A stretch of 64,000 nucleotides of DNA from Gemmatimonadota bacterium. GTDB taxonomy: Bacteria; Gemmatimonadota; Gemmatimonadetes; Palauibacterales; Palauibacteraceae. Below the pieces are notes generated by a model, which was not told the origin of the DNA, did not search any database, and saw only the letters and a program-made list of their open reading frames with translations. A program made the translations under genes and the position numbers. The DNA lies in assembly GCA_965116475.1 (NCBI GenBank), contig OZ220691.1, forward strand, positions 3,520,001-3,584,000, written 5' to 3'. Shown one piece after another: positions 1 to 64,000 of the stretch; positions within the stretch are counted from its first letter, which is position 1, and every line of letters starts with the position of its first letter.

Positions 1-1
1 G

Positions 2-697
2 AGATCGGGAGGCATCGGGTGGCTGCGGCCGGACGGGAAGGCACAGGTGTCGGTCGAATACCGGGACGGGGAACCGGCGAGGATCACCACGGTGGTCGTC
101 TCGGCCCAGCACGACGGCGACGTCGCGCAGGAAGAAATCGAGGCGGCGATCCGGGAGGAAGTCATCGGGCCCGTCCTGCCGGACGACCTTTACGACGAAG
201 ACGGGGCGCAGTGCCACATCAACCCGACGGGCCGGTTCGAGATCGGCGGGCCACAGGGCGATGCCGGCCTCACCGGGCGGAAGATCATCGTGGACACATA
301 CGGCGGCGTGGGCCGGCACGGCGGCGGCGCCTTTTCGGGGAAGGACCCGTCGAAGGTCGACCGCTCGGCGGCGTATGCGGCCCGCTGGATCGCCAAGAAC
401 CTCGTCGCGGCGGAACTCGCGCGCCGCGCCGAAGTCCAGCTCGCCTACGCCATCGGCGTCGAGGAGCCGGTCAGTGTGATGGTCGACACCTTCGGCACGG
501 GACGCCGGCCGGACGACGAACTCGCACGGCGGGTGACGGAGGTTTTCGACCTGCGGCCGCGAGCCATCATGGAGCGGCTCGGACTCCGGAAGCCGATCTA
601 CCGCCGGACCGCCGCCTACGGACACTTCGGTCGCGAGCCGGAGGGCGACGCGTTCACGTGGGAGAGAACCGATCGGACCGATGCCCTCGCCGGCTAG
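2..697 (+). CDS. metK: S-adenosylmethionine synthetase, 5'-truncated by window edge
   Basis: Open frame from base 2; motifs [48 protein letters not shown]. Confidence 0.97.
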
Positions 698-715
698 CCA
701 GCGGAGGGGGGTGGA

Positions 716-1255
716 ATGACGGAGTCCGGGATGCGGGAGGTCGCCGTGGCCAGCCTCGGACTCGACAAGACGACGGGCGCCCCCGTCGTCATTCTCAGGG
801 AGAAGGACGGTGAGCGCTTCCTCCCGATCTGGATCGGACCCGGCGAGGCCTCGGCCATCGCGATGGAACTCGCCGGAGTCCAGTTCACGCGCCCCCTCAC
901 GCACGATCTCTTCAACGCCGTGGTGCGCGGGCTTGACAGCACCTTCGTCCGCGTACTCATCACGAAGGTCGTCGACAACACCTACTACGCGTCGCTCGTA
1001 TTCCGGCGAGAGGACGAGTTCATCTCCATCGACGCCCGTCCCAGCGACAGCATCGCGCTGGCGCTTCGCGCCGGGGTCCCGATTCATGCGGCGGAGAGTC
1101 TCCTCGAAGCGAGCGCGTTCGAGATCGAGGAGACCGGAGTGGCCGAGGGAGAGGCGCCGTCTCCCGGGGCCGGGCCATCCCGAGCCCCGGAGGAGCCGCT
1201 GAGCGACTACCTCAAGGGGTTGGATCCTGAGGACTTCGGCCGTTTCGAGCCCTGA
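716..1255 (+). CDS. Bifunctional nuclease family protein (DUF151)
   Basis: LPIWIGPGEASAI, RPLTHDL and DARPSDSIALA motifs. Confidence 0.92.
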   Translation: MTESGMREVAVASLGLDKTTGAPVVILREKDGERFLPIWIGPGEASAIAMELAGVQFTRPLTHDLFNAVVRGLDSTFVRVLITKVVDNTYYASLVFRREDEFISIDARPSDSIALALRAGVPIHAAESLLEASAFEIEETGVAEGEAPSPGAGPSRAPEEPLSDYLKGLDPEDFGRFEP

Positions 1256-1509
1256 AGGGCGCGGCCTGCCGGAACGCCGTTTCCCGCGTGTCGCCGGGAG
1301 CCGACGAGCGGCGCTTCGTCGCCAATAGTGGCCCTCCAAACGTTATTCTGAGGGAAGCTCGGTGACCCGGACGGCCGGTGCGGCGTCCGCTTGCCGTTCA
1401 CGACCCGCGAGCGGACCTTGCCGGGAAGCACCCAACCGCCGCGATACGGCCGGCTCCCGGTCGGCGATCGGTCGCGGGCCGCACAGGCTGGGCATCAGAG
1501 GAGCGGATC

Positions 1510-2646
1510 ATGCGGAGACGTAGCCGGATACAGATTGGCACCCTGGCGGTCCTCGCCGGGTGTGGCGGCTCGAACGGGACGGGCCCGGATGAGCCCGACA
1601 TCGTAACCCCCGAGCGGTCGGAGTTCGCCGTGCTCAACTCCATCTCGGGGACCCTGCAGCAGTTCAACAGGATCGGTGGCGAGATCGTCCCCTTCGGGCC
1701 TGACATCCAGATGGGGGCGGGGTTCACGGGCCGGACCGCGGATTTCATTCAGGATCTGTGGGTGACGGCGTGGGACACTCCGGAGGGGAGCAACGTCCTC
1801 TTCGGGTCATTCTCGACCGACGAACGGACGACGGCCGCGTTTCCGAACAACGCCATCGTGGACCCGGGCAAACCCACCGTGATCTTCGATGCGGGCGGCA
1901 CCGTCGGGGCGCTCATCCCCGCCCGGGCACTGGATGCGGTGTACGTGGCCTTCCCCGGCACTCCGATGGCGCAGATTGCGGTCGAGGCGGTGGGCACCTT
2001 CGTGGAGAGGGTGATCCCGGCGGGGCAGTTCCTGGTCTCCGTCGACGGCAACCTCGACGACGAGGACGGCGGAAGGGAGCCCCTCGGCCCGCCCCGCATC
2101 GTCCTCCACGAGTTCATCAGCGGCAGCTACTTCGATGAGTTGAGGCTTCCGGAAGGCACCGTCGGGGTCACCGAGGCCGTCGTGCTCGAAGACAACATGC
2201 TCCTGCTGGCCGGCGGCGGGGTCGATCCGCTGACCTCCGCCCCGCAGGGGGACGGGAATCTCGTCGAGATCGACATGTCGGCCCGGAGCGTGCAGGACGT
2301 GAACGCCCTCGGCGGAAACGGAATCTCCATGGAAGCCGGGCGCGACGGGCTCGTCTACGTCGTGCGAACGAAGCACGTCGAAGCGGCGGAGACGGACGTG
2401 CTGACGTTCAGTTTTGCGGTTCGGTCATGGGTGAACGGGCCGGAAAACCCGATCCAGCCGCGCGACCGCGACGGCTCGAATCTCAGCTGCCGGGTCGCGG
2501 CCGGATTCCTGGACGGCCAGATCCTCTGCGCCACCTACGTGGCCGCGGGCCAGGGACGCCTCGTTCTCCTCTCGGCCGAGGGCGAGTTCATCGACGAGGC
2601 GCCGATCGGGGCGGGAACGACCGATATTCTGCTTCGACCCGGCTGA
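1510..2646 (+). CDS. Hypothetical lipoprotein, probably beta-propeller-like
   Basis: GAGGAG upstream of ATG 1510; basic N-terminus and lipobox LAGC; beta-rich repeated segments. Confidence 0.7.
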   Translation: MRRRSRIQIGTLAVLAGCGGSNGTGPDEPDIVTPERSEFAVLNSISGTLQQFNRIGGEIVPFGPDIQMGAGFTGRTADFIQDLWVTAWDTPEGSNVLFGSFSTDERTTAAFPNNAIVDPGKPTVIFDAGGTVGALIPARALDAVYVAFPGTPMAQIAVEAVGTFVERVIPAGQFLVSVDGNLDDEDGGREPLGPPRIVLHEFISGSYFDELRLPEGTVGVTEAVVLEDNMLLLAGGGVDPLTSAPQGDGNLVEIDMSARSVQDVNALGGNGISMEAGRDGLVYVVRTKHVEAAETDVLTFSFAVRSWVNGPENPIQPRDRDGSNLSCRVAAGFLDGQILCATYVAAGQGRLVLLSAEGEFIDEAPIGAGTTDILLRPG

Positions 2647-2718
2647 CCGCGTCCGGGCGAGCGCCTCGCAGCTCTCGGCGCCGACGCGGGGTCTTGTCAC
2701 GGACTGCCAGGAGGCCGA

Positions 2719-3450
2719 GTGGGACTCGTAACGACGCGGGCGGTGGTCCTCCAGACGTACAGGTATAGCGAAACCAGCAAGATCCTGCGGCTGATGACGT
2801 GGGAAGTCGGCCCCTGTTCCGCGCTCGCCCGCGGGGCGCTGCGCCCTCGAAGCCGTTTCGGAGGCCTGCTGGAACCCTTCGTGGAAGGGGAGGCGACGTT
2901 CTACAGCCGGCAGGGACGCGATCTGCATACCCTCTCCAACTTCGAACTCCTCCGCGACCGGAGAGGACTCGACCGCTCGATCGAACTCTTCACGATCGCA
3001 TCCGTCCTCTGCGAGCTCGTCATGCGCCTCGCCCCGGAGCACCGCGACGCGGAACTGTACCGAACGCTGACGGAGGGTCTCGACGGACTCCATGGCCGGG
3101 TCCGGAAGGGGGCGGCGACCGGCGGGCTCGAGTACGTCTGGGGTGTGGTCAACGCCCTCGGCTTCCGCCCCGAGATCGAACATTGCGTCGGCTGCCGGAA
3201 TCCCATCGGGGCAGCGGGCGTGCGCTTCGACTTCGAGGCCGGCGGGCTTCGCTGCGGCTCGTGCGGGTCGGTCGGGCCGGGACTCGATCCCGCGGAGCTC
3301 GATGCCCTGCGGCGTCTGGTATCCGGCGGGCCGGCGGAACGGAGCCGCGCCAACGGTCGCCAGGGGCGCTGGGTGGCCGAGTTCATCCGGCACCACGTGG
3401 CCGAGGGGGCACAATTGAAGTCCCTGCCATTCCTCAGTCGGCTGGGCTGA
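2719..3450 (+). CDS. recO: DNA repair protein RecO
   Basis: N-terminal YSETSKI...ARGA..RSRFGGLLEPF; C4 zinc finger CVGC...CGSC. Confidence 0.93.
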   Translation: MGLVTTRAVVLQTYRYSETSKILRLMTWEVGPCSALARGALRPRSRFGGLLEPFVEGEATFYSRQGRDLHTLSNFELLRDRRGLDRSIELFTIASVLCELVMRLAPEHRDAELYRTLTEGLDGLHGRVRKGAATGGLEYVWGVVNALGFRPEIEHCVGCRNPIGAAGVRFDFEAGGLRCGSCGSVGPGLDPAELDALRRLVSGGPAERSRANGRQGRWVAEFIRHHVAEGAQLKSLPFLSRLG

Positions 3451-3480
3451 GCGCCCCGTGAACCGACCGGTGAGCGCACC

Positions 3481-5403
3481 GTGAGCGAGGGCGCAAAGGA
3501 GGGCGTGAGCGAACGGCGCGGGATCGTGATCGGCACGGCCGGCCATGTGGATCACGGCAAGACCGCCCTCGTGCGGGCGCTGACGGGGATCGAGACGGAC
3601 CGCTGGCTGGAGGAGCGGAAGCGGGGACTGACGATCGACCTGGGCTTCGCGCGGCTCGACCTCGATCCCGGCCTGGAGACGGGGATCGTCGACGTCCCGG
3701 GGCATGAGGACTTCCTCAAGAACATGCTCGCCGGCGCCACGGGCATCGACGCCCTCCTCCTCGTCGTGGCGGCGGACGAAGGGCCGATGCCGCAGACGCA
3801 CGAACACCTTGCGATCGCGCGTCTCTTGAACATCCGGCGCGGGGTCGTCGCGCTTACGAAGCGCGACCGGGTGGATGAGGACTGGCTCGAGCTCGCGAGC
3901 GAGACGACCCGGGAAGTGCTGGATGAGGATCCCGCGCGGGCGTCATGGGAGATCGTGCCGGTCTCCGCCCTGACGGGCGACGGGATCGAGCCCCTGCGGG
4001 CCGCGCTGCGCAGATCGACGGCGGGGATCCGCGCGCGCCACGTCGATGACCGTTTTCGCCTCCCGGTCGACCGTTCGTTCTCGATCCGCGGTACCGGTAC
4101 CGTGGTGACCGGCACTGTGTGGAGCGGCGCCGTCCGCGTGGGCGACACCGTGAACGTTTTTCCCGGGGGTGACTCGGCCCGCGTGCGCGCGCTCCAGGTG
4201 CACGAAGACCCTCGTCGGCGCGTCACCGCCGGCCGCCGGTGCGCCGTCGCACTCGTCGGCGTCACGCCGGTCGCGGTGGAGCGGGGCAGCGTGCTCGTGG
4301 ACCCGTCCGAGTGGACGCCGAGCGAGCGTCTCGGCGTCCGGGTACGGGCGCTCGGGAGTCGCGACCGGCCTCTCCACCATGGACAGCGTCTCAGGGTCTA
4401 CCTGGGCACTCGTGAAGTCATGGCCCGGCTCCAAACGGTTGATCGCCGGCCCGTCGCACCCGGGGCGACTGCCTGGGCCGTGCTTGCCCTCGAGGCGCCG
4501 CTCCTCGCGCGGACCCGCGACCGGGCCATCCTCCGCTTCTACTCGCCGGTGACGACGATCGGCGGGATACGCGTGGCGGAACCGAACCCGCCGCCCGACT
4601 GGTCGGCGCGGACGGAAGCCTGGCGGCGGATTCTCGATGGCGCCCCGGCCGAGGCGGTCGGCGCGGCCGTAGCGCTGGAGGGCCTGCGCGGGCTCCCCGT
4701 CGCGACATCATCGATCCGCCTCGGATGGCGAGCTCCCACGCTCGAGACGGCCGCCGAGGAGGCCGGCTGCGTGCGCATCGGCGAGCGCTGGTTCGCCGCC
4801 GATGCGGTGGCGGAGGCCATGGAGGTCGTGGAGGAAAGCATGGCCCGCCTCCACGCCGCGGACCGCCGTGCCCCCGGCGTTTCGAAGGAGGCCGTGCGCT
4901 CGGCGATGGCGCCGGTCTGCGATCTCGCACTGGCGGAGACCGCCCTCCGCCGACTCCTCGCGGATCGTCGCCTCCTCGAGCGCGGCCCGCAGCTCGCGCT
5001 TCCGGGCCATGGGCCCCGCCTCACTCCGCGCGAGGAAGAGGGGCGCCGGCTACTCGCCGGGACGATCGAAGCCGCCGGGCTGCAGCCGCCGCTCGTCACG
5101 GAACTGGGGAAGACGGTGCACCTGGACCGTGCCGTGCTCGATGACCTTCTCCGGCTGCTGCAGGAATCCGGCATGACGAAGGCCGTGACGCCCGAACTGC
5201 ACGTCGCCGCCGGGGCTCTGGAGGCGATGGAGGCGCGGGTGCGAGAGCTGCTCGCCGATGGCGCGCCGGCCCCTCCCGCGCGGTTCAAGGAAGCGTTCGG
5301 GCTCTCCCGGAAGTACCTGATTCCGCTCCTCGAATACCTGGACCGGGAAGGCGTGACCCGTCGAACCGCGGAAGGGAGAGTTCTCGCCCGCCCGCCCGGC
5401 TGA
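3481..5403 (+). CDS. selB: Selenocysteine-specific elongation factor (start may be GTG 3505)
   Basis: [30 protein letters not shown]-terminal winged-helix [14 protein letters not shown]. Confidence 0.96.
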
Positions 5404-5426
5404 GCCGGACGCGGCTCAATCCGGGG

Positions 5427-5783
5427 TCAGCCGACGTGGTAGAGGAAACAGCCGCAGTACTCGCACGATTCGACGCGGAGATTCCGATCCGCCTCGGAGG
5501 CGCGGGCCGTGGACACCGCTACGAAGCAGCCGTAGCAGATGCCGTTGATGACCGGCGCGACGACGCGCGGCGCCTTGTCCGCGATGCGGCGATAGCGCTC
5601 CCGGATACCCCGCGTCAGCCGCTCCGCGAGTTCCTCGACCTTCTCGTCGAGCGATCGGATCGCGTCCTCGATCTTGATGTCGAAGACCTCCGCCTCGAGG
5701 TCCGTCAGCGTTCCATCCGTGAGACCCCGACGCTGCATTCGCAGGTCCTGGATCTCAAGCAGCAGTTCGAGTTGCTGGTCCAC
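5427..5783 (-). CDS. Coiled-coil protein with C4 zinc ribbon (DUF164-like)
   Basis: GTG overlapping the ptsN stop; LLEIQDL start; CYGC...CEYC. Confidence 0.8.
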   Translation of the reverse strand: MDQQLELLLEIQDLRMQRRGLTDGTLTDLEAEVFDIKIEDAIRSLDEKVEELAERLTRGIRERYRRIADKAPRVVAPVINGICYGCFVAVSTARASEADRNLRVESCEYCGCFLYHVG

Positions 5784-6235
5784 TAGAGATCCTTCGCGTC
5801 GAGCAACTCGATGAACTCTTCGGGGCTCGATATGCGGGCAAGCCGTTCCGGCACGTCGGCCTCCTTGCCGAACTGCGCGATCTTGCCGAGCACCGGGAGA
5901 TACTGATTCGAGACCTCCAGCGGCGGCGCGACGATGAGGAAGACGTACCGGACGGGTTTCTCGTCGATCGCCTTGAAGTCGAGACCCGAGAGCTTTCGGC
6001 CGAACGCGACCCTCAACCGGGTCACGACGAGCGAACGGCAGTGGGGGATCGCGATTCCGCGGCCGATCCCGGTCGAACCGAGATTCTCCCGCCGCTTCAA
6101 CATCTTGTAGAGGATTCCTTCGGACTTTCCGTCGAGGCCCATACACGACACGAGTTCCTTCAGGGCCTCATCCTTCGTCTCGGCCGCCAGGTCGAGTTTG
6201 ACGGCGGACGGGACGAACAATTCGCTGAGCTGCAC
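5783..6235 (-). CDS. ptsN: PTS EIIA component (Ntr/Fru-type)
   Basis: RENLGSTGIGRGIAIPH phospho-His motif. Confidence 0.88.
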   Translation of the reverse strand: MQLSELFVPSAVKLDLAAETKDEALKELVSCMGLDGKSEGILYKMLKRRENLGSTGIGRGIAIPHCRSLVVTRLRVAFGRKLSGLDFKAIDEKPVRYVFLIVAPPLEVSNQYLPVLGKIAQFGKEADVPERLARISSPEEFIELLDAKDL

Positions 6236-6427
6236 TTGGATCTATATCTCCTCCCCGCGAGCGCGGGGCGCATATCGAATCAACGGGAACCGGCGCCGCC
6301 GGACCCGGCAAACTCCGAGTATACCCGTGCCGGTTTCCGGCTGTCAAAGAACCTCCGGGGACGCTCCCGGAACTTGCGTTGCACGCCGGGATAAACGACC
6401 GTGTGGGGTTAGCCTTTGCGAGTATCA

Positions 6428-6798
6428 GGGGGCGACACGGCTTCGACGCGTGAACCGGAAGCCGCGGAAGCGTGCCGAGGTGCCCGGGGCCTCGTTAAAC
6501 ACCGGGAAACCTTTAGGTGCCAACGACGGTTTGGCTCTGGCTGCGTAAAACCACGTAGCCCGTCCCCGAGAGGTCCGGGCCCGAGGACCTCCCGACGGAC
6601 GTCGATGAATCGGGCTGGTCACCCCGGCGTGCCGTGAGCCGCGGGTGACGAGAGCACGGCGAGAGCCGCGCGCACGGCTGGTTTCGCAAGGGTTTGTTCG
6701 TGAACCCTCGCGGGACGAGACCTGATCACGGACTACGCACGTAGATGCCGTGGCGGATGGGCTCGCGGACGCGGGTTCGATTCCCGCCGCCTCCACTA
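6428..6798 (+). ncRNA. ssrA: tmRNA; tag peptide (A)ANDGLALAA encoded at 6519-6548
   Basis: 5' GGGGGCGACACGGCTTCGAC; 3' GACGCGGGTTCGATTCCCGCCGCCTCCA; internal tag ORF ending ALAA-stop. Confidence 0.97.
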
Positions 6799-6821
6799 TT
6801 GCCATGAGTGCAGTGCTCCGC

Positions 6822-6861
6822 CCGGGGCGCCTCCCTTTCCGGGAGCGCCTCGGCTTTTTTT
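6822..6861 (+). terminator. Intrinsic terminator after ssrA
   Basis: GC-rich hairpin followed by T7 run. Confidence 0.7.
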
Positions 6862-6896
6862 GCGGCCGGCCCGTCAACGGGTCGAGGAGGTTCCGG

Positions 6897-7364
6897 ATGA
6901 TCGAAGAACTGCAGCGCAAGATCGGGGACGAAGCGGAGACGCTCCTCCACGAGCTGAACGTCATCCTTCCGAAAGAGATCGAGAAGGCCGTCGCCCAGGG
7001 CGATTTGCGGGAGAACTCCGAATACACCGCCGCCCTGGAGCGGCAGGGCTTCGTGCGGGCGCGGCTCGACTACCTGGCGCGCCGAATGTCGCAACTCGGC
7101 GAACTCGATATCGATAACATCCCGACGGACCGGGTCGGGTTCGGTTCGCGGGTCGCGGTGCGCGACCTCGAGGACGACGAGGTCGAATCCTTCAACCTCA
7201 CGATCGGCGACGACGTCGACATTGAAAACAACGACATCTCGATGGAATCGCCCATCGGCCGCGCACTCCTGGGCAGGAGGAAGGGCGAATTCGTGAGCGT
7301 GAGGCTCCCCGCCGGCGCTCGCGAGTTTGAGGTCGTCGATTTCGAGACGCTGCACGACCTCTAG
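6897..7364 (+). CDS. greA: Transcription elongation factor GreA
   Basis: GDLRENSEY and ISMESPIGRALLG motifs; GAGGAGG RBS. Confidence 0.93.
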   Translation: MIEELQRKIGDEAETLLHELNVILPKEIEKAVAQGDLRENSEYTAALERQGFVRARLDYLARRMSQLGELDIDNIPTDRVGFGSRVAVRDLEDDEVESFNLTIGDDVDIENNDISMESPIGRALLGRRKGEFVSVRLPAGAREFEVVDFETLHDL

Positions 7365-7394
7365 CAGTCCGTCGCTCCGGGCCGGGCGCCGGTC

Positions 7395-8375
7395 CTAGAA
7401 GACCCGGATCGGCGGGATGAACCTGCCCGGGTCGGCCCGCACCTCGGCGAGGAACACGTTCAGGTCCACCACGATCTTGAGGAACTCCTCGTATAGCGTC
7501 GCATCGGCGAGGAGTTGCCCGACCGCCCCTTCGCCGTTTTCGATGAGGCTCAGGATGGAGTTGGCCCGGGTCGCCGAGGAAGCGAGCGCGCGATACAGGG
7601 AGTCCGACGCCAGCAGACGCCCAAGCGTCCCTTCGCCCGCCGCCAGCGCCCCCGTCACCGTGTCGAGGCGGGCGGTGGAGGACACGAGGCCATCGTAAAA
7701 CTCCTCATCCACAAGCAGGCGGGCCAGCGAGCCTTCCCCGTCCGCGATCGGACCCAGGACGGCCGCGAGGTTCTCGTTGAGTTCGACGAGGCCGTCGTAG
7801 AGCGCTTCGTCGACGAGGAGGCGCCCAAGCGACCCCTCGCCGCTCGAGACGCGGGCCAGCGTTGCGGAAAGATCGTTCGAGAGCTGCGTGAGACCGAGGA
7901 CGGCGTCGGCCGCCTGCCCGAGGAGTTCGTCGTAGCTCAGCGCCGGCGCCGTTCCGATGGTGTCTCCGGGCACGAGGATGGCCGAATCGGGAGATCCCGG
8001 TTCGATGTCGATGAGACGGTCGCCGAGCAGTCCCTGCGTCCGCACGCGGGCTCTCGAGCCGCGCCGAACCTGCTCCCGGACCTCCACGTTGACCCCGAGC
8101 CAGACCGCGACGGCCGCTTCCGAGTCGCCGCGCTCCTCCGGCGCGATGAACTCCACGCGCTCGACCTGGCCGACGCCCCTCCCGGCCACCTGGACGGGGG
8201 CTCCGGGGCGGAGCCCGGAAGCGGACTCCATCAGCGCGACCAGCTGGTAGCGCTCGCCGAACACGTCCCCGATCCGGCCCACGAACAGCACGCACAACGC
8301 GAGCAGGACGAGGGAGACGATGAGGACGAACCCCACGCGCATCTGATCCCAGGTGATCGGCTCCGATCGTCGCAT
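7395..8375 (-). CDS. MlaD/MCE family substrate-binding protein
   Basis: N-terminal TM helix; SGLRPGAPVQVAG..VGQV; GLLGDRLIDI; repeated GEGSL(G/A)RLL helices. Confidence 0.9.
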   Translation of the reverse strand: MRRSEPITWDQMRVGFVLIVSLVLLALCVLFVGRIGDVFGERYQLVALMESASGLRPGAPVQVAGRGVGQVERVEFIAPEERGDSEAAVAVWLGVNVEVREQVRRGSRARVRTQGLLGDRLIDIEPGSPDSAILVPGDTIGTAPALSYDELLGQAADAVLGLTQLSNDLSATLARVSSGEGSLGRLLVDEALYDGLVELNENLAAVLGPIADGEGSLARLLVDEEFYDGLVSSTARLDTVTGALAAGEGTLGRLLASDSLYRALASSATRANSILSLIENGEGAVGQLLADATLYEEFLKIVVDLNVFLAEVRADPGRFIPPIRVF

Positions 8376-8420
8376 CGTATCCCTGTGCCCCTTGTCTGAC
8401 TCCTCGGCGGCCCGTCGCGG

Positions 8421-9263
8421 TTAGCCGCGGAAGGCCCGAACATAACGGTCTTCCGTGGCATGCATCTCCTCGGGCGTTCCGCTGAAGATAATCTTCCCGT
8501 CCTTCAGGAGCGCGGTCTCGGTCGCGATTCTCGCCGCAGACCGCACATCATGGGTCACGACGACCACGCAGACGTGGAGTTCCCGCCGCAGCTTCAGGAT
8601 CAGTTCGTCGATCCTCCGCGTCGTGATCGGGTCGAGCCCGCTCGTCGGTTCGTCGAAGAGGAGGATGGGCGGCCGATGCACGATCGCCCGCGCGATGGCG
8701 ACGCGTTTGCGCATGCCTCCGGACAGTGCGGACGGGAGCAGCGGGAGGACCACGCCCGGGTCGAGGTCGACGAAGGACAGCACCTCCTCGACCCGCTCCC
8801 GGATTTCGTCGTCCGCCAGCTTCGTATGCTCGTAGAGCGGAAAGGCCACGTTGTCGAACACGTTCAGGGAATCGAACAGCGCCGAGCCCTGGAACACCAT
8901 CCCCATGCGTTCGCGCAGGGCCAGAGCCTCCGGCCGGGACACCGCGCTGATGTCGCGTCCTTCGATGAGGACCTCGCCGCGGTCGGGGAGGAGGAGCCGG
9001 AGCATGAGGCGCAGGATCGTCGACTTCCCGACCCCCGACCCGCCGAGGATGCAGAGGGTCCCGCCGCGCGCGACGCCGAGCGAAACGCCGCGCAGCACCT
9101 CGTGGTGTCCGAACGAGAGCCAAACGTCCCGAAGCTGGACGATGTCGGGCTGCCCGGACCCGCCTCCGTGGGTCTCGAGTTCGCGGCGAATCTCGTCGCG
9201 CAACTCCGCCTCGAAGGCCTCGCTTCCCGGCTCCGGCGCGCCGGCGGGCGTGCGGTCGCTCAT
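8421..9263 (-). CDS. MlaF-like ABC transporter ATP-binding protein
   Basis: GGSGVGKS, LSGGMRKRVAIARA, LLFDEPTSGLDP. Confidence 0.92.
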   Translation of the reverse strand: MSDRTPAGAPEPGSEAFEAELRDEIRRELETHGGGSGQPDIVQLRDVWLSFGHHEVLRGVSLGVARGGTLCILGGSGVGKSTILRLMLRLLLPDRGEVLIEGRDISAVSRPEALALRERMGMVFQGSALFDSLNVFDNVAFPLYEHTKLADDEIRERVEEVLSFVDLDPGVVLPLLPSALSGGMRKRVAIARAIVHRPPILLFDEPTSGLDPITTRRIDELILKLRRELHVCVVVVTHDVRSAARIATETALLKDGKIIFSGTPEEMHATEDRYVRAFRG

Positions 9264-9276
9264 CTCGGATCCTCGC

Positions 9277-10107
9277 TCACCATTGGAACGTGGTCAGCAG
9301 GATCTGCGTGAGGAAGTAATCCATCGCGAGGATGAGGATGGACGAGGTCACCACGGCCCGTGTCGTCGCGCGCCCGACGCCCTCCGTGCCGCCCTCCGCC
9401 CTGAGACCGTGGAAGCAGCTCGTGAGCGCGATGATCCCGCCGAACGCGAAGGGCTTCGCCAGCCCCTGAATCAGGTCGATGGGGATGACCGTGAGCACGA
9501 AGCCGGTCTGCGCGAGGGTTTCCCACACGGAGTTGATATAAAGCTCGGCCGTGAAGTCCAGCGTCAGCACCGCGACGAGGAGCCCGCCCAGAATGGCGAT
9601 GGCATCGCCGATGATCGTGACGACGGGGAGCATCACGAGGGCGGCCAGGAAACGCGGCACCACGAGTTTCCGGATCGGATCCACGCCCATCGTGCGGAGC
9701 GCATCGACCTGCTCCGTAACCCGCATCGCGCCCAGAGCGGCCGCCATGCCGGCCCCCGCGCGGCCGGTGACGATGAGCGCTGTGAGGACGGGGCCGAGTT
9801 CGCGGATCGTACTGGCACCCACCAGGCGGCCGATGTAGACGGTCGCCCCGAAACGCTCCATCTCCACGGCGGCCTGGAGGGCGAGCACCATCCCCGTGAA
9901 GAGGCCCGTCAGCATGACGATGAAGATCGAAGCGACGCCGATCGTGTCCATCTGCTGCACGAGGTCGCCGCGGTAGAAGGGCCGGGACAAACAGGCCCTC
10001 GCCACGCGCACGAAAAGCCTGCAATAGGCCTCGACCGCGAAGGCCATGCGGAGTACGGCATCGCGGGCGAGTCTTGCGGCGGAACGGCGGGCCGAGCCGT
10101 CGGGCAC
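9277..10107 (-). CDS. MlaE family ABC permease (start uncertain: GTG 10107 or ATG 10047)
   Basis: IRELGPVLTALIVTGRAG, MRVTEQVDAL, GGTEGVGRATT. Confidence 0.9.
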   Translation of the reverse strand: MPDGSARRSAARLARDAVLRMAFAVEAYCRLFVRVARACLSRPFYRGDLVQQMDTIGVASIFIVMLTGLFTGMVLALQAAVEMERFGATVYIGRLVGASTIRELGPVLTALIVTGRAGAGMAAALGAMRVTEQVDALRTMGVDPIRKLVVPRFLAALVMLPVVTIIGDAIAILGGLLVAVLTLDFTAELYINSVWETLAQTGFVLTVIPIDLIQGLAKPFAFGGIIALTSCFHGLRAEGGTEGVGRATTRAVVTSSILILAMDYFLTQILLTTFQW

Positions 10108-10307
10108 GATCTTTGGCGCTCTCCGGGGGATCGAAGTATGTTCGCCCGACCGCCAGAACGCGTTCGAACGCAACGACTCGCCTCCAGCGATGAGGCGTAC
10201 GGGCGAGGTTACCGGCTCCCACCGATCCGATGCAAGGCAGCGGCGACCACGCCGCGTCCTGCCCGGTGGCGACGGCCGATCGCCCGCCCCCGAAAGGAGC
10301 CTCGAGC

Positions 10308-10697
10308 ATGCAGACCGGACCGGTCCACACCGACCATGCACCCGCCGCCGTCGGCCCCTACTCTCAGGGATACTGGGCCGGCGAGCTGTTCTACTCCGCA
10401 GGGCAGGTGGGACTGGTCCCGTCCACCGGCCAACTCGTCGGCCCCGATGTCGTCTCCCAGGCGGAGCGCGCGATGACGAACCTCGCGGCCGTGCTGGACG
10501 AGGCGGGGCTGACCTTCGGAGATGTCGTGAAGACGACGATCTTCCTCGCGGACATGGGCGATTTCGGCGCCGTGAACGAGGTCTACGCCCGCCACCTCGA
10601 GCCTCCGTATCCCGCGCGCTCGACGGTGGCCGTGGGCGCGCTGCCCCTGGGGGCCCGGGTCGAGATCGAGGTGATCGCGCGCGCGCCGTCGTCGTGA
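10308..10697 (+). CDS. ridA: RidA/YjgF family enamine deaminase
   Basis: APAAVGPYSQ, VVKTTIFL, PARSTV, LPLGARVEIE. Confidence 0.92.
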   Translation: MQTGPVHTDHAPAAVGPYSQGYWAGELFYSAGQVGLVPSTGQLVGPDVVSQAERAMTNLAAVLDEAGLTFGDVVKTTIFLADMGDFGAVNEVYARHLEPPYPARSTVAVGALPLGARVEIEVIARAPSS

Positions 10698-10730
10698 GAT
10701 CGACCGGAACAACGCACGATGCGGCTGACC

Positions 10731-10826
10731 GGGAGCGGATGGTGACTGGTGTCGCCTGCGGTCTTCAAAACCGTTACGGGGCGTTCGCGCGTCCCGGGTG
10801 GGTTCGATTCCCACACGTTCCCGCCA
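10731..10826 (+). tRNA. selC: tRNA-Sec (anticodon UCA at 10765-10767)
   Basis: 96 nt; anticodon loop CTTCAAA; long variable arm; T-arm GTGGG-TTCGATT-CCCAC; G discriminator plus CCA; selB lies 5 kb upstream. Confidence 0.95.
10811..10826 (+). repeat. att core CCACACGTTCCCGCCA (tRNA-Sec 3' end)
   Basis: Identical 16-mer at 21400-21415. Confidence 0.92.
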
Positions 10827-10876
10827 GATCATTAGCGAAGTGCTCTTATAACAACGATTTACAGATGTTCAAGCGG

Positions 10877-10903
10877 GCGAGTACCCCACCGGGTACCCCA
10901 AAA
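10877..10903 (+). repeat. Left-end GTACCCCA motifs (x2), putative integrase arm-type sites
   Basis: GCGAGTACCCCA and GTACCCCAAAA; the same motif occurs three times at 21216-21266. Confidence 0.65.
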
Positions 10904-10916
10904 GTGGGAGTGTGAC

Positions 10917-11423
10917 GTGTCCGTGAGATCGCCCCTCCAAGACCCTGGGTCTTTCCGTTCATGGATTCAGGAGATGATCGAGGTGACCGGATTGGAGTGG
11001 GAGCCGAAAACGGTCCATGTCGTTCTCGCAGACCTTCCCTTGATCGCGAAGGCGACGTACTTCAACGCGTGGTTGGCGGGCCAGTTCTTCCGCGAAGATG
11101 ATGTGGGGTGGCTCTCGTCGGTGATCAGCGACATCGACCTGGAGTGGTGGCCGTTCGAGGAGAACGACCTTGGCGTTCTCCGACACCAGATCGAAAGCCA
11201 CTACAACGGCCAGTTTCCGCAAATCATGAGTGCTGCGCACGCGGAATGGACTACGTTCGCCGCCGATGTCCGCATGGCCTTCATCGCCTGCTTCACTGAC
11301 CACGGCTGCCGACGTTGCCCACCTTGGTGCCAAGCTCTCCGAGACGAGCTGGAGGCACGTGCGAACCCCAGCAAAGAACCCAATGACTCGGAGGGTGAGC
11401 CGGAAGCGCCGGCCTCTGGATAA
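10917..11423 (+). CDS. Hypothetical protein (element cargo)
   Basis: 168-aa ORF convergent with the structural operon; non-shadow composition; no recognisable motif. Confidence 0.6.
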   Translation: MSVRSPLQDPGSFRSWIQEMIEVTGLEWEPKTVHVVLADLPLIAKATYFNAWLAGQFFREDDVGWLSSVISDIDLEWWPFEENDLGVLRHQIESHYNGQFPQIMSAAHAEWTTFAADVRMAFIACFTDHGCRRCPPWCQALRDELEARANPSKEPNDSEGEPEAPASG

Positions 11424-11427
11424 GGAT

Positions 11428-11838
11428 CTACCCGCGCTTTCGCTGCCGGTCTTCGAGGGCAACCTCAGGATTGAGCCGGCGGCGGTCGATCCCGGCGAAA
11501 GGCCGGGTCTCTCCCGGCTGACGCTGGATGGCCAGCCACAGATCCGCCGCAGCGCGCCCGTACTTCTTCTCCAACCGCCCGCGCTTCAGCGCCAGCCTGG
11601 AGGCCTCCCGGCAGCGAGCGCAGAGACTGAAGTCCGCATCCTCGCGTTCCCGACCGCACCGGCACAGGCCGGCGGCACGGCGTGCTGCGTGGCTCTCGGC
11701 GATCGTGCCTCGATACGTTTCCCGGCAGGTCTTGCAGTAGATCCCGTGGGTGGCCGGAGCGCCGCCGCAGTTCGCACACAACCCATCGCGTTTCCAGCTG
11801 CGTCTCTTGTCCCGCACCCAGTCTGCGGCGTAGCTCAC
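11428..11838 (-). CDS. Cys-rich putative zinc-binding phage protein
   Basis: GTGA overlap with upstream gene; GLCANCG...YCKTC and GLCRCG...LCARC repeats. Confidence 0.7.
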   Translation of the reverse strand: MSYAADWVRDKRRSWKRDGLCANCGGAPATHGIYCKTCRETYRGTIAESHAARRAAGLCRCGREREDADFSLCARCREASRLALKRGRLEKKYGRAAADLWLAIQRQPGETRPFAGIDRRRLNPEVALEDRQRKRG

Positions 11839-12188
11839 CTCGTGCGGGCTGCGAGCCTGGCGGCCTCGCTCTTCACGAGCGCGGTGGCGATGGCCTGACT
11901 GACGGCCTCCACGCCCTCGATGGATGGCTCCAGCCACTCGTACTTGCCCCCCAAGTGCTCGGCGACCTCGAGGAACAGGCCGGGGCGTTTGCCGGCTCCC
12001 ACGCGGGCCAACGTCGTGCTCACAACTTCGTAGGAGATCGAGCGGGCGGTCACACCCGTGTCCCTCGCGATCCGCCTGCGGGCGAACCTGACGACCTCCT
12101 CGGCCAGCTCCTCAACGATCTTCTCGGACATGCGGTCGAGCGCCCGATGGTGCTGCCGGAGGTTGGACTCGAACTTGACCGGCGTCAT
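11835..12188 (-). CDS. HK97 gp10-like neck/tail-completion protein
   Basis: ARRRIARDTGVTARSI...FLE...WLEPSI resembles the gp10 DTG.L..SI/F.E/.L.PA pattern; ATGA overlap. Confidence 0.6.
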   Translation of the reverse strand: MTPVKFESNLRQHHRALDRMSEKIVEELAEEVVRFARRRIARDTGVTARSISYEVVSTTLARVGAGKRPGLFLEVAEHLGGKYEWLEPSIEGVEAVSQAIATALVKSEAARLAARTR

Positions 12189-12619
12189 ATCCCCAGCCTC
12201 TCCCGGATCGCCGCCGCCGAGTAGACGCGCGACCGGAAGACGATCCCGGCGTAACGGTGGCGACCGGCGTCGGCGATGTCCCAGCCGCCGGCGAGGGTGC
12301 GCCACGGGCCGCTCTGCAGGTCGGAGGTTCCAAGGTGGAAGCCGCGGAAGAATCGCTGGATGGCCTCGCGGACTTGGGCGGCGTCTCCCGGATCCCGGAA
12401 GGTCTCGACGGTGACGGCGACGCGGGCCAAGTAGCCCGGACTTTGGTCGATGGTCTCGAGGTCGCGGGAGCCGCCATCCTCCACAATGACGCGGATCTCG
12501 TCGGAGGTCTTCTCGAGTGGGCGCGAGGGCTGGCCGACGATCACGGTCACCACGTAATCCCCCGAGAACGCGGAGTCCAAACCGTCCCGAATCGTGGCCA
12601 GCACCTCGGCCTCAATCAT
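12185..12619 (-). CDS. Putative tail-terminator-like protein
   Basis: 144 aa, position among neck genes, alpha/beta pattern; family call is inference. Confidence 0.45.
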   Translation of the reverse strand: MIEAEVLATIRDGLDSAFSGDYVVTVIVGQPSRPLEKTSDEIRVIVEDGGSRDLETIDQSPGYLARVAVTVETFRDPGDAAQVREAIQRFFRGFHLGTSDLQSGPWRTLAGGWDIADAGRHRYAGIVFRSRVYSAAAIRERLGI

Positions 12620-12956
12620 CGATCTCCAGCCAGACCCGCACCGTGCCGCCGCGCTGAGGCTCGGCCTCGACCACCTTCCAGATCCGATCTCCGGACTCGA
12701 GCGTCACGTCCTCGGCGGTGACGTCACCCGTCCAGTCGCTGGGCATGAGATGGGCGGAGGTCTTCGATCTGGTCTCGCCGCCCGGCTGGGCGTCCTCGAA
12801 GAAGCGCGCCGAGGTGACGATGGCGCGCGTCTCGCGTGCCTCCAGTAGCGTTCCGGACATCTCCCTACCCATGGCGTCCAGCGCACCGCGTTCGCGCCGC
12901 GTGAGGGTCGCGGGGACGCCCAGCGCCTCGATCAGCGCGGGAGCCGGGGCTCTCAT
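12612..12956 (-). CDS. Putative head-closure protein
   Basis: 114 aa, beta-rich; ATLTRR...DAMGRE...DRIWKVV pattern typical of stopper proteins; coupled to portal. Confidence 0.55.
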   Translation of the reverse strand: MRAPAPALIEALGVPATLTRRERGALDAMGREMSGTLLEARETRAIVTSARFFEDAQPGGETRSKTSAHLMPSDWTGDVTAEDVTLESGDRIWKVVEAEPQRGGTVRVWLEIDD

Positions 12957-13984
12957 GCCAGTCCCGCCTTCTCCAGTGCCTCATCCAGAGACAGGCCGCT
13001 CTCGACGAACTGCTTCAGCGCGCGGCCTCGGGCGGCGAGATCGGACGCGGCGAGACCGCCGAAGGAGAACTCCAGCGAGGTCTCCAGCACGCGGGCGATC
13101 TCGTTCTGGACGCGCACTGCGACCGGCGCGACGCCGAGGAAGACGAACTGCCGGTAATCCTCCCTGCGCGTGGTCCCGTCTCCACCCGGCATCACGAGCG
13201 AAGCCGGGACGCCTGCGGCGCTGGCCACGGTCGAGATCGCATCGCGCCTCAGCGCGATCAGCGAGTCCGGAGGGTTCGCGCCCAGCCTGGCTGGCACGAG
13301 ATCGCGCCGTGGCGCTGAACCCGCGTCGCCCCAGCCGCCAGCTACGGTCTCCGTGAGGACGGTGCTCCCCTTGGCGTCTCGGATGTCGTCTCTGAGCGTG
13401 TCGAGATCGCTTGTCTCCGGTCCCTGCGGAACCGGGAGGAGATGGGCCGCCACGCCGCCGGCTTCTTGGCCCAGCCGCATCTCGAGGGCCGAGAGGAGAT
13501 CTCCCGAGAGACCGGCCAAGGGCGACAGGCTGCGCCACGGCTCGGCTGCTCGCGGTGCCCACATGAGGTGGATGACCGAGTCGCGAGGCATCCATCGCGT
13601 CTGGATCTTCGACGGGGCGGACGTGGTGACGTGGTACCGCCACGACGCGGGAGACGGGCCGCCCCAGACCGTCCAACTGCTCGCCACCGACAGCATCGGC
13701 GGGACGTCGAAGGCCAGGACGATCTCTCCCTGCAGGATGAGCTCCCGGCCGACGAGATCCAGCACCTCGGGCGTCACCAGCATCTTGGCGAGTTCGTCGC
13801 CCTCGACCTCGGCCGATGACAGCGCCCTCGCCCAGAGATCGCCGAGCGCCTGTGCGGTCCCGGTCTCGTTGACGCGACCTGCTGGGCTCTCGGAGCCGGA
13901 CGCCGACGCGGCGATCAGAGAGACCAGCGCATCGGTGTACGAACTCCGAACTTCCGCCGTCTTCCGCTGCCACGGGAGCCTCAT
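12953..13984 (-). CDS. Phage portal protein
   Basis: 343 aa; ELILQGEI, DSVIHL, WRSLSPL, VASAAGVPASLV resemble HK97-type portal motifs. Confidence 0.8.
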   Translation of the reverse strand: MRLPWQRKTAEVRSSYTDALVSLIAASASGSESPAGRVNETGTAQALGDLWARALSSAEVEGDELAKMLVTPEVLDLVGRELILQGEIVLAFDVPPMLSVASSWTVWGGPSPASWRYHVTTSAPSKIQTRWMPRDSVIHLMWAPRAAEPWRSLSPLAGLSGDLLSALEMRLGQEAGGVAAHLLPVPQGPETSDLDTLRDDIRDAKGSTVLTETVAGGWGDAGSAPRRDLVPARLGANPPDSLIALRRDAISTVASAAGVPASLVMPGGDGTTRREDYRQFVFLGVAPVAVRVQNEIARVLETSLEFSFGGLAASDLAARGRALKQFVESGLSLDEALEKAGLA

Positions 13985-14286
13985 AGCGCGAGACCTCGGC
14001 GCTTGACCCACTGAGACAGCAAAGACGCCGCGCCAGACGCTCGCAGGGCAGCTCTGGAGGCCGCGACGTACTCGGTCTCCACGTCACCCACCCGGACGCG
14101 CCTGGCGGCCGCTGGGGCGTCTCTTAGGTACGCCGCCACCCGGATCGCGGCTTCGTTCTCCACCGCCGCAGGCGGTTCTCCCTCGCCGGTGTGTTTCTCG
14201 ACAAGACCGGCGGCGACCTCGGCAAGACGCGTTGCGTTGTCACCTCCCCCGAGGGCCGAGGCCACCACCGATCGCTCTACAGCCAT
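13981..14286 (-). CDS. Head-tail connector (gp6-like)
   Basis: 101 aa, helical; A.GLVEKHT...PAAVENEAAIRVAAYL...AASLLSQW; AGGAGG RBS. Confidence 0.7.
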   Translation of the reverse strand: MAVERSVVASALGGGDNATRLAEVAAGLVEKHTGEGEPPAAVENEAAIRVAAYLRDAPAAARRVRVGDVETEYVAASRAALRASGAASLLSQWVKRRGLAL

Positions 14287-15215
14287 ATGCGCCTCCTGCG
14301 GCGGGCCGGGCGCGTGATCTCCAGCGGAGCGAGTTCTCCCGTTTCGCCGGTCACCAGCGCCAGCTCGATTGCGCGGACGTCCATCTCGGAGACGTCGTAG
14401 AGGTCTCCCGCGACCTCGGCCACCGAGGTCTCCTCCGGTGCCCACGGGCGCACGCTCCAGAATCCCGTCTCGGAGGAATCGAGGAAGGCGCGTCCGGCGT
14501 CGTTGTCGGTGATCTGGTCGATCTCGATCCGGAGTTCATCGTCGAGAACCCGGAGCCTCAGTCCGGCACCGGTGGCGGCGACCGGCTCGGAGAATCTTCC
14601 AGACATGAACGCCGTGATCGTCCGCCGTCCCTCGGCTGCCTCGCGGAGCGCTTTGTCCAGCGCCTTCCGCCCGATGCGGATCCGCGCACAGCCGGTCTTG
14701 CACCTGCACGGCAGCTGGCGGCCCAGCGGCACCCGACCGGAGACCCGCGTCCCGCCGATCGTGCGCCGGCGCAGCTCCACCCGGTTCGGAAACACCGGCG
14801 AATCCACCAATCCCAGACCGAGGAGACGTCCGCGCTCGATGACGCGGACTCCGCCCTCGGTCTGCTCGCTCAGCGCATCGAACTCGAGACTCGTGCCCGT
14901 GAGCTTCCCGGCGGCCACCAGCGCTCGGATCTCGGGCGTGATCTGCGCGCGGAACTCCATGCCGCCGGCGGTGGTGTCCCGGAACCGGAGAGAGCCCTCT
15001 GGGTGGAAGCTGGAGTCGATCCCATGTCGGAAGTCGTGCTGGACGTTCAAGAGGACGCGCACCTCGGACGCTGGCCCGAACGCGCCGGGCTCGAACCGCT
15101 CCCCAAGGCCGTGCGGCGTGTTCGCGGGCGGGGCGGTGATCCCGGGATCGAACACCATCCCGGAGATCTCGCCGGCGTCCGCGCTCAGCCCGGAGACGAA
15201 ACGGAACTCGCTCAC
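14277..15215 (-). CDS. HK97-family prohead protease with a second degenerate protease-like domain
   Basis: ERFEPGAF, LNVQHD (His), GTSLEF (Ser), LGLVDSPVF. Confidence 0.75.
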   Translation of the reverse strand: MSEFRFVSGLSADAGEISGMVFDPGITAPPANTPHGLGERFEPGAFGPASEVRVLLNVQHDFRHGIDSSFHPEGSLRFRDTTAGGMEFRAQITPEIRALVAAGKLTGTSLEFDALSEQTEGGVRVIERGRLLGLGLVDSPVFPNRVELRRRTIGGTRVSGRVPLGRQLPCRCKTGCARIRIGRKALDKALREAAEGRRTITAFMSGRFSEPVAATGAGLRLRVLDDELRIEIDQITDNDAGRAFLDSSETGFWSVRPWAPEETSVAEVAGDLYDVSEMDVRAIELALVTGETGELAPLEITRPARRRRRIWL

Positions 15216-15454
15216 CAGAGGGCGAGGATCGTGGCCGTCGAGGAGGCGCGCACCGCCGAGACGGCGACCGGAATCACCATGATCGACGCCGTCACTGTGA
15301 GCGCCGGCGCGTCCGCATCATCGTCCGGCAACCGGATCGTCAGATCGCCGTCGCTGAGGACGATGAACGCCCGCGCCGGGGGATCGAACACGCTCTCCTG
15401 CCCGGCGACGGTCGCCTCGCTCGCCTGCGCCGAGTAGATGGCCCAACGGCTCAA
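15212..15454 (-). CDS. Putative capsid spike-base/decoration protein (RcGTA Rcc01079-like)
   Basis: 80 aa; RAFIVLSDGDLTIR...IPVAVSAVRASSTATILALW; TTG overlaps capsid stop. Confidence 0.6.
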   Translation of the reverse strand: MSRWAIYSAQASEATVAGQESVFDPPARAFIVLSDGDLTIRLPDDDADAPALTVTASIMVIPVAVSAVRASSTATILALW

Positions 15455-16692
15455 GTGACGAACTTCAGCCTGGCGAAGTTGGACGCCCGCGGGAGCTTGA
15501 ATCCCCAGCTGTACTGCAACGTCAGCGAGATCTCATCCGAGGCTGCCTTGGTGTATGGATCTCGAATCAGCCGGCCCTCCCGCCAGACGCACGCGACGCC
15601 GGCGTTCACGATCCCGCGCTTGCGTCCGATGAAAGCGCCGAACTTGCCGTTCGATGTGGCCGTCTCGATGTCGCCGCGCACCATCCAACTGAGGCCGTTC
15701 GCCATCAGGAATTGCCTCAGCGTCATGTTGTCGGCGGCCGAGTTGATGACGGTGGAGTGCCACAACGTGTTCGCGCCGACGGAGGCCACGATCGCCAGAT
15801 CTCCGGGGCTGGCGGCGTGCTTTCCGTCGATCAGCTCGGCGAACTTCACCAGCGTCTCCGGCCCCTTGATCTTGTCCGCCTGCTTGATCGTCTTCTCGAC
15901 CATGTCGGCGGCGGTCTGGAGACCGGTGATGTCGGCGGCGTTCTCGTTCGCCCCGTCGTCTCCCAGGAAGACCGCGCGGTCGATCCCCTCGGCCATCGCC
16001 ATCCGCAGATCGCGCCGGAGCGCCTGCTCGAGGCCGGGGATCCTGTCCGCGTCGACGCCGTTGAACACGGCGCGTGCGCGGTTGCCGGTCGGCTTGATCT
16101 CGGTGACGCCGATCGTCCACGCGGCGTCTGCCGCGTCCTCGGCCCGGCCGCGCTGCGCCGCCGAGGCCCCCGCCGTCGTGACCGGGTAGCTCGCGATCCC
16201 CGGCGCGCAGGAGGCGAACGTCACGCCCAGATGCATCGCGGCGGTGTCAGCGAACAGCCGGTCGATCCATGGGCGCTGGACGACCGTCGACTCGGCGTCC
16301 GTCGAGGCGCGAACCTCGGCTGGCGTCGGCTCGTCGAGAAGGAGCTCCAGCGGGAATGACCGGCGGCCCATGCCGAACGCGTCGTTCAGCTCGCCGGCGG
16401 CTCCGTCCACGCCGCGTCCGTCCATCGCGGCCTCGAAGTAGCCGCCCACGTCCACCCGGCGGCGAATGGCCCGGATCTCGGCCGCCTCGCCGTCCTCCAC
16501 TGTGGGCTCCGGCTCCTCGGCCTGCGCGGCGATCAGCGCCCGGCGCTTGGTCTCGACGGAGCGCAGCTCGGCGGTGAGCTTGTCCACCTCCTGCTGCTGC
16601 TCGTCGGAGAGATCTCCGGCGGTCTGGCCGAGATCGTTGAGTTGCTGCCGGAGCTCGGACGAACGGAGCTCGGCGCGTTGCAGATCGGTCAT
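15451..16692 (-). CDS. Major capsid protein, HK97 fold, with N-terminal coiled-coil scaffold domain
   Basis: 413 aa; helical N-terminal ~100 aa; LRRDLRMAMAEGIDRAVFLGDD, IRDPYT, NFARLK. Confidence 0.85.
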   Translation of the reverse strand: MTDLQRAELRSSELRQQLNDLGQTAGDLSDEQQQEVDKLTAELRSVETKRRALIAAQAEEPEPTVEDGEAAEIRAIRRRVDVGGYFEAAMDGRGVDGAAGELNDAFGMGRRSFPLELLLDEPTPAEVRASTDAESTVVQRPWIDRLFADTAAMHLGVTFASCAPGIASYPVTTAGASAAQRGRAEDAADAAWTIGVTEIKPTGNRARAVFNGVDADRIPGLEQALRRDLRMAMAEGIDRAVFLGDDGANENAADITGLQTAADMVEKTIKQADKIKGPETLVKFAELIDGKHAASPGDLAIVASVGANTLWHSTVINSAADNMTLRQFLMANGLSWMVRGDIETATSNGKFGAFIGRKRGIVNAGVACVWREGRLIRDPYTKAASDEISLTLQYSWGFKLPRASNFARLKFVT

Positions 16693-16810
16693 TCTCTCGT
16701 CCCTTCGCGCGGCCAGGCAGCCACGCTCCTTCCGGGACGAAGAAGGGCCGCCATAGCTCAGTTGGTGCGTTCTCCAATTCGCTAAGGCGACCCCGAAAGG
16801 TCTCCGCAAT

Positions 16811-17062
16811 TTAGGGTCCGGCCAGCTCCTCTACAAGCTGCCTCCAGCCGGCGTCTTCCTCCCGTCGGTGGCGGGCGAAATGGCACGAGACGCAGAGCGT
16901 CCGGAGGTTCGATGGATCGTCGGTGCCGCCGTCTCTCAGTGGCGTCTCGTGGTGGACCTCGAGCCGTCCTGGCTGGCCGCAGTCCCGGCAGCGGTGGCCG
17001 TCTCTCTGGAGGATCTTCCGGCGCAACTGAGCACCGGCGCGGCCTCTCAGACGACGGCGGAT
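16811..17062 (-). CDS. HNH endonuclease (gp74-like, packaging-associated); start uncertain
   Basis: RDGHRCRDCG...LEVHH...GGTDDPSNLRTLCVSCH. Confidence 0.85.
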   Translation of the reverse strand: MRRRLRGRAGAQLRRKILQRDGHRCRDCGQPGRLEVHHETPLRDGGTDDPSNLRTLCVSCHFARHRREEDAGWRQLVEELAGP

Positions 17063-18519
17063 CGAAGTCTCCGAGACGGACGGGACCGACGCCGATGCGC
17101 CTCGGCGACGCACAAGGCCAACGCCACGGCGAGATCGTCTCTGCGCCGGAGGGTGGTACGGCGGATCTTGGCGTTCCCGGCCTCGTCCGTAGCCGTCTTG
17201 GCGTTCGCCAGGCACACCCTCAGGGCGAGATTCGTTGGTGCGGCCAGCCAGTCTGCAGCGGCAAGCCGGAGGCGGCGCAGATCGTTCGCGCCGTCCTTGA
17301 AACCCATCCCGCGCAGCTTCAGCGGCACCGACTGACCGAGCGTGGCCAACGCCTCGCGGATCGAGGCCTCCCGCCACCGGTCGGCTACGATCATCGCCGG
17401 GACGCCCCACCGCTCGAACGCCTCGGTCAGCACACCCCCGACATCGACCTCGAACGTCCCGTGCAGGGACAGCTCCTTCCTGGCTCGCATCTTCTCATAC
17501 AGGGAGCCGACGTTGTGCTCCTTTCCGCGCCGCATGAGGTCTGGATCTCGCGGGAAGACCAGAAAGCCGTCCGCGGCTCCCGTGGCCGGCCAGCAGACGG
17601 CCGCGCCGGTGGCCTGCGTGGTGGAGAGATCGAGACCGAGCACCGGGCGACCCGAGCGCAGCGCAGTCCGTCCCTCGCAGCGCGTCCACGTCCCGGCGGA
17701 CAAGACCTGCTCCTCGGCTACGCCGATCCCGCCGAGGTTCAAGTGGAGCTGCAGGTATCTGGCCAGCGCCTCGGGACTCTCTCTGGCCAGCTTCGCCTGC
17801 TTCTTCACCTCGCGGGCGAGGTGCGGCCAGAACTTCATCGATGGATTCGCTCTGTGCATGGCCGCCGCGCGAAATGGATCCTCGTCTTCCTCGGCCGCGT
17901 AGCAGATCGCCCGCTCCTTCTGGAGTTCGGCCTCGAAGGGATGGCCGGAGCCTGCCGGCGGTCGCGTCCCGGTGTAGATGATCCGCGCCTCCATCTTGGC
18001 CTTCGCCGTGTCGAGCGCGGCGATCATCTCGTCCACCGTTGGCCAGCTCGTGACCTCGTCGCAGACGATGAGCGCGGGCCGCAGACCCATGGCGCGCTTC
18101 GGGTCGCTTCCGATGGCCAACACCCGGCGGCCCGTCTTGAGGTCTCGGATCTCCGAATGCTGGAGGCTGTCGGCGATCCTGTACCGCTTCCGGTCTCCCA
18201 GCTTCACTACCTGCTCCAGATACCGGCGGGTGTCTTGGTAGACGATCCGCGTCTGCCGGTGGCTCGCGGCGACGAGAATGATGTCGGAGCCCTTCGGGGC
18301 TAGCTCCAGAACGGGATCGAAGTACGCTCCCGCCACGATTGACGCCCAAGCGCTTTTTCCGTTGGCGCGGGCCATGCTCAGCGCGAAGTCGCCGGGAGTA
18401 TCGAGACGCTTCCACGCTTTTCTCTGCCACGGCATCGGCTGGAGCGCCCTCCCGGCCATCGGACCGTCCAGAACGGTCAGACCAGATGCCCACCGGGAAA
18501 CCTTCGTCGAGGTCAACAT
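17047..18519 (-). CDS. Terminase large subunit
   Basis: LQPMPWQ, Walker A ARANGKS, Walker B LIVCDE, RANPS, LGLDLS, DDLAVALAL. Confidence 0.9.
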   Translation of the reverse strand: MLTSTKVSRWASGLTVLDGPMAGRALQPMPWQRKAWKRLDTPGDFALSMARANGKSAWASIVAGAYFDPVLELAPKGSDIILVAASHRQTRIVYQDTRRYLEQVVKLGDRKRYRIADSLQHSEIRDLKTGRRVLAIGSDPKRAMGLRPALIVCDEVTSWPTVDEMIAALDTAKAKMEARIIYTGTRPPAGSGHPFEAELQKERAICYAAEEDEDPFRAAAMHRANPSMKFWPHLAREVKKQAKLARESPEALARYLQLHLNLGGIGVAEEQVLSAGTWTRCEGRTALRSGRPVLGLDLSTTQATGAAVCWPATGAADGFLVFPRDPDLMRRGKEHNVGSLYEKMRARKELSLHGTFEVDVGGVLTEAFERWGVPAMIVADRWREASIREALATLGQSVPLKLRGMGFKDGANDLRRLRLAAADWLAAPTNLALRVCLANAKTATDEAGNAKIRRTTLRRRDDLAVALALCVAEAHRRRSRPSRRLRSAVV

Positions 18520-18618
18520 ACCGGAGGCTCTGCTGCAGAAGCGTGACTACGCCAACGGTGTCCGGCGGTCACGGAGGGCTCCGAACAGGGGTCCCCGAGG
18601 AGCTGGGGCGGGCCACAT

Positions 18619-19065
18619 TCATTCGCCCGGCAGGCGCGGTACGTAGACGGCCCATAGCCACGGCGCTCCGTCACGGCGCGCGGCCGTCACGCGATGTCGT
18701 CCAAGCAGCACTTCAACCGGGCGCGAACTATCGTCGCCCAGGACGACGATCGGCGGGCCGTACTGACCACCGGACAGGTTCTGGAGCCGCTTCTCGTCCA
18801 AGCGCGATACGTCGAATTCCATGATGCGAGTCAGCGGTAGCCCTCTCCTTGGGAGCGTCTCCGACATCGCCTCCATGATCCGCGTCTTCGTGTTGGCGAC
18901 AGCCGCCGCCACGTCCGGCCAGTCTTCAGCGGTAGTGTCTTGCTCTTCGAGGAACCACCGCTCCAACCGGCGAAACCAACGGAGCAATTCGTCGGCTTCG
19001 CAGTCTTCACCTTGCAGCCGGTTCTCCACTTGGTCCCGGTATCGGAGGATGCTGGTATTGGACAT
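18619..19065 (-). CDS. Protein with C-terminal ParB/Srx-like domain
   Basis: PPIVV...VLLGRHRVTAARRDG resembles the ParBc G.HR..A motif. Confidence 0.65.
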   Translation of the reverse strand: MSNTSILRYRDQVENRLQGEDCEADELLRWFRRLERWFLEEQDTTAEDWPDVAAAVANTKTRIMEAMSETLPRRGLPLTRIMEFDVSRLDEKRLQNLSGGQYGPPIVVLGDDSSRPVEVLLGRHRVTAARRDGAPWLWAVYVPRLPGE

Positions 19066-19400
19066 CACCCCAGACCGTACTCGTCCCACGCATGGACGAT
19101 CTCGAAGAGCGCACCGATCTCAGACTTCGTGAGCGCCCGGAGGTCGTCCAATCCACCGTCACCTTCGACCGACTTTGGTATCAGACGCCCGAGTTCGCCC
19201 GCCCACTCCAGCAGCTGCGCGACCGACACGCCGTGCCGTTCACAGCGCCCGTACACGTAGTACACCTGCTTCTCGGTTGGTGACTCCGGGTGCAACGCAT
19301 TCTTCGCGATGATCGTCTTATCTGTGGACTCTACCGCATCCCGCCAGCTCCCTGTGGGCTGCCCAGAGCTGCCGTTGTCTCCCTCACGTGTCCCTGTCAT
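19065..19400 (-). CDS. Hypothetical phage protein (111 aa)
   Basis: GAGGAG RBS before ATG; stop overlaps the next start. Confidence 0.6.
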   Translation of the reverse strand: MTGTREGDNGSSGQPTGSWRDAVESTDKTIIAKNALHPESPTEKQVYYVYGRCERHGVSVAQLLEWAGELGRLIPKSVEGDGGLDDLRALTKSEIGALFEIVHAWDEYGLG

Positions 19401-19973
19401 CGATCTCCTCCCTCTCTCCAGTCGCCGGGGCGCACCTCTCCCTATTTTGTTCTCGGCCTCGCCGGTTCTCCCTCTAATTGTCTGAAGCGATGACCGGCCC
19501 GGTGAGGGACAGCAGCAGACCGAGGGCCAGCCCGGGCCGTTGCGAAAGGGAGGCATGGTTTCGTCTCCCACGGTATCCGAGTTGGTGTCTCGGCCTGCTG
19601 AACATGACCTGGCGGAGCCGGGCATAGCAGGCTGTGGGAGCTGCTTCCCTCCGGCCTCTCGACCGGAGCCAGCCGCCTCGCTCTCCCACTTCGACCTCGA
19701 GGCCTCATCTCGGCGCTATTGGCTGGATGCCCTTCCCGGTGCGCCACTCTCTCGCATTCCCGCGCCGGTGGGTGGACCCTCTCCTCCACGGTTCAGCGTT
19801 CCAACGATCCCACGCATAACACGACCGGCCGATTCTCGCCAATGGTTCGGTCAGCGTCGGAGGATGTGAATCATGGATGCAAGAAACCCCGAGACGAGAG
19901 GTCTTTTGGGAGAGCTTCGCCTCGGGGCTTCCTGCACCGGCCCAAGGAAGAATCCTCGAGCGCGTCCACAATC

Positions 19974-21197
19974 TCAGTCGCTTGTCACCGGCGCAACGTA
20001 CTCGGCCCATGCCTCCATCACCGGACGCCGACGCTCGAGGAGATCGCTGCGCTGGTAGGCCCGCACGACGGCGTTTCGCTCGACATGACCGAGGATCGCC
20101 TCGGCCACTGCGAAATCGACGCCCGTATCTTCACACCAACTGCGCATGGAGGTTCGCAAACCGTGCGGCGTGGCCGGGACGTCGAGACGCCTGAGGAGCT
20201 GGAGAAACGCCATCTTGCTGAGGGGCCGATCAGCGCCAGCGCGCGGGCGAGAGGAAGGGAAGACCCAACCGGTCCCGCCCCAGCGCGCCTGGGCGTCTTC
20301 TAGCACCCTCAGGGCGCAATCTGCGAGCGGTACGCGGTGAGACCTACCTGACTTCGTCCGGAGGCTCGGAATCGTCCAGATCGCGTTCTCCAGGTCGATC
20401 TCGTCCCACGTCATCTCTCGGACCTCGCCGGTCCGAACTCCCGTCAGCGCCAAGAACGTGAACGCCGAGCGCGTCACGCGGTCGGCGGTGGACGCCTCGA
20501 CCATCTCGAGCAGGCCGGCGATCTCGCTGTGGTGCAGGGCCGGGTGGTGACGCTTCACGCGGCTGGCGTGACGCGGCAGCACCGTGAGGAGGTGGCGGCC
20601 CGCCGGGTTGTCGGTTCGGTGTCCCATCGCGACGGCCATCTCGAACGTCCTGGCCAGCCGAGCGCGGACCCTCCGGGCGGTCTCCTGCTTCTCCTCCCAG
20701 AAGCCGCGGGCCTGAAGCACCCGCGCCACGTCGGCGGACGTCACCTCGTCAACGCGCATCGCGAGCAGCGGATCGGCGTATCTGGTCACCGAGTTTCGCC
20801 ACTGGCGCTCGCTATCGGGAGACCTCCAGCGGGGTTTCTCCCGGGAGATCACCGCCTCGAAGACCTCGCCCACCGTCGGGACGACCCCCTTCGGCTGCTC
20901 GGTGGCCGGAGGCTTAGCCTTCCGCCGGCGCGGATCCTCTCCGGCTTCGACCGCCGCGAAGTTCCGGAACGCCTGTTCTCGGGCCTCCCTGAGGCTCACC
21001 GCCGGCCACGTTCCCAAGCCGAGGGTGGTTTGCTTGCCGTTGATCTTCACCTTCTGTATCCACCGGCGTCTGGCGGTTCGGTCCGACGTGGGCCGGACGA
21101 GGAGTGAAAGGCCGGCGTATCCGACGGCGTACTTTCGTGGGCCGCCTAGCGTCCCGATCTTCTTCTCGGTGAGGCGCACCAAGGGGCGTTTCGGCAT
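19974..21197 (-). CDS. int: P4-like tyrosine integrase with arm-binding domain
   Basis: LGLGTWPAVSLREAR arm domain; catalytic R (TGVRTGE), K (TKSGR), HGLR, LGH, Y (RAYQRS). Confidence 0.95.
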   Translation of the reverse strand: MPKRPLVRLTEKKIGTLGGPRKYAVGYAGLSLLVRPTSDRTARRRWIQKVKINGKQTTLGLGTWPAVSLREAREQAFRNFAAVEAGEDPRRRKAKPPATEQPKGVVPTVGEVFEAVISREKPRWRSPDSERQWRNSVTRYADPLLAMRVDEVTSADVARVLQARGFWEEKQETARRVRARLARTFEMAVAMGHRTDNPAGRHLLTVLPRHASRVKRHHPALHHSEIAGLLEMVEASTADRVTRSAFTFLALTGVRTGEVREMTWDEIDLENAIWTIPSLRTKSGRSHRVPLADCALRVLEDAQARWGGTGWVFPSSRPRAGADRPLSKMAFLQLLRRLDVPATPHGLRTSMRSWCEDTGVDFAVAEAILGHVERNAVVRAYQRSDLLERRRPVMEAWAEYVAPVTSD

Positions 21198-21215
21198 GGG
21201 GATCTCCGTTCGCTA

Positions 21216-21266
21216 TGGGGTACTCGTGCCTGCGAGTACCCCAAAACATGCCCCAAGTACCCCAAA
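21216..21266. repeat. Right-end GTACCCCA motifs (one inverted, two direct), putative arm-type sites
   Basis: TGGGGTACTCG (21216-26) and CGAGTACCCCA (21233-43) form a perfect 11-bp inverted repeat; GTACCCCAAA at 21257-66. Confidence 0.65.
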
Positions 21267-21399
21267 CTCGCAACTCTAGAGGAGGCATGGAGTTCCGCAT
21301 GAACATCCGACAACAGGTTCCGTATAATACATGATATCAACGAGTTGTGAATCATCCAGAAGTCCAATGAACATCAAGGGATTCGCGATTGTGCGATCA

Positions 21400-21415
21400 C
21401 CACACGTTCCCGCCA
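21400..21415 (+). repeat. att core, duplicated tRNA-Sec 3' end
   Basis: CCACACGTTCCCGCCA identical to 10811-10826, preceded by CGAT as in the tRNA. Confidence 0.92.
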
Positions 21416-21420
21416 CCCTC

Positions 21421-21921
21421 GTGCTTGCGGCCGCGCTTCTGTCCGGGCTGGCCCTGGACCCGTTGCCGCTGCGCGCGCAGGATCCGCCGCCTCCCGTCGT
21501 CCCCGACTCGGCCGCCGCCGAAACGAGCCCTGTCGCCGACACGACGGGCCGGCGCCCGCCCATCTCCCCCCTCGGCGCCTTCGGACGCTCCCTGGTCCTT
21601 CCGGGCTGGGGACAACTGGAGGTCGGACGCCCCGCCCGCGGCGCTTTCTACTTCGCCGCCGAGTCCGTCTTTCTGTTCATGGTCTTCAAGTCCGACGCGC
21701 GGCTCTCCGCCGCGAAGGAGGAGATGCCGCCGAACGAAGAGCGGATCTCCAACCGCACGGGGCAGCGGGAGAACTGGATCGTTCTGGCCGGGTTCTTCGC
21801 CTTCCTGAGCGGCCTCGACGCCTGGGTGTCCACGCAGTTCTGGGACTTCGAGCCCTCGATCGGTCCGCCCGCCGATGGGTCCGTCGGGATCGCGCTCGGT
21901 TTCAAGGTCGATTTCCCCTGA
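21421..21921 (+). CDS. Exported/membrane protein, DUF5683-like (start uncertain)
   Basis: Signal peptide; SLVLPGWGQ motif; LDAWVSTQF. Confidence 0.7.
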   Translation: MLAAALLSGLALDPLPLRAQDPPPPVVPDSAAAETSPVADTTGRRPPISPLGAFGRSLVLPGWGQLEVGRPARGAFYFAAESVFLFMVFKSDARLSAAKEEMPPNEERISNRTGQRENWIVLAGFFAFLSGLDAWVSTQFWDFEPSIGPPADGSVGIALGFKVDFP

Positions 21922-21953
21922 AGGAGACCGGCGGCCCGCCCCGCCGTCGGGAC

Positions 21954-22697
21954 TCAGCCCTCGCCGGGACCGCGGTATGACTCCAGGCGGATCTCGTCCG
22001 CCGTCACGACGGCGAAACTGTTGTGATGGAGCCAGTCCCCGGAGTTGAGGTAGTACCTCCCCGGCGCGAGTTCCGTGACTTCCGGCCGGTGCGAATGCCC
22101 GAACACGACCAGGTCCACATCGTCGTGGGCGGCCAGCACCTCCGCCGCGTGCCGCGCGAGAACCGAAGCCCGGGGCGACTCCTTCGGGGCCCCTCCCGCC
22201 TGGGCCCGCCGCGTCCCGCTGGCGAGCCGCGCGAGCGGGAGTCCGAGGTCGGGGTGGACCCACCGGAAGAGTCCGCGCCCCACCGGACTGCGCGCGGCCC
22301 GGCGCAGAACCCGGTAGCCCCGGTCGGCGGGGCCGAGTCCGTCGCCGTGTGCGATGTACGCCCGCCGCCCCGCGATCCGTCGCCGCGCCGGCTCTTCGAG
22401 GACTTCGACGCCGACTTCGTCGCGGAGAAAACTGCCCCCCCACGCGTCGTGGTTCCCGCCCATGAAGAGGACGGGCATGCCGCGTTCGACGAGTCTTCGC
22501 AGGCGGGCGAGCACGTCGAGTTGACCGCGTGGGATCACCTGGCGGTATTCGAACCAGAAGTCGAACAGGTCGCCGTTGATGAGAAGTTCGTCGCCCCAGC
22601 GGTCCGCCTCTTCGAGGAAGGCGAGAAACGCGCGCGCGTTCTCCTCGGCCACGGCCCCGAGGTGGATGTCGGACACGATGACGGTGCGTTCTGACAT
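21954..22697 (-). CDS. lpxH: UDP-2,3-diacylglucosamine hydrolase
   Basis: SDIHLG, GDLFDFW, GNHD, HGD, GHSH metallophosphoesterase motifs. Confidence 0.85.
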   Translation of the reverse strand: MSERTVIVSDIHLGAVAEENARAFLAFLEEADRWGDELLINGDLFDFWFEYRQVIPRGQLDVLARLRRLVERGMPVLFMGGNHDAWGGSFLRDEVGVEVLEEPARRRIAGRRAYIAHGDGLGPADRGYRVLRRAARSPVGRGLFRWVHPDLGLPLARLASGTRRAQAGGAPKESPRASVLARHAAEVLAAHDDVDLVVFGHSHRPEVTELAPGRYYLNSGDWLHHNSFAVVTADEIRLESYRGPGEG

Positions 22698-22811
22698 GGG
22701 GCCGAAGCTCGGCGCGCCGGGCGCGGCCCGTCAAACCCGGCGGCGGGCTGCGGGGCACCCGTCCCCGCGGAAAGTTCGACACCCGGTGCGTCGCGGGAGC
22801 ATATTGCCCGC

Positions 22812-23255
22812 ATGGAAGCCGCGAACGGAGTCGGAACGACGGAAGTGCGCGTACGGTACGCCGAGACCGACCAGATGGGGCGGGCGCACCACCGCCACTA
22901 CCTCGTATGGTGCGAACTGGGGCGCACGACGCTCATGCGCGAGCGCGGCGTGTCGTACGCCGAACTCGAGCGCGGAGGCCTCTGGCTCCCGGTGTCCCGG
23001 GTCGAAGTCGAATACCGGATCCCGGTCGAGTACGACGAACTCATCCGGATTCACACCCGCGTGGAACGTGTCCGGAGCCGCGAAGTCGTGTTCGCCTACC
23101 GGATCGCGCGCGCCTCCGACGACGCGACGCTGGCGCGCGCCCGCACGGCCCTCGTGTGCACCGACGCGCGGGGCCGCCCGCACCGGTTCCCGGATGCCGT
23201 GAAGCGGCAGCTGCAGGCCCTCCCGGCCGTCGCCGCCCCGCCCGCCGCCACATGA
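22812..23255 (+). CDS. YbgC/FadM family acyl-CoA thioesterase
   Basis: VRVRYAETDQMG motif. Confidence 0.88.
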   Translation: MEAANGVGTTEVRVRYAETDQMGRAHHRHYLVWCELGRTTLMRERGVSYAELERGGLWLPVSRVEVEYRIPVEYDELIRIHTRVERVRSREVVFAYRIARASDDATLARARTALVCTDARGRPHRFPDAVKRQLQALPAVAAPPAAT

Positions 23256-24190
23256 ACCGCGCCCCGATGCGCCGGACTCTCCGGGTACTCCTCCTCCTGT
23301 CCCTGAGCGCCTGCGGCGGCGGTTTCGAGCGCGGGACCTCGCTGCCCGATCCAGAAGATGTCGCGCGGCGGGCGCGCGCGAACTCGGGCACGGAGCAGCC
23401 GATGCACGTCGTCTTCCGGTGGGAATACACCGGCGAGAGCGGGAGTTTCCGCGGCGACGGCGCCGCCCGGGTGAACCCGCCCGACCGCTTCCGCCTCGAC
23501 CTCTTCTCGACGGGGGAGGGAAGCCTCCAGGCCACGCTCGTCGACGGGCTCCTGGCCACGTCGGGCGACCTCGAGGGCGTCGAGCTGCCGCCGACCGTCT
23601 TCCTGTACGCCATGGCGGGCGTGTTCCGCCCCGGCGACATGCCTCCCGCCGCCGGGTCCGAGATCCCCGGGTTCCGCGTCCTCGAGTTCACGGTCGAAGG
23701 AGGCGCGACGCGAAGCTATTATCTTGACGAGGGCCGGCTCACCCGCCTCGAGGAGCGGCGGGCCGGCCGCCGTGAGCGTTGGATCGAGCTCGAGTGGGGG
23801 CGCGACCGCCGCTGGCCCCGGGAGGCCCGGTATCGGGACATCGTCGACTCGAGCGGGGTACGTTGGGAGTTGGTGAGCGCGACGGCTCAAACACAGCCAT
23901 ACGATGAGGAACACTATGTCCTGCCGATTCCGCGCCGGAGCGATGGCCACGATCACGATGCTCGCCGTGCTGGCGGGGTGCTACGGCTTCTCCGGCGGCG
24001 GCGGGCTGCCCAGCCACATGCGCACGGTGTGGGTCGCCCCGATCGAAAACGAGAGCACGCAGTTCGGCATCGCGGAATCCCTGATGGACGAACTCCTCAC
24101 GGCGGCGCGCCAGCGGCTGGGGCTGCGGCTCTCGTCCGAGGAGGAAGCGGACGCGGTCATCACGGCGCAGATCAGGCGCTACGCAGATGA
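23252..24190 (+). CDS. Hypothetical lipoprotein (LolA/LolB-like fold possible); 3' end overlaps lptE
   Basis: ATGA overlap; lipobox LSAC; PPDRFRLDLF. Confidence 0.6.
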   Translation: MNRAPMRRTLRVLLLLSLSACGGGFERGTSLPDPEDVARRARANSGTEQPMHVVFRWEYTGESGSFRGDGAARVNPPDRFRLDLFSTGEGSLQATLVDGLLATSGDLEGVELPPTVFLYAMAGVFRPGDMPPAAGSEIPGFRVLEFTVEGGATRSYYLDEGRLTRLEERRAGRRERWIELEWGRDRRWPREARYRDIVDSSGVRWELVSATAQTQPYDEEHYVLPIPRRSDGHDHDARRAGGVLRLLRRRRAAQPHAHGVGRPDRKREHAVRHRGIPDGRTPHGGAPAAGAAALVRGGSGRGHHGADQALRR

Positions 24191-24428
24191 GGCGGTCAAC
24201 TTCGACGCCGTCGGCGGGGTCGGCGCGGACGTCTTCCAGCGTCGCGTGACCGTCAGCGTGTCCGTGGAGATCCTCGATGTGGCCGAGAACCTCATCATCT
24301 GGGGCAACCAGAGCCTGACCGGGACCGGGGAGTACGAGCCCGGAGGGGAAACCGAAGACCAGGCGCTGGTCGTCGCGCTCGAGAATCTCGTTCAGCAGAT
24401 CGTCGACGGGGCGCAGTCGCAGTGGTAG
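23916..24428 (+). CDS. lptE: LPS assembly lipoprotein LptE family
   Basis: GAGGA RBS; lipobox LAGC-YGFSG; LPSHMRTVWV..IENES; C-terminal W. Confidence 0.75.
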   Translation: MSCRFRAGAMATITMLAVLAGCYGFSGGGGLPSHMRTVWVAPIENESTQFGIAESLMDELLTAARQRLGLRLSSEEEADAVITAQIRRYADEAVNFDAVGGVGADVFQRRVTVSVSVEILDVAENLIIWGNQSLTGTGEYEPGGETEDQALVVALENLVQQIVDGAQSQW

Positions 24429-24591
24429 ACCGACCGGCGTCGACCGCCGGGACGGGATCGGGGCGGGAGCCCCTCGCGCCCGCGCGATCGGTTCGCCATT
24501 CTGTGGTCGATCGTTCACACGGGCCGATAACCTTCACTCAACGTCCGGGCGCCGACATGCCGCTAGCCGCTCGACCCGCCACGCCGAACCT

Positions 24592-25071
24592 GTGACGTAC
24601 ACCGCCGGTCTCGTCGCCATCCTGGCGGCTGTCTGGCTCCTGTTGTCGGGATACCTCGACAAACCGCTGCTCCTGGGGCTGGGCGCGGCGTCGGTGGCGT
24701 TCGTCGTCTTCATTTCGCTCCGCATGCGGATCGTCGATGACGAGGGGCTGCCGATCCAGCTCCCGGCGGGGCTCGTCCGCTACCTGCCGTGGCTCGTCGT
24801 CGAGATCGTGAAGGCGAACGTCGATGTCGCCCTGCGCATCCTGAGGCCGGGCCTGCCCATCCGTCCCCGCGTGATCCGCGTGCGGGCGGGACAGCGCACG
24901 GATGTCGGCCGGGTCATCTACGCCAACTCGATCACGCTCACGCCCGGCACCGTGACGATCGACACGGAGGGCGACCACATCACGGTCCATGCCCTCACGG
25001 ACGAGGCGGCCGAGGGCGTCCTCACGGGCGAGATGGACCGGCGGGTGGCCCGCGTCGAGGGACGCGGATGA
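24592..25071 (+). CDS. mrpE: Mrp/Mnh Na+/H+ antiporter subunit E
   Basis: ANSITLTPGT motif. Confidence 0.92.
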   Translation: MTYTAGLVAILAAVWLLLSGYLDKPLLLGLGAASVAFVVFISLRMRIVDDEGLPIQLPAGLVRYLPWLVVEIVKANVDVALRILRPGLPIRPRVIRVRAGQRTDVGRVIYANSITLTPGTVTIDTEGDHITVHALTDEAAEGVLTGEMDRRVARVEGRG

Positions 25072-25349
25072 TCCTCGCCGCCGTCGTCGCCGCGATCATC
25101 GTCACGATGGGACTCGCGCTCGTGCGGGCCGGGAAGGGGCCGACCGTCTTCGACCGCATCCTCGCGCTGAACATGTTCGGCACGAAGACGGTCCTCCTGA
25201 TTGCCGTAATCGGGTTCGTGACGGGCCGGCCCGATTTCCTCGACCTCGGACTCGTGTACGCCCTCATCAACTTCATCAGCGTCATCGCCGTGCTCAGGTT
25301 CTCCAAGTACGGGAACTTCGCCGATCCGGACCGCGAGAGAACGTCATGA
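25068..25349 (+). CDS. mrpF: Mrp/Mnh antiporter subunit F
   Basis: GPTVFDRILA, LVYALINF. Confidence 0.9.
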   Translation: MILAAVVAAIIVTMGLALVRAGKGPTVFDRILALNMFGTKTVLLIAVIGFVTGRPDFLDLGLVYALINFISVIAVLRFSKYGNFADPDRERTS

Positions 25350-25669
25350 CGCTCGAGATCGTGAGTTCGGTACTCGTGATCGCCGGCGCGACCTTCGCGG
25401 TCATCGGCGGAATCGGCATCGTCCGCCTGCCCGATTTCTTCTGCCGCATCCACGGGGCGGGGATCACCGACACGCTCGGGGCGGGGCTGATTCTCACCGG
25501 GCTCATGTTTCTCTCGCCCCATTGGATCGTGGCGGTGAAGCTCCTCGCGATCCTCGTCCTGCTTTGGACCACGAGCCCCACGGCCACCCACGCCCTCGCC
25601 AACGCGGCGCTCGAAACCGGGCTCCGGCCACACGTCGATGAGACGGAGGAGGCGACATCGAGTTCGTAG
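25346..25669 (+). CDS. mrpG: Mrp/Mnh antiporter subunit G
   Basis: GIVRLPDFFCRIH, TSPTATHALA. Confidence 0.9.
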   Translation: MTLEIVSSVLVIAGATFAVIGGIGIVRLPDFFCRIHGAGITDTLGAGLILTGLMFLSPHWIVAVKLLAILVLLWTTSPTATHALANAALETGLRPHVDETEEATSSS

Positions 25670-26235
25670 CGCTCGAGGTCCAGGTCGTCACGGCGTTGCT
25701 CCTCACGCTGCTGTGCGCGACGGCGGTCGCGGTCGTCCGCATGCGCGGCCTGTTCGCCGCCGTCATGCTGATGGGGATCTACAGCTTCCTCGGCGCCTCC
25801 TGGATGCTCCTGCTCGACGCCCCGGACGTCGCCTTCACGGAGGCCTCGGTCGGCGCCGGTATCTCGACCATCCTCGCGCTCGCCACCCTCGCGCTGACGA
25901 CGCGCAAGGCGAAAGCCCGCGCTCGAAGACCGGTGGTGCCGCTGCTCGTCGTCGCCGTCACCGGGGCCGCCCTCGTCTACGGGACGCTGGACATGCCGCA
26001 CTTCGGCGATCCGGAGGCGCCGGCCAGCAACTACCCGCACCCGTCCTACGTTGAGCGCGCCGAGGACGACATCCACGTGCCCAACGTCGTCACGGCGGTG
26101 CTGGCGAGCTACCGGGGCTACGACACGCTCGGCGAGACGGTCGTGATCTTCACGGCCGGCATCGCCGTGCTGGTCCTCCTGCGGGGGAGCCGCAAACGCC
26201 GGCCCACGGGCGGGGGAGGGGAGGACGCGGGATGA
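25657..26235 (+). CDS. Mrp antiporter MrpA C-terminal-like subunit (DUF4040); start ATC 25657 or TTG 25696
   Basis: APDVAFTEA, NVVTAVLASYRGYDTLGE. Confidence 0.85.
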   Translation: MEFVALEVQVVTALLLTLLCATAVAVVRMRGLFAAVMLMGIYSFLGASWMLLLDAPDVAFTEASVGAGISTILALATLALTTRKAKARARRPVVPLLVVAVTGAALVYGTLDMPHFGDPEAPASNYPHPSYVERAEDDIHVPNVVTAVLASYRGYDTLGETVVIFTAGIAVLVLLRGSRKRRPTGGGGEDAG

Positions 26236-26654
26236 CCGACCACACCGTGCTGCGCGTCGTCAGCAAGCTCCTGCTGCCCTACGTCCTCCTCTTCGCCCTC
26301 TACGTGCAGTTCCACGGCGACTACGGTCCGGGCGGCGGCTTCCAGGCGGGCGTGATCTTCGCGGCCGGCTTCGTGCTCTACGGGCTCATCTTCGGGCTCA
26401 CCGCGGTGCGCCGCGTCGCCCCGGGCCGCATGATCGAACTCGTCATCGCGACCGGCGTGCTCGTCTACGCGGGCACCGGGGTCGCGACGATGCTCATGGG
26501 CGAGAACTTCCTCGACTACGACGCCCTGTCCCCCGCGCACCCATCGACGGGGCAGCACTACGGCATTCTCGTCGTCGAACTCGGGGTCGGGATGACGGTC
26601 GCCGCGGTTATGATCGCGGTCTATTCGACCTTCGCGGGCCGAGGGCGCGCATGA
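26232..26654 (+). CDS. mrpB: Mrp/Mnh antiporter subunit B
   Basis: HGDYGPGGGFQAG motif. Confidence 0.9.
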   Translation: MTDHTVLRVVSKLLLPYVLLFALYVQFHGDYGPGGGFQAGVIFAAGFVLYGLIFGLTAVRRVAPGRMIELVIATGVLVYAGTGVATMLMGENFLDYDALSPAHPSTGQHYGILVVELGVGMTVAAVMIAVYSTFAGRGRA

Positions 26655-27022
26655 CCGGGACCCTCGTCGACGCCGTCCTCGGCCTCTACAACTACTGGGT
26701 CGTCATCTTCCTGATGATGACGGGGTTCTTCATCGTCATCTCGCGCGGTAACCTCATCAAGAAGGTCATCGGGCTCAACATCTTCCAGACCTCCGTCTTC
26801 CTCTTCTACATCACGGTCGGGAAGGTGAGCGGGGGCACGGCGCCGATCACGGCCGACGGACTGGAGGTCTACAGCAACCCGCTGCCGAGCGTCCTCATCC
26901 TGACGGCGATCGTCGTCGGCGTGGCGACGACCTCCGTCGCGCTCTCGCTCGTCGTGCGCATCCGCGAGGCGTACGAGACGATCGAGGAGGATGAGATCCA
27001 GGCGCAGGACGAGATTCGGTGA
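26651..27022 (+). CDS. mrpC: Mrp/Mnh antiporter subunit C
   Basis: NPLPSVLILTAIVVG motif. Confidence 0.92.
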   Translation: MTGTLVDAVLGLYNYWVVIFLMMTGFFIVISRGNLIKKVIGLNIFQTSVFLFYITVGKVSGGTAPITADGLEVYSNPLPSVLILTAIVVGVATTSVALSLVVRIREAYETIEEDEIQAQDEIR

Positions 27023-28509
27023 TGGAGGCGATCCAGGCCCAGTTGCCGGTCCTGCAGGTCGTCATCCCGCTGCTCGCGGCGCCCCTCTGCATTATCCTGC
27101 GGCGGCGCGCGCTGGTGCTCCCGTTCGCGACGGGCGTGTGCTGGCTCACTTTCCTGGTCTCGGTCGTGCTCCTCGGCGATGTACTCGAGGCGGGCGTCAT
27201 CAGCTACGCATTGGGGGGCTGGGCGGCGCCGTGGGGGATCGAGTACCGGGTCGACGCGCTCGCCGCCTTCGTCCTTCTCTTCGTGTCCGGGATCGCGGCG
27301 CTCGTCCTGACCTACGCGCCGCGCAGCCTGACGGACGAGATTCCGGCCAGCCGGCACTATCTCTTCTGCACCCTCTATCTCCTCTGCCTCACGGGGCTGC
27401 TCGGCATCGCGATCACGGGGGACCTGTTCAACGTCTTCGTCTTCCTCGAGGTCTCGGCGCTTTCCTCCTACGCCCTCATCGCCCTCGGGGGCCGCCGGCA
27501 GGCGCTGCCCGCGGCATTCCAGTACCTCGTGATGGGTACGATCGGGGCCACGTTCATCCTCATCGGCATCGGTCTCATGTACCAGATGACCGGTACGCTG
27601 AACATGGCGGACATGGCGGAACGGCTTCCCGCCGCGGAGGGCGTGCGGACCGCACTGGTCGCCTTCGGCTTCCTTACCGTCGGGATCGCGCTCAAGATGG
27701 CGCTCTTCCCGCTCCACGTCTGGCTCCCGAACGCCTACGCGTACGCGCCGTCCGTCGTGAGCGCCTTCATCGCGGCCACGGCGACGAAGGTCTCCGTCTA
27801 CATCCTGCTGCGCTTCATGTTCAGCGTCTTCGGCCTCGAGTTCTCCTTCGAGCAGCTCGGACTCGGACGCGCGCTCATGCCGCTGGCCCTCGCCGGAATC
27901 TTCGTCGCCTCCACGGTGGCGATCTTCCAGCGCAACGTGAAACGCATGCTCGCCTATTCGTCCGTGGCGCAGATCGGCTACATGGTGCTCGGCATCAGTT
28001 TCGCGACCGCGACGGGGCTCACGGGCGGCATCGTCCACCTGTTCAACCATGCGCTCATCAAGGGCGGGCTCTTCATGGCGATGGGGTGCGTGATGCTGCG
28101 GCTGCACTCGGTCGACCTCGATGACATGGCCGGGGTCGGGCGCAGGATGCCATGGACGATGGCTGCGTGGGCGCTCGGGGGTCTGGGCCTCATCGGGGTC
28201 CCGGCGACGGCGGGCTTCATCAGCAAGTGGTACCTCATCGAGGCGGCGCTGGAGGGGAACAGCCTCATCGTCGCCGTCCTCCTGCTCCTCAGCTCGCTCC
28301 TCGCGCTCGCCTATGTGTGGCGCGTGGTGGAGACCGCCTTCTTCCACGAACCGAGTGAGCGGGCACGCGAGGCGCGCGAGGCGCCGCTCTCGATGCTCGT
28401 TCCGACGTGGGTGCTGCTCGGGGCCACGGTGTTCTTCGGCATCTACACGACGTACTCCGCGGGCGTCGCGCGGCAGGCCGCGGAGGCCGTGCTCGGAGGG
28501 CTCCGGTGA
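27019..28509 (+). CDS. mrpD: Mrp/Mnh antiporter subunit D family
   Basis: GDLFNVFVFLE, KMALFPLHVWLPNAY, KRMLAYSS. Confidence 0.9.
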   Translation: MMEAIQAQLPVLQVVIPLLAAPLCIILRRRALVLPFATGVCWLTFLVSVVLLGDVLEAGVISYALGGWAAPWGIEYRVDALAAFVLLFVSGIAALVLTYAPRSLTDEIPASRHYLFCTLYLLCLTGLLGIAITGDLFNVFVFLEVSALSSYALIALGGRRQALPAAFQYLVMGTIGATFILIGIGLMYQMTGTLNMADMAERLPAAEGVRTALVAFGFLTVGIALKMALFPLHVWLPNAYAYAPSVVSAFIAATATKVSVYILLRFMFSVFGLEFSFEQLGLGRALMPLALAGIFVASTVAIFQRNVKRMLAYSSVAQIGYMVLGISFATATGLTGGIVHLFNHALIKGGLFMAMGCVMLRLHSVDLDDMAGVGRRMPWTMAAWALGGLGLIGVPATAGFISKWYLIEAALEGNSLIVAVLLLLSSLLALAYVWRVVETAFFHEPSERAREAREAPLSMLVPTWVLLGATVFFGIYTTYSAGVARQAAEAVLGGLR

Positions 28510-29969
28510 GCGGCACGGTCCCGATCTACTGGGCGCTGCTGATTCCGCTCGCCGGCGCCGTGCTCATCGCGCTGCTCGGCCGCTGGCCCAACGCGCGGGA
28601 AGCCGTCACGCTCGCCACCGGCGTGGCGCTCTTCTGGTTCGTGACATCGCTCGTGCACCACGTCCTCGCGGGGGCGAACCCCGGCGTCGTCCTGGTGTGG
28701 CTGCTCCCCAGCCTCCCGCTGGTGCTGAGGCTGGAGCCTCTCGGCATGCTCTTCGCCCTGGTGGCCTCCGGGCTCTGGATCGTCACCTCGCTGTACTCGA
28801 TCGGCTACATGCGGGGACACGCGGAGGCGCACCAGACGCGGTTCTACGTCTGCTTCGCGGTCTCCATCTGCGCCGCCATGGGCGTCGCGCTCGCGGGCAA
28901 CCTGTTCACGCTGTTTCTCTTCTACGAGGTGCTGACGCTCTCGACCTACCCGCTCGTCTCGCACCACGGGACGCCGAAGGCGATGAAGGGGGCCCGCACC
29001 TACCTGGGGATTCTCGTCAGCACATCCGTCGCCTTTCTCCTGCTCGCCGTGGCGTGGACCTGGGTGCTTGCGGGCACGCTCGACTTCCGCGTCGGCGGGA
29101 TCCTCGCCGGCCGGGCGAGCGACGGCGTGCTCCTCGTCCTGCTCGCGCTCTTCGTCTTCGGGACGGGGAAGGCCGCCGTCATGCCGGTCCACCGCTGGCT
29201 TCCCGCCGCCATGGTGGCGCCGACGCCGGTGAGCGCGCTCCTGCACGCGGTCGCGGTCGTGAAGGCCGGCGTGTTCACGATCATGAAGGTCGTCATCTAC
29301 ATCTTCGGCCTCGACCTGCTGAGCACGTCGGGGATCAGCGTGTGGCTCATGTACGCCGCCGGTTTCACGGTCATCGCGGGCTCGCTCGTCGCCATGGCGC
29401 AGGACAACCTCAAGCGGCGCCTCGCCTACTCCACCGTGAGCCAGCTCTCCTACATCGTCCTCGGGGCGGCGCTCGCCAACGCCTGGGGCGTGGTCGGCGG
29501 CAGCATGCACATCCTGATGCACGCCTTCGGCAAGATCACCCTCTTCTTTTGCGCGGGCGCGATCTACGTCGCGGCGCACAAAACGGAGATCAGCGACATG
29601 CGCGGGCTGGGCCGCGCGATGCCGATCACGATGGTGGCGTTCCTTATCGGGGCGCTCAGCGTGATCGGCGTCCCGCCCCTCGGCGGGAGCTGGAGCAAGT
29701 GGTACCTGGCGCTCGGGGCGCTCGATGCCGGGCAGATCCTCTTCGTCGCCGTCCTCATGGTCAGTTCGCTGTTGAACATCGCATACCTCATCCCGATCCC
29801 CATCCGCGCCTTCTTCTCGAAGCCCGCGGATGGCTCGGGCCCGCCGCGCTTCAAGGAGGCGCCGGCATTCTGCGTCGCGGCACTCTCGTTCACGGCGCTC
29901 GGCTGCATCGTCCTCTTCTTCCTCGCGGACGATGTGTATCGCCTGCTCGTTCCCCTGGGCGGAGGGTAA
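28506..29969 (+). CDS. Mrp antiporter MrpD/MrpA-like membrane subunit
   Basis: HRWLPAAMVAPTPVSALLHA, KRRLAYSTVSQ. Confidence 0.88.
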   Translation: MSGTVPIYWALLIPLAGAVLIALLGRWPNAREAVTLATGVALFWFVTSLVHHVLAGANPGVVLVWLLPSLPLVLRLEPLGMLFALVASGLWIVTSLYSIGYMRGHAEAHQTRFYVCFAVSICAAMGVALAGNLFTLFLFYEVLTLSTYPLVSHHGTPKAMKGARTYLGILVSTSVAFLLLAVAWTWVLAGTLDFRVGGILAGRASDGVLLVLLALFVFGTGKAAVMPVHRWLPAAMVAPTPVSALLHAVAVVKAGVFTIMKVVIYIFGLDLLSTSGISVWLMYAAGFTVIAGSLVAMAQDNLKRRLAYSTVSQLSYIVLGAALANAWGVVGGSMHILMHAFGKITLFFCAGAIYVAAHKTEISDMRGLGRAMPITMVAFLIGALSVIGVPPLGGSWSKWYLALGALDAGQILFVAVLMVSSLLNIAYLIPIPIRAFFSKPADGSGPPRFKEAPAFCVAALSFTALGCIVLFFLADDVYRLLVPLGGG

Positions 29970-29972
29970 GCC

Positions 29973-30293
29973 ATGGCCGCTGACACGCACGGCACGCACG
30001 ACACGGGCGGACAGGCGACGGACCGGGGCCGGCACTACTTCGACGATCCGAAGCGCTGGAAGCGCCTGATCGCGATCCTGATCGGCGTCTGCGCCGTCGT
30101 CTTCGCGCTCGACCTCGTGAACTTCGTCCAGATGCAAATGGGGTGGCCGGAATTGCGCCACCCGGAGCGCGACTGGGAGGGCTTCCCCGAGTTCTACGCC
30201 GTCTACGGCTTCCTCGCCTACACGGCGATCGTCTACACCGCCAAGGCGCTCCGGAAGGGCGTGATGCGGGATGAGGACTACTATGATCGGTAG
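29973..30293 (+). CDS. Small membrane protein of the mrp operon
   Basis: Two TM helices; C-terminal MRDEDYYD; coupled within the operon. Confidence 0.75.
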   Translation: MAADTHGTHDTGGQATDRGRHYFDDPKRWKRLIAILIGVCAVVFALDLVNFVQMQMGWPELRHPERDWEGFPEFYAVYGFLAYTAIVYTAKALRKGVMRDEDYYDR

Positions 30294-32010
30294 CCTGCCT
30301 CCCGCCGCGGTCATGATCCTCGGGGCGCTGCTCGTACCTCTCCTCCGGGGCCGTGCGCGTACGGGATGGGTCCTCCTCCTGCCCGCCGCGAGCCTCGCCG
30401 CCCTCCTCACGCTGGGGGAAGGGGAGTTCGGGCAGGTCTCGATCTTCTCCTACGAGCTGACCCTCGTCCGGATCGACGGGCTGAGCCGGATCTTCGGGTG
30501 GCTCTTCCACATCGCGGCCTTCATCGGGCTGATCTTCGCGCGGCGCGGGGGAAGCGCGCTGGAGGACGCCGCGGCGCTGGTCTACGCGGGCGCCGCGATC
30601 GGAGCGGCCCAGGCGGGCGACCTGATCACGCTCTTCGTGTTCTGGGAGCTGCTGGCGCTGAGTTCCGTCTTCCTCGTGTGGGCGCGCGGCACCGAACGTT
30701 CCTACCGGGCGGGGATCCGCTACCTCATCGTGCAGGTCGGGTCCGGCGTCGTCCTCCTGGCGGGGATCATCGCGCACGCGCGGGCCACGGGATCCGTCGC
30801 CTTCGAGCACCTGGGGACGGGGACGGCGGGGACGAACCTCATCCTGCTCGGGATCGGGATCAAGGCGGCCTTCCCGCTGCTCCACAACTGGCTTACGGAC
30901 GCCTATCCGGAGGCCACCTACAGCGGCGCCGTCTTCCTGAGCGCCTTCACGACGAAGGTCGCCGTCTACGCCCTGGCTCGGGGATACCAGGGCGAGGATC
31001 TGCTGATCTGGGTCGGCGTCGTCATGACGATGTTCCCGATCTTCTACGCCGTGATCGAGAACGATCTGCGCCGGGTGCTCGGCTACAGCATGATCAACCA
31101 GATCGGCTTCATGGTGTGCGGCGTCGGGATCGGCACCGAGATGGCCGTGAACGGGGCGGTCGCGCACGCCTTCAACGACGTGCTCTTCAAGGGGCTCCTC
31201 TTCATGTCGACGGGGGCCCTGCTATACCGCGCGGGGACGACGAAGTGCAGCGAGCTGGGCGGACTCTACAAGAGCATGCCGAAGACGGCAGGCCTGTGCG
31301 TGGTCGGCGCCGCCTCCATCTCCGCCTTCCCCCTCTTCAGCGGGTTCGTGAGCAAGTCGATGGTGATGGCGGCCGCGCTGGAGATGAACCTCGACGTCGT
31401 GTGGCTCTTCCTCCTCTTCGCCTCGGCCGGCGTGCTGCACCACGCGGGGATCAAGATCCCCTTCTACGGCTTCTTCGGGCCCGATTCCGGCATCCGCACG
31501 AAGGAGGCGCCGACGAGCATGCTCATCGCGATGGGGCTGGCCGCCTTCCTGTGCGTCCTCAACGGGTCGTGGCCGACGCTGTTCCTGTATCCGAACCTGC
31601 CGTACGAGGTGACGTACGTACCGTTCACCAAGGCGCACGTGATCAGCCAGCTGCAGCTGCTCTTCTTTGCGGTCCTCGCCTTCGTGTGGCTCCGGCTCAC
31701 CGACCGGGAGCCGCACGAGCTGCCCTCGACGAACCTGGACGCGGACTGGTTCTACCGCCGCTTCGGGAGAGGGGTGGCGCTCGCGGCCGGGGGCGTCGCG
31801 TCCCGGCTGCGGGATGCCGTGGCCGCGCGCACGGTGGCCGCGGCGGGCGGCGCGATCGGATCGGCGCGGCGCTACATGGGGCCGACCGGGGTGCTGGGAC
31901 GCACCTGGCCCACCGGTACCTCCGTCATCTGGGTCGCCATCCTGCTCCTGGTCTTCCTGCTCCTCTACTACGCGAGTACCCCGCTCACGGGCGCCCCGCC
32001 GCCGCCATGA
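30283..32010 (+). CDS. Na+/H+ antiporter subunit D-like protein
   Basis: HNWLTDAYPEAT, FTTKVAVY, LRRVLGYS, HAFNDVLFKGLLF. Confidence 0.88.
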   Translation: MIGSLPPAAVMILGALLVPLLRGRARTGWVLLLPAASLAALLTLGEGEFGQVSIFSYELTLVRIDGLSRIFGWLFHIAAFIGLIFARRGGSALEDAAALVYAGAAIGAAQAGDLITLFVFWELLALSSVFLVWARGTERSYRAGIRYLIVQVGSGVVLLAGIIAHARATGSVAFEHLGTGTAGTNLILLGIGIKAAFPLLHNWLTDAYPEATYSGAVFLSAFTTKVAVYALARGYQGEDLLIWVGVVMTMFPIFYAVIENDLRRVLGYSMINQIGFMVCGVGIGTEMAVNGAVAHAFNDVLFKGLLFMSTGALLYRAGTTKCSELGGLYKSMPKTAGLCVVGAASISAFPLFSGFVSKSMVMAAALEMNLDVVWLFLLFASAGVLHHAGIKIPFYGFFGPDSGIRTKEAPTSMLIAMGLAAFLCVLNGSWPTLFLYPNLPYEVTYVPFTKAHVISQLQLLFFAVLAFVWLRLTDREPHELPSTNLDADWFYRRFGRGVALAAGGVASRLRDAVAARTVAAAGGAIGSARRYMGPTGVLGRTWPTGTSVIWVAILLLVFLLLYYASTPLTGAPPPP

Positions 32011-32447
32011 CGAAGTCGGGCGCGGCGCGGACGGACGGGGCTCGGGATGCGGACGCCCGAGCCCTCATCGAATCCATCCTCGCCGGCTCGGAGGCGATCG
32101 TCGCGCTCGGCGTCACGCTCGAGGAGTTGGGCGAGGACACCGCGGTCCTCAGGATGACCATGCATCCCGACCTTACCCGCGACGGCACGATGTATCACGG
32201 CGGTCCGGTCGCGTCGCTGATCGACATCGCCGGGGACATGGTCGTGGCCGTTCGGGCCGGAGGCGGGGTCCCGACGATCTCGCTGCGGGTCGACTACCTG
32301 CGCCCCTGCACCGGCCCGTACCTGTTGGCCACGGCCCGCCTGCGGCGTCACGGCCGTACGATCTCCGTGTCGGACATCGACGTGCACGACGACAAGGGGC
32401 GCCTCTGCGCGGTCGGACGCGGGACCTACTCATCGCTGGTAGGCTGA
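32007..32447 (+). CDS. PaaI family thioesterase
   Basis: HGGPVASLID, LRVDYLRP. Confidence 0.88.
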   Translation: MTKSGAARTDGARDADARALIESILAGSEAIVALGVTLEELGEDTAVLRMTMHPDLTRDGTMYHGGPVASLIDIAGDMVVAVRAGGGVPTISLRVDYLRPCTGPYLLATARLRRHGRTISVSDIDVHDDKGRLCAVGRGTYSSLVG

Positions 32448-32451
32448 TGCG

Positions 32452-33462
32452 GTGAAAGCGGCCCTGTACGACCGGCACGGCGACGCCGACCAACTCTACG
32501 TGGGCGAGGTCCCCGACCCCGAACCCGCGTCCGGGGAAGCCCTGGTCCGGATCCGGGCCTGCGGGCTGAACGGCTTCGATCCGATGATGCTCGGCGGCAC
32601 CACGGGGCTGCGGGTCCCGCTCCCCATGACGCCGTGCGGCGACGCGGCGGGAGAGATCGCGGGCTTCGAGCCCGGGACGGACGCGGTCGGCCGGCGGGTC
32701 GGGGACCGCGTGCTGGTCGACCCGTTGATCGAGGGCCGCGGCATGCTGGGCGAGAAGACTCCGGGCGCGGCCGCCGAGTACCTGGCCGTTCCCCTCGAGA
32801 ATCTGCTGCCGGTTCCCGACGGCGTCTCGTTCGAGCAGGCCGCCGCCCTGCCCGTCGCGTACGGGACCGCGCTGCGCATGATCGAGGACCGCGCCCGGGT
32901 GCGGCCGGGCGAGACCGTGCTGGTCCTGGGCGCGACGGGCGGTGTGGGCTGCGGCTGCATCCAGCTCTGCAAGCGAATCGGGGCGCGGGTCATCGCCACC
33001 GGCGGTTCCGGATGGAAGCTGGAGCGGCTCCGTACGCTGGGGGCCGATCACGTGCTGCCCTCCGATTCCACCGAACTCGTGCGGCGGGTGGGCGAGATCG
33101 CGGGCCGGCCCCGCTACCACGATCCCGACGCCGGCGGCGTGGATGTGGTGATCAACTACATCGGCGGGACCTCGTGGGCGGTCAGCCTGAAGATGCTGCG
33201 CTTCCAGGGCCGCATGGTCACCTGCGGGGCGACCGCCGGCTACGACCCGCCCACGGACATTCGCTACATCTGGAGCTTCGAGCAGTCGATCATCGGATCG
33301 GACGGGTGGAGCCGCGATGGCCTGGCGCGCCTGCTCGACATGGTGGCGGCCGGCGAACTCGACCCGGTCATCCACGCCGTCAGACCGGTCGATGAGATCC
33401 GCACCGCGATGCGCGAACTGATGGAGCGCGCCGTATTCGGAAAATCGATTCTGACTCCGTGA
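32452..33462 (+). CDS. MDR/zinc-binding dehydrogenase (quinone oxidoreductase-like)
   Basis: AAALPVAYGTA, GATGGVG Rossmann motif, GKSILTP. Confidence 0.88.
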   Translation: MKAALYDRHGDADQLYVGEVPDPEPASGEALVRIRACGLNGFDPMMLGGTTGLRVPLPMTPCGDAAGEIAGFEPGTDAVGRRVGDRVLVDPLIEGRGMLGEKTPGAAAEYLAVPLENLLPVPDGVSFEQAAALPVAYGTALRMIEDRARVRPGETVLVLGATGGVGCGCIQLCKRIGARVIATGGSGWKLERLRTLGADHVLPSDSTELVRRVGEIAGRPRYHDPDAGGVDVVINYIGGTSWAVSLKMLRFQGRMVTCGATAGYDPPTDIRYIWSFEQSIIGSDGWSRDGLARLLDMVAAGELDPVIHAVRPVDEIRTAMRELMERAVFGKSILTP

Positions 33463-34799
33463 ACTATCCGATCGCCCGCAAGATCCCGCGGGCGGTCCTG
33501 GACGCCGAAGCCGACCGGTTGGCGGCGCTCGCCGACGCGCCGCTGCCCCGGAAGCTCGGCGGCTACGCGCGTCTGGCCGGGCCGGGGTTCATGGGGGCGG
33601 CCCTCACGCTCGGCGCCGGTACGCTCACCTCCTCGATGCTGTCGGGCGCCACCTTCGGCTACCGGACCTTGTGGCTCATCTGGCTGAGCGCGGGGCTGGG
33701 CCTGTTCATGATGGCCGCGATGGCCCGTTTCACCTGCAGGGGCGGCTTCCGCGTCATCCCGGTACAGAACCGACGCCATTCATGGGTCATCGGGTCGCTG
33801 ATGACCGGACTCGTCGGCACCGCCGCGGTCGCCGTGATCTTCAACTTCGGCCAGGTGGCGCTCGGCACCCATCTCATCGAGTCGCTGGCGCCGTTCGCCG
33901 GCTTCGCGTTCCCCGCCGAGTACAACTGGCTCATCTACTGTGGGGTCACGAGCGCGCTCATCCTCAGCTACGGGCGCCGGGGAGGCCGGGGGACGCGGCT
34001 CGTCGAGGCGATCATGAAGAGCGGTATCGCCGTCATGATCCTCGCGTTCGGCGCCGTGCTGCTGGTGGTGGGCGTCGACTGGGACGCGGCGGCGCGCGGC
34101 TTCTTCATCCCGTGGCTGCCCCGCGGCGGGGAGGGCCTGGACCTCTTCATCGCGTCGTCCGCCGCCGCCGTGGGTGTCATGGACTGGGTCTTCTTCCACT
34201 ACGCGGGACTCGGTCGGGGCTGGGGGCGGAAGCACGAATCGCTGGCCCGCTTCGACCTGATCGCCGGGCTCTTCCTCCCGTTCGTGGTCATCAACTTCCT
34301 GATGATCGGAGTGTTCGCGGCGACGCTGTTTCCGCAGGGGATCACGCCGGACTCGGCGCCCGAACTGGCGGCCGCGCTCATGCCGCTCCTCGGGCCCAGG
34401 TGGTCGCAGATCCTCTTCTACGCGGGCTTCCTGGCCGTGCCGATCACGACGACGGTCGGGATGAGTCTTGCCGGGGCGATGGCCGTCCACGAGGCCTTCG
34501 GCTGGGAGCCCGACACGTCGTCGTGGCGCTGGAAGGTCAGCGCGCTGCTGCCACAGGTCGCCTTTCTGGCCGCCTGGAACGCCCGTCCGGTCTGGCTCGT
34601 GATCGCGATCGCGGCCTTTCTCTCGCTGGCGAACAACGTTGTCGGATGGTCGATGTACCTGCTGCTGAACGACCGCGAACTCCTCGGCGCGGACCGCTGC
34701 CGGTCCTACCTGTGGAACCTCGGGATCCTGCTCCAGGTGACCCTCCTGAACGCGATCGCCGTCACCTACGTCTTCAACCGGCTGGGGTGGTGGCGATGA
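33459..34799 (+). CDS. NRAMP-related transporter
   Basis: GPGFMGAALTLGAG...GATFGYRTLW; ~11 TM helices. Confidence 0.75.
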   Translation: MNYPIARKIPRAVLDAEADRLAALADAPLPRKLGGYARLAGPGFMGAALTLGAGTLTSSMLSGATFGYRTLWLIWLSAGLGLFMMAAMARFTCRGGFRVIPVQNRRHSWVIGSLMTGLVGTAAVAVIFNFGQVALGTHLIESLAPFAGFAFPAEYNWLIYCGVTSALILSYGRRGGRGTRLVEAIMKSGIAVMILAFGAVLLVVGVDWDAAARGFFIPWLPRGGEGLDLFIASSAAAVGVMDWVFFHYAGLGRGWGRKHESLARFDLIAGLFLPFVVINFLMIGVFAATLFPQGITPDSAPELAAALMPLLGPRWSQILFYAGFLAVPITTTVGMSLAGAMAVHEAFGWEPDTSSWRWKVSALLPQVAFLAAWNARPVWLVIAIAAFLSLANNVVGWSMYLLLNDRELLGADRCRSYLWNLGILLQVTLLNAIAVTYVFNRLGWWR

Positions 34800-35020
34800 G
34801 CGCCGTGGACCGGCTTCTCGAACGACGGACCGGACCCTGGTCTGGCCGGGTATGGGGACTCGTGCTCAACCTGGTTGCCAACGGGGTGGCGCTGTGGGGC
34901 GTCTCGTCGGTCATGCGGACGGGAGGCGGCTGGATGTGGGTCGTCGTCGGCTGCGCCGCCACGGTCGCCTGCATCGCCGTGCTCGTGCGCCCTTCGCGGT
35001 CTCCGGGGTCGGAGGAGTGA
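34796..35020 (+). CDS. Small two-TM membrane protein
   Basis: ATGA/GTGA overlaps with both neighbours. Confidence 0.65.
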   Translation: MSAVDRLLERRTGPWSGRVWGLVLNLVANGVALWGVSSVMRTGGGWMWVVVGCAATVACIAVLVRPSRSPGSEE

Positions 35021-36609
35021 GCGGCGCCGGGCCGAGCGACCGATCGCGCGGCCGCGATGCCAGCCTCGGATACTGGCTCCGCGATGCCGCCGAGGCCTTC
35101 CCCGACCGCGTCGCGCTCATCGACCTCTCGCGGCCCATCCCCCGCGAGGTCACGTACGCCGAACTTGACGAGCGGATGGATCGCGTTGCCAACGTGCTTT
35201 CGGATGCCGGAGTCGGGCCCGGCGACCGCTTTGCGCTGAGCGTCGGCAACCGCTTCGAGTTCGTCGAAATCCTCTTCGGGGGGATGCGCTGCGGGGCGGT
35301 CCCGGTACCCCTCAACTTCAAGCTGTCGGAGGCGTCGCTCGCCCACATCGTCCGGGACGCGGCCTGCCGGGCCGCTTTCGTCGAGACCGCCCTGACCGAA
35401 CGCTCGGCCGCGGTCGTCGAACAGTCGGAGATCGAGAGAAGGTGGGACGTCGGAGACGCCGGCCGGAGGCACGAGCGGGGAAGCGCCGGCTGGCCGGACT
35501 ACGAGCGCGCGCTCGCCGGATCGTCGGCCCGCTTCGACCCCCCGAGACTGGCGGCCGGCCACCCGGCGTTTCAGCCCTACACGTCGGGGTCGACCGGCAA
35601 GCCCAAGGGTGTCGTTCTTTCCCACGAGGGCCAGCTCTGGTGGGTGCGCTGCCTGCGGAAGTACTGGCCGGCCGACCCGGCCGACCGCGCTCTGGTCGCC
35701 GTACCCCTCTACCACAAGAACGCGATGGCCGGAGCCATCAAGCCGCTGCTGCAGGCCGGGGCTTCGGTCGTGGTTCTGCCCGGCTTCTCCCCGAAATCCT
35801 TCCTGCGGGCCCTCAGCGAGTATCGGTGTACGCAGGTGGGCGCCGTCCCCGCCGTGTTCGCGATGGTCCTGGATCGCATGGACCTGATCGCGGAGTTGGA
35901 TTTCTCGGCGCTCCGGAAGGTCACGCTGGGCTCCGCCCCGGTGCAGCCCGAACTGATGCGCGCGGTCGAGCGCGCGTTCGACGTTGAAGTGGGCGAGAGC
36001 TACGGGCTCACAGAGGGCGGACCGGTCATGATCGGACCTGCGACCGACGGACGCCCGACACCCAGGGGAAGCTGCGGCACGGCGTGGCCCGAGGGAGAGA
36101 TCAGGCTCGTGCGCGACGGCCGCGAGGATCCGGAGTACGGAGAGTTGTGGGTCCGGAATCCCGGCGTCACGACCGGCTATCACAACCTGCCCGACGTCAA
36201 CGCGGCCCGGATCCGGGACGGCTGGCTTGCCACGGGCGACCTCTTCTTCCGCGACGGGGAGGGCTTCTACTACTTCCGCGGCCGCACCGACGACATGTTC
36301 AACTCAGGCGGCGAGAACATCTATCCCAAGGAGGTGGAGGACCTGCTGCTCTCGCATCCCGATGTCCGCGACGCGGCCGTCGTGCCCGTGCCCCACGCCC
36401 TCAAGGGCGCGGTCCCGGCCGCGGTGGTCAGCCTCGGAGCGGGGGCTGGCGTCACGGCCGAATCGCTCAAGCGTTACACGCTCGAGCGGGGACCGGCGTA
36501 CGCGCATCCCCGGCGCATCGCGATCGTGCAGGAGCTGCCGCTCACCGGCGTGGGGAAGGTCGACCGGGCGGCGATTCTCGGCGTGCTGGGACACGCCGAC
36601 GGAGGGTGA
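35017..36609 (+). CDS. Class I adenylate-forming enzyme (acyl-CoA ligase)
   Basis: YTSGSTGKPKG, YGLTE, WLATGD, GGENIYP, GKVDR. Confidence 0.92.
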   Translation: MSGAGPSDRSRGRDASLGYWLRDAAEAFPDRVALIDLSRPIPREVTYAELDERMDRVANVLSDAGVGPGDRFALSVGNRFEFVEILFGGMRCGAVPVPLNFKLSEASLAHIVRDAACRAAFVETALTERSAAVVEQSEIERRWDVGDAGRRHERGSAGWPDYERALAGSSARFDPPRLAAGHPAFQPYTSGSTGKPKGVVLSHEGQLWWVRCLRKYWPADPADRALVAVPLYHKNAMAGAIKPLLQAGASVVVLPGFSPKSFLRALSEYRCTQVGAVPAVFAMVLDRMDLIAELDFSALRKVTLGSAPVQPELMRAVERAFDVEVGESYGLTEGGPVMIGPATDGRPTPRGSCGTAWPEGEIRLVRDGREDPEYGELWVRNPGVTTGYHNLPDVNAARIRDGWLATGDLFFRDGEGFYYFRGRTDDMFNSGGENIYPKEVEDLLLSHPDVRDAAVVPVPHALKGAVPAAVVSLGAGAGVTAESLKRYTLERGPAYAHPRRIAIVQELPLTGVGKVDRAAILGVLGHADGG

Positions 36610-37568
36610 ACGCCCCGCTCGTGGTCGGGGCTCGGCGGTCGCCGCTCTCCCGCGCGCAGGCCGCCTGGGTGGGCGAACGGCTGCGCGAACGGTGGCGCGG
36701 GTTGTCCGTCGAATACCGGTTCATCTCCACCGCCGGGGACCGGGATCGCGGGACGCCGCTTCCGGAGATCGGAGGGAAGGGGCTGTTCACCGAAGACCTC
36801 GAACGCGCGCTCCGCGAGGGGGACATCGACGTCGCGGTGCATTCCCTGAAGGACCTGCCGGCGGACCTCCCGAATGGGTTGATGCTGGGGGCGATCCCTT
36901 CCCGTGAAGATGCCCGCGACGTGCTCGTGGTCCGGGATTCCCCGGTCTCCGCGCCGCGGAGCGCCGATGGACGCGACCTCCTGCGACTCCTCCCCTCCGG
37001 GGCACGCGTCGGCACGTCATCGCTGCGCCGCGCCGCGCAGTTGCGCGTCGTCCGCGCCGACCTCGAGCCGCGGCCGATCCGCGGGAATGTCGACACGCGG
37101 CTCCGCAAGCTGGAGGAGGGCCGCTTCGAAGCGCTGGTCCTGGCGGCGGCCGGGCTGCGGCGCCTCGGGCTGTGGCCCCGCGGCGCCCACGCCCTGGATG
37201 AGAGCTGGCTGCCGGCCCCCGGGCAGGGCGCGCTCGGGCTCCAGTGTCGAGCCGGCGAGGATGACATGGCTGCCCGCGTCCGGGCGCTCGACGATCCGGC
37301 CGCCCGAGCGGAGGTGACCGCCGAGCGGGCGCTCCTGGCGGCGCTCGAGGGGGGGTGCCGCGTCCCCATCGCCGCCCGTGCTTCACTGCAGGGGGAGGAT
37401 CTTCTGCTGCGCGCGGCCGTCTACGATGTGGGCGGCGGCCCGCCGCTCGAGGCGGCCGACACGGGGTCGCGCGCTTCGGCCGGCATGCTCGGTCGCCGGT
37501 TGGCGGAACAGTTGCTGGAGGCGGGGGCGTCCGGCCTCGTGGAGCGTGCGCGGCGGGTCAGTCCGTGA
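36606..37568 (+). CDS. hemC: Hydroxymethylbilane synthase
   Basis: GGKGLFT, AVHSLKDLP, GTSSLRR, LEGGC cofactor Cys. Confidence 0.96.
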   Translation: MNAPLVVGARRSPLSRAQAAWVGERLRERWRGLSVEYRFISTAGDRDRGTPLPEIGGKGLFTEDLERALREGDIDVAVHSLKDLPADLPNGLMLGAIPSREDARDVLVVRDSPVSAPRSADGRDLLRLLPSGARVGTSSLRRAAQLRVVRADLEPRPIRGNVDTRLRKLEEGRFEALVLAAAGLRRLGLWPRGAHALDESWLPAPGQGALGLQCRAGEDDMAARVRALDDPAARAEVTAERALLAALEGGCRVPIAARASLQGEDLLLRAAVYDVGGGPPLEAADTGSRASAGMLGRRLAEQLLEAGASGLVERARRVSP

Positions 37569-38202
37569 GGCGCCGCGAACCGTCCCCCTGAAACCCGTAC
37601 ACGAAGGTTACGCAGCCGGGCGTCGCCTGGGGGCAGTAGTAGCTCAGGATCCTCAGCTTCGCGTAGCCCCCCTCCGCCGTCCGGATCACGTACGTTTCAT
37701 CCTTCGGCTCGAGGAGGTGGGAGAAGAACCCATACCGGTACCAGCGTTCGAGTCCGGGCGTCGCGGGGCCATCTTCCAGCCCACCCTCCGTCGTCGCGTA
37801 ACCGGATGCCGGAGCCTCCGTCACGGCCTCCCACCGCGCACTCGTGGCGATGGCCCCACCGGCTCCGGGATACCCGCTCCCGCCGTTCACGACGAGGTGG
37901 TATCGGTTGAGCGCGAGATCCCAGCCCGCGAGGGGCCCGTCGATCGCGCTCCCCTTGTCGAAATCGAAGTGGACCCACCGCGACCCGTCCCGCGCATCGA
38001 CGGTGACGGTGTCCACGACGAACCGGTCCACGGGCGGGCGCGGGGCGACGGGCGTGGGAACGAAGGTGACCGGGTCGGGCCTCACGAACGAGCCGGCGAC
38101 GACGACCACGATGACCAGCAGGAACACGGCACCCGCGGCGTACAGCACAACCGGCCGGCCCCCGCCCACCGGTTCCTCGCGCCTCACCGCCCCCGGTACC
38201 AC
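37558..38202 (-). CDS. HmuY family heme-binding protein
   Basis: WDLALNRY, WYRY..FSHLLEP, YVIRTAEGGYAKLRILSYY; N-terminal anchor. Confidence 0.85.
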   Translation of the reverse strand: MVPGAVRREEPVGGGRPVVLYAAGAVFLLVIVVVVAGSFVRPDPVTFVPTPVAPRPPVDRFVVDTVTVDARDGSRWVHFDFDKGSAIDGPLAGWDLALNRYHLVVNGGSGYPGAGGAIATSARWEAVTEAPASGYATTEGGLEDGPATPGLERWYRYGFFSHLLEPKDETYVIRTAEGGYAKLRILSYYCPQATPGCVTFVYGFQGDGSRRLTD

Positions 38203-38411
38203 GGAGAGTCGTGCCGCGTGCCGCTCAGGAACCTGGCCAGGTTGGCCAGATAGTAGGCCAGCGCCGCCGCCGCGAGCGCAAAGACCACGCCGATCGCCAG
38301 CGCTCCGAGACTCCCGGCGCGCGCGAAGATCCGGAACTCCCAGGCGGCGAAGACGGCGCAGAAGACGATGGCTGTGGCGATGAGAAAGCGGTGAAACCCG
38401 ATGATCGACAT
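38184..38411 (-). CDS. Small two-TM membrane protein
   Basis: MSIIGFHRFLIATAI hydrophobic ORF overlapping the HmuY gene start. Confidence 0.65.
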   Translation of the reverse strand: MSIIGFHRFLIATAIVFCAVFAAWEFRIFARAGSLGALAIGVVFALAAAALAYYLANLARFLSGTRHDSPWYRGR

Positions 38412-38539
38412 GGGATGTTCCGATTCACGGTGGACTTCGGTCCGTCTGCCGAACATCGTACGAAAGCGGGACACGCGCCGAAACGTCGCGTCCGCCCCCT
38501 GTTGACCCTCCACCGGCCCGATTGGAGCTTCCACTCCCC

Positions 38540-39430
38540 ATGAGTTCCGGATTTCGTACCTACCACGACGTGGACGAACTGCGTTCCGATCTCCCGGATC
38601 AGATCGCGGCCGGGGACGAGCGCGTGTCGGTGCGGCTCGCCTCCGTCGCGCGCGTCATCGCCGTGATGAGCGGCAAGGGCGGCGTGGGGAAGAGCCTCGT
38701 CTCCGCCCTCCTCGCGACCGCGCTTGCCCGCCGCGGGGATCGCGTGGGCCTCGTCGACGCGGACCTGAACGGCCCCAGCGTGCCGCGCCTGCTCGGTGTC
38801 GAGCCGGGGCCTCTCGCCGAATCCCGGGACGGGTTCGCGCCGCCGTCCTCGCGCGCCGGGGTCCGCGTCATGTCGATGGCGTTCCTCGTGGAGCCGGACC
38901 GCGCCCTCACATGGCGCGAGCCCGCCGACGCCGGCTTCGTGTGGCGGGGCGCCCAGGAGCGGGGGGCGCTGCGGGAATTCCTGTCGGATGTCGCGTGGGG
39001 GGAGCTGGATGTGCTCCTCGTGGACCTTCCGCCGGGCACCCAGCGGCTCGCCGAACTCCACGCGCTCGTCCCCGGACTCGCGGGCATCCTCGCGGTCACC
39101 ATCCCGAGCGCGGCCTCCCGCGATGCCGTGGCCCGTTCGCTCGATCTCGCCCGGAGACGTGGTCTCCCCCTCCTGGGACTCGTGGAGAACCTGTCGGGGG
39201 TTCGCTGCGACGCCTGCGGAGGGCTCGCGCCTCTGCACGCCGGAGATGCCGGGGCGGAACTGGCGAAACGCTTCCAGACCCGCCTGCTCGCCCGCCTCCC
39301 CTTCGACGCGGCGCTGGGGGCCGCGGCGGATGAGGGGCGGCTCGAGCGGTGGCTGGCCGACGGGGGCGGAACCGCCGTTGCGCTCCGGAGGATGGTCGAC
39401 GCCCTTCGCGCGGCGCCCGTGACGCCATGA
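38540..39430 (+). CDS. Mrp/NBP35 (ApbC) family Fe-S carrier ATPase
   Basis: SGKGGVGKS, DADLNGPS, DLPPGT, VENLS..CDAC. Confidence 0.9.
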   Translation: MSSGFRTYHDVDELRSDLPDQIAAGDERVSVRLASVARVIAVMSGKGGVGKSLVSALLATALARRGDRVGLVDADLNGPSVPRLLGVEPGPLAESRDGFAPPSSRAGVRVMSMAFLVEPDRALTWREPADAGFVWRGAQERGALREFLSDVAWGELDVLLVDLPPGTQRLAELHALVPGLAGILAVTIPSAASRDAVARSLDLARRRGLPLLGLVENLSGVRCDACGGLAPLHAGDAGAELAKRFQTRLLARLPFDAALGAAADEGRLERWLADGGGTAVALRRMVDALRAAPVTP

Positions 39431-39870
39431 AGTTCCTCTGCGTGGACTGCGATCGGCAGATGGCCTTCGACGAGCGGGCCGTACCCGGCGACGGCACGAT
39501 GGCCGCCGTGTTCCGGTGTCCCGCCTGCGGCCGCAAGACGGCGATGCTTGCGAACCCGATGGAGACGCAACTCGTGAGTTCGCTCGGCGTGAAGGTGGGA
39601 GGCCGGACGGTACCGAACGAGAACTTCGAGGGCATTCGCGGCGGCGTGGCGGAGCCGCGCGACGAAGCCCTGTCCCAGCCCCCGTTGACGAAGCCCGGGC
39701 CTGTACGCTGGAACGTGGACGCGGTCGAGCGCCTGGGTCACGTCCCCTCCTTCGTGCGGGGGATGGTGAAGAAGATCTACAACGAATACGCCCTGGAGCG
39801 CGGGATCGAGGAGATGACGCCCGCCGTCATGGACCGGGCCCGGTCCGATCTCGGGCTGGAAGGGATGTAG
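39427..39870 (+). CDS. Zinc-ribbon plus PCP_red-domain protein
   Basis: CVDC...CPAC; C-terminal WNVDAVERLGHVPSFVRGMVKK...MTPAVMDRA. Confidence 0.8.
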   Translation: MKFLCVDCDRQMAFDERAVPGDGTMAAVFRCPACGRKTAMLANPMETQLVSSLGVKVGGRTVPNENFEGIRGGVAEPRDEALSQPPLTKPGPVRWNVDAVERLGHVPSFVRGMVKKIYNEYALERGIEEMTPAVMDRARSDLGLEGM

Positions 39871-39876
39871 GGGGCC

Positions 39877-40167
39877 GTGACGGACGGCGGTGAACGCGTG
39901 GGAGACCCGGGGGAAGGGATGGAGGTTCCGGACCCGTCCGTGGAGCGCGAGGTCCACGGACTCCGCGCCGTCATCGACCGCGACCTGTGCGTCGGCTTCG
40001 GAGACTGCATCGAGGAAGCGCCGGAGGCCTTCGATCTGGACGAGGATGGGGTGGCCGTGTTCACCGCACCGGAGCATGCCTCGCGCAAGCGTTTCGTCGA
40101 GGCGTGCGCGTCCTGCCCGGTCGATGCGATTACCGTCCTCGAAGATGGGATTGAGATCGTTCCGTGA
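39877..40167 (+). CDS. Monocluster ferredoxin, likely 3Fe-4S (start may be ATG 39919)
   Basis: DRDLCVGFGDC...APEAF...CPVDAI. Confidence 0.85.
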   Translation: MTDGGERVGDPGEGMEVPDPSVEREVHGLRAVIDRDLCVGFGDCIEEAPEAFDLDEDGVAVFTAPEHASRKRFVEACASCPVDAITVLEDGIEIVP

Positions 40168-41111
40168 ACGCCGGCTCCGGGCCGAAGCCGCCGCTGGTCA
40201 CGGCGGAGGCGGTCTCCTGGGGCTACCCCGACGGGAGCCCGGCCCTCCGCGATCTCTCGCTCGAAGTCCGGCAGGGAGAACGCCTCGCGCTGCTCGGCCC
40301 GAACGGATCCGGCAAGTCGACCTTCCTCCGCCTCCTCGGCGGCGACGGCGCCCCGGGGATTCGCCGGGACCCCACCGTCGACGATGCCCGACAGCGCTGG
40401 CTCGCCCCCGATCGGCCCGCCCTCCGCACATGGCTCAGCGGGCGCGAGAATGCGGCCGTCCTCCTCGAACTCCACGGCGCCGGACCCGGTGAGGCCCGCG
40501 CCACGGCGGACGCGTGGCTCGCGCGCTTCGGGCTCGAGGCGGACGCGGACCGCCCCGCCGGCGCCTATTCGAGCGGCATGCGGAGGCGGCTTGCCCTCGC
40601 GACCGCATTCGGGGTCGCGGCCCCGCTCCTCCTTCTCGACGAACCGCTGGCCGGGCTCGACCCCGCCGGCCGGGCCGTCTTCGCCGAGGCCCTCGCCGAC
40701 CACCGCGCCGCGGGTGGGACCGCGGTGCTATCCGCCCATGATCCGGCCTTCGCGGCGGCGCACTGCGACCGCGTCGCATTCATCGTCGACGGCCGGTGCG
40801 CCGTCGCCGACACCCCGGCGCGGCTCCTGGAGCGCGTCGGCGTCCGTCCGCGCGTGGAGATCCGGTTTGCCGCCGGACAGAGTCCCGATCCGGACACCCT
40901 CGGCCCCGCCCCGGAGGAGGTGCGCACGACGACCCGGGACGAGAGCACCGTGATCCTCGAGGTCGAGGATCCGAGCCGGGCCCTCCCCGAGACGCTGGCC
41001 TGGGTGCTGCGCGGCGGCGCCTCCGTCGCCTCCGTCGACGTCCGGGAACCGGATCTCGCGGACGCCTTCGCGCTGCTCACGGGCCGACGCCTGAAAGAGC
41101 GCGTCCGGTGA
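40164..41111 (+). CDS. ABC transporter ATP-binding protein (exporter type)
   Basis: GPNGSGKS, YSSGMRRR, LLLDEP. Confidence 0.88.
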   Translation: MNAGSGPKPPLVTAEAVSWGYPDGSPALRDLSLEVRQGERLALLGPNGSGKSTFLRLLGGDGAPGIRRDPTVDDARQRWLAPDRPALRTWLSGRENAAVLLELHGAGPGEARATADAWLARFGLEADADRPAGAYSSGMRRRLALATAFGVAAPLLLLDEPLAGLDPAGRAVFAEALADHRAAGGTAVLSAHDPAFAAAHCDRVAFIVDGRCAVADTPARLLERVGVRPRVEIRFAAGQSPDPDTLGPAPEEVRTTTRDESTVILEVEDPSRALPETLAWVLRGGASVASVDVREPDLADAFALLTGRRLKERVR

Positions 41112-41815
41112 CGATCGGGCGTCTGGCGTGGCGCTCGGCCCTCCGACGGCGGCGGTTGTTCCTGTGGAACGTCGCCGTCCCCCTCCTCCTCCTCACGCCC
41201 GTCGCCCTCAGCGCCGCCGCGGCGCCCCACCGGGTCGCCGTCTTCGGCGTATTCATCGTCTTCTTCGGGGCCTTCGGCTCCTCCATCCCCGCCGTGCGCG
41301 ACGCCCGCGACGGCTGGCTCGATGAGATCCTCCGCACCGGTTACTCCGCGCCCCGCTGGCTCCTCGAGCGCACGCTCGCCGGCACGACGCTTGACGCCCT
41401 CCAGCTCGCGCCCGCGCTTCTCGTGCTCCTGTGGTCGTCCGGCGGCGCCGGCGCGGCCCCCGCCGTGCTCCTGTCCGTCCTCGCGACGCTGTGGTTCGCG
41501 AACCTGCTCGGTCCGCTCGTGGCCGCTGCGGTGCGTTCGCTCGCCGAAGCGGCCCTCGCCTCCGCGGCGCTTTCCCTCCTTCTCCTGCACTTCGCGGGCT
41601 TCTTCCGGACCCCCGGTCCGGGCTGGACCTCCCTCGTCGCCGAGTGGAACCCGTACACGCCGCTTCGGGCCGCGCTCACGGCGGGCACGGGCGGGATGCC
41701 CATGGACGCTTCGGTCTGGCTGCGCAGCCTTCTCGTCGCGGCCGGTCTCACCTTCGGAGCCGCCGTTTTCGCCTCGGATTGGACCCGCCGCCTCCGCTGG
41801 CCGAGGACGCCGTAG
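41108..41815 (+). CDS. ABC-2 type permease
   Basis: ~6 TM helices; GTGA-type overlap with the ATPase; WNPYT. Confidence 0.7.
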   Translation: MTIGRLAWRSALRRRRLFLWNVAVPLLLLTPVALSAAAAPHRVAVFGVFIVFFGAFGSSIPAVRDARDGWLDEILRTGYSAPRWLLERTLAGTTLDALQLAPALLVLLWSSGGAGAAPAVLLSVLATLWFANLLGPLVAAAVRSLAEAALASAALSLLLLHFAGFFRTPGPGWTSLVAEWNPYTPLRAALTAGTGGMPMDASVWLRSLLVAAGLTFGAAVFASDWTRRLRWPRTP

Positions 41816-41868
41816 GGTGGTGTCTCGGAGGTCCCCGGCTATTCGAGCGCCGATGCCTCCGTCCCCGT

Positions 41869-41897
41869 TTGACTTTCCCTATGGGCAGCCGCACCTT
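41869..41897 (+). promoter_or_regulatory. Possible sigma70-type promoter for the USP-to-cytochrome operon
   Basis: TTGACT-N17-CACCTT in the 260-bp intergenic gap. Confidence 0.3.
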
Positions 41898-42074
41898 CTT
41901 GGCGCATAAGCGGGGTTCCGGACCTTCCGGCAGCCCCGAAAACCGTGGACCAGCGTCGCCGAATTCCTCGTCCGTGGCCGATTTGCGCGGGCTGCGTACA
42001 TCCGGGCTTCGCACCCGGGCGAGGTTGGTGCGAGCAGCGTGAACCGGCCGCAGCAAGCCGTCCAGCGGAGCGCC

Positions 42075-44363
42075 ATGTATCGAGAGGTATTCGTCCCGGT
42101 CGATAACTCGCGCGAGTCGGACTGGGCCGTGGACCGAGCCATCGAACTTTGCGCTCGCTCCGGTGGCCGCATCACCGGCTCCCACGTCTACGCCGCACGC
42201 CTCCACGACATCCGGTTCCGCCAGCTCGAGATCGGGCTCCCGGCCCAGTTCCAGGAGCCGGCGGAAATTCGCAGACAACGCAAGATCCACGACAAGCTGA
42301 TCGAGAAGGGGCTTCAGCTCATCTCCGACAGCTTCCTCGACCAGCTCCACCGCCGTTGCGCCGAAGCCGGGGTGACCCTCACGCGGCAGCTCCTCGAGGG
42401 CATCAACTACGAGGAGATCATCAACGAGGCGAACCGCGGCGGCGGGCGCCTCCCGAGCCTCATCGGCTTCGATCCCAACATCGCCCACAACTACGACGGC
42501 AGCGAGAAGCAGCGCACGGACGTCAAGCTGGGCGAGGACGGCCGCCTGCTCGCCGAAGACGAAGAGCAGGAGGAAAAGCTCGCCGGCACCTCCGGCCGCG
42601 ACTACGACCTCGTCACCATCGGCGCCCACGGCCTCGGGCGGCAGGAGCGGAGCCGCCTCGGCGGCGTCGTGGCGCGCGCGCTGCGCGGGATCGAGAAGGA
42701 CGCGCTCATCATCCGCGACGACCGGCCGCTGGAGGGCGGAAAGTGGCTCGTCGGCGTGGACGGCTCGGCCTACGCCTACAAGGGCCTGCGGATCGCGCTC
42801 GACATGGCCCGCGAATACGGCGCCAAGGTCTACATCGCGAGCGCCTTCGACGTGCAGTACCACCACGTCGTCTTCCACAACATCAAGGACGTGCTCTCGG
42901 TCCAGGCCTCGAAGGTGTTCAAGTTCGAGGAACAGGAAGAGCTCCACAACAACATCATCGACAAGGGCCTGCTCCGCCTCTGCAAGGCGAACATCAAGCG
43001 GGCGGAGGTGATGGCGAGCGAGTATCCCGAGGTCGAGATCGAGACCCAGGTGCTCATCGGGAAGCCCTTCGACGCGCTCCTGAAGTGGGCCGACGAGATC
43101 GACCCTTCGCTGCTCGTCGTGGCCCGCCACGGCTCGCACCGCATCGAGGGCACGGACATCGGCTCGCAGGCCGACAACCTCGTCTCCCTCGCCGACACGA
43201 ACATCCTGCTCATCGGGACGGGGAACGTCCGGCCCGAGGAGATCCCCTGGATCGAGGAGGATGGCGAAGCCGGGCTCGAGTGGGCGCCCGAAGCGGAGGT
43301 GAGGATCCTGCGCGTGCCGCCGTTCGCGCTGGGGATCGCGCGCAAGGCCGTCGAGGAGTTCGTCCTCGAGCACTACGGCCCGGGGAGCCGTTACGCGGCC
43401 GCCTTCGTACCAAACCCGAAGGATGAGAAGCAGTACCGGACCTCCCGGCCGGCGGACGGAAACGCTGCGGACGGAAACGCTGCGGACGGCAAAGCCGCGA
43501 CCGGCAACGGGGCCAACGGCACGGCGCAGGTGGCGCGCGACGCCCTCGAGACCGGCGCGGCCCCGTCGATCGCCGAGGTCGGACAGGCCGCCAACGGGCG
43601 CGCCAACGGAGAGAAGGCCGAACTCTGGAACCGCGACCAGTTGCCCGTCGTGACCAACGAACGCCTCGACGAGGCGATCAAGAAGCTCCTTCCGACCCAC
43701 ATGCAGCTCGTGATGGGGATCGGCGATGCGGAGGAACTCGCTCTCGCCGAGGTGAAGGCGGACGAGGCGATGAAGCGGACCGTCGTGGAGACGAGCGACG
43801 CCGACGCCTTCGAGGCCCCGCTCCCCGTCATGGCGAAGTGCCCGGTGACGGACAACCAGATCCCTCGCGACCGCACGGCCGCCGACCCGATCGTCTGGAC
43901 GCACGAGGCGTTCGACCGGCTGGGCCGCGTGCCGCTCATCGCCCGCCCCCTCGCGCGCAACACCGTGGAGCGCTTCGCCCGCGACCAGGGCATGTGGCGC
44001 GTGACGACGCTCGTGATGGATGAGAACAAGGACGCGATGATCGCGGCCGACGAGTTCGACCTCGACACGATGCTCGTGATGTTCAACGAGTTGAAGGCGA
44101 AGCAGGCCCGGGCCGAAGCCGCCGGCGTCGACGGCATGAGCGAGGAGATGAAGCGCTTCATCGAGGAGGCCAAGGCCTCGGGCGTGACGCGCTGTCCGAT
44201 CCGCGACATCGAGCAGCAGGCGGACGACTGTCCCGTCGACTTCAAGATGGTCTCGCCCGACGACGCCCGCGCGGCGGTAGAGAAGTTCGCGCGCACGGAA
44301 CTGGGAGACGAGACGGGAGCGGACACCCCTCCCGCTTCGGAGCAGGGATCTCCCGCGAAGTGA
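42075..44363 (+). CDS. Universal stress protein (two USP domains) with two PCP_red-like domains
   Basis: VFVPVDNS, LVTIGAHG, LVGVDGS, LLVVARHG; WAPEAE...VPPF and WTHEAF...VPLI segments. Confidence 0.85.
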   Translation: MYREVFVPVDNSRESDWAVDRAIELCARSGGRITGSHVYAARLHDIRFRQLEIGLPAQFQEPAEIRRQRKIHDKLIEKGLQLISDSFLDQLHRRCAEAGVTLTRQLLEGINYEEIINEANRGGGRLPSLIGFDPNIAHNYDGSEKQRTDVKLGEDGRLLAEDEEQEEKLAGTSGRDYDLVTIGAHGLGRQERSRLGGVVARALRGIEKDALIIRDDRPLEGGKWLVGVDGSAYAYKGLRIALDMAREYGAKVYIASAFDVQYHHVVFHNIKDVLSVQASKVFKFEEQEELHNNIIDKGLLRLCKANIKRAEVMASEYPEVEIETQVLIGKPFDALLKWADEIDPSLLVVARHGSHRIEGTDIGSQADNLVSLADTNILLIGTGNVRPEEIPWIEEDGEAGLEWAPEAEVRILRVPPFALGIARKAVEEFVLEHYGPGSRYAAAFVPNPKDEKQYRTSRPADGNAADGNAADGKAATGNGANGTAQVARDALETGAAPSIAEVGQAANGRANGEKAELWNRDQLPVVTNERLDEAIKKLLPTHMQLVMGIGDAEELALAEVKADEAMKRTVVETSDADAFEAPLPVMAKCPVTDNQIPRDRTAADPIVWTHEAFDRLGRVPLIARPLARNTVERFARDQGMWRVTTLVMDENKDAMIAADEFDLDTMLVMFNELKAKQARAEAAGVDGMSEEMKRFIEEAKASGVTRCPIRDIEQQADDCPVDFKMVSPDDARAAVEKFARTELGDETGADTPPASEQGSPAK
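43452..43496 (+). repeat. 15-bp in-frame tandem repeat x3 (ADGNA ADGNA ADGKA)
   Basis: GCGGACGGAAACGCT x2 plus a degenerate third copy. Confidence 0.85.
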
Positions 44364-45772
44364 CCGGGGCCCCGCTGGCCGCGGAAGCTGTCGCGAACCG
44401 GAGCCCCGCCGTGCCCGGTCCACTCTGGGACGGCGCCCCCGCCGCCGCCTCTCCGCGGGCCGAACCCGATGTCGCCATCCCGCACGTCGTCGCCTGGAAC
44501 CTGACGCGCCGCTGCAACCTCGCCTGCGCCCATTGCTACATCTCCGCCGGGTCGTGGCACGCGGCCGCGGAGGAACTCGATACCGCGGCCTGCTTCCGCG
44601 TCATCGATCAGATCCTCGAAACGAGCCCGTCGCCGCTCCTCATCCTCAGCGGGGGGGAGCCCCTCGTGCGCTCCGACCTCGAGGAGATCGCGGCCTACGC
44701 CTCGGGGCGCGGCGCCACGGTGACGGTGGGCACGAACGGCACCGGGCTCACCGATGAACGCATCGCGTCGCTGAAGGCGGCCGGCGTCCAGGGCGTCGCC
44801 CTCAGCGTCGACTCCCTCGATCCGCGCTATCACGACCGCTTCCGGCACGGGGAGGGCGCGCTCGAAGACACGCTCGCCGCGGTCGACCGGCTGGCCGAGC
44901 ACCGCCTCGACTTCCTCATCCAGTTCACGGTCACGCGCGGGAACCGGGATGAACTCGACGCCATGGCCGCCTGGGCGGATGCGAAGGGCGCCGTCTGTCT
45001 CAACGTCTACTTCCTCGTCGAGACGGGGCGGGGCGAGGGGATGCGCGGCCTCGCCCCCGCGGAGAACGACGAACTCGTGGCCCGGCTGGCCGAACTCCAG
45101 CGCGACTACCGCGGGCGGCTCATGATCCGCTCCAAGTGCCAGCCCCAACTCATGCGACACGTGTACGAGCGTGATCCCGACTCTCCGCTCCTGAACTACC
45201 GCACGCGCTGCCCCTGCGGCGTCCAGTACTGCCGCATCACGCCCGAGGGCAAGGTGACGCCGTGCCCGTACATGCCGGAGGTGGCCGGCGACCTCTCCGA
45301 CGCCTCCTTCGGCGAGATCTGGCGCGAGGCGACCGTCTTCCGCCTGCTGCGCGACGGCGAACCGGGCGGGAAGTGCGGGCGCTGCGAGTACCGCGCGCTG
45401 TGCGGCGGGTGCCGCGCCCGCGCCTACGCGGTGGACGGAGACCTGCTCGGTCCCGATCCTTCCTGCGCCTACGAGCCGGCGCCCGGCGTCGCGGATGCGA
45501 TCGAGCCCAGCCGGCCCGTCACGTACGGCTCGGCGGCCGAACAGGAGCTTCCGTGGAGCCCGGAGGCCGATGCCCGGCTCAACGCCATTCCCAGCTTCGT
45601 GCGCGGCGTGGTCGCACAGCGGGTGGAGAAGTTCGCGCGCGCGCGCGGCCATGCCCAGGTGACGCTCGACACGATGACCGAGGTCCGCCGCGCCATGCCG
45701 GTGGACTTTTCGAAACGGATGCCCTTCTTCGCCCGGAGTCGGCGGAGCGCGGGACGGGGGGATAAGCGATGA
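44360..45772 (+). CDS. NirJ/AhbCD-like radical SAM-SPASM protein with C-terminal PCP_red domain
   Basis: WNLTRRCNLACAHC, LSGGEPL, SPASM CPCG..C..PC..KCGRC..LCGGCRARAY. Confidence 0.88.
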   Translation: MTGAPLAAEAVANRSPAVPGPLWDGAPAAASPRAEPDVAIPHVVAWNLTRRCNLACAHCYISAGSWHAAAEELDTAACFRVIDQILETSPSPLLILSGGEPLVRSDLEEIAAYASGRGATVTVGTNGTGLTDERIASLKAAGVQGVALSVDSLDPRYHDRFRHGEGALEDTLAAVDRLAEHRLDFLIQFTVTRGNRDELDAMAAWADAKGAVCLNVYFLVETGRGEGMRGLAPAENDELVARLAELQRDYRGRLMIRSKCQPQLMRHVYERDPDSPLLNYRTRCPCGVQYCRITPEGKVTPCPYMPEVAGDLSDASFGEIWREATVFRLLRDGEPGGKCGRCEYRALCGGCRARAYAVDGDLLGPDPSCAYEPAPGVADAIEPSRPVTYGSAAEQELPWSPEADARLNAIPSFVRGVVAQRVEKFARARGHAQVTLDTMTEVRRAMPVDFSKRMPFFARSRRSAGRGDKR

Positions 45773-47541
45773 AGCGCTGGTTGACCCGTGGCGTCGCCAC
45801 CCGCGGCGTGCTGCTCGCCGCCCTCGCACTGGCGGTCGCCCTCCCGCTCCTCGCGCAGGTGCCGGGGCCCGACTACGGCGAGTTCAACTTCCTCGGGCTC
45901 GACCGCCGCGGCGCGGTCTGGATCGCGGCCCAGCTCCACCTGCTGTTCGCGGCCTTCGTGCTCGGCGTGCCGATGTTCGCGGTCGTCATCGAGGCGATCG
46001 GGATGTTCGGCGGGGATGAGAAGTACGACAAGCTCGCCAAGGAATTCACCCGCCTCCTGCTCGTGGCCTACAGCGCGACCGCGATCTGGGGCGCGATCCT
46101 CGTCTTCTTCCTCTCGACGCTCTACCCCCGCTTCTGGGCCTACCTGACGGCGATCTTCGCGCCGTCGATGTGGGTGTACGCGGGCCTCTTCTTCCTCGAA
46201 TCGTTCACGCTCTACCTCTACTACTACGGGTGGGACGCGTGGAAGAAGGGCGCGGCGAAGAAGGCCCACTGGTGCCTGGGGATCATGCTCAACGTCTGGG
46301 GCACGATCGTCATGTTCATCGCGAACGGGTGGCTCACCTACATGATGAGCCCGCCCGAGGGACTCACGGCCGACACGGCCCCGCAGACCGTCCAGCTGTG
46401 GAGCGCGATCAACAACGCGACCTGGATGCCGATCAACATCCATCGGCTGTTGGCGAACGTGGTGTTCGGCGGCGCGGTGGTCGGCGCCTACGCGGCGTAC
46501 CGCTTCCTCACGAGCAAGACCGACGAGGAGCGCGCGCACTACGACTGGATGGGCTACACCGGCAACCTGATCGCGATCGGCGCGCTCATCGTCCTCCCCT
46601 TCGCCGGCTACTGGCTCGGGCGGGAGATCTACGAGTTCAGCCAGCAGATGGGCATCACGATGATGGGCGGCTTCATGAGCTGGCTCTGGATCATCCAGGC
46701 CTTCCTCATCGGCATCCTCTTCCTCGCGGGCAACTACTACCTGTGGATCGGCATGGGACGGATCCCCGGGGCGGAACGGTTCCAGCCCTACATCAAGTGG
46801 ATGCTGCTCGTGCTGGTCCTCGGGGTCATCGTGTGGGCCACGCCGAACACGATGATCGCGGATCGCGATGAGATCGCGGCCATGGGAGGGATCCGGCACC
46901 CGTTCCTGCAGGTGCTCGGGGTGATGAGCGCGAAGAACACGGCCGTCAACCTCATGATCCTGACGACGTTCCTCTCCTTCCTCATGTACCGGAGGGCGAA
47001 CAAGGATCCCGTGGTGCCGTGGGCCCGCGCGGGGACGATGCTGCAGGGCGCGGCCTTCGCGCTGTGCGCCGTCATCGTCGTGTTCTACGGCGTGTACGGC
47101 TACTTCGTGACCGCGATCGTGCGGATCGGCTTCTCCGTCTACCAGGTGCTCGCGGTTCTGGCGACGATCCTGTTCGTCATCGGGATCGACATGGCGATGC
47201 TGCGGGGCGCCAGATCCCGGGGCGAGATCCGGTGGGGGCGGATGCCGGACCGGTCGCAGTACGCGCTGCTCATCCTCGCCGTCACGTTTACGTGGCTCAT
47301 GGGGCTGATGGGCTTCGCGCGCAGCGGGATCCGGCAGCACTGGCACGTCTACGAAGTGATCCGTGACACGAGCGAGCAGGCGTTCACGCCGGCGCTCGGG
47401 CCCGCGGCGACGATCATCAGCATCTGCGTGCTCATCTTCTTCGCGCTCGTCGGCCTCATATTCTGGCTCGGCGGCCTGGCCGAACGCTCCGTCTACCAGG
47501 AAGCCGAGGCGAAGGTGAAGGCCGGGCAGGAGGGGCGATGA
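45769..47541 (+). CDS. Cytochrome bd-like oxidase subunit I homolog (no subunit II in window)
   Basis: QLHLLF (His), FFLES, ANGWLTYMMSP, IHRLLAN (His), GIRQHW. Confidence 0.8.
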   Translation: MKRWLTRGVATRGVLLAALALAVALPLLAQVPGPDYGEFNFLGLDRRGAVWIAAQLHLLFAAFVLGVPMFAVVIEAIGMFGGDEKYDKLAKEFTRLLLVAYSATAIWGAILVFFLSTLYPRFWAYLTAIFAPSMWVYAGLFFLESFTLYLYYYGWDAWKKGAAKKAHWCLGIMLNVWGTIVMFIANGWLTYMMSPPEGLTADTAPQTVQLWSAINNATWMPINIHRLLANVVFGGAVVGAYAAYRFLTSKTDEERAHYDWMGYTGNLIAIGALIVLPFAGYWLGREIYEFSQQMGITMMGGFMSWLWIIQAFLIGILFLAGNYYLWIGMGRIPGAERFQPYIKWMLLVLVLGVIVWATPNTMIADRDEIAAMGGIRHPFLQVLGVMSAKNTAVNLMILTTFLSFLMYRRANKDPVVPWARAGTMLQGAAFALCAVIVVFYGVYGYFVTAIVRIGFSVYQVLAVLATILFVIGIDMAMLRGARSRGEIRWGRMPDRSQYALLILAVTFTWLMGLMGFARSGIRQHWHVYEVIRDTSEQAFTPALGPAATIISICVLIFFALVGLIFWLGGLAERSVYQEAEAKVKAGQEGR

Positions 47542-48374
47542 CGAACCTGAAGATCCTGTTCACGGTCGTGGCGACGCTGGCGGTGTTCACCTTCGTGGCG
47601 AACGTGATCCCGCAGGTGCAGTCGGCGGTCCCCCGGGAGATCGTGCTCAGCGCGGACATGCCGCCGGAGGAGCTGGCGGCGATCGGCGAGGAGATCTACG
47701 CGGGGGCGGGCGGCTGCACGGCGTGCCACGGCCTCGGCACGCGCGCGCCGGACCTCCTCGGCGTGGTGGGCGGCGTGTGCGCGACGCGCGTCCCCGGGCA
47801 GAACTGCAAGGACTATCTGTGGGAGTCTCTGGTCAACCCGACGGCCTACATCGTGGAGGGCTTCGACCCCATCATGATCGACCAGAGCATCGTTTCGTCG
47901 CAGGCCGAGTTGTGGACGCTCGTCGCCTTCCTGCAATCGCAGGGCGGCGAGATCACGGTGAACGCGGACGACTTCGCCGCGGCGCTGGCGGCCGACGACG
48001 CGGCCGCGTCCGCTCCGCCGCCTCCCGTCGTGACCGACCCGAACCAGGTCGACGCGGTCGCGCTGATCACGGCACAGGGCTGCCTCGCCTGCCACGCGCT
48101 CGGCGGGGAGGGCGGCATGGTCGCGCCCCCCTTCGAGGAGTTGCGGGGACAGGATCCCGCCTTCGTCCGCGAGGGGATCGTGGATCCGATGGCGACGATC
48201 AACGAGGAATACTCGACCTTTGCCGGGACGATGCCGACGATCTTCGGCGATCTCATGTCTCCGGTCGAACTCGATGTGCTGGTGGACTTCTTCGTGGGCG
48301 GCTCGGGAGCCGGGGAGGAGGCTCCCGGCGACGCGGCGGAAGTCCCGCCCGACAGCGCGGGAGGTAGCCGATGA
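47538..48374 (+). CDS. Membrane-anchored diheme cytochrome c
   Basis: CTACH and CLACH; N-terminal TM helix. Confidence 0.88.
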   Translation: MTNLKILFTVVATLAVFTFVANVIPQVQSAVPREIVLSADMPPEELAAIGEEIYAGAGGCTACHGLGTRAPDLLGVVGGVCATRVPGQNCKDYLWESLVNPTAYIVEGFDPIMIDQSIVSSQAELWTLVAFLQSQGGEITVNADDFAAALAADDAAASAPPPPVVTDPNQVDAVALITAQGCLACHALGGEGGMVAPPFEELRGQDPAFVREGIVDPMATINEEYSTFAGTMPTIFGDLMSPVELDVLVDFFVGGSGAGEEAPGDAAEVPPDSAGGSR

Positions 48375-49168
48375 AGCGTTACCTGTCCCATCCGTTCTGG
48401 CAGGGCGCGATCGTCATCGTCGTGTCCTACATAGCGTTCGAGTGGGTGATCGGCTACGTGCTCCCGGTGATCGGCGTGGCGAGCGCTCCCGTGCCGAGTT
48501 CGGTCATCCTCCAGTACATGCTCACCGTCCTGGTGGGCATCGTCCTCTACATGAGCGCGGACGAGGCGCGCTGGAAGCGCTTCAAGAAGCCGATCCACGA
48601 GACGATGGTGCAGCCGGACCGCCGGACCGTGCGGGGCATCCTCATGGTGGCGATCCCGGCGATCATCGGCTGGCTCGCCTACGAGCGGGTGAAACCCAGC
48701 TACGCCGCGCCGGCCACGTTGCGCGCCGTCCACCCCGCGCCGCCGAACCAGCTCACCTTCCGCGGCGAGACGATCGAACTCACGGGGCTCGAGAACCCGC
48801 TGCACGAGGAAGGCTCCCTGGAGGAGCACCTGGCGGTCGGGAAGCGGATCTACGTGCGCAACTGCGTGCCCTGCCACGGCGACCTGCTCGACGGACAGGG
48901 CCACTACGCGCCGGCCTTCAACCCGGTGCCCGCCGACTTCACGAGTTCGGGCAACCTGCCCCAGCTCACGGAGAGCTACGTGTTCTGGCGCATCGTCAAG
49001 GGCGGCCCCGGCCTCCCGCGCGAGGGCACGCCGTGGGATTCGGCCATGCCGGCGTGGGAGACGATCCTCGAGCAGGACGAAATCTGGGCGACGATCCTCT
49101 ATCTCTACGACCAGACGGGGTTCACGCCGCGCACCTGGGAGGAAGAAGGGGAAGGGGGGCACGAATGA
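48371..49168 (+). CDS. Membrane-bound monoheme cytochrome c
   Basis: Three TM helices; CVPCHG; SAMPAW axial Met. Confidence 0.88.
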   Translation: MKRYLSHPFWQGAIVIVVSYIAFEWVIGYVLPVIGVASAPVPSSVILQYMLTVLVGIVLYMSADEARWKRFKKPIHETMVQPDRRTVRGILMVAIPAIIGWLAYERVKPSYAAPATLRAVHPAPPNQLTFRGETIELTGLENPLHEEGSLEEHLAVGKRIYVRNCVPCHGDLLDGQGHYAPAFNPVPADFTSSGNLPQLTESYVFWRIVKGGPGLPREGTPWDSAMPAWETILEQDEIWATILYLYDQTGFTPRTWEEEGEGGHE

Positions 49169-50745
49169 GCGCGCCCCGGCGCCGGGCCCGCGGGATGTTC
49201 GCGCTTGGCGGACTCGTCGTCATCGCCGCCGCCGCCGCGCCCCCGCTATCGGGACAGGAAGACGCGGCCGCCGCGGGCAAGGTCGTGTACGACCGCTGGT
49301 GCGCGGAGTGTCACGGCGAAACCGGGCAGGGAGATGGCTCCGCCGCCGCCTCGATGCTGCCCCGGCCCCGGGACTTCACGCAGGCGCTCTACCAGATCCG
49401 GACGACCGGCAGCGGACAGCTCCCGACGGACGCGGACATCCGGTTCGCGATCGAGAACGGGCTCCCCGGGACGACGATGCCGGGCTGGCCCAATCTCACG
49501 GACCAGGAGATCGACGACCTCATCGTCTATCTGAAGAGCTTTTCGCGGTTCTTCGGCCAGGGTCCGGCCCCCGAACCGCTCGACTTCGGGTCCGATCCCG
49601 GCGGCGGTCCCGCGGCGATCGAGGCGGGGGCGGCCGCCTACCTCACGATGCTGTGCGAGGAGTGCCACGGCCTGTCCGGGCGGGGAGACGGGACCTCGGC
49701 GCCGACGCTGGAGGATTGGCGGGGCCTCCCCATTCGCGCGGCCGACCTCACGGAGGCGTGGGTGCTCAACGGCGGCAGCAGCGTCGAGGACATGCACACC
49801 CGGATGTTGACCGGACTGGACGGCACGCCGATGCCGTCGGCGATCGACGCCATGAACTCGGGCGTCGTCTCGCCCGATGAAGTCTGGCAGTTGGCGCACT
49901 ATCTCGCCTCCCTCGGGCCGCGCGAGATACCGCCGCTGCGCGAGGTGATCCGCGTGGGCCGCGCCGAAGGCGGGCTCCCCGCCGACGGCGGAGAGGAGGC
50001 GTGGGCGGGCGTCGAGGCCTTCTACTTCCCGATGTCGGGCCAGGTCGTCCAGGTGCCCCGCAACTTCGCGCCGACGGTCGACGGGCTCTGGGTGCAGGGG
50101 CTGCACGACGGGAACGACATGGCGCTGCGCGTCCAGTGGAACGACCCATCGAACAGCCCGGACCCGAACTGGGACGAGTGGCAGGACAAGATCACGACCG
50201 CGCTCGACCTCGATGGCGCGGAACCGATCGCCCTCGACAGCGCCGGCGCACCGACCGTGCGACCCCCGGATGCGGTGCTCCTCCAGTTCCCCTTCGAGCT
50301 GCCGGAGGGCACCGACCGGCCGTACTTCCTGATGGGGGACGCCCGCGAACCGGTCTACGTCTGGACGTGGGATTCGGAGACCGGTCTCGGCGCGGGCCGC
50401 GGCCGCGGCCTGGACTCCGTCGAACCGCTCGCGGAGGACCCGGTAACGGGGGAAGCGACGTGGGAGGAGGGGCGCTGGACGCTCTATCTGCGCCGTCCGA
50501 TCGAGCTCGAAAGCGACGGTCTCGACTTCGTCGAGGGCACGCCGACGCCCATCGCTTTCCAGGCGTGGGACGGGTCCAGCGCCGAGGTCGGGAAGCGCAG
50601 CTCCGTGAGCACGTGGTACTACATTCTTCTCGAACCTCCGGCATCCAGCACGGTCGTCGTTACGCCCCTGCTGGCCATGCTCTTGACGGGGGCCTTCGGT
50701 CTCGTTCTCGTGCGCCGGGCCCAGGACCGCCGGAGGGATGGCTAA
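49165..50745 (+). CDS. Diheme cytochrome c fused to EB_dh/DOMON-like heme-b domain
   Basis: CAECH, CEECH; LRVQWNDP, DAVLLQFP, PYFLMGD, AFQAWDG..E.GKRS; C-terminal TM helix. Confidence 0.82.
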   Translation: MSAPRRRARGMFALGGLVVIAAAAAPPLSGQEDAAAAGKVVYDRWCAECHGETGQGDGSAAASMLPRPRDFTQALYQIRTTGSGQLPTDADIRFAIENGLPGTTMPGWPNLTDQEIDDLIVYLKSFSRFFGQGPAPEPLDFGSDPGGGPAAIEAGAAAYLTMLCEECHGLSGRGDGTSAPTLEDWRGLPIRAADLTEAWVLNGGSSVEDMHTRMLTGLDGTPMPSAIDAMNSGVVSPDEVWQLAHYLASLGPREIPPLREVIRVGRAEGGLPADGGEEAWAGVEAFYFPMSGQVVQVPRNFAPTVDGLWVQGLHDGNDMALRVQWNDPSNSPDPNWDEWQDKITTALDLDGAEPIALDSAGAPTVRPPDAVLLQFPFELPEGTDRPYFLMGDAREPVYVWTWDSETGLGAGRGRGLDSVEPLAEDPVTGEATWEEGRWTLYLRRPIELESDGLDFVEGTPTPIAFQAWDGSSAEVGKRSSVSTWYYILLEPPASSTVVVTPLLAMLLTGAFGLVLVRRAQDRRRDG

Positions 50746-50775
50746 AGCAACGGTGAAGCAACGGTGAAGCAACGG
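50745..50775 (+). repeat. 11-bp tandem repeat AAGCAACGGTG x~2.8
   Basis: Directly visible right after the stop codon. Confidence 0.85.
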
Positions 50776-50829
50776 GTAAGGGCTCTCAACAGCCGATAGC
50801 GCAACAGCTTCTTGTACGGAGGTAAGTCA

Positions 50830-51690
50830 ATGCGATCGCATTTCTGGAACCGCTCGGCCGCCCTGCTGGCCGTCGCGGCGATGGCCGCCTGTGGCGGCGG
50901 CGGCGGATCGTCCGAAGGTGCCGCGGACGACGCGGGCGAGGCGGCCCCGGCCGCGGCGGCGGTGGATCCGTCCACGGTGGGGACGATCTCGGGCATGGCC
51001 AACTTCGGAGGGATGGTCCCGACGATGGAGGCCATCGACATGTCGGCCGAGGCGGATTGCGCCGCCGGCTACGGCGCGGACGGGCCCATGGCCCAGAGCG
51101 TCCTCGTGTCCGAAGGCGGCCTCGCCAACGTGTTCGTCTACCTGAGCGAAGGCGTCTCCGGCGCGCCGGCCGCGTCCGGCGCCGCGGCGCTCGACCAGGT
51201 GAACTGCCGCTACACGCCGCACGTGCTCGGCGTGCAGAGCGGTCAGGACATCGAGATCTCGAACAGCGACAATCTGCTCCACAACATCAACGCCACGCCG
51301 ACCGAGAACCGCGGCTTCAACATCAGCCAGCCGCGGGCGGGGATCACGAGCACGCAGCGCTTCCAGGTGGCGGAGGTGATGGTGCCGGTGCGCTGCGACG
51401 TGCACGGCTGGATGCAGGCGTACATCGGTGTCGTCGACCACCCGTACTTCGCGGTGACGGGCGCCGACGGGAGGTTCTCGATCGCCGACGTTCCCGCCGG
51501 TGACTACACGCTGACGGCGTGGCACGAGGAGTTCGGCACGATGACGACGAACGTGACCGTCATGGCGGGCGAGATGGCCGTGGCCACCTTCGACTACAAC
51601 GCCGAGATGATGGGCGCCGATGTCCCGCTGGGCGAGGCGCTCGTCCTCGGGCACGGTACGAACCGCATCCGGGTGGAGCGCACCCAGTAA
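50830..51690 (+). CDS. Lipoprotein with cupredoxin-like and carboxypeptidase-regulatory-like domains
   Basis: Lipobox MAAC; LDQVNCRYTPHV, LHNIN, CDVHGWM, VPAGDYTLTAWHE. Confidence 0.78.
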   Translation: MRSHFWNRSAALLAVAAMAACGGGGGSSEGAADDAGEAAPAAAAVDPSTVGTISGMANFGGMVPTMEAIDMSAEADCAAGYGADGPMAQSVLVSEGGLANVFVYLSEGVSGAPAASGAAALDQVNCRYTPHVLGVQSGQDIEISNSDNLLHNINATPTENRGFNISQPRAGITSTQRFQVAEVMVPVRCDVHGWMQAYIGVVDHPYFAVTGADGRFSIADVPAGDYTLTAWHEEFGTMTTNVTVMAGEMAVATFDYNAEMMGADVPLGEALVLGHGTNRIRVERTQ

Positions 51691-51790
51691 CTCCGGGGGC
51701 GGGACCCGGCGGCCCGAACGGCCGTCCGGTCCCGCTCGCGTTGCCGTTCATCCGAAGGGCTCATCTGGCTCATCTGGAAGGAGATCGCTC

Positions 51791-52462
51791 GTGGATTGGG
51801 CGCTGCCCCCGAACTATTCGACATTCGGCGTCGTGATCGACCAGCTGTTCTGGATCATCCTCGTCATCACCGGCATCGCGTTCCTCCTCGTGGAGGGCGG
51901 GATCGTCTGGTTCTGCGTCAAGTACCGGGGACGCGAAGGGGCGAGAGCGCACTACACGCACGGATCGAACCGGCTGGAGATCATCTGGACGGTGATCCCC
52001 GCGATCATCATCGCGATCCTCGGCGCCTATTCGGCGGTCGTGTGGAACGACATCAAGGGAAGCTCCAACCGTCCTGCCGACGCCCTCGAATTCCTCGTCG
52101 TCGGCAAGCAGTTCGAGTGGAACATCACCTACCCCGGAGTCGATGAGACGCTGGGGACGGGCGACGACTTCACGGTCCGCAACCAGTTCCATTTCCCGGT
52201 GAACGAGGACATCACGATCCTGCTCGAGTCCGAGGACGTGATCCACTCCTTCTTCATCCCCGAACTCCGCGTGAAGCAGGACGCGGTGCCGGGCATGACC
52301 ATCCCGGTGTGGTTCGACGCGACCCAGACCGGGAACTTCGAGATCGCGTGCGCCGAGCTTTGTGGCCTGGGCCACTACTACATGATGGCGAGCGTGACCG
52401 TGCACAGCGCGGCGGACTTCGACGCCTGGCAGGCCAGCCAGGCGCCGGCCGCCGCCCAGTGA
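51791..52462 (+). CDS. coxB: Cytochrome c oxidase subunit II
   Basis: LEIIWTVIP, DVIHSF, CuA motif CAELCGLGHYYM. Confidence 0.94.
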   Translation: MDWALPPNYSTFGVVIDQLFWIILVITGIAFLLVEGGIVWFCVKYRGREGARAHYTHGSNRLEIIWTVIPAIIIAILGAYSAVVWNDIKGSSNRPADALEFLVVGKQFEWNITYPGVDETLGTGDDFTVRNQFHFPVNEDITILLESEDVIHSFFIPELRVKQDAVPGMTIPVWFDATQTGNFEIACAELCGLGHYYMMASVTVHSAADFDAWQASQAPAAAQ

Positions 52463-52477
52463 TCGAGAAAGGCTGAT

Positions 52478-54244
52478 ATGGCGACGATCGTAGCGGAGGC
52501 GACCGGGCAGGCGATCCTGCACGAGGAGCACGAGCAGTCCTTCCTGCGCAAGTACATCTTCTCGACCGACCACAAGGTCATCGCGATCCAGTTCCTGATC
52601 TACACGCTGTTCTTCCTCATGATCGGCGGACTGCTGGCGATGCTCATGAGGTACCAGATCGCGTGGCCGGCGCGGGGCGAGCTGCCGCTGGGCGGGATCT
52701 TCCCCGAGAGCATGGTCGCGAGCGGGTACATCCTGCCGGAGTTCTACAATGCGCTCGTCACGATGCACGGCTCGGTGATGGTCTTCCTCGCCATCATGCC
52801 GATGCTCGTGGGCGTGTGGGCGAACTACCTCATCCCGCTCCAGCTGGGCACGCACGACATGGCGTTCCCGCGGCTCAACATGCTCTCCTTCTGGGCCATG
52901 GTGCCCGCGGGCATCCTCACGCTGGCGAGTTTCTTCGTCGTCGGAGGCGCGGCGGGGGCCGGCTGGACGCTGTACGCGCCGCTGAGCGCCCGCCCCGACC
53001 TGTCCGGCGTCGGACTCGGGCAGATCCTGTGGCTGGCCGCGCTCGTCTTCATCGGGCTCTCATCGATTCTCGGATCGGTGAACTACATCACCACGACGAT
53101 CAACATGCGCGCCCCGGGCATGACCTGGATGCGCATGCCGCTCACCATCTGGTCGCTGTTCATCACGGCCATCCTCGCGCTGCTTGCGATGCCCGTCCTG
53201 TCGGCGGCCGGGATCATGCTCATCTTCGACCAGACCATCGGGACGAGCTTCTTCCTCCCGGAGGGCGGGGGACAGCCGCTCCTCTGGCAGCACCTGTTCT
53301 GGTTCTTCGGCCACCCGGAGGTCTACATCCTCATCCTCCCGGCCATGGGCTTCACCTCCGAGATCCTCTCCGTGGGTTCGCGGAAGCCGGTGTTCGGCTA
53401 CAAGGCGATGGTCCTGGCGCTCGTCTCGATCGCCTTCCTCGGGTTCATCGTGTGGGGTCACCACATGTTCCAGAGCGGGATGAACCCGATGCTGGGACTC
53501 ACGTTCACGGTCTCGACGCTCTTCATCGCCGTGCCCTCGGCGATCAAGACGTTCAACTGGATGGGCACGATGTGGCGCGGGAACCTCCAGCTCCACTCGG
53601 CGATGCTGTTCGCGATCGGGTTCGTGGCGATGTTCGCGATCGGAGGCCTGTCGGGCGTCTTCATGGCCTCGACGCCGGTCGACATCTACATCCACGACAC
53701 GTACTTCATCGTGGCGCACATCCACTACGTGCTCTTCGGCGGAAGCCTCTTCGCGCTCTTCGGGGCGATCTACTTCTGGTATCCGAAGATGTTCGGACGG
53801 ATGATGAACGAGACGCTGGGCAAGATCCATTTCTGGCTCACGTTCGTCTTCTTCAACCTGGTCTTCTTCCCGATGCACGGCGTGGGGATGGTGGGGATGA
53901 TGCGGCGCATCTACGACTCCACCGGCTACGCGCACCTGCAGGGGATCGAGGACACGAACGCGCTCATCACGTGGTCGGCGTTCGGGCTCTTCGCATCCGG
54001 CTTCCTGTTCGCGTTCAACTTCTTCTGGAGCCTGAAGAAGGGGAGGAAGGCCGAGGCGAATCCGTGGAACGCGACGACGCTGGAGTGGCAGACGCCCTCG
54101 CCGCCGAAGCACGGCAACTGGGAGGAAGTCCCGGTCGTCTACCACGGTCCGCACGAGTACAGCCACCCGGATGTGGAGGACAAGGACTGGCTGGCGCAGA
54201 ACGAACGGCCGGATGTCGTGAGCCCGGCCGCCGGCAGCCACTAA
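52478..54244 (+). CDS. coxA: Cytochrome c oxidase subunit I (A1 type)
   Basis: STDHK, WFFGHPEVY, WGHHMF, HDTYFIVAHIHYV. Confidence 0.96.
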   Translation: MATIVAEATGQAILHEEHEQSFLRKYIFSTDHKVIAIQFLIYTLFFLMIGGLLAMLMRYQIAWPARGELPLGGIFPESMVASGYILPEFYNALVTMHGSVMVFLAIMPMLVGVWANYLIPLQLGTHDMAFPRLNMLSFWAMVPAGILTLASFFVVGGAAGAGWTLYAPLSARPDLSGVGLGQILWLAALVFIGLSSILGSVNYITTTINMRAPGMTWMRMPLTIWSLFITAILALLAMPVLSAAGIMLIFDQTIGTSFFLPEGGGQPLLWQHLFWFFGHPEVYILILPAMGFTSEILSVGSRKPVFGYKAMVLALVSIAFLGFIVWGHHMFQSGMNPMLGLTFTVSTLFIAVPSAIKTFNWMGTMWRGNLQLHSAMLFAIGFVAMFAIGGLSGVFMASTPVDIYIHDTYFIVAHIHYVLFGGSLFALFGAIYFWYPKMFGRMMNETLGKIHFWLTFVFFNLVFFPMHGVGMVGMMRRIYDSTGYAHLQGIEDTNALITWSAFGLFASGFLFAFNFFWSLKKGRKAEANPWNATTLEWQTPSPPKHGNWEEVPVVYHGPHEYSHPDVEDKDWLAQNERPDVVSPAAGSH

Positions 54245-54268
54245 ATCGCATGGAAGGGAACTGACGAG

Positions 54269-54883
54269 ATGGCACACGCCGCGACCGCAGGCCGGGTCCC
54301 CGAGAGAGGGCTCGATGTCTACACCCAGAAGGTGGGCATGTGGGTGTTTCTGTGCTCGGAGGTGATGTTCTTCGCGGGCCTCATCGGCTCGTACGTGGTG
54401 CTCCGTTTCGGGGCATCCGATACCTGGGCGGAGCCGAACGAGGTACTGGCGGTCCCCATCACCGCGTTCAACACCTTCCTCCTCATCTGCAGTTCGGTGA
54501 CGATGGTGAAGGCCTTCGCGGCCGCGCAGATGGGAGACCAGAAGGGGATCAAGCTCTGGCTCCTGTCGACGACGATCCTCGGAGCCACCTTCCTGGGCGT
54601 GCAGGTGTTCGAGTACACCGAACTCGTGCTGCACCAGTCGTGGCAGGGGAGCCACGGGTTCACGCCGGCGTCCGGGCTGTACGGGGCCACCTTCTACACG
54701 ATGACGGGCTTCCACGGCTTCCACGTCCTCCTCGGTGTGATCTGCCTCGCCTGGGCCACGATCCGCGCCTGGCGGGGCCACTGGGGCGCGGACAACACCC
54801 ACGGGATCGAGGTGCTCGGCCTCTACTGGCACTTCGTCGACCTCGTGTGGATCATCCTGTTCACGATCGTCTACCTCATCTAG
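54269..54883 (+). CDS. coxC: Cytochrome c oxidase subunit III
   Basis: FLCSEVMFF, TGFHGFHV, YWHFVDLVW. Confidence 0.94.
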   Translation: MAHAATAGRVPERGLDVYTQKVGMWVFLCSEVMFFAGLIGSYVVLRFGASDTWAEPNEVLAVPITAFNTFLLICSSVTMVKAFAAAQMGDQKGIKLWLLSTTILGATFLGVQVFEYTELVLHQSWQGSHGFTPASGLYGATFYTMTGFHGFHVLLGVICLAWATIRAWRGHWGADNTHGIEVLGLYWHFVDLVWIILFTIVYLI

Positions 54884-54926
54884 CCAGACACCTGGGGCTG
54901 TTGGCCGAGAGATACGGAGCGAACGA

Positions 54927-55232
54927 ATGAGTGAAGCCGGAGGACACGCGGCGGGCGCCGCGGACGATCACGGGCACGAGCACCCGAAGTACATGCTCAT
55001 CTGGCTGTACCTGGCCATCCTCACGGCCCTCGAGGTGGGGGTGGTCTACCTCGATATTCCGAAGTGGATGATCGTTACGTCGCTGCTCATCATGGCGGGG
55101 TGGAAGGCGCTGCTCGTCGCGCTCTACTACATGCACCTGAAGTTCGAACCCAACCGTTTGCGGCTGGTGGCGCTGGCGCCGCTTCCGGCCGTGGCCATCA
55201 TGATCATCGCGATCATGATGGAGTACGTGTAG
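54927..55232 (+). CDS. Cytochrome c oxidase subunit IV
   Basis: LTALEV, KALLVALYYMHLKFE. Confidence 0.88.
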   Translation: MSEAGGHAAGAADDHGHEHPKYMLIWLYLAILTALEVGVVYLDIPKWMIVTSLLIMAGWKALLVALYYMHLKFEPNRLRLVALAPLPAVAIMIIAIMMEYV

Positions 55233-55245
55233 GCGCGACCCCGTC

Positions 55246-56169
55246 GTGGAGGCCGGAACGCTGCTCAAGACGCGCGGAGTCCCGCGCGCGGGGATCTCGA
55301 GACGGGTGCGCTCGCTGCGGGCGACGCTTCCCGCATACGTCGAACTGACGAAGCCACGCATTACGGCGCTCGTCGTCGCGAGCGCGGCCGCCGGCTTCCT
55401 TCTTGGCGCGGCGAGTTTCGACTTCGCCCTCTTCGCGCAGGCCATGGCCGGCGTGGCGCTCGTCGCCTCCGGGACGAGCGCGATGAACCAGGTGCTGGAA
55501 CGGGATGTGGACGCGCTCATGGGGCGCACGCGCGCGCGGCCGCTGCCGGCCGGCCGGATCGCGACGCCGCCGGCCGCGGTCGTCTCCGGGGTTCTGGCCG
55601 CGGCGGGGATCGTCTGGCTGTGGATCGCGGTCAATCCGATCACGGCGGGACTCGCGCTCGCCACGTTCGTCTCCTACGACTTCGTCTACACGCCGCTCAA
55701 GCGCGTCCACTCCCTCTCCACCATCGTGGGCGCAGTGCCCGGGGCGCTGCCGATTCTCGGGGGCTGGACCGCCGCCACCGGGCAGTTCGGTCCCGGCGGA
55801 TGGGCGCTGTTCGCGATCCTCTTCGTCTGGCAACTGCCACATTTTCTCGCCCTCGCGTGGCTGCTCCGCGACGACTACCAGGCCGCGGGGCTTCGCATGC
55901 TCTCCGTCGGCGACTTCGAGGGCCGCCGGACGCGTCACCAGGCGCTGCTCTACGCGCTCACTTTGATCCCGGTGAGTCTCCTCCCGAGCGTTCTCGGCCT
56001 CACGGGCGTCGTCTACTTCGCGGTCGCGCTCGGACTCGGGGGGTGCTTCCTGTGGACCGCGCTCCGGTTCGCCCGCTCCGCGACGCCGGCGCACGCCCGG
56101 GGTTTGTTCCGGGCCTCGATCCTGTATCTTCCACTGCTGATGGCCGTGCTCGTCCTCGACAAGCTGTAG
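55246..56169 (+). CDS. cyoE: Protoheme IX farnesyltransferase (heme o synthase)
   Basis: LTKPRI, ERDVDALMGRTRARPLP, WQLPHFLAL. Confidence 0.93.
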   Translation: MEAGTLLKTRGVPRAGISRRVRSLRATLPAYVELTKPRITALVVASAAAGFLLGAASFDFALFAQAMAGVALVASGTSAMNQVLERDVDALMGRTRARPLPAGRIATPPAAVVSGVLAAAGIVWLWIAVNPITAGLALATFVSYDFVYTPLKRVHSLSTIVGAVPGALPILGGWTAATGQFGPGGWALFAILFVWQLPHFLALAWLLRDDYQAAGLRMLSVGDFEGRRTRHQALLYALTLIPVSLLPSVLGLTGVVYFAVALGLGGCFLWTALRFARSATPAHARGLFRASILYLPLLMAVLVLDKL

Positions 56170-56174
56170 CAGCC

Positions 56175-56417
56175 GTGCCGAACACTCTCGCCGTCCTCGC
56201 GGCGGCCCCGCAGATGCAGCATACGCCGGACGAACAGGCGGGATTCCTCCTGATGTTCGTGTTCATGGCGGCGATGCCCTACCTGCTGCTCGTCGTCATC
56301 GGGGGCGGGATCTTCCGGGCGCGCCGCCGGCAGCGCCAGCGGGAGGTCGAGAGAGCGCTGGAGGAACAGCGCGAATGGGAGGCGGCCCGCGCCGTCGACC
56401 CGGACTCCGCGTGCTGA
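56175..56417 (+). CDS. Small single-TM protein
   Basis: GTG 6 nt after the cyoE stop; hydrophobic helix followed by a basic segment. Confidence 0.55.
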   Translation: MPNTLAVLAAAPQMQHTPDEQAGFLLMFVFMAAMPYLLLVVIGGGIFRARRRQRQREVERALEEQREWEAARAVDPDSAC

Positions 56418-56462
56418 GCCCATGCTGACTCCGATGTTGACCCCATGCTGAGCCCATGCTGA
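56412..56462 (+). repeat. Degenerate ~11-bp tandem repeat TGCTGAGCCCA x~4.5
   Basis: Spans the stop of one gene and the start of the next. Confidence 0.75.
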
Positions 56463-57418
56463 CGCTGAGGCGGAGGATCCGGGCCGGGCTCGTCGGAGGG
56501 CTGCTGGGCGGTTTCGTCCTCGCGGTGCTCTTCTACTTCTACGATCTCGGGCAGGGGACGCCGCTCCAGACCCCCGCCTTCCTCTGGGGGGCCATCATCA
56601 GCCGTGCCGAGGTCGAAGCGTCCGCCGGCGTCATCGTGGGGTTCACGTTCATCCACTTCACGGCCTGGGCCGGGCTCGGGATGCTGGCCGCGGCGCTCGT
56701 TCAGTGGGCGGGCCTCCCGCGCAACGTGTTCATCGGCGCGCTTTACGGGCTCTTCGTGTGTTCCCTCGTGTTCTACGTCGGACTCATCCGGGCGCCCGCC
56801 GGACTCGTGATCTCCGCGCCGGGATGGCCGGCGGTCTTCTTCGGGAACGCGCTCGCCGGGGTCGTGATGTTCACTCACATGCACTGGGTGAGTTCGGAGC
56901 CCGGCATCGTGGGGATGATGAACTTCCTCCAGACGCACAGGGTCACGCGCCACGGCATCTACGCGGGGCTCCTCGGCGCCCTCGTCGTCGCGCTCTGGTT
57001 CCTCATCATCGACACCATGCTCCGGCAGCCGCTCTATACGCCGGCAGCGCTGGCGACCGTCCTCTTCCGCGGTGCCCCCACGCCGGCCGCGGTCGAGATC
57101 TCCCTCGCGCCCGTCCTCGGATACACGCTCGCCCACTTCGCCTTCTTCGTGCTGTTCGGCGTCGCGGTGTCCGGCCTCGCGCGACAGGTGTCCAGGTTCC
57201 CGCCCCTGGCCCTCGGCATCATCGTGCTGTTCGTCATCTTCGAGGTCTTCTTCATCGCCATGGTCGCGATGCTGGGCGGCTGGATCCTCGAGGAACTCGC
57301 CTGGTGGTCGATTCTGGTCGGGAACGTTTTCGCGGCGCTCGTCATGGGCGGATACCTCTGGAAGGTCTACCCGGAGTTCGCGGAGAGTCTCACGGCGGAG
57401 AGCCTTTGGGCGGACTGA
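56456..57418 (+). CDS. Integral membrane protein with internal duplication
   Basis: Two similar ~155-aa halves, each with D...P..TP and a conserved HF. Confidence 0.75.
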   Translation: MLTLRRRIRAGLVGGLLGGFVLAVLFYFYDLGQGTPLQTPAFLWGAIISRAEVEASAGVIVGFTFIHFTAWAGLGMLAAALVQWAGLPRNVFIGALYGLFVCSLVFYVGLIRAPAGLVISAPGWPAVFFGNALAGVVMFTHMHWVSSEPGIVGMMNFLQTHRVTRHGIYAGLLGALVVALWFLIIDTMLRQPLYTPAALATVLFRGAPTPAAVEISLAPVLGYTLAHFAFFVLFGVAVSGLARQVSRFPPLALGIIVLFVIFEVFFIAMVAMLGGWILEELAWWSILVGNVFAALVMGGYLWKVYPEFAESLTAESLWAD

Positions 57419-58044
57419 ACCCGCCCCCGGTCCTCGTCGCCACGCGCAGCACCCACAAACTCCGCGAAATCCGCGGCCTCCTCGCCGACCTTCCCGTGCG
57501 GTTGCTCGGCCCGGAGGATCTCGGCCTGCCTGAACACGAGGAAGAGGACGACCTCGAACCCTTCGACACCTTCGCGCGCAACGCTTTGTCCAAGGCGAAG
57601 TACTTTCACCGCCGGTCCGGCCTCCCCGTGCTCGCGGACGATTCCGGGCTCTGCGTGGACGCGCTCGGGGGCGGCCCGGGCGTGCGGACGCGGCGCTTCG
57701 CTCCCCCCGACCGGGTCGCGCGCTGGGGACGGGACGAAGCGAACAACCGCTGGCTGCTCGAGCGGCTGGAAGACGTGGACGCGGGACGCCGCGGGGCGCA
57801 CTATCGTTGCGCGGTTGCGCTCACGGACGATCTGCGGCACGAAGTCGTGGAGGGCGTCGTGCGCGGCCGGATCGCGCGCCGACCCAGCGGCTCGGGAGGC
57901 TTCGGCTACGACCCGCTCTTCGTGCCGGAGGGCCACGACCGCCCCTACGCCGAACTGCCGGACGCGGTGAAGACGGCGACGAGTCACCGTGCGAAGGCGA
58001 TTCGGCAGGCGAGGGGATGGATCGAAAGGGAAGTCCTGCGGTGA
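57406..58044 (+). CDS. rdgB: Non-canonical purine NTP pyrophosphatase (RdgB/HAM1)
   Basis: VATRSTHKLRE, LADDSGL, GFGYDPLF, SHR; GGAG-N5-TTG start. Confidence 0.93.
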   Translation: MGGLNPPPVLVATRSTHKLREIRGLLADLPVRLLGPEDLGLPEHEEEDDLEPFDTFARNALSKAKYFHRRSGLPVLADDSGLCVDALGGGPGVRTRRFAPPDRVARWGRDEANNRWLLERLEDVDAGRRGAHYRCAVALTDDLRHEVVEGVVRGRIARRPSGSGGFGYDPLFVPEGHDRPYAELPDAVKTATSHRAKAIRQARGWIEREVLR

Positions 58045-58061
58045 CGAAGTCCTGCGGTGAC
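58030..58061 (+). repeat. 16-bp perfect tandem duplication GAAGTCCTGCGGTGAC x2
   Basis: Directly visible; duplicates the rdgB stop region. Confidence 0.9.
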
Positions 58062-58076
58062 CTTGCGCACGTTCAA

Positions 58077-58150
58077 TCGGGGCGGCCGGATTTGAACCGG
58101 CGACCCCCTGCTCCCAAAGCAGGTGCGCTACCGGACTGCGCCACGCCCCG
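58077..58150 (-). tRNA. tRNA-Pro (UGG), CCA not encoded
   Basis: CGGGGCGTGGCGCAGTCCGGTAGCGCACCTGCTTTGGGAGCAGGGGGTCGCCGGTTCAAATCCGGCCGCCCCGA. Confidence 0.96.
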
Positions 58151-58207
58151 AAGTCCCGAAAGATGGACCGACCGGGGGGCCGAAGCCACCCCGGCCTCGG
58201 AGAGGAC

Positions 58208-61200
58208 ATGAAGTTGCGCGCGGCCTTCGCGCGGGGGGGCGGGGCGGGCAAGCTGTTCGCCATGATGGGGCTGGCGGCGCTTGTGCTCTTCGTCATCGGG
58301 ATCCTGCGTCCCCTGCGCAGCGCCTTCGCGCTCTCGGGCCTCGCCGCGGGCGATTTCTACCAGGTGTACTTCATCAGCGCGGCGGTCGTGGTCGTCGCCC
58401 CCTTCTACAACTTCCTCTCGGACCGCATCTCGTGGCGCCGCCTCATCCCCCTGACGGCGGCGTTCTTCGCCCTCAGCATGGTTGCCTTCCGCCTTCTCTA
58501 CCAGCCGGGGGAGGCCTGGTTCGGGCTGGTCTTCTACGGATGGTACGACGTGCTGGCGGCCTCGCTCGTCACGCACTTCTACATCGCGACGCAGGTCTTC
58601 TACAACGCCCGCGATGCGAAACGCGCCTATCCCATCGTCATCGCCTCGGGTTCGGCCGGGGCCACGCTCGGAGCGCTCCTCACGACCGTCTTCACCTCGG
58701 GCGGCGGCCCGTCCGAGAACCTGCTGCTGGTGGCCGGGGCCGCGCTCCTCGTGCTGGCGGGCGGCCTCGCCCTCGTCTGGTCGCGGGAGCCTCCGGAGCC
58801 GCCGTCGGAGTACGCGCACGCGGAAGATCCCGAACTCGAGCGCAGCGACCTGCGGCGCATGGCCGCGAATCCGCAGGTGCGGCTCATCGCGGCCACCGTG
58901 CTCCTGACGATCGTCGTCAAGCAGTTCATCGACTACCAGTACAACACGCTCACGCGCGAGGTCTTCACCGATCTGGGCGCGATCGCCGGCTTCCTTGCCT
59001 TCGTCGACGTCCTCACGCAGTGGCTGCCGATCGTCGTCCTCCTCGCGCTGCGTCCCGTTCTGCGCCGCTGGGGGGCCGCGGTGGCCGTCATCATCTTCCC
59101 CGTGGCCGTGATCCTCGCGACCGGGGCGCTCGCCGCCGCCGTGTGGCTGTCCACCGCCGCGCTCGCCGTCGCCGTCGGGGCCCGGACGACGGAGAAGACG
59201 TTCCGCTATTCGGCCGAGCGCACGGGCCGCGAGATCCTCTATGTCCCTGTCCCGGAGGACATCAAGCTCAAGGCGAAATCCTACATCGACGTCGCGGTGG
59301 AGAAGGGGCTGGGGAAGGCGCTTTCGGGGGTGCTCATCGCGATCCCTTCGCTGGCGCTCGCGGGCCTTTCGATCATGGGCCGGCTCATCATCCTCGGGGT
59401 TGTTGGCGTGGCCCTGGCGGGCGTCCTGCTGTTCGCCTTCCTCAGGGTGCGAAAGTCGTACGTCGCGAGTCTCGCCCAGTCCTTCGAGGGGCGCTTCGCG
59501 AGCCTGCGCGGAACGTTCGTGTCGATGGCGGACGTGGGCGCGCTGGCTCTGGCGCGGGAGGCGCTCGAGGATGAGCGGCCGCTGAAGGTCGCCTTCGCCT
59601 TCGACGTGCTGCGCGGCGCCACGCCGGAGGATATCGAGGCGCTCTCGCCCGAACTGTACCGCCTCCTCGAGCACGAGAACCCCGGCCTTCGGGCACGGGC
59701 GCTGCGATCGCTGTCGCGCGCCCCCGGCCTCTCGAACGAGGCCGCCGTGCGGGCCCGGCTCGAGGATCCGGATTCGGCCGTGCGGCGCGCCGCGGCCCGG
59801 CTCCTCGCGCTGAAGGCGGCGCCGCGCGCCCGCGATGTCCTCATCCCGCTCCTCGACTCGGACTCGACGAACGCCCGCTCGGCCGCGCTCGACTGCCTGT
59901 TCAGCGACTTCGGCGCGGCGCGGGCCGAACGCATCGCGACCCCGCGCTTCGAACACCTGCTGCGGGAACACGAGCGGGGGACGCTCGAAGGCCCCGCCGC
60001 CCGCGAATTGGCGATGGCGGCGGGGCTCGTCCCCGGTCATCCGGCGGTGGAGCGCGTCCTCCTCGAACTCATCTCGGATCCGCGCGAGGAGGTCGCGGCG
60101 GCGGCCGCGCGCAGCGCCTCCCGGCTTCCGCAGCCGGAGCTCGTGCAGGCGGCCATCGCGTCCCTGGCGCTCCCACGGACCCGGAGTGCGGCTCGCGACG
60201 GCCTCGCGGGACGGGGAGAGGAAATCGTCAAGCCGCTCCTTGCGGCGCTTTCCGACCCGGCCGGCGACCCCTGGGTACGCCGGGGCGTGGCGAGCGTGCT
60301 CGGCGAGATCGCGACGCCCGCGACGATCGATGCCCTCATCACGTCCTACCTGCTGCCTGAGACCGAACAGGCCCTCGACGACCAGGCCCTCGTGTCGCTC
60401 CACCGGCTGCGCACCAGTCACGACCACCTCACGTTCCCGGAGGGGAGGGTGCTCGAGGCCGTGGAGCGCGAGGTCCAGGCGTCCCGGCGCTACGCCCGCG
60501 CGGCCTCCGCGCTCGAGGGTGTGCCGGCGTCGATGCCCGGAGCGCTGCTCCTCCGGGCGCTCGAAGAGGCGAGGAGAGACCGGCGGGCGAGTGTCTTCCG
60601 GTGGCTTGGGCTCGTGTACCCCGAACAGCCGATGCGGCGCAGCTATCTGGCCCTTGAGAGCGGACAGCCGCGGCGCCGCGCGAATGCGCTGGAGTGGATC
60701 GAGACGACCGTCGGGCACCGCACCTTCCTGGACCTCAGGCCGGTGCTCGCGGAGGAGATCCCCGAGGGGCCCTCGCGCGAGGCGGGGGATGTGCTGCGGG
60801 AGCTGTGGGACGATGAGGACGCCTGGATCGCGAGGTGCGCGCTCTGGACATCCTTCGAAACCGACCCCGGTGCGATGGGAGAAACCCTCCACGGTTTCAC
60901 GCCGGCGGAACCGGCGCTGGCGCTGGTCGCCCGCCGGCTGGCGCGACGGGTGGCGACCTCCGCGCGGGAGCCGGGAGACGAACGAGATGAGGAAGAGATG
61001 GAACTGATCGAAAAAGTGTTCCGCCTGCAGAACGTGGATCTCCTTTCGGGCGTGGAGAGCCGGCAACTCGCGCTCCTCGCCTCCATCGCGAGGGAGGTCG
61101 AGGTACGGCCGGACGCCATCTTCATCCGCAGGGGGGAGCCGACGGACGCCCTTTACCTCGTGATCCACGGCGACGTTTCGCTCGAGGGGGAGGGGGAGGG

Positions 61201-61411
61201 ATCGATCTCCATCACGGACGGAGAGGCGTTCGGAACGTGGGCGCTGATCGACGAACACCCGAGCGTCGTCGAGGCGCGCGCCGTCGCGCCCACCCGCGTG
61301 CTGCGCATCACCCGGGAGGATTTTCGAGACCTCCTCATCGACCATCCGGAACTCGGCCTCGACCTGCTCCGGGGGCTCGCGAGTCGCGTTCGCGGCCTGG
61401 CGATGACATGA
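58208..61411 (+). CDS. Npt/NTT (ATP:ADP antiporter)-family transporter fused to HEAT repeats and a C-terminal cNMP-binding domain
   Basis: ~12 TM helices with AKRAYP, FIDYQY, REILYVPVP..KLKAKSYID; HEAT-like repeats; GEAFGTWAL..HPSVVEA cNMP fold. Confidence 0.82.
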   Translation: MKLRAAFARGGGAGKLFAMMGLAALVLFVIGILRPLRSAFALSGLAAGDFYQVYFISAAVVVVAPFYNFLSDRISWRRLIPLTAAFFALSMVAFRLLYQPGEAWFGLVFYGWYDVLAASLVTHFYIATQVFYNARDAKRAYPIVIASGSAGATLGALLTTVFTSGGGPSENLLLVAGAALLVLAGGLALVWSREPPEPPSEYAHAEDPELERSDLRRMAANPQVRLIAATVLLTIVVKQFIDYQYNTLTREVFTDLGAIAGFLAFVDVLTQWLPIVVLLALRPVLRRWGAAVAVIIFPVAVILATGALAAAVWLSTAALAVAVGARTTEKTFRYSAERTGREILYVPVPEDIKLKAKSYIDVAVEKGLGKALSGVLIAIPSLALAGLSIMGRLIILGVVGVALAGVLLFAFLRVRKSYVASLAQSFEGRFASLRGTFVSMADVGALALAREALEDERPLKVAFAFDVLRGATPEDIEALSPELYRLLEHENPGLRARALRSLSRAPGLSNEAAVRARLEDPDSAVRRAAARLLALKAAPRARDVLIPLLDSDSTNARSAALDCLFSDFGAARAERIATPRFEHLLREHERGTLEGPAARELAMAAGLVPGHPAVERVLLELISDPREEVAAAAARSASRLPQPELVQAAIASLALPRTRSAARDGLAGRGEEIVKPLLAALSDPAGDPWVRRGVASVLGEIATPATIDALITSYLLPETEQALDDQALVSLHRLRTSHDHLTFPEGRVLEAVEREVQASRRYARAASALEGVPASMPGALLLRALEEARRDRRASVFRWLGLVYPEQPMRRSYLALESGQPRRRANALEWIETTVGHRTFLDLRPVLAEEIPEGPSREAGDVLRELWDDEDAWIARCALWTSFETDPGAMGETLHGFTPAEPALALVARRLARRVATSAREPGDERDEEEMELIEKVFRLQNVDLLSGVESRQLALLASIAREVEVRPDAIFIRRGEPTDALYLVIHGDVSLEGEGEGSISITDGEAFGTWALIDEHPSVVEARAVAPTRVLRITREDFRDLLIDHPELGLDLLRGLASRVRGLAMT

Positions 61412-61417
61412 TCCGAC

Positions 61418-61903
61418 ATGGATGAGATCAAGCCGGACGGCGGCACCGTGATGGTCGTCGACGACGAGGACATGGTCGTGGACGCCATTCAGGGATTCCT
61501 GGAGCTGGAAACCGACCATCTCGTGCTCCCCTTCACATCCGTGCGCGACGCGCTCGCCCACCTCGAGGAGGAACCGGTCCACGCGATCGTGGCCGACCTG
61601 ATGATGCCCGAACTCGATGGGGTGCAGTTCCTGACGCGAGCCCGCCGGCTGAGGCCGGAGGCGACCCGGATCCTGCTCACGGGCTACGCTGACAAGGAAA
61701 ACGCCATCCTCGGGATCAACGAGGCCGGACTCTACCAGTACCTCGAGAAGCCGTGGAACAACGACGCGCTGGCCTTCGCCATCCGCAACGGCGTCGAGCG
61801 AAGCCGCCTCTTTCGCGCGCTGACCGAACGCATCGCCGAACTCGAGGCGGCCAACGACGAACTCGCCGGGCTCCGGCAGCGCTGGATACAGGCTTTTCTG
61901 TGA
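61418..61903 (+). CDS. Response regulator (receiver plus coiled coil)
   Basis: VVDDE, ADLMMPELDG, LLTGY, EKPW. Confidence 0.92.
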   Translation: MDEIKPDGGTVMVVDDEDMVVDAIQGFLELETDHLVLPFTSVRDALAHLEEEPVHAIVADLMMPELDGVQFLTRARRLRPEATRILLTGYADKENAILGINEAGLYQYLEKPWNNDALAFAIRNGVERSRLFRALTERIAELEAANDELAGLRQRWIQAFL

Positions 61904-62697
61904 GCGACCCGCGACTCGAGCCGACAGCCCGGGAGATCACGCAGGCCCGACTGGCGACGCTCGGCATGCTGGTCGCGGGGATCGCCCACGAACTCAACAC
62001 CCCGCTGGGCGCGCTGAACAGCAACCACCACGTCATCGAGCGCGCGCTCCTCAAGCTGGGGGAGATCCTCGAGGACGAGGTCGTCACGCCGGACGAACTC
62101 GACGAGGTCCGGAGGGTCGTGCGGGCCACGGAATCGGTGCTGCGAACCAATGGCATCGCGGTGGAACGCATGGTGAATCTCGTGCGGAACCTGCGGAACT
62201 TCGGCCGGCCCACGACCTCCGAGCCTCGCCCCGTGGACCTGCACGAGGGGATCGAGGGCACGCTGGCCCTGCTCGGACACGAGCTGAGGGAGATCGAGGT
62301 CGTCCGCGACTTCGGGGACCTGCCGCCGGTCGTGTGCCATCCGAACCGCATCAACCAGGTGTTCATGAACCTCGTGCACAACGCGGCCCAGGCCATGCAC
62401 GACGGTGGCGTACTCACGATCCGGACGCGCACGGAAGGGGACCACGCGCATGTCCGCGTCGCGGACACGGGCCGGGGCATCCCGCACGACGTCATCGATC
62501 AGATCTTCGAGCCCGGCTTCACCACCAAGGGCGAGCGGATCGGGATGGGGCTGGGTCTCGCGATCACACTCCAGATCGTGCACCAGCACGGAGGAGACAT
62601 CGCGGTGGAGAGCGAACCGGGACGCGGGACGACGTTCGACGTAGCCATCCCGCTCCGGCAGCCCATGGGTCCCGCACGGAAGGAGGCTTCGGCATGA
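61900..62697 (+). CDS. Histidine kinase lacking a sensor domain
   Basis: AGIAHELNTP, QVFMNLVHNA, DTGRGI, FTTK..GMGLGL. Confidence 0.92.
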   Translation: MSDPRLEPTAREITQARLATLGMLVAGIAHELNTPLGALNSNHHVIERALLKLGEILEDEVVTPDELDEVRRVVRATESVLRTNGIAVERMVNLVRNLRNFGRPTTSEPRPVDLHEGIEGTLALLGHELREIEVVRDFGDLPPVVCHPNRINQVFMNLVHNAAQAMHDGGVLTIRTRTEGDHAHVRVADTGRGIPHDVIDQIFEPGFTTKGERIGMGLGLAITLQIVHQHGGDIAVESEPGRGTTFDVAIPLRQPMGPARKEASA

Positions 62698-63692
62698 CGC
62701 GATGCGCCGATCCGTTACGCGCCCTTGTCCTCGTCGCGGCGCTGGCCGCAGTTGCGGCGCCGGCTCCCGCGGCGGCTCAGGACGCCAATTTTCTTCTCCC
62801 CATCGCCGAGATCGAACGGATCCTGCGCGAGGGCGAAATCCAGGTCCTCGACGTACACCCGTCCCGCGGTCTTCCCGGCGAGCGCACGTATCGCGTGACG
62901 CTGCAGTCCGGCGACCACGTGCTCCAGGTCAAGTACGCCCCGGCCGCCGAGGGGGCGGACGAGTTCAACAACCGGCCCCGCTACGAGCTCGCGGCCTACG
63001 ACGTCCAGTCCCTTTTCCTCGACGAACGGGAAATGGTCGTCCCTCCGACCGCGATCCGCGCGTTCCCGCTCGATGTGGTCCGGGCCACGGTCGCCGGGAC
63101 GGGAGACGCGGCCACTCCACCGGAGCCGACGTTCGACGAGTGGCCCATGACGCTCGTCGCGCTCCAGTACTGGATGTTCAACGTCGACCTTCCGGAGGAG
63201 CTGCCGGACGAAGACCGAATCGAGGAAGACGAGGCCTACGAGCGCCTGCTCGGGAACTTCAACCTGCTCACCTACATCATCCGCCACAGCGACTCGAACG
63301 AGGGGAACTTCGTGCAGTCGATGGACCCCGCCTGGCCGCGCGTGTTCAGCGTCGACAACGGCGTGGCGTTCGCCAGCGAGGAGAGCAACCGCGGCACGCG
63401 CTGGCGCAATCTCCAGCTCGACCGCTATCCGGCCTCCGCGATCGACCGGCTGCGCGGCCTCTCGGTCGAAGAGCTGCAGGCCCAACTCGGGGTCCTCGTC
63501 CAGCTCGAGCTGCGGGGCGGAAACTTCGTGGAGGTGGAGCCGACGGAGAACCTCGACCCCGGCCGCGGGGTCCGCCGCGACGGGGAGCGGATCCAGCTCG
63601 GTCTCACGGAGTCCGAGATCCGGGCCATGCACCGGCGCATCGTCCGCCTCCTCGAGCGGGTGGACGAAGGCCGCTACGAGTTGATCCCCTGA
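62694..63692 (+). CDS. Secreted protein with atypical kinase-like (FAM20/PI3-4K/HipA-like) motifs
   Basis: Signal peptide ending AAA-Q; VKY, RYELAAY, VPPT, HSDSNEGN, VDNGVAF. Confidence 0.62.
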   Translation: MTRCADPLRALVLVAALAAVAAPAPAAAQDANFLLPIAEIERILREGEIQVLDVHPSRGLPGERTYRVTLQSGDHVLQVKYAPAAEGADEFNNRPRYELAAYDVQSLFLDEREMVVPPTAIRAFPLDVVRATVAGTGDAATPPEPTFDEWPMTLVALQYWMFNVDLPEELPDEDRIEEDEAYERLLGNFNLLTYIIRHSDSNEGNFVQSMDPAWPRVFSVDNGVAFASEESNRGTRWRNLQLDRYPASAIDRLRGLSVEELQAQLGVLVQLELRGGNFVEVEPTENLDPGRGVRRDGERIQLGLTESEIRAMHRRIVRLLERVDEGRYELIP

Positions 63693-63706
63693 GGCGTCGG
63701 CGTTGG

Positions 63707-64000
63707 ATGTCCGGTCTGCTGGGCGTTGCCGTCGCCGGCGCGGGGGCGGGCTGGACCGGCTCCATGCCCGCTCCCGGCGACGCGACGCCGGCGGCCGGAC
63801 AGCCTCCGCGGCCGGGGCAGCCCGGCTGGCACGTCGCGGGGGAGTACGGACTCTACGTCGCGTTCGCCGACGCCGGCCTCGAAGTCCGCTGGCTGACGGA
63901 GAAGGAGGGGCCCGGCCTGGTCCGGGCGATCGTGGACGGACAGGTCGTCGATGAGCAGAGGACGGACCCGGGATACGCGCACACGGCTCGCCTGCGGGTA
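63707..64000 (+). CDS. Hypothetical protein, 3'-truncated by window edge
   Basis: Frame open from ATG 63707 to the end of the window with host-like codon usage. Confidence 0.5.
   Translation, partial: MSGLLGVAVAGAGAGWTGSMPAPGDATPAAGQPPRPGQPGWHVAGEYGLYVAFADAGLEVRWLTEKEGPGLVRAIVDGQVVDEQRTDPGYAHTARLRV

Follow-up and report, generated by a model that had tools for sequence, protein, structure and literature searches.

At the end of the window, a five-gene operon joins a nucleotide-carrier-like membrane protein to a kinase-like protein (KIN-A) and a phosphatase, each with a predicted export leader. We regard the carrier as a candidate ATP exporter, with a probability of about 0.62, that would release ATP in exchange for ADP and phosphate and thereby fuel phosphorylation in the envelope. 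The window is the whole stretch of DNA that was analysed, namely 64,000 nt of Gemmatimonadota bacterium GCA_965116475.1 (contig OZ220691.1, 3,520,001-3,584,000, forward strand); the genes of the operon piece (58,208-64,000) are given in Table 1. Each of the parts belongs to a known superfamily; what is new is their combination into a system, the function of which we infer here.

Table 1 Genes of the operon, with positions in the window
Position	Strand	Gene product	Basis
58208..61411	+	NTT-HEAT-cNBD carrier, 1067 aa	Pfam, profile, predicted structure
61418..61903	+	Receiver domain with short C-terminal extension	Pfam Response_reg E 6e-20
61900..62697	+	Soluble histidine kinase, HisKA (His30) and HATPase_c	Pfam; GTG start overlaps receiver stop
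62694..63692	+	Fam20/PI4KII-like atypical kinase (KIN-A), 332 aa, predicted Sec signal peptide	Structure, motifs
63707..64000	+	Shewanella-like PPP metallophosphatase with hydrophobic leader, 5' part	Pfam Metallophos E 1e-11

The five genes are separated by +6, -4, -4 and +14 bases, and all open reading frames lie where the original prediction had placed them. Its description of a tight operon encoding an NTT transporter with HEAT and cNMP domains, a receiver and a histidine kinase is borne out by the Pfam matches and these gaps. A sigma-70 promoter and a terminator on the + strand were looked for and gave no match. In one sponge metatranscriptome, contigs cover 30/30 bins of positions 57000-64000, mostly from relatives at <99% identity; as there is no silent control stretch, this coverage does not demonstrate transcription.

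The carrier consists of a 12-helix NTT-like domain (approximately residues 12-432), HEAT repeats and a C-terminal cNMP-fold domain. It matches the Pfam families MFS_1 (E 1.4e-6), HEAT_2 (E 1.4e-20) and cNMP_binding (E 4e-13), with TLC (E 4e-4) just under the cut-off. Its scores lie below the curated profile cut-offs of TLC (PF03219; 19.8 vs 21 bits) and TIGR00769 (24.3 vs 387); the former is passed by some relatives, namely P0143 (32.8 bits) and L030 (33.0 bits). In a profile search, AtNTT1 (9j3j, E 1.7e-22) and CpNTT1 (9j3n, E 1.9e-20) are matched, the next best hit being at 0.0095. The predicted model (pLDDT 88.8) contains 12 long helices, and the top three Foldseek matches are all NTT1 entries (E 1e-10 to 5e-10; next 9.5e-8). 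By fold, the modelled domain resembles NTT1 more than it does any other MFS carrier. With NTT domain, HEAT repeats and cNBD in one chain, the domain order is identical to that of the NTT-HEAT-cNBD fusions which, like the NTT-HEAT fusions, are widespread in free-living bacteria and uncharacterised (Major, Embley and Williams 2017, PMC5381601). ATP uptake tuned by cAMP, or a role in cyanobacteria, is the function put forward in that account, whereas the cAMP contacts are replaced here; its main text makes no mention of exported kinases or phosphatases, nor of two-component partners.

AtNTT1 and CpNTT1 (PDB 9j3j-9j3o) resemble the carrier in profile, in fold, in the acidic residues at the E245 and E385 positions and in the Lys at K527. 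The carrier differs from them by its low identity (16-18%), the Gln at the K155 position, a 635-residue cytoplasmic tail and the proposed outward flow of ATP. The charged residues of AtNTT1 named in PMC10654386 (K155, E245, E385 and K527) align to Q52, D114, D242 and K370 of the carrier (HMMER alignment to 9j3j, with a numbering offset of 84 set by hand); one of the four positions is identical, two are conservative and one is lost. Among 37 carrier sequences, D114, D242 and K370 are each kept in 35, and the K155-equivalent position is occupied by Q (19), K (9), R (7) or Y (2). According to PMC3306366, nucleotide binding by AtNTT1 is crippled when K155 is changed. The same paper describes the counter-exchange of ATP against ADP+Pi by NTT1, followed by luminescence when intact E. 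coli cells are supplied with ADP; we take this signal as ATP leaving the cell.

For KIN-A, single-sequence searches against Pfam, NCBIfam and PDB yielded nothing significant, and a profile search gave only hints of the PI3K family (E 0.14-0.5). Pfam Fam20C (PF06702) matched neither the KIN-A protein nor any of 89 distant members at E 0.01; PI3_PI4_kinase was matched below cut-off by 14 of these members, and PF06702 is found on 22% of the members of one neighbouring Atlas cluster. Foldseek with the AF2 model (pLDDT 94.5) retrieves Fam20C (E 1.4e-7). The nearest folds are those of Fam20 kinases (Fam20C, hydra Fam20) and type II PI4-kinases, with Z of 17.2, 16.4 and 15.7. Hydra Fam20 (5xom), which we take to be a Fam20B-type sugar kinase, gives VIA Z 17.2 and rmsd 3.6 with 257 aligned. 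The motifs comprise K80 (VKY), E98 (RYELAAY), H198-x-D200-x-N-x-x-N205 and D221-N-G, and in an alignment of 114 sequences (the query and 113 more distant relatives) K80 is conserved in 111, E98 in 105, D200 in 113, N205 in 110 and D221 in 112. KIN-A is, on its predicted structure, a Fam20-type kinase fold with the catalytic Lys, Glu, Asp and DNG intact. A Sec signal peptide is predicted (residues 1-28, AAA/QD), and a hydrophobic leader is present in 199/212 full-length homologues vs 22/631 control segments, as predicted from hydropathy. The motifs that the original prediction had read from the protein at 62694 are real, and the modelled kinase fold and the predicted export signal likewise came out in its favour.

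Fam20 and PI4KII proteins have the fold, the DNG metal motif and a signal peptide (predicted in KIN-A) in common with KIN-A, which differs in its 12-19% identity, the lack of a Pfam Fam20C match, its bacterial origin, a catalytic loop of the form H-x-D-x4-N and a mature chain free of cysteine. Lumenal kinases supplied by an ATP/ADP exchanger of the ER offer a functional analogy to the proposed pairing of KIN-A and carrier. The CotH spore-coat kinase, CtkA and HipA-like kinases are atypical kinases from bacteria that share the fold group of KIN-A (Z 10-11.5), with folds more distant from KIN-A than those of Fam20/PI4KII, and we know of no NTT carrier that serves them.

The fold comparison also touches on a different reading, in which the carrier brings nucleotides or another small molecule into the cell and the exported enzymes add phosphate to this compound and remove it, either in salvage or as host-ATP uptake in a sponge symbiont. 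The best fold match, 5xom, is a kinase of the sugar type by our assignment, and the title of its companion entry 5xoo contains 'with sugar'. The closest relatives belong to Ca. Palauibacter, many of them sponge-associated, and import is the activity of all characterised NTTs (PMC5381601). Judged by record titles, however, the cluster extends beyond one host-associated genus to several Gemmatimonadota orders and other phyla, an exported kinase would still require a phosphate donor outside, and a pair of kinase and phosphatase suits a switch more than a catabolic route. Import is rather unlikely on this evidence.

The last gene is truncated at the end of the window. It had been guessed to encode a phosphatase, and it encodes a calcineurin-like metallophosphoesterase whose best PDB match is the Shewanella protein-tyrosine phosphatase 2z72 (E 4e-38). 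The gene (433 aa, start codon uncertain) extends past the edge to G000:C1:3585008. The motifs GDVHG, GDLFDRG, GNHE, HGG and GHT are present, and all metal motifs are shared with the Shewanella cold-active protein-tyrosine phosphatase/SLP (2z72, 1v73). By motifs and closest similarity, the protein is assigned to the Shewanella-like PPP phosphatases. It differs from the Shewanella enzyme in about 110 extra N-terminal residues and in its gene, which adjoins a kinase gene or is fused with one. A hydrophobic leader is found in 48/50 homologues.

The linkage of carrier and kinase anticipated by the original prediction is conserved. The NTT membrane domain is located no more than 6 kb from KIN-A in 46/54 informative GTDB loci (those with enough upstream DNA), in 26/34 loci after removal of the 21 closest relatives and in 11/15 metagenome loci. 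Among 251 Gemmatimonadota, the carrier adjoins KIN-A in 16/16 KIN-A genomes. Carrier and kinase also adjoin in L030, L042, L067 and L081, where the gene order is rearranged. The phosphatase, likewise expected downstream of the kinase, is found there in the window and is present in 48/72 KIN-A loci. Kinase and phosphatase are fused in P0129, P0135 and P0272. A fusion of NTT and kinase occurs on one contig (P0143) and may be a lost stop; of the 7993 candidates scored in a search for longer forms, just two were fusions. In a FastTree phylogeny with weak deep nodes (90 of 158 NTT domains, de-replicated at 85%), kinase neighbours are found in several separate NTT clades and none was seen for one single-domain clade. 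Further downstream, the hut operon is syntenic in about 25 closer loci.

Shared synteny of this kind could in principle be all that joins two independent modules, one of carrier, receiver and histidine kinase and one of kinase and phosphatase. The modules are apart in G256-G259, where the same carrier subtype stands beside a histidine kinase (with a receiver too in three) and KIN-A lies elsewhere, and mostly so in a second phylum, where KIN-A adjoins NTT in only 2/18 genomes; the hut operon, too, is syntenic. This explanation is nevertheless quite improbable, given that the adjacency recurs in fused form, with rearranged gene order, in different NTT clades and with partners other than KIN-A, namely further kinase families and the unrelated dikinase.

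At other loci, NTT carriers adjoin further ATP users with a leader as judged by hydropathy, namely two more kinase-like families and a dikinase. KIN-C, a second kinase-like family of lipoproteins, is found only together with NTT in Gemmatimonadota (19/19 genomes) and together with NTT in 30/32 genomes of the second phylum, in 23 of these within 6 kb. The PEP-synthase-like dikinase, unrelated in structure and likewise equipped with a leader, adjoins NTT-HEAT and is restricted to NTT-positive genomes (13/13 and 4/4). Taken as a union, such leader-bearing ATP-using enzymes are present in 39/39 NTT-positive vs 2/75 NTT-negative genomes of the second phylum; all these co-occurrence counts include related genomes and are not phylogenetically independent. 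Fisher tests exaggerate the significance because of this relatedness, and we draw no support from them. The recurrent pairing of NTT with unrelated ATP users of this type lends added support to ATP export.

A third kinase-like family, KIN-B, is fused to Omp85. NTT is detected in 45/85 of its genomes, which equals the base rate (132/251), and such proteins may therefore work without NTT. None of KIN-A, KIN-B and KIN-C is found in 63/132 NTT-positive Gemmatimonadota. Motifs and weak profile matches hint at kinase folds in KIN-B and KIN-C. A profile-profile comparison of KIN-A with KIN-C gives a probability of 26% (E 7e-4) with the catalytic motifs aligned, and that of KIN-A with KIN-B gives no match. 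The best PDB profile match of KIN-B is CtkA (E 0.054), with Atlas leads at 0.77-0.78; a Pfam search of 29 KIN-B members returned no match, and a PDB profile search with KIN-C returned no meaningful one. The frequent occurrence of KIN-B without NTT counts against export, as do the NTT-positive genomes free of all three families, the single-domain NTT clade lacking kinase neighbours, the Gln at the K155 position, the missed TLC cut-off and the separable modules. With about even odds, NTT-HEAT proteins are inner-membrane ATP exporters of many diderms, two-component-gated and feeding exported phosphotransferases (the dikinase and three or more kinase-like families) and phosphatases in a regulated periplasmic phosphorylation network, comparable to the eukaryotic secretory pathway with its Fam20 kinases.

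Under the proposed ATP export, kinase and phosphatase would act in the periplasm and the carrier would move adenine nucleotides outward, exchanging cytoplasmic ATP for periplasmic ADP (and phosphate). The ADP left by the kinase and the Pi released by the phosphatase would then be the counter-substrates that NTT1 co-transports. The result would be a reversible kinase-phosphatase cycle on an envelope substrate, which may be a glycan or lipid; a protein is favoured, because the partner phosphatase is of the protein-tyrosine-phosphatase type. The premise that the periplasm normally lacks ATP was overstated: the review PMC7432876 cites ~24 uM/10^10 cells for E. coli and states the route of inner-membrane crossing as unknown. 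No link of an NTT carrier to an exported kinase or phosphatase was found in the literature searched, a collection with few subscription journals. The NTT-HEAT family has been without a function since 2017 (PMC5381601), and the cluster names a candidate exporter together with its likely customers. If export is true, the cell envelope of several bacterial phyla would host ATP-driven reversible phosphorylation, free-living cells would run a carrier type of energy parasites in reverse, and the history of Fam20-type secretory kinases would gain bacterial relatives.

The cNMP domain of the carrier is a real fold with a non-canonical pocket (FG-T-WALIDEHP-S). In cAMP/cGMP-binding domains such as those of CRP and PKA-R, the Glu and Arg of the phosphate-binding cassette contact the cyclic nucleotide. 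The cassette of the carrier, FGTWALIDEHPS, aligns to FGELALLYNAPR in PKA-R. The canonical Glu (FGE) is replaced by Thr in 51/55 and the Arg (PR) by Ser in 52/55 carrier cNMP domains, and neither canonical residue is among those listed at these positions for the 55 domains. Regulation of the translocase by cyclic nucleotides, as originally predicted, is not supported, given the loss of these two cAMP-binding residues. Three inspected cNMP domains of a second group keep the Arg and not the Glu.

In the receiver, D60 and K111 are found in 55/55 and T88 in 54/55 sequences, and the features of a two-component phosphorelay are present (HisKA phospho-His, N-box, receiver Asp/Thr/Lys). The HEAT-cNBD tail may gate the carrier and limit the loss of ATP, probably under the control of histidine kinase and receiver and not of cAMP; this is the weakest step of the proposal. 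The histidine kinase of the window has no membrane or sensor segment, and no input domain was found in it.

A kinase without its own input would also suit a carrier that is mainly a sensor (transceptor), binding or slowly moving a nucleotide or a phosphorylated product in the envelope and signalling through its tail to histidine kinase and receiver; the exported pair would set the signal level with ATP from another source. The Gln at the K155 position fits such a role, the NTT-HEAT, cNBD and receiver subfamily co-occur in the two phyla even where no exported kinase is close by, and some NTT-HEAT genes come after a membrane Ser/Thr kinase. Yet relatives of the histidine kinase have inputs of their own (PAS, GAF, membrane bundle), the cNBD-receiver pair is missing from most NTT-HEAT loci with a dikinase, and both the ATP source of the exported enzymes and their split between NTT-positive and NTT-negative genomes are left unexplained, so that we consider a sensor unlikely. 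An N-terminal extension of about 200 aa is present in 10/52 relatives of the histidine kinase and is hydrophobic in the three inspected, and in L187 the histidine kinase is fused to the receiver.

Genes around the five-gene cluster and at related loci. L-numbers denote loci; G000:C1 is the window's own genome and contig, on which the window spans 3520001-3584000.
Feature	Location	Strand	Description
Cytochrome cluster	window 48220-56169	+	predicted cytochrome c and cytochrome c oxidase (II, I, III, IV, heme O synthase)
tRNA-Pro(TGG)	window 58076-58151	-	divergent, immediately upstream of the operon
Carrier	window 58208..61411	+	1067-aa membrane protein; HEAT repeats, cNMP-fold domain
Receiver	window 61418..61903	+
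Histidine kinase	window 61900..62697	+	soluble
KIN-A	window 62694..63692	+	332 aa; no Pfam family matched
Phosphatase	window 63707 to G000:C1:3585008	+	cut by window edge; 433-aa metallophosphoesterase when read from the genome
Histidine-utilisation-like genes	L001:9060-14929	-	beyond the window
NTT-like pair	G000:C1:2080979-2083872 (= L193:6982-9869)		divergent, single-domain; beside TIM-barrel (AP_endonuc_2) genes
Truncated carrier	L194:3953-6262		window's subtype; genome G218; beside integrase (rve) gene
Phosphatase-kinase-like fusion	L190:2132-4009; L163, L175	+ (L190)	leader, Shewanella-like phosphatase, kinase-like C-terminal domain; adjoins KIN-A
KIN-B	L206:9353-13048; L213-L242	+ (L206)	GGGQQT, DWDRH, DRDQAF domain fused to Omp85 barrel
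KIN-C	L210:4162-5874; L196, L300-L312	- (L210)	lipoprotein; KFDP, NH.D....N, IDF
Dikinase	L316:9558-12503; L317, L319, L332-L335, L342-L345	+ (L316)	970-980 aa; PEP-synthase/rifampin-phosphotransferase-like, PPDK_N E ~1e-25
PhoU-domain and Na/Pi-cotransporter genes	L303:16224-17928; L304:11991-13692		within NTT cluster

The nearest relatives of the window by protein are Ca. Palauibacter, Gemmatimonadota. The operon with a kinase-motif protein described in the original prediction was confirmed as five consecutive genes with successive intergenic gaps of +6, -4, -4 and +14 bases, and the edge-cut gene is indeed the guessed phosphatase. Its top solved relative is a Shewanella protein-tyrosine phosphatase (E 4e-38), with every metal motif present. 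In some relatives (L004, L008, L017), unrelated genes occupy the spot of the tRNA. The histidine-utilisation-like genes, by their motifs probably imidazolonepropionase, urocanase and ammonia-lyase, lie convergent to the phosphatase gene, with synteny kept in ~25 loci. The cytochrome cluster was recognised from translations alone, without a family search.

By its modelled fold (AlphaFold2, 96 input sequences, pLDDT 94.5), KIN-A is an atypical kinase. Foldseek ranks Fam20C, hydra Fam20 and PI4KII first (E 1.4e-7). Among 48,161 chains the top match is 5xom (hydra Fam20; Z 17.2, rmsd 3.6, 257 aligned), followed by 4kqa (Z 16.4) and 4pla (Z 15.7) and, more distantly, by actin-fragmin kinase (Z 11.7), CtkA (11.5) and CotH (11.0). 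Of 114 aligned sequences, between 105 and 113 retain each of the catalytic residues K80, E98, D200, N205 and D221. A hydrophobic leader is found in 199 of 212 full-length homologues (36 with lipobox) versus 22 of 631 control segments. Both the proposed kinase fold and the predicted export signal are supported. With 477 representatives at 50% identity, this is a family of moderate size that has no existing model; it was likened to Fam20 kinases, yet not classified there, as PF06702 (Fam20C) gave no match among 89 distant members. Tandem KIN-A copies occur in L044, L046 and L160, with a non-adjacent phosphatase in L044 and L160. In protein P0196, KIN-A follows a beta-lactamase2-like domain in one fused chain. 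The phosphatase-kinase-like fusion is convergent with a single-domain NTT (ATP/ADP translocase family) gene in L190 and L163.

The carrier is NTT-like by profile and modelled fold. A profile of 37 carrier membrane domains matched AtNTT1 (E 1.7e-22) and CpNTT1 (E 1.9e-20), the next carrier reaching 0.0095; the model has 12 long helices, and Foldseek ranks 1-3 are all NTT1 structures. The carrier shares the NTT-HEAT-cNBD architecture, a class already described and uncharacterised (PMC5381601); the phosphatase type is likewise known. The available text of PMC10654386 calls K155, E245, E385 and K527 of AtNTT1 crucial. In our alignment the latter three correspond to D114, D242 and K370, each retained in 35/37, and K155 to Q52 (Q 19, K 9, R 7, Y 2 across the 37 domains). 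Since K155 substitutions cripple AtNTT1 (PMC3306366, in part), this loss argues against ATP binding, tempered by frequent Lys and Arg within the carrier's own clade.

Linkage was counted in the best 80 of 194 confirmed GTDB KIN-A loci, scoring the carrier within 6 kb. An NTT membrane domain lies within this distance in 52 of the 80, and 39 hold the complete five-gene set. The carrier is near in 46 of 54 loci with ≥5.5 kb of upstream DNA and the phosphatase in 48 of the 72 that have sufficient DNA downstream; minus the 21 closest loci the counts are 26/34 and 27/51, and in metagenomes (80 of 352 confirmed loci) 11/15 and 26/41. Gene order is rearranged in L030 (kinase, carrier) and L042 (kinase, carrier, phosphatase), and changed in L067 and L081, without the receiver-histidine kinase relay between carrier and kinase. 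Kinase and phosphatase are fused in three proteins. In P0143 (single contig) a single-domain NTT is joined to the kinase via one additional hydrophobic segment, which would put the kinase outside. Of ten genomes without a carrier near the kinase, nine carry one elsewhere and the tenth is a 1.2-Mb assembly. Among 251 Gemmatimonadota genomes, KIN-A occurs in 16, with the carrier adjacent in 16/16, and NTT-like genes in 132. The anticipated conserved linkage is thus borne out. KIN-A was not found in G218, the genome of the truncated carrier.

Reading 20 further NTT loci in Gemmatimonadota revealed two more leader-bearing families with kinase-like motifs near NTT, KIN-B and KIN-C, each adjoining Omp85 and, in many cases, a different metallophosphoesterase. 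KIN-C occurs in 19 of the 251 genomes (19/19 NTT-positive), KIN-B in 85 (45/85). The KIN-B–Omp85 fusion, which adjoins a lipoprotein metallophosphoesterase, is possibly an outer-membrane-linked kinase. The KIN-C gene is nearly always immediately downstream of the Omp85 gene; the order in a second phylum (that of genome G261, probably KSB1; 114 genomes, NTT in 39) is Omp85, kinase, single NTT, NTT-HEAT, cNBD, receiver. There, KIN-C is found in 32 genomes (30 NTT-positive, 23 with NTT within 6 kb). KIN-A is present in 18, each of them NTT-positive, and is NTT-adjacent in two. The seven NTT-positive genomes with neither family all encode a leader-bearing PEP-synthase-like dikinase, adjoining NTT-HEAT in 6/7. 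This dikinase occurs in 13 second-phylum and 4 of 251 Gemmatimonadota genomes, every one NTT-positive, and is NTT-adjacent in 3/4 of the latter. Overall, 39/39 NTT-positive versus 2/75 NTT-negative second-phylum genomes encode a leader-bearing enzyme of these kinds, a pattern and not a p-value, as the genomes are related and partly incomplete. Kinase neighbours are scattered over several separate clades of an NTT tree built from 90 domains, and one single-domain clade has none. Judged from sequence, the carrier's partner can be swapped among enzyme families.

The dikinase, whose predicted export is unusual in itself, carries the His-carrier motif SH.QLLAR.LGIP in 10/11 and a signal-peptide-like leader in 11/11 read. 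Its gene neighbours are NTT-HEAT and two beta-lactamase2-like proteins, the fold class also seen in P0196.

Regulation of the translocase by cNMP, also predicted, fails. The cassette reads FG-T-WALIDEHP-S versus FG-E-LAL...P-R in PKA regulatory subunits; Thr (51/55) and Ser (52/55 carrier relatives) replace the PKA-type Glu and Arg, and Trp and Asp are conserved independently. The original interpretation is partly supported: for kinase fold, leader, linkage and phosphatase, not for this regulation. More probably, the cNMP-fold domain docks a protein or binds another ligand. The partner that adjoins it most consistently in both phyla examined is the window's receiver subfamily, which suggests phosphorelay control. 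A carrier that itself senses, signalling toward the histidine kinase, is an unlikely alternative.

The swapped NTT neighbours have a leader and an ATP requirement in common. NTT1 exchanges ATP for ADP+Pi, 1:1, as monitored by luminescence upon ADP addition to whole E. coli cells (available part of PMC3306366), so outward ATP flow would need no new chemistry. The carrier would move ATP out of the cytoplasm in exchange for ADP+Pi, and the exported ATP would fuel phosphorylation in the envelope. Because the neighbours share leader and ATP need, and an envelope kinase-phosphatase cycle would yield exactly the ADP + Pi of the NTT1 swap, ATP export is favoured, with a probability of roughly 0.6. From the phosphatase type, a protein substrate is a first guess. 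Several findings count against ATP export: the Gln at the K155 site, the poor support for a kinase fold in KIN-B and KIN-C, the base-rate association of KIN-B with NTT, and the presence of some periplasmic ATP in E. coli, which has no NTT (PMC7432876, in part). So does the absence of KIN-A, KIN-B and KIN-C alike from 63/132 NTT-positive Gemmatimonadota. Import or salvage is slightly less probable even than sensing. Carrier-relay and kinase modules are also separated in G256-G259, as mere synteny would allow, a reading made very improbable by the rearranged orders and the fusion.

No carrier–exported-kinase system was found in searches of the open-licence PMC and bioRxiv literature, nor is one covered in the available part of PMC9758233. 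New here are the carrier's partner swap among unrelated ATP users, dikinase included, and the genome-level split.

Other NTT loci differ in content. A shorter NTT-HEAT subtype (~740-780 aa; L206, L210, L288-L290) lies downstream of a membrane-anchored Hanks-type Ser/Thr kinase gene. No kinase was found near the divergent NTT pair of the window's genome; similar back-to-back pairs occur in L203, L209 and L212. In L303 and L304, a leader-bearing phytase-like beta-propeller is encoded downstream of the cNBD gene; together with the PhoU-domain and Na/Pi-cotransporter genes (Pfam-checked in L303, by equal gene size in L304), it hints at a tie of this cluster to phosphate.
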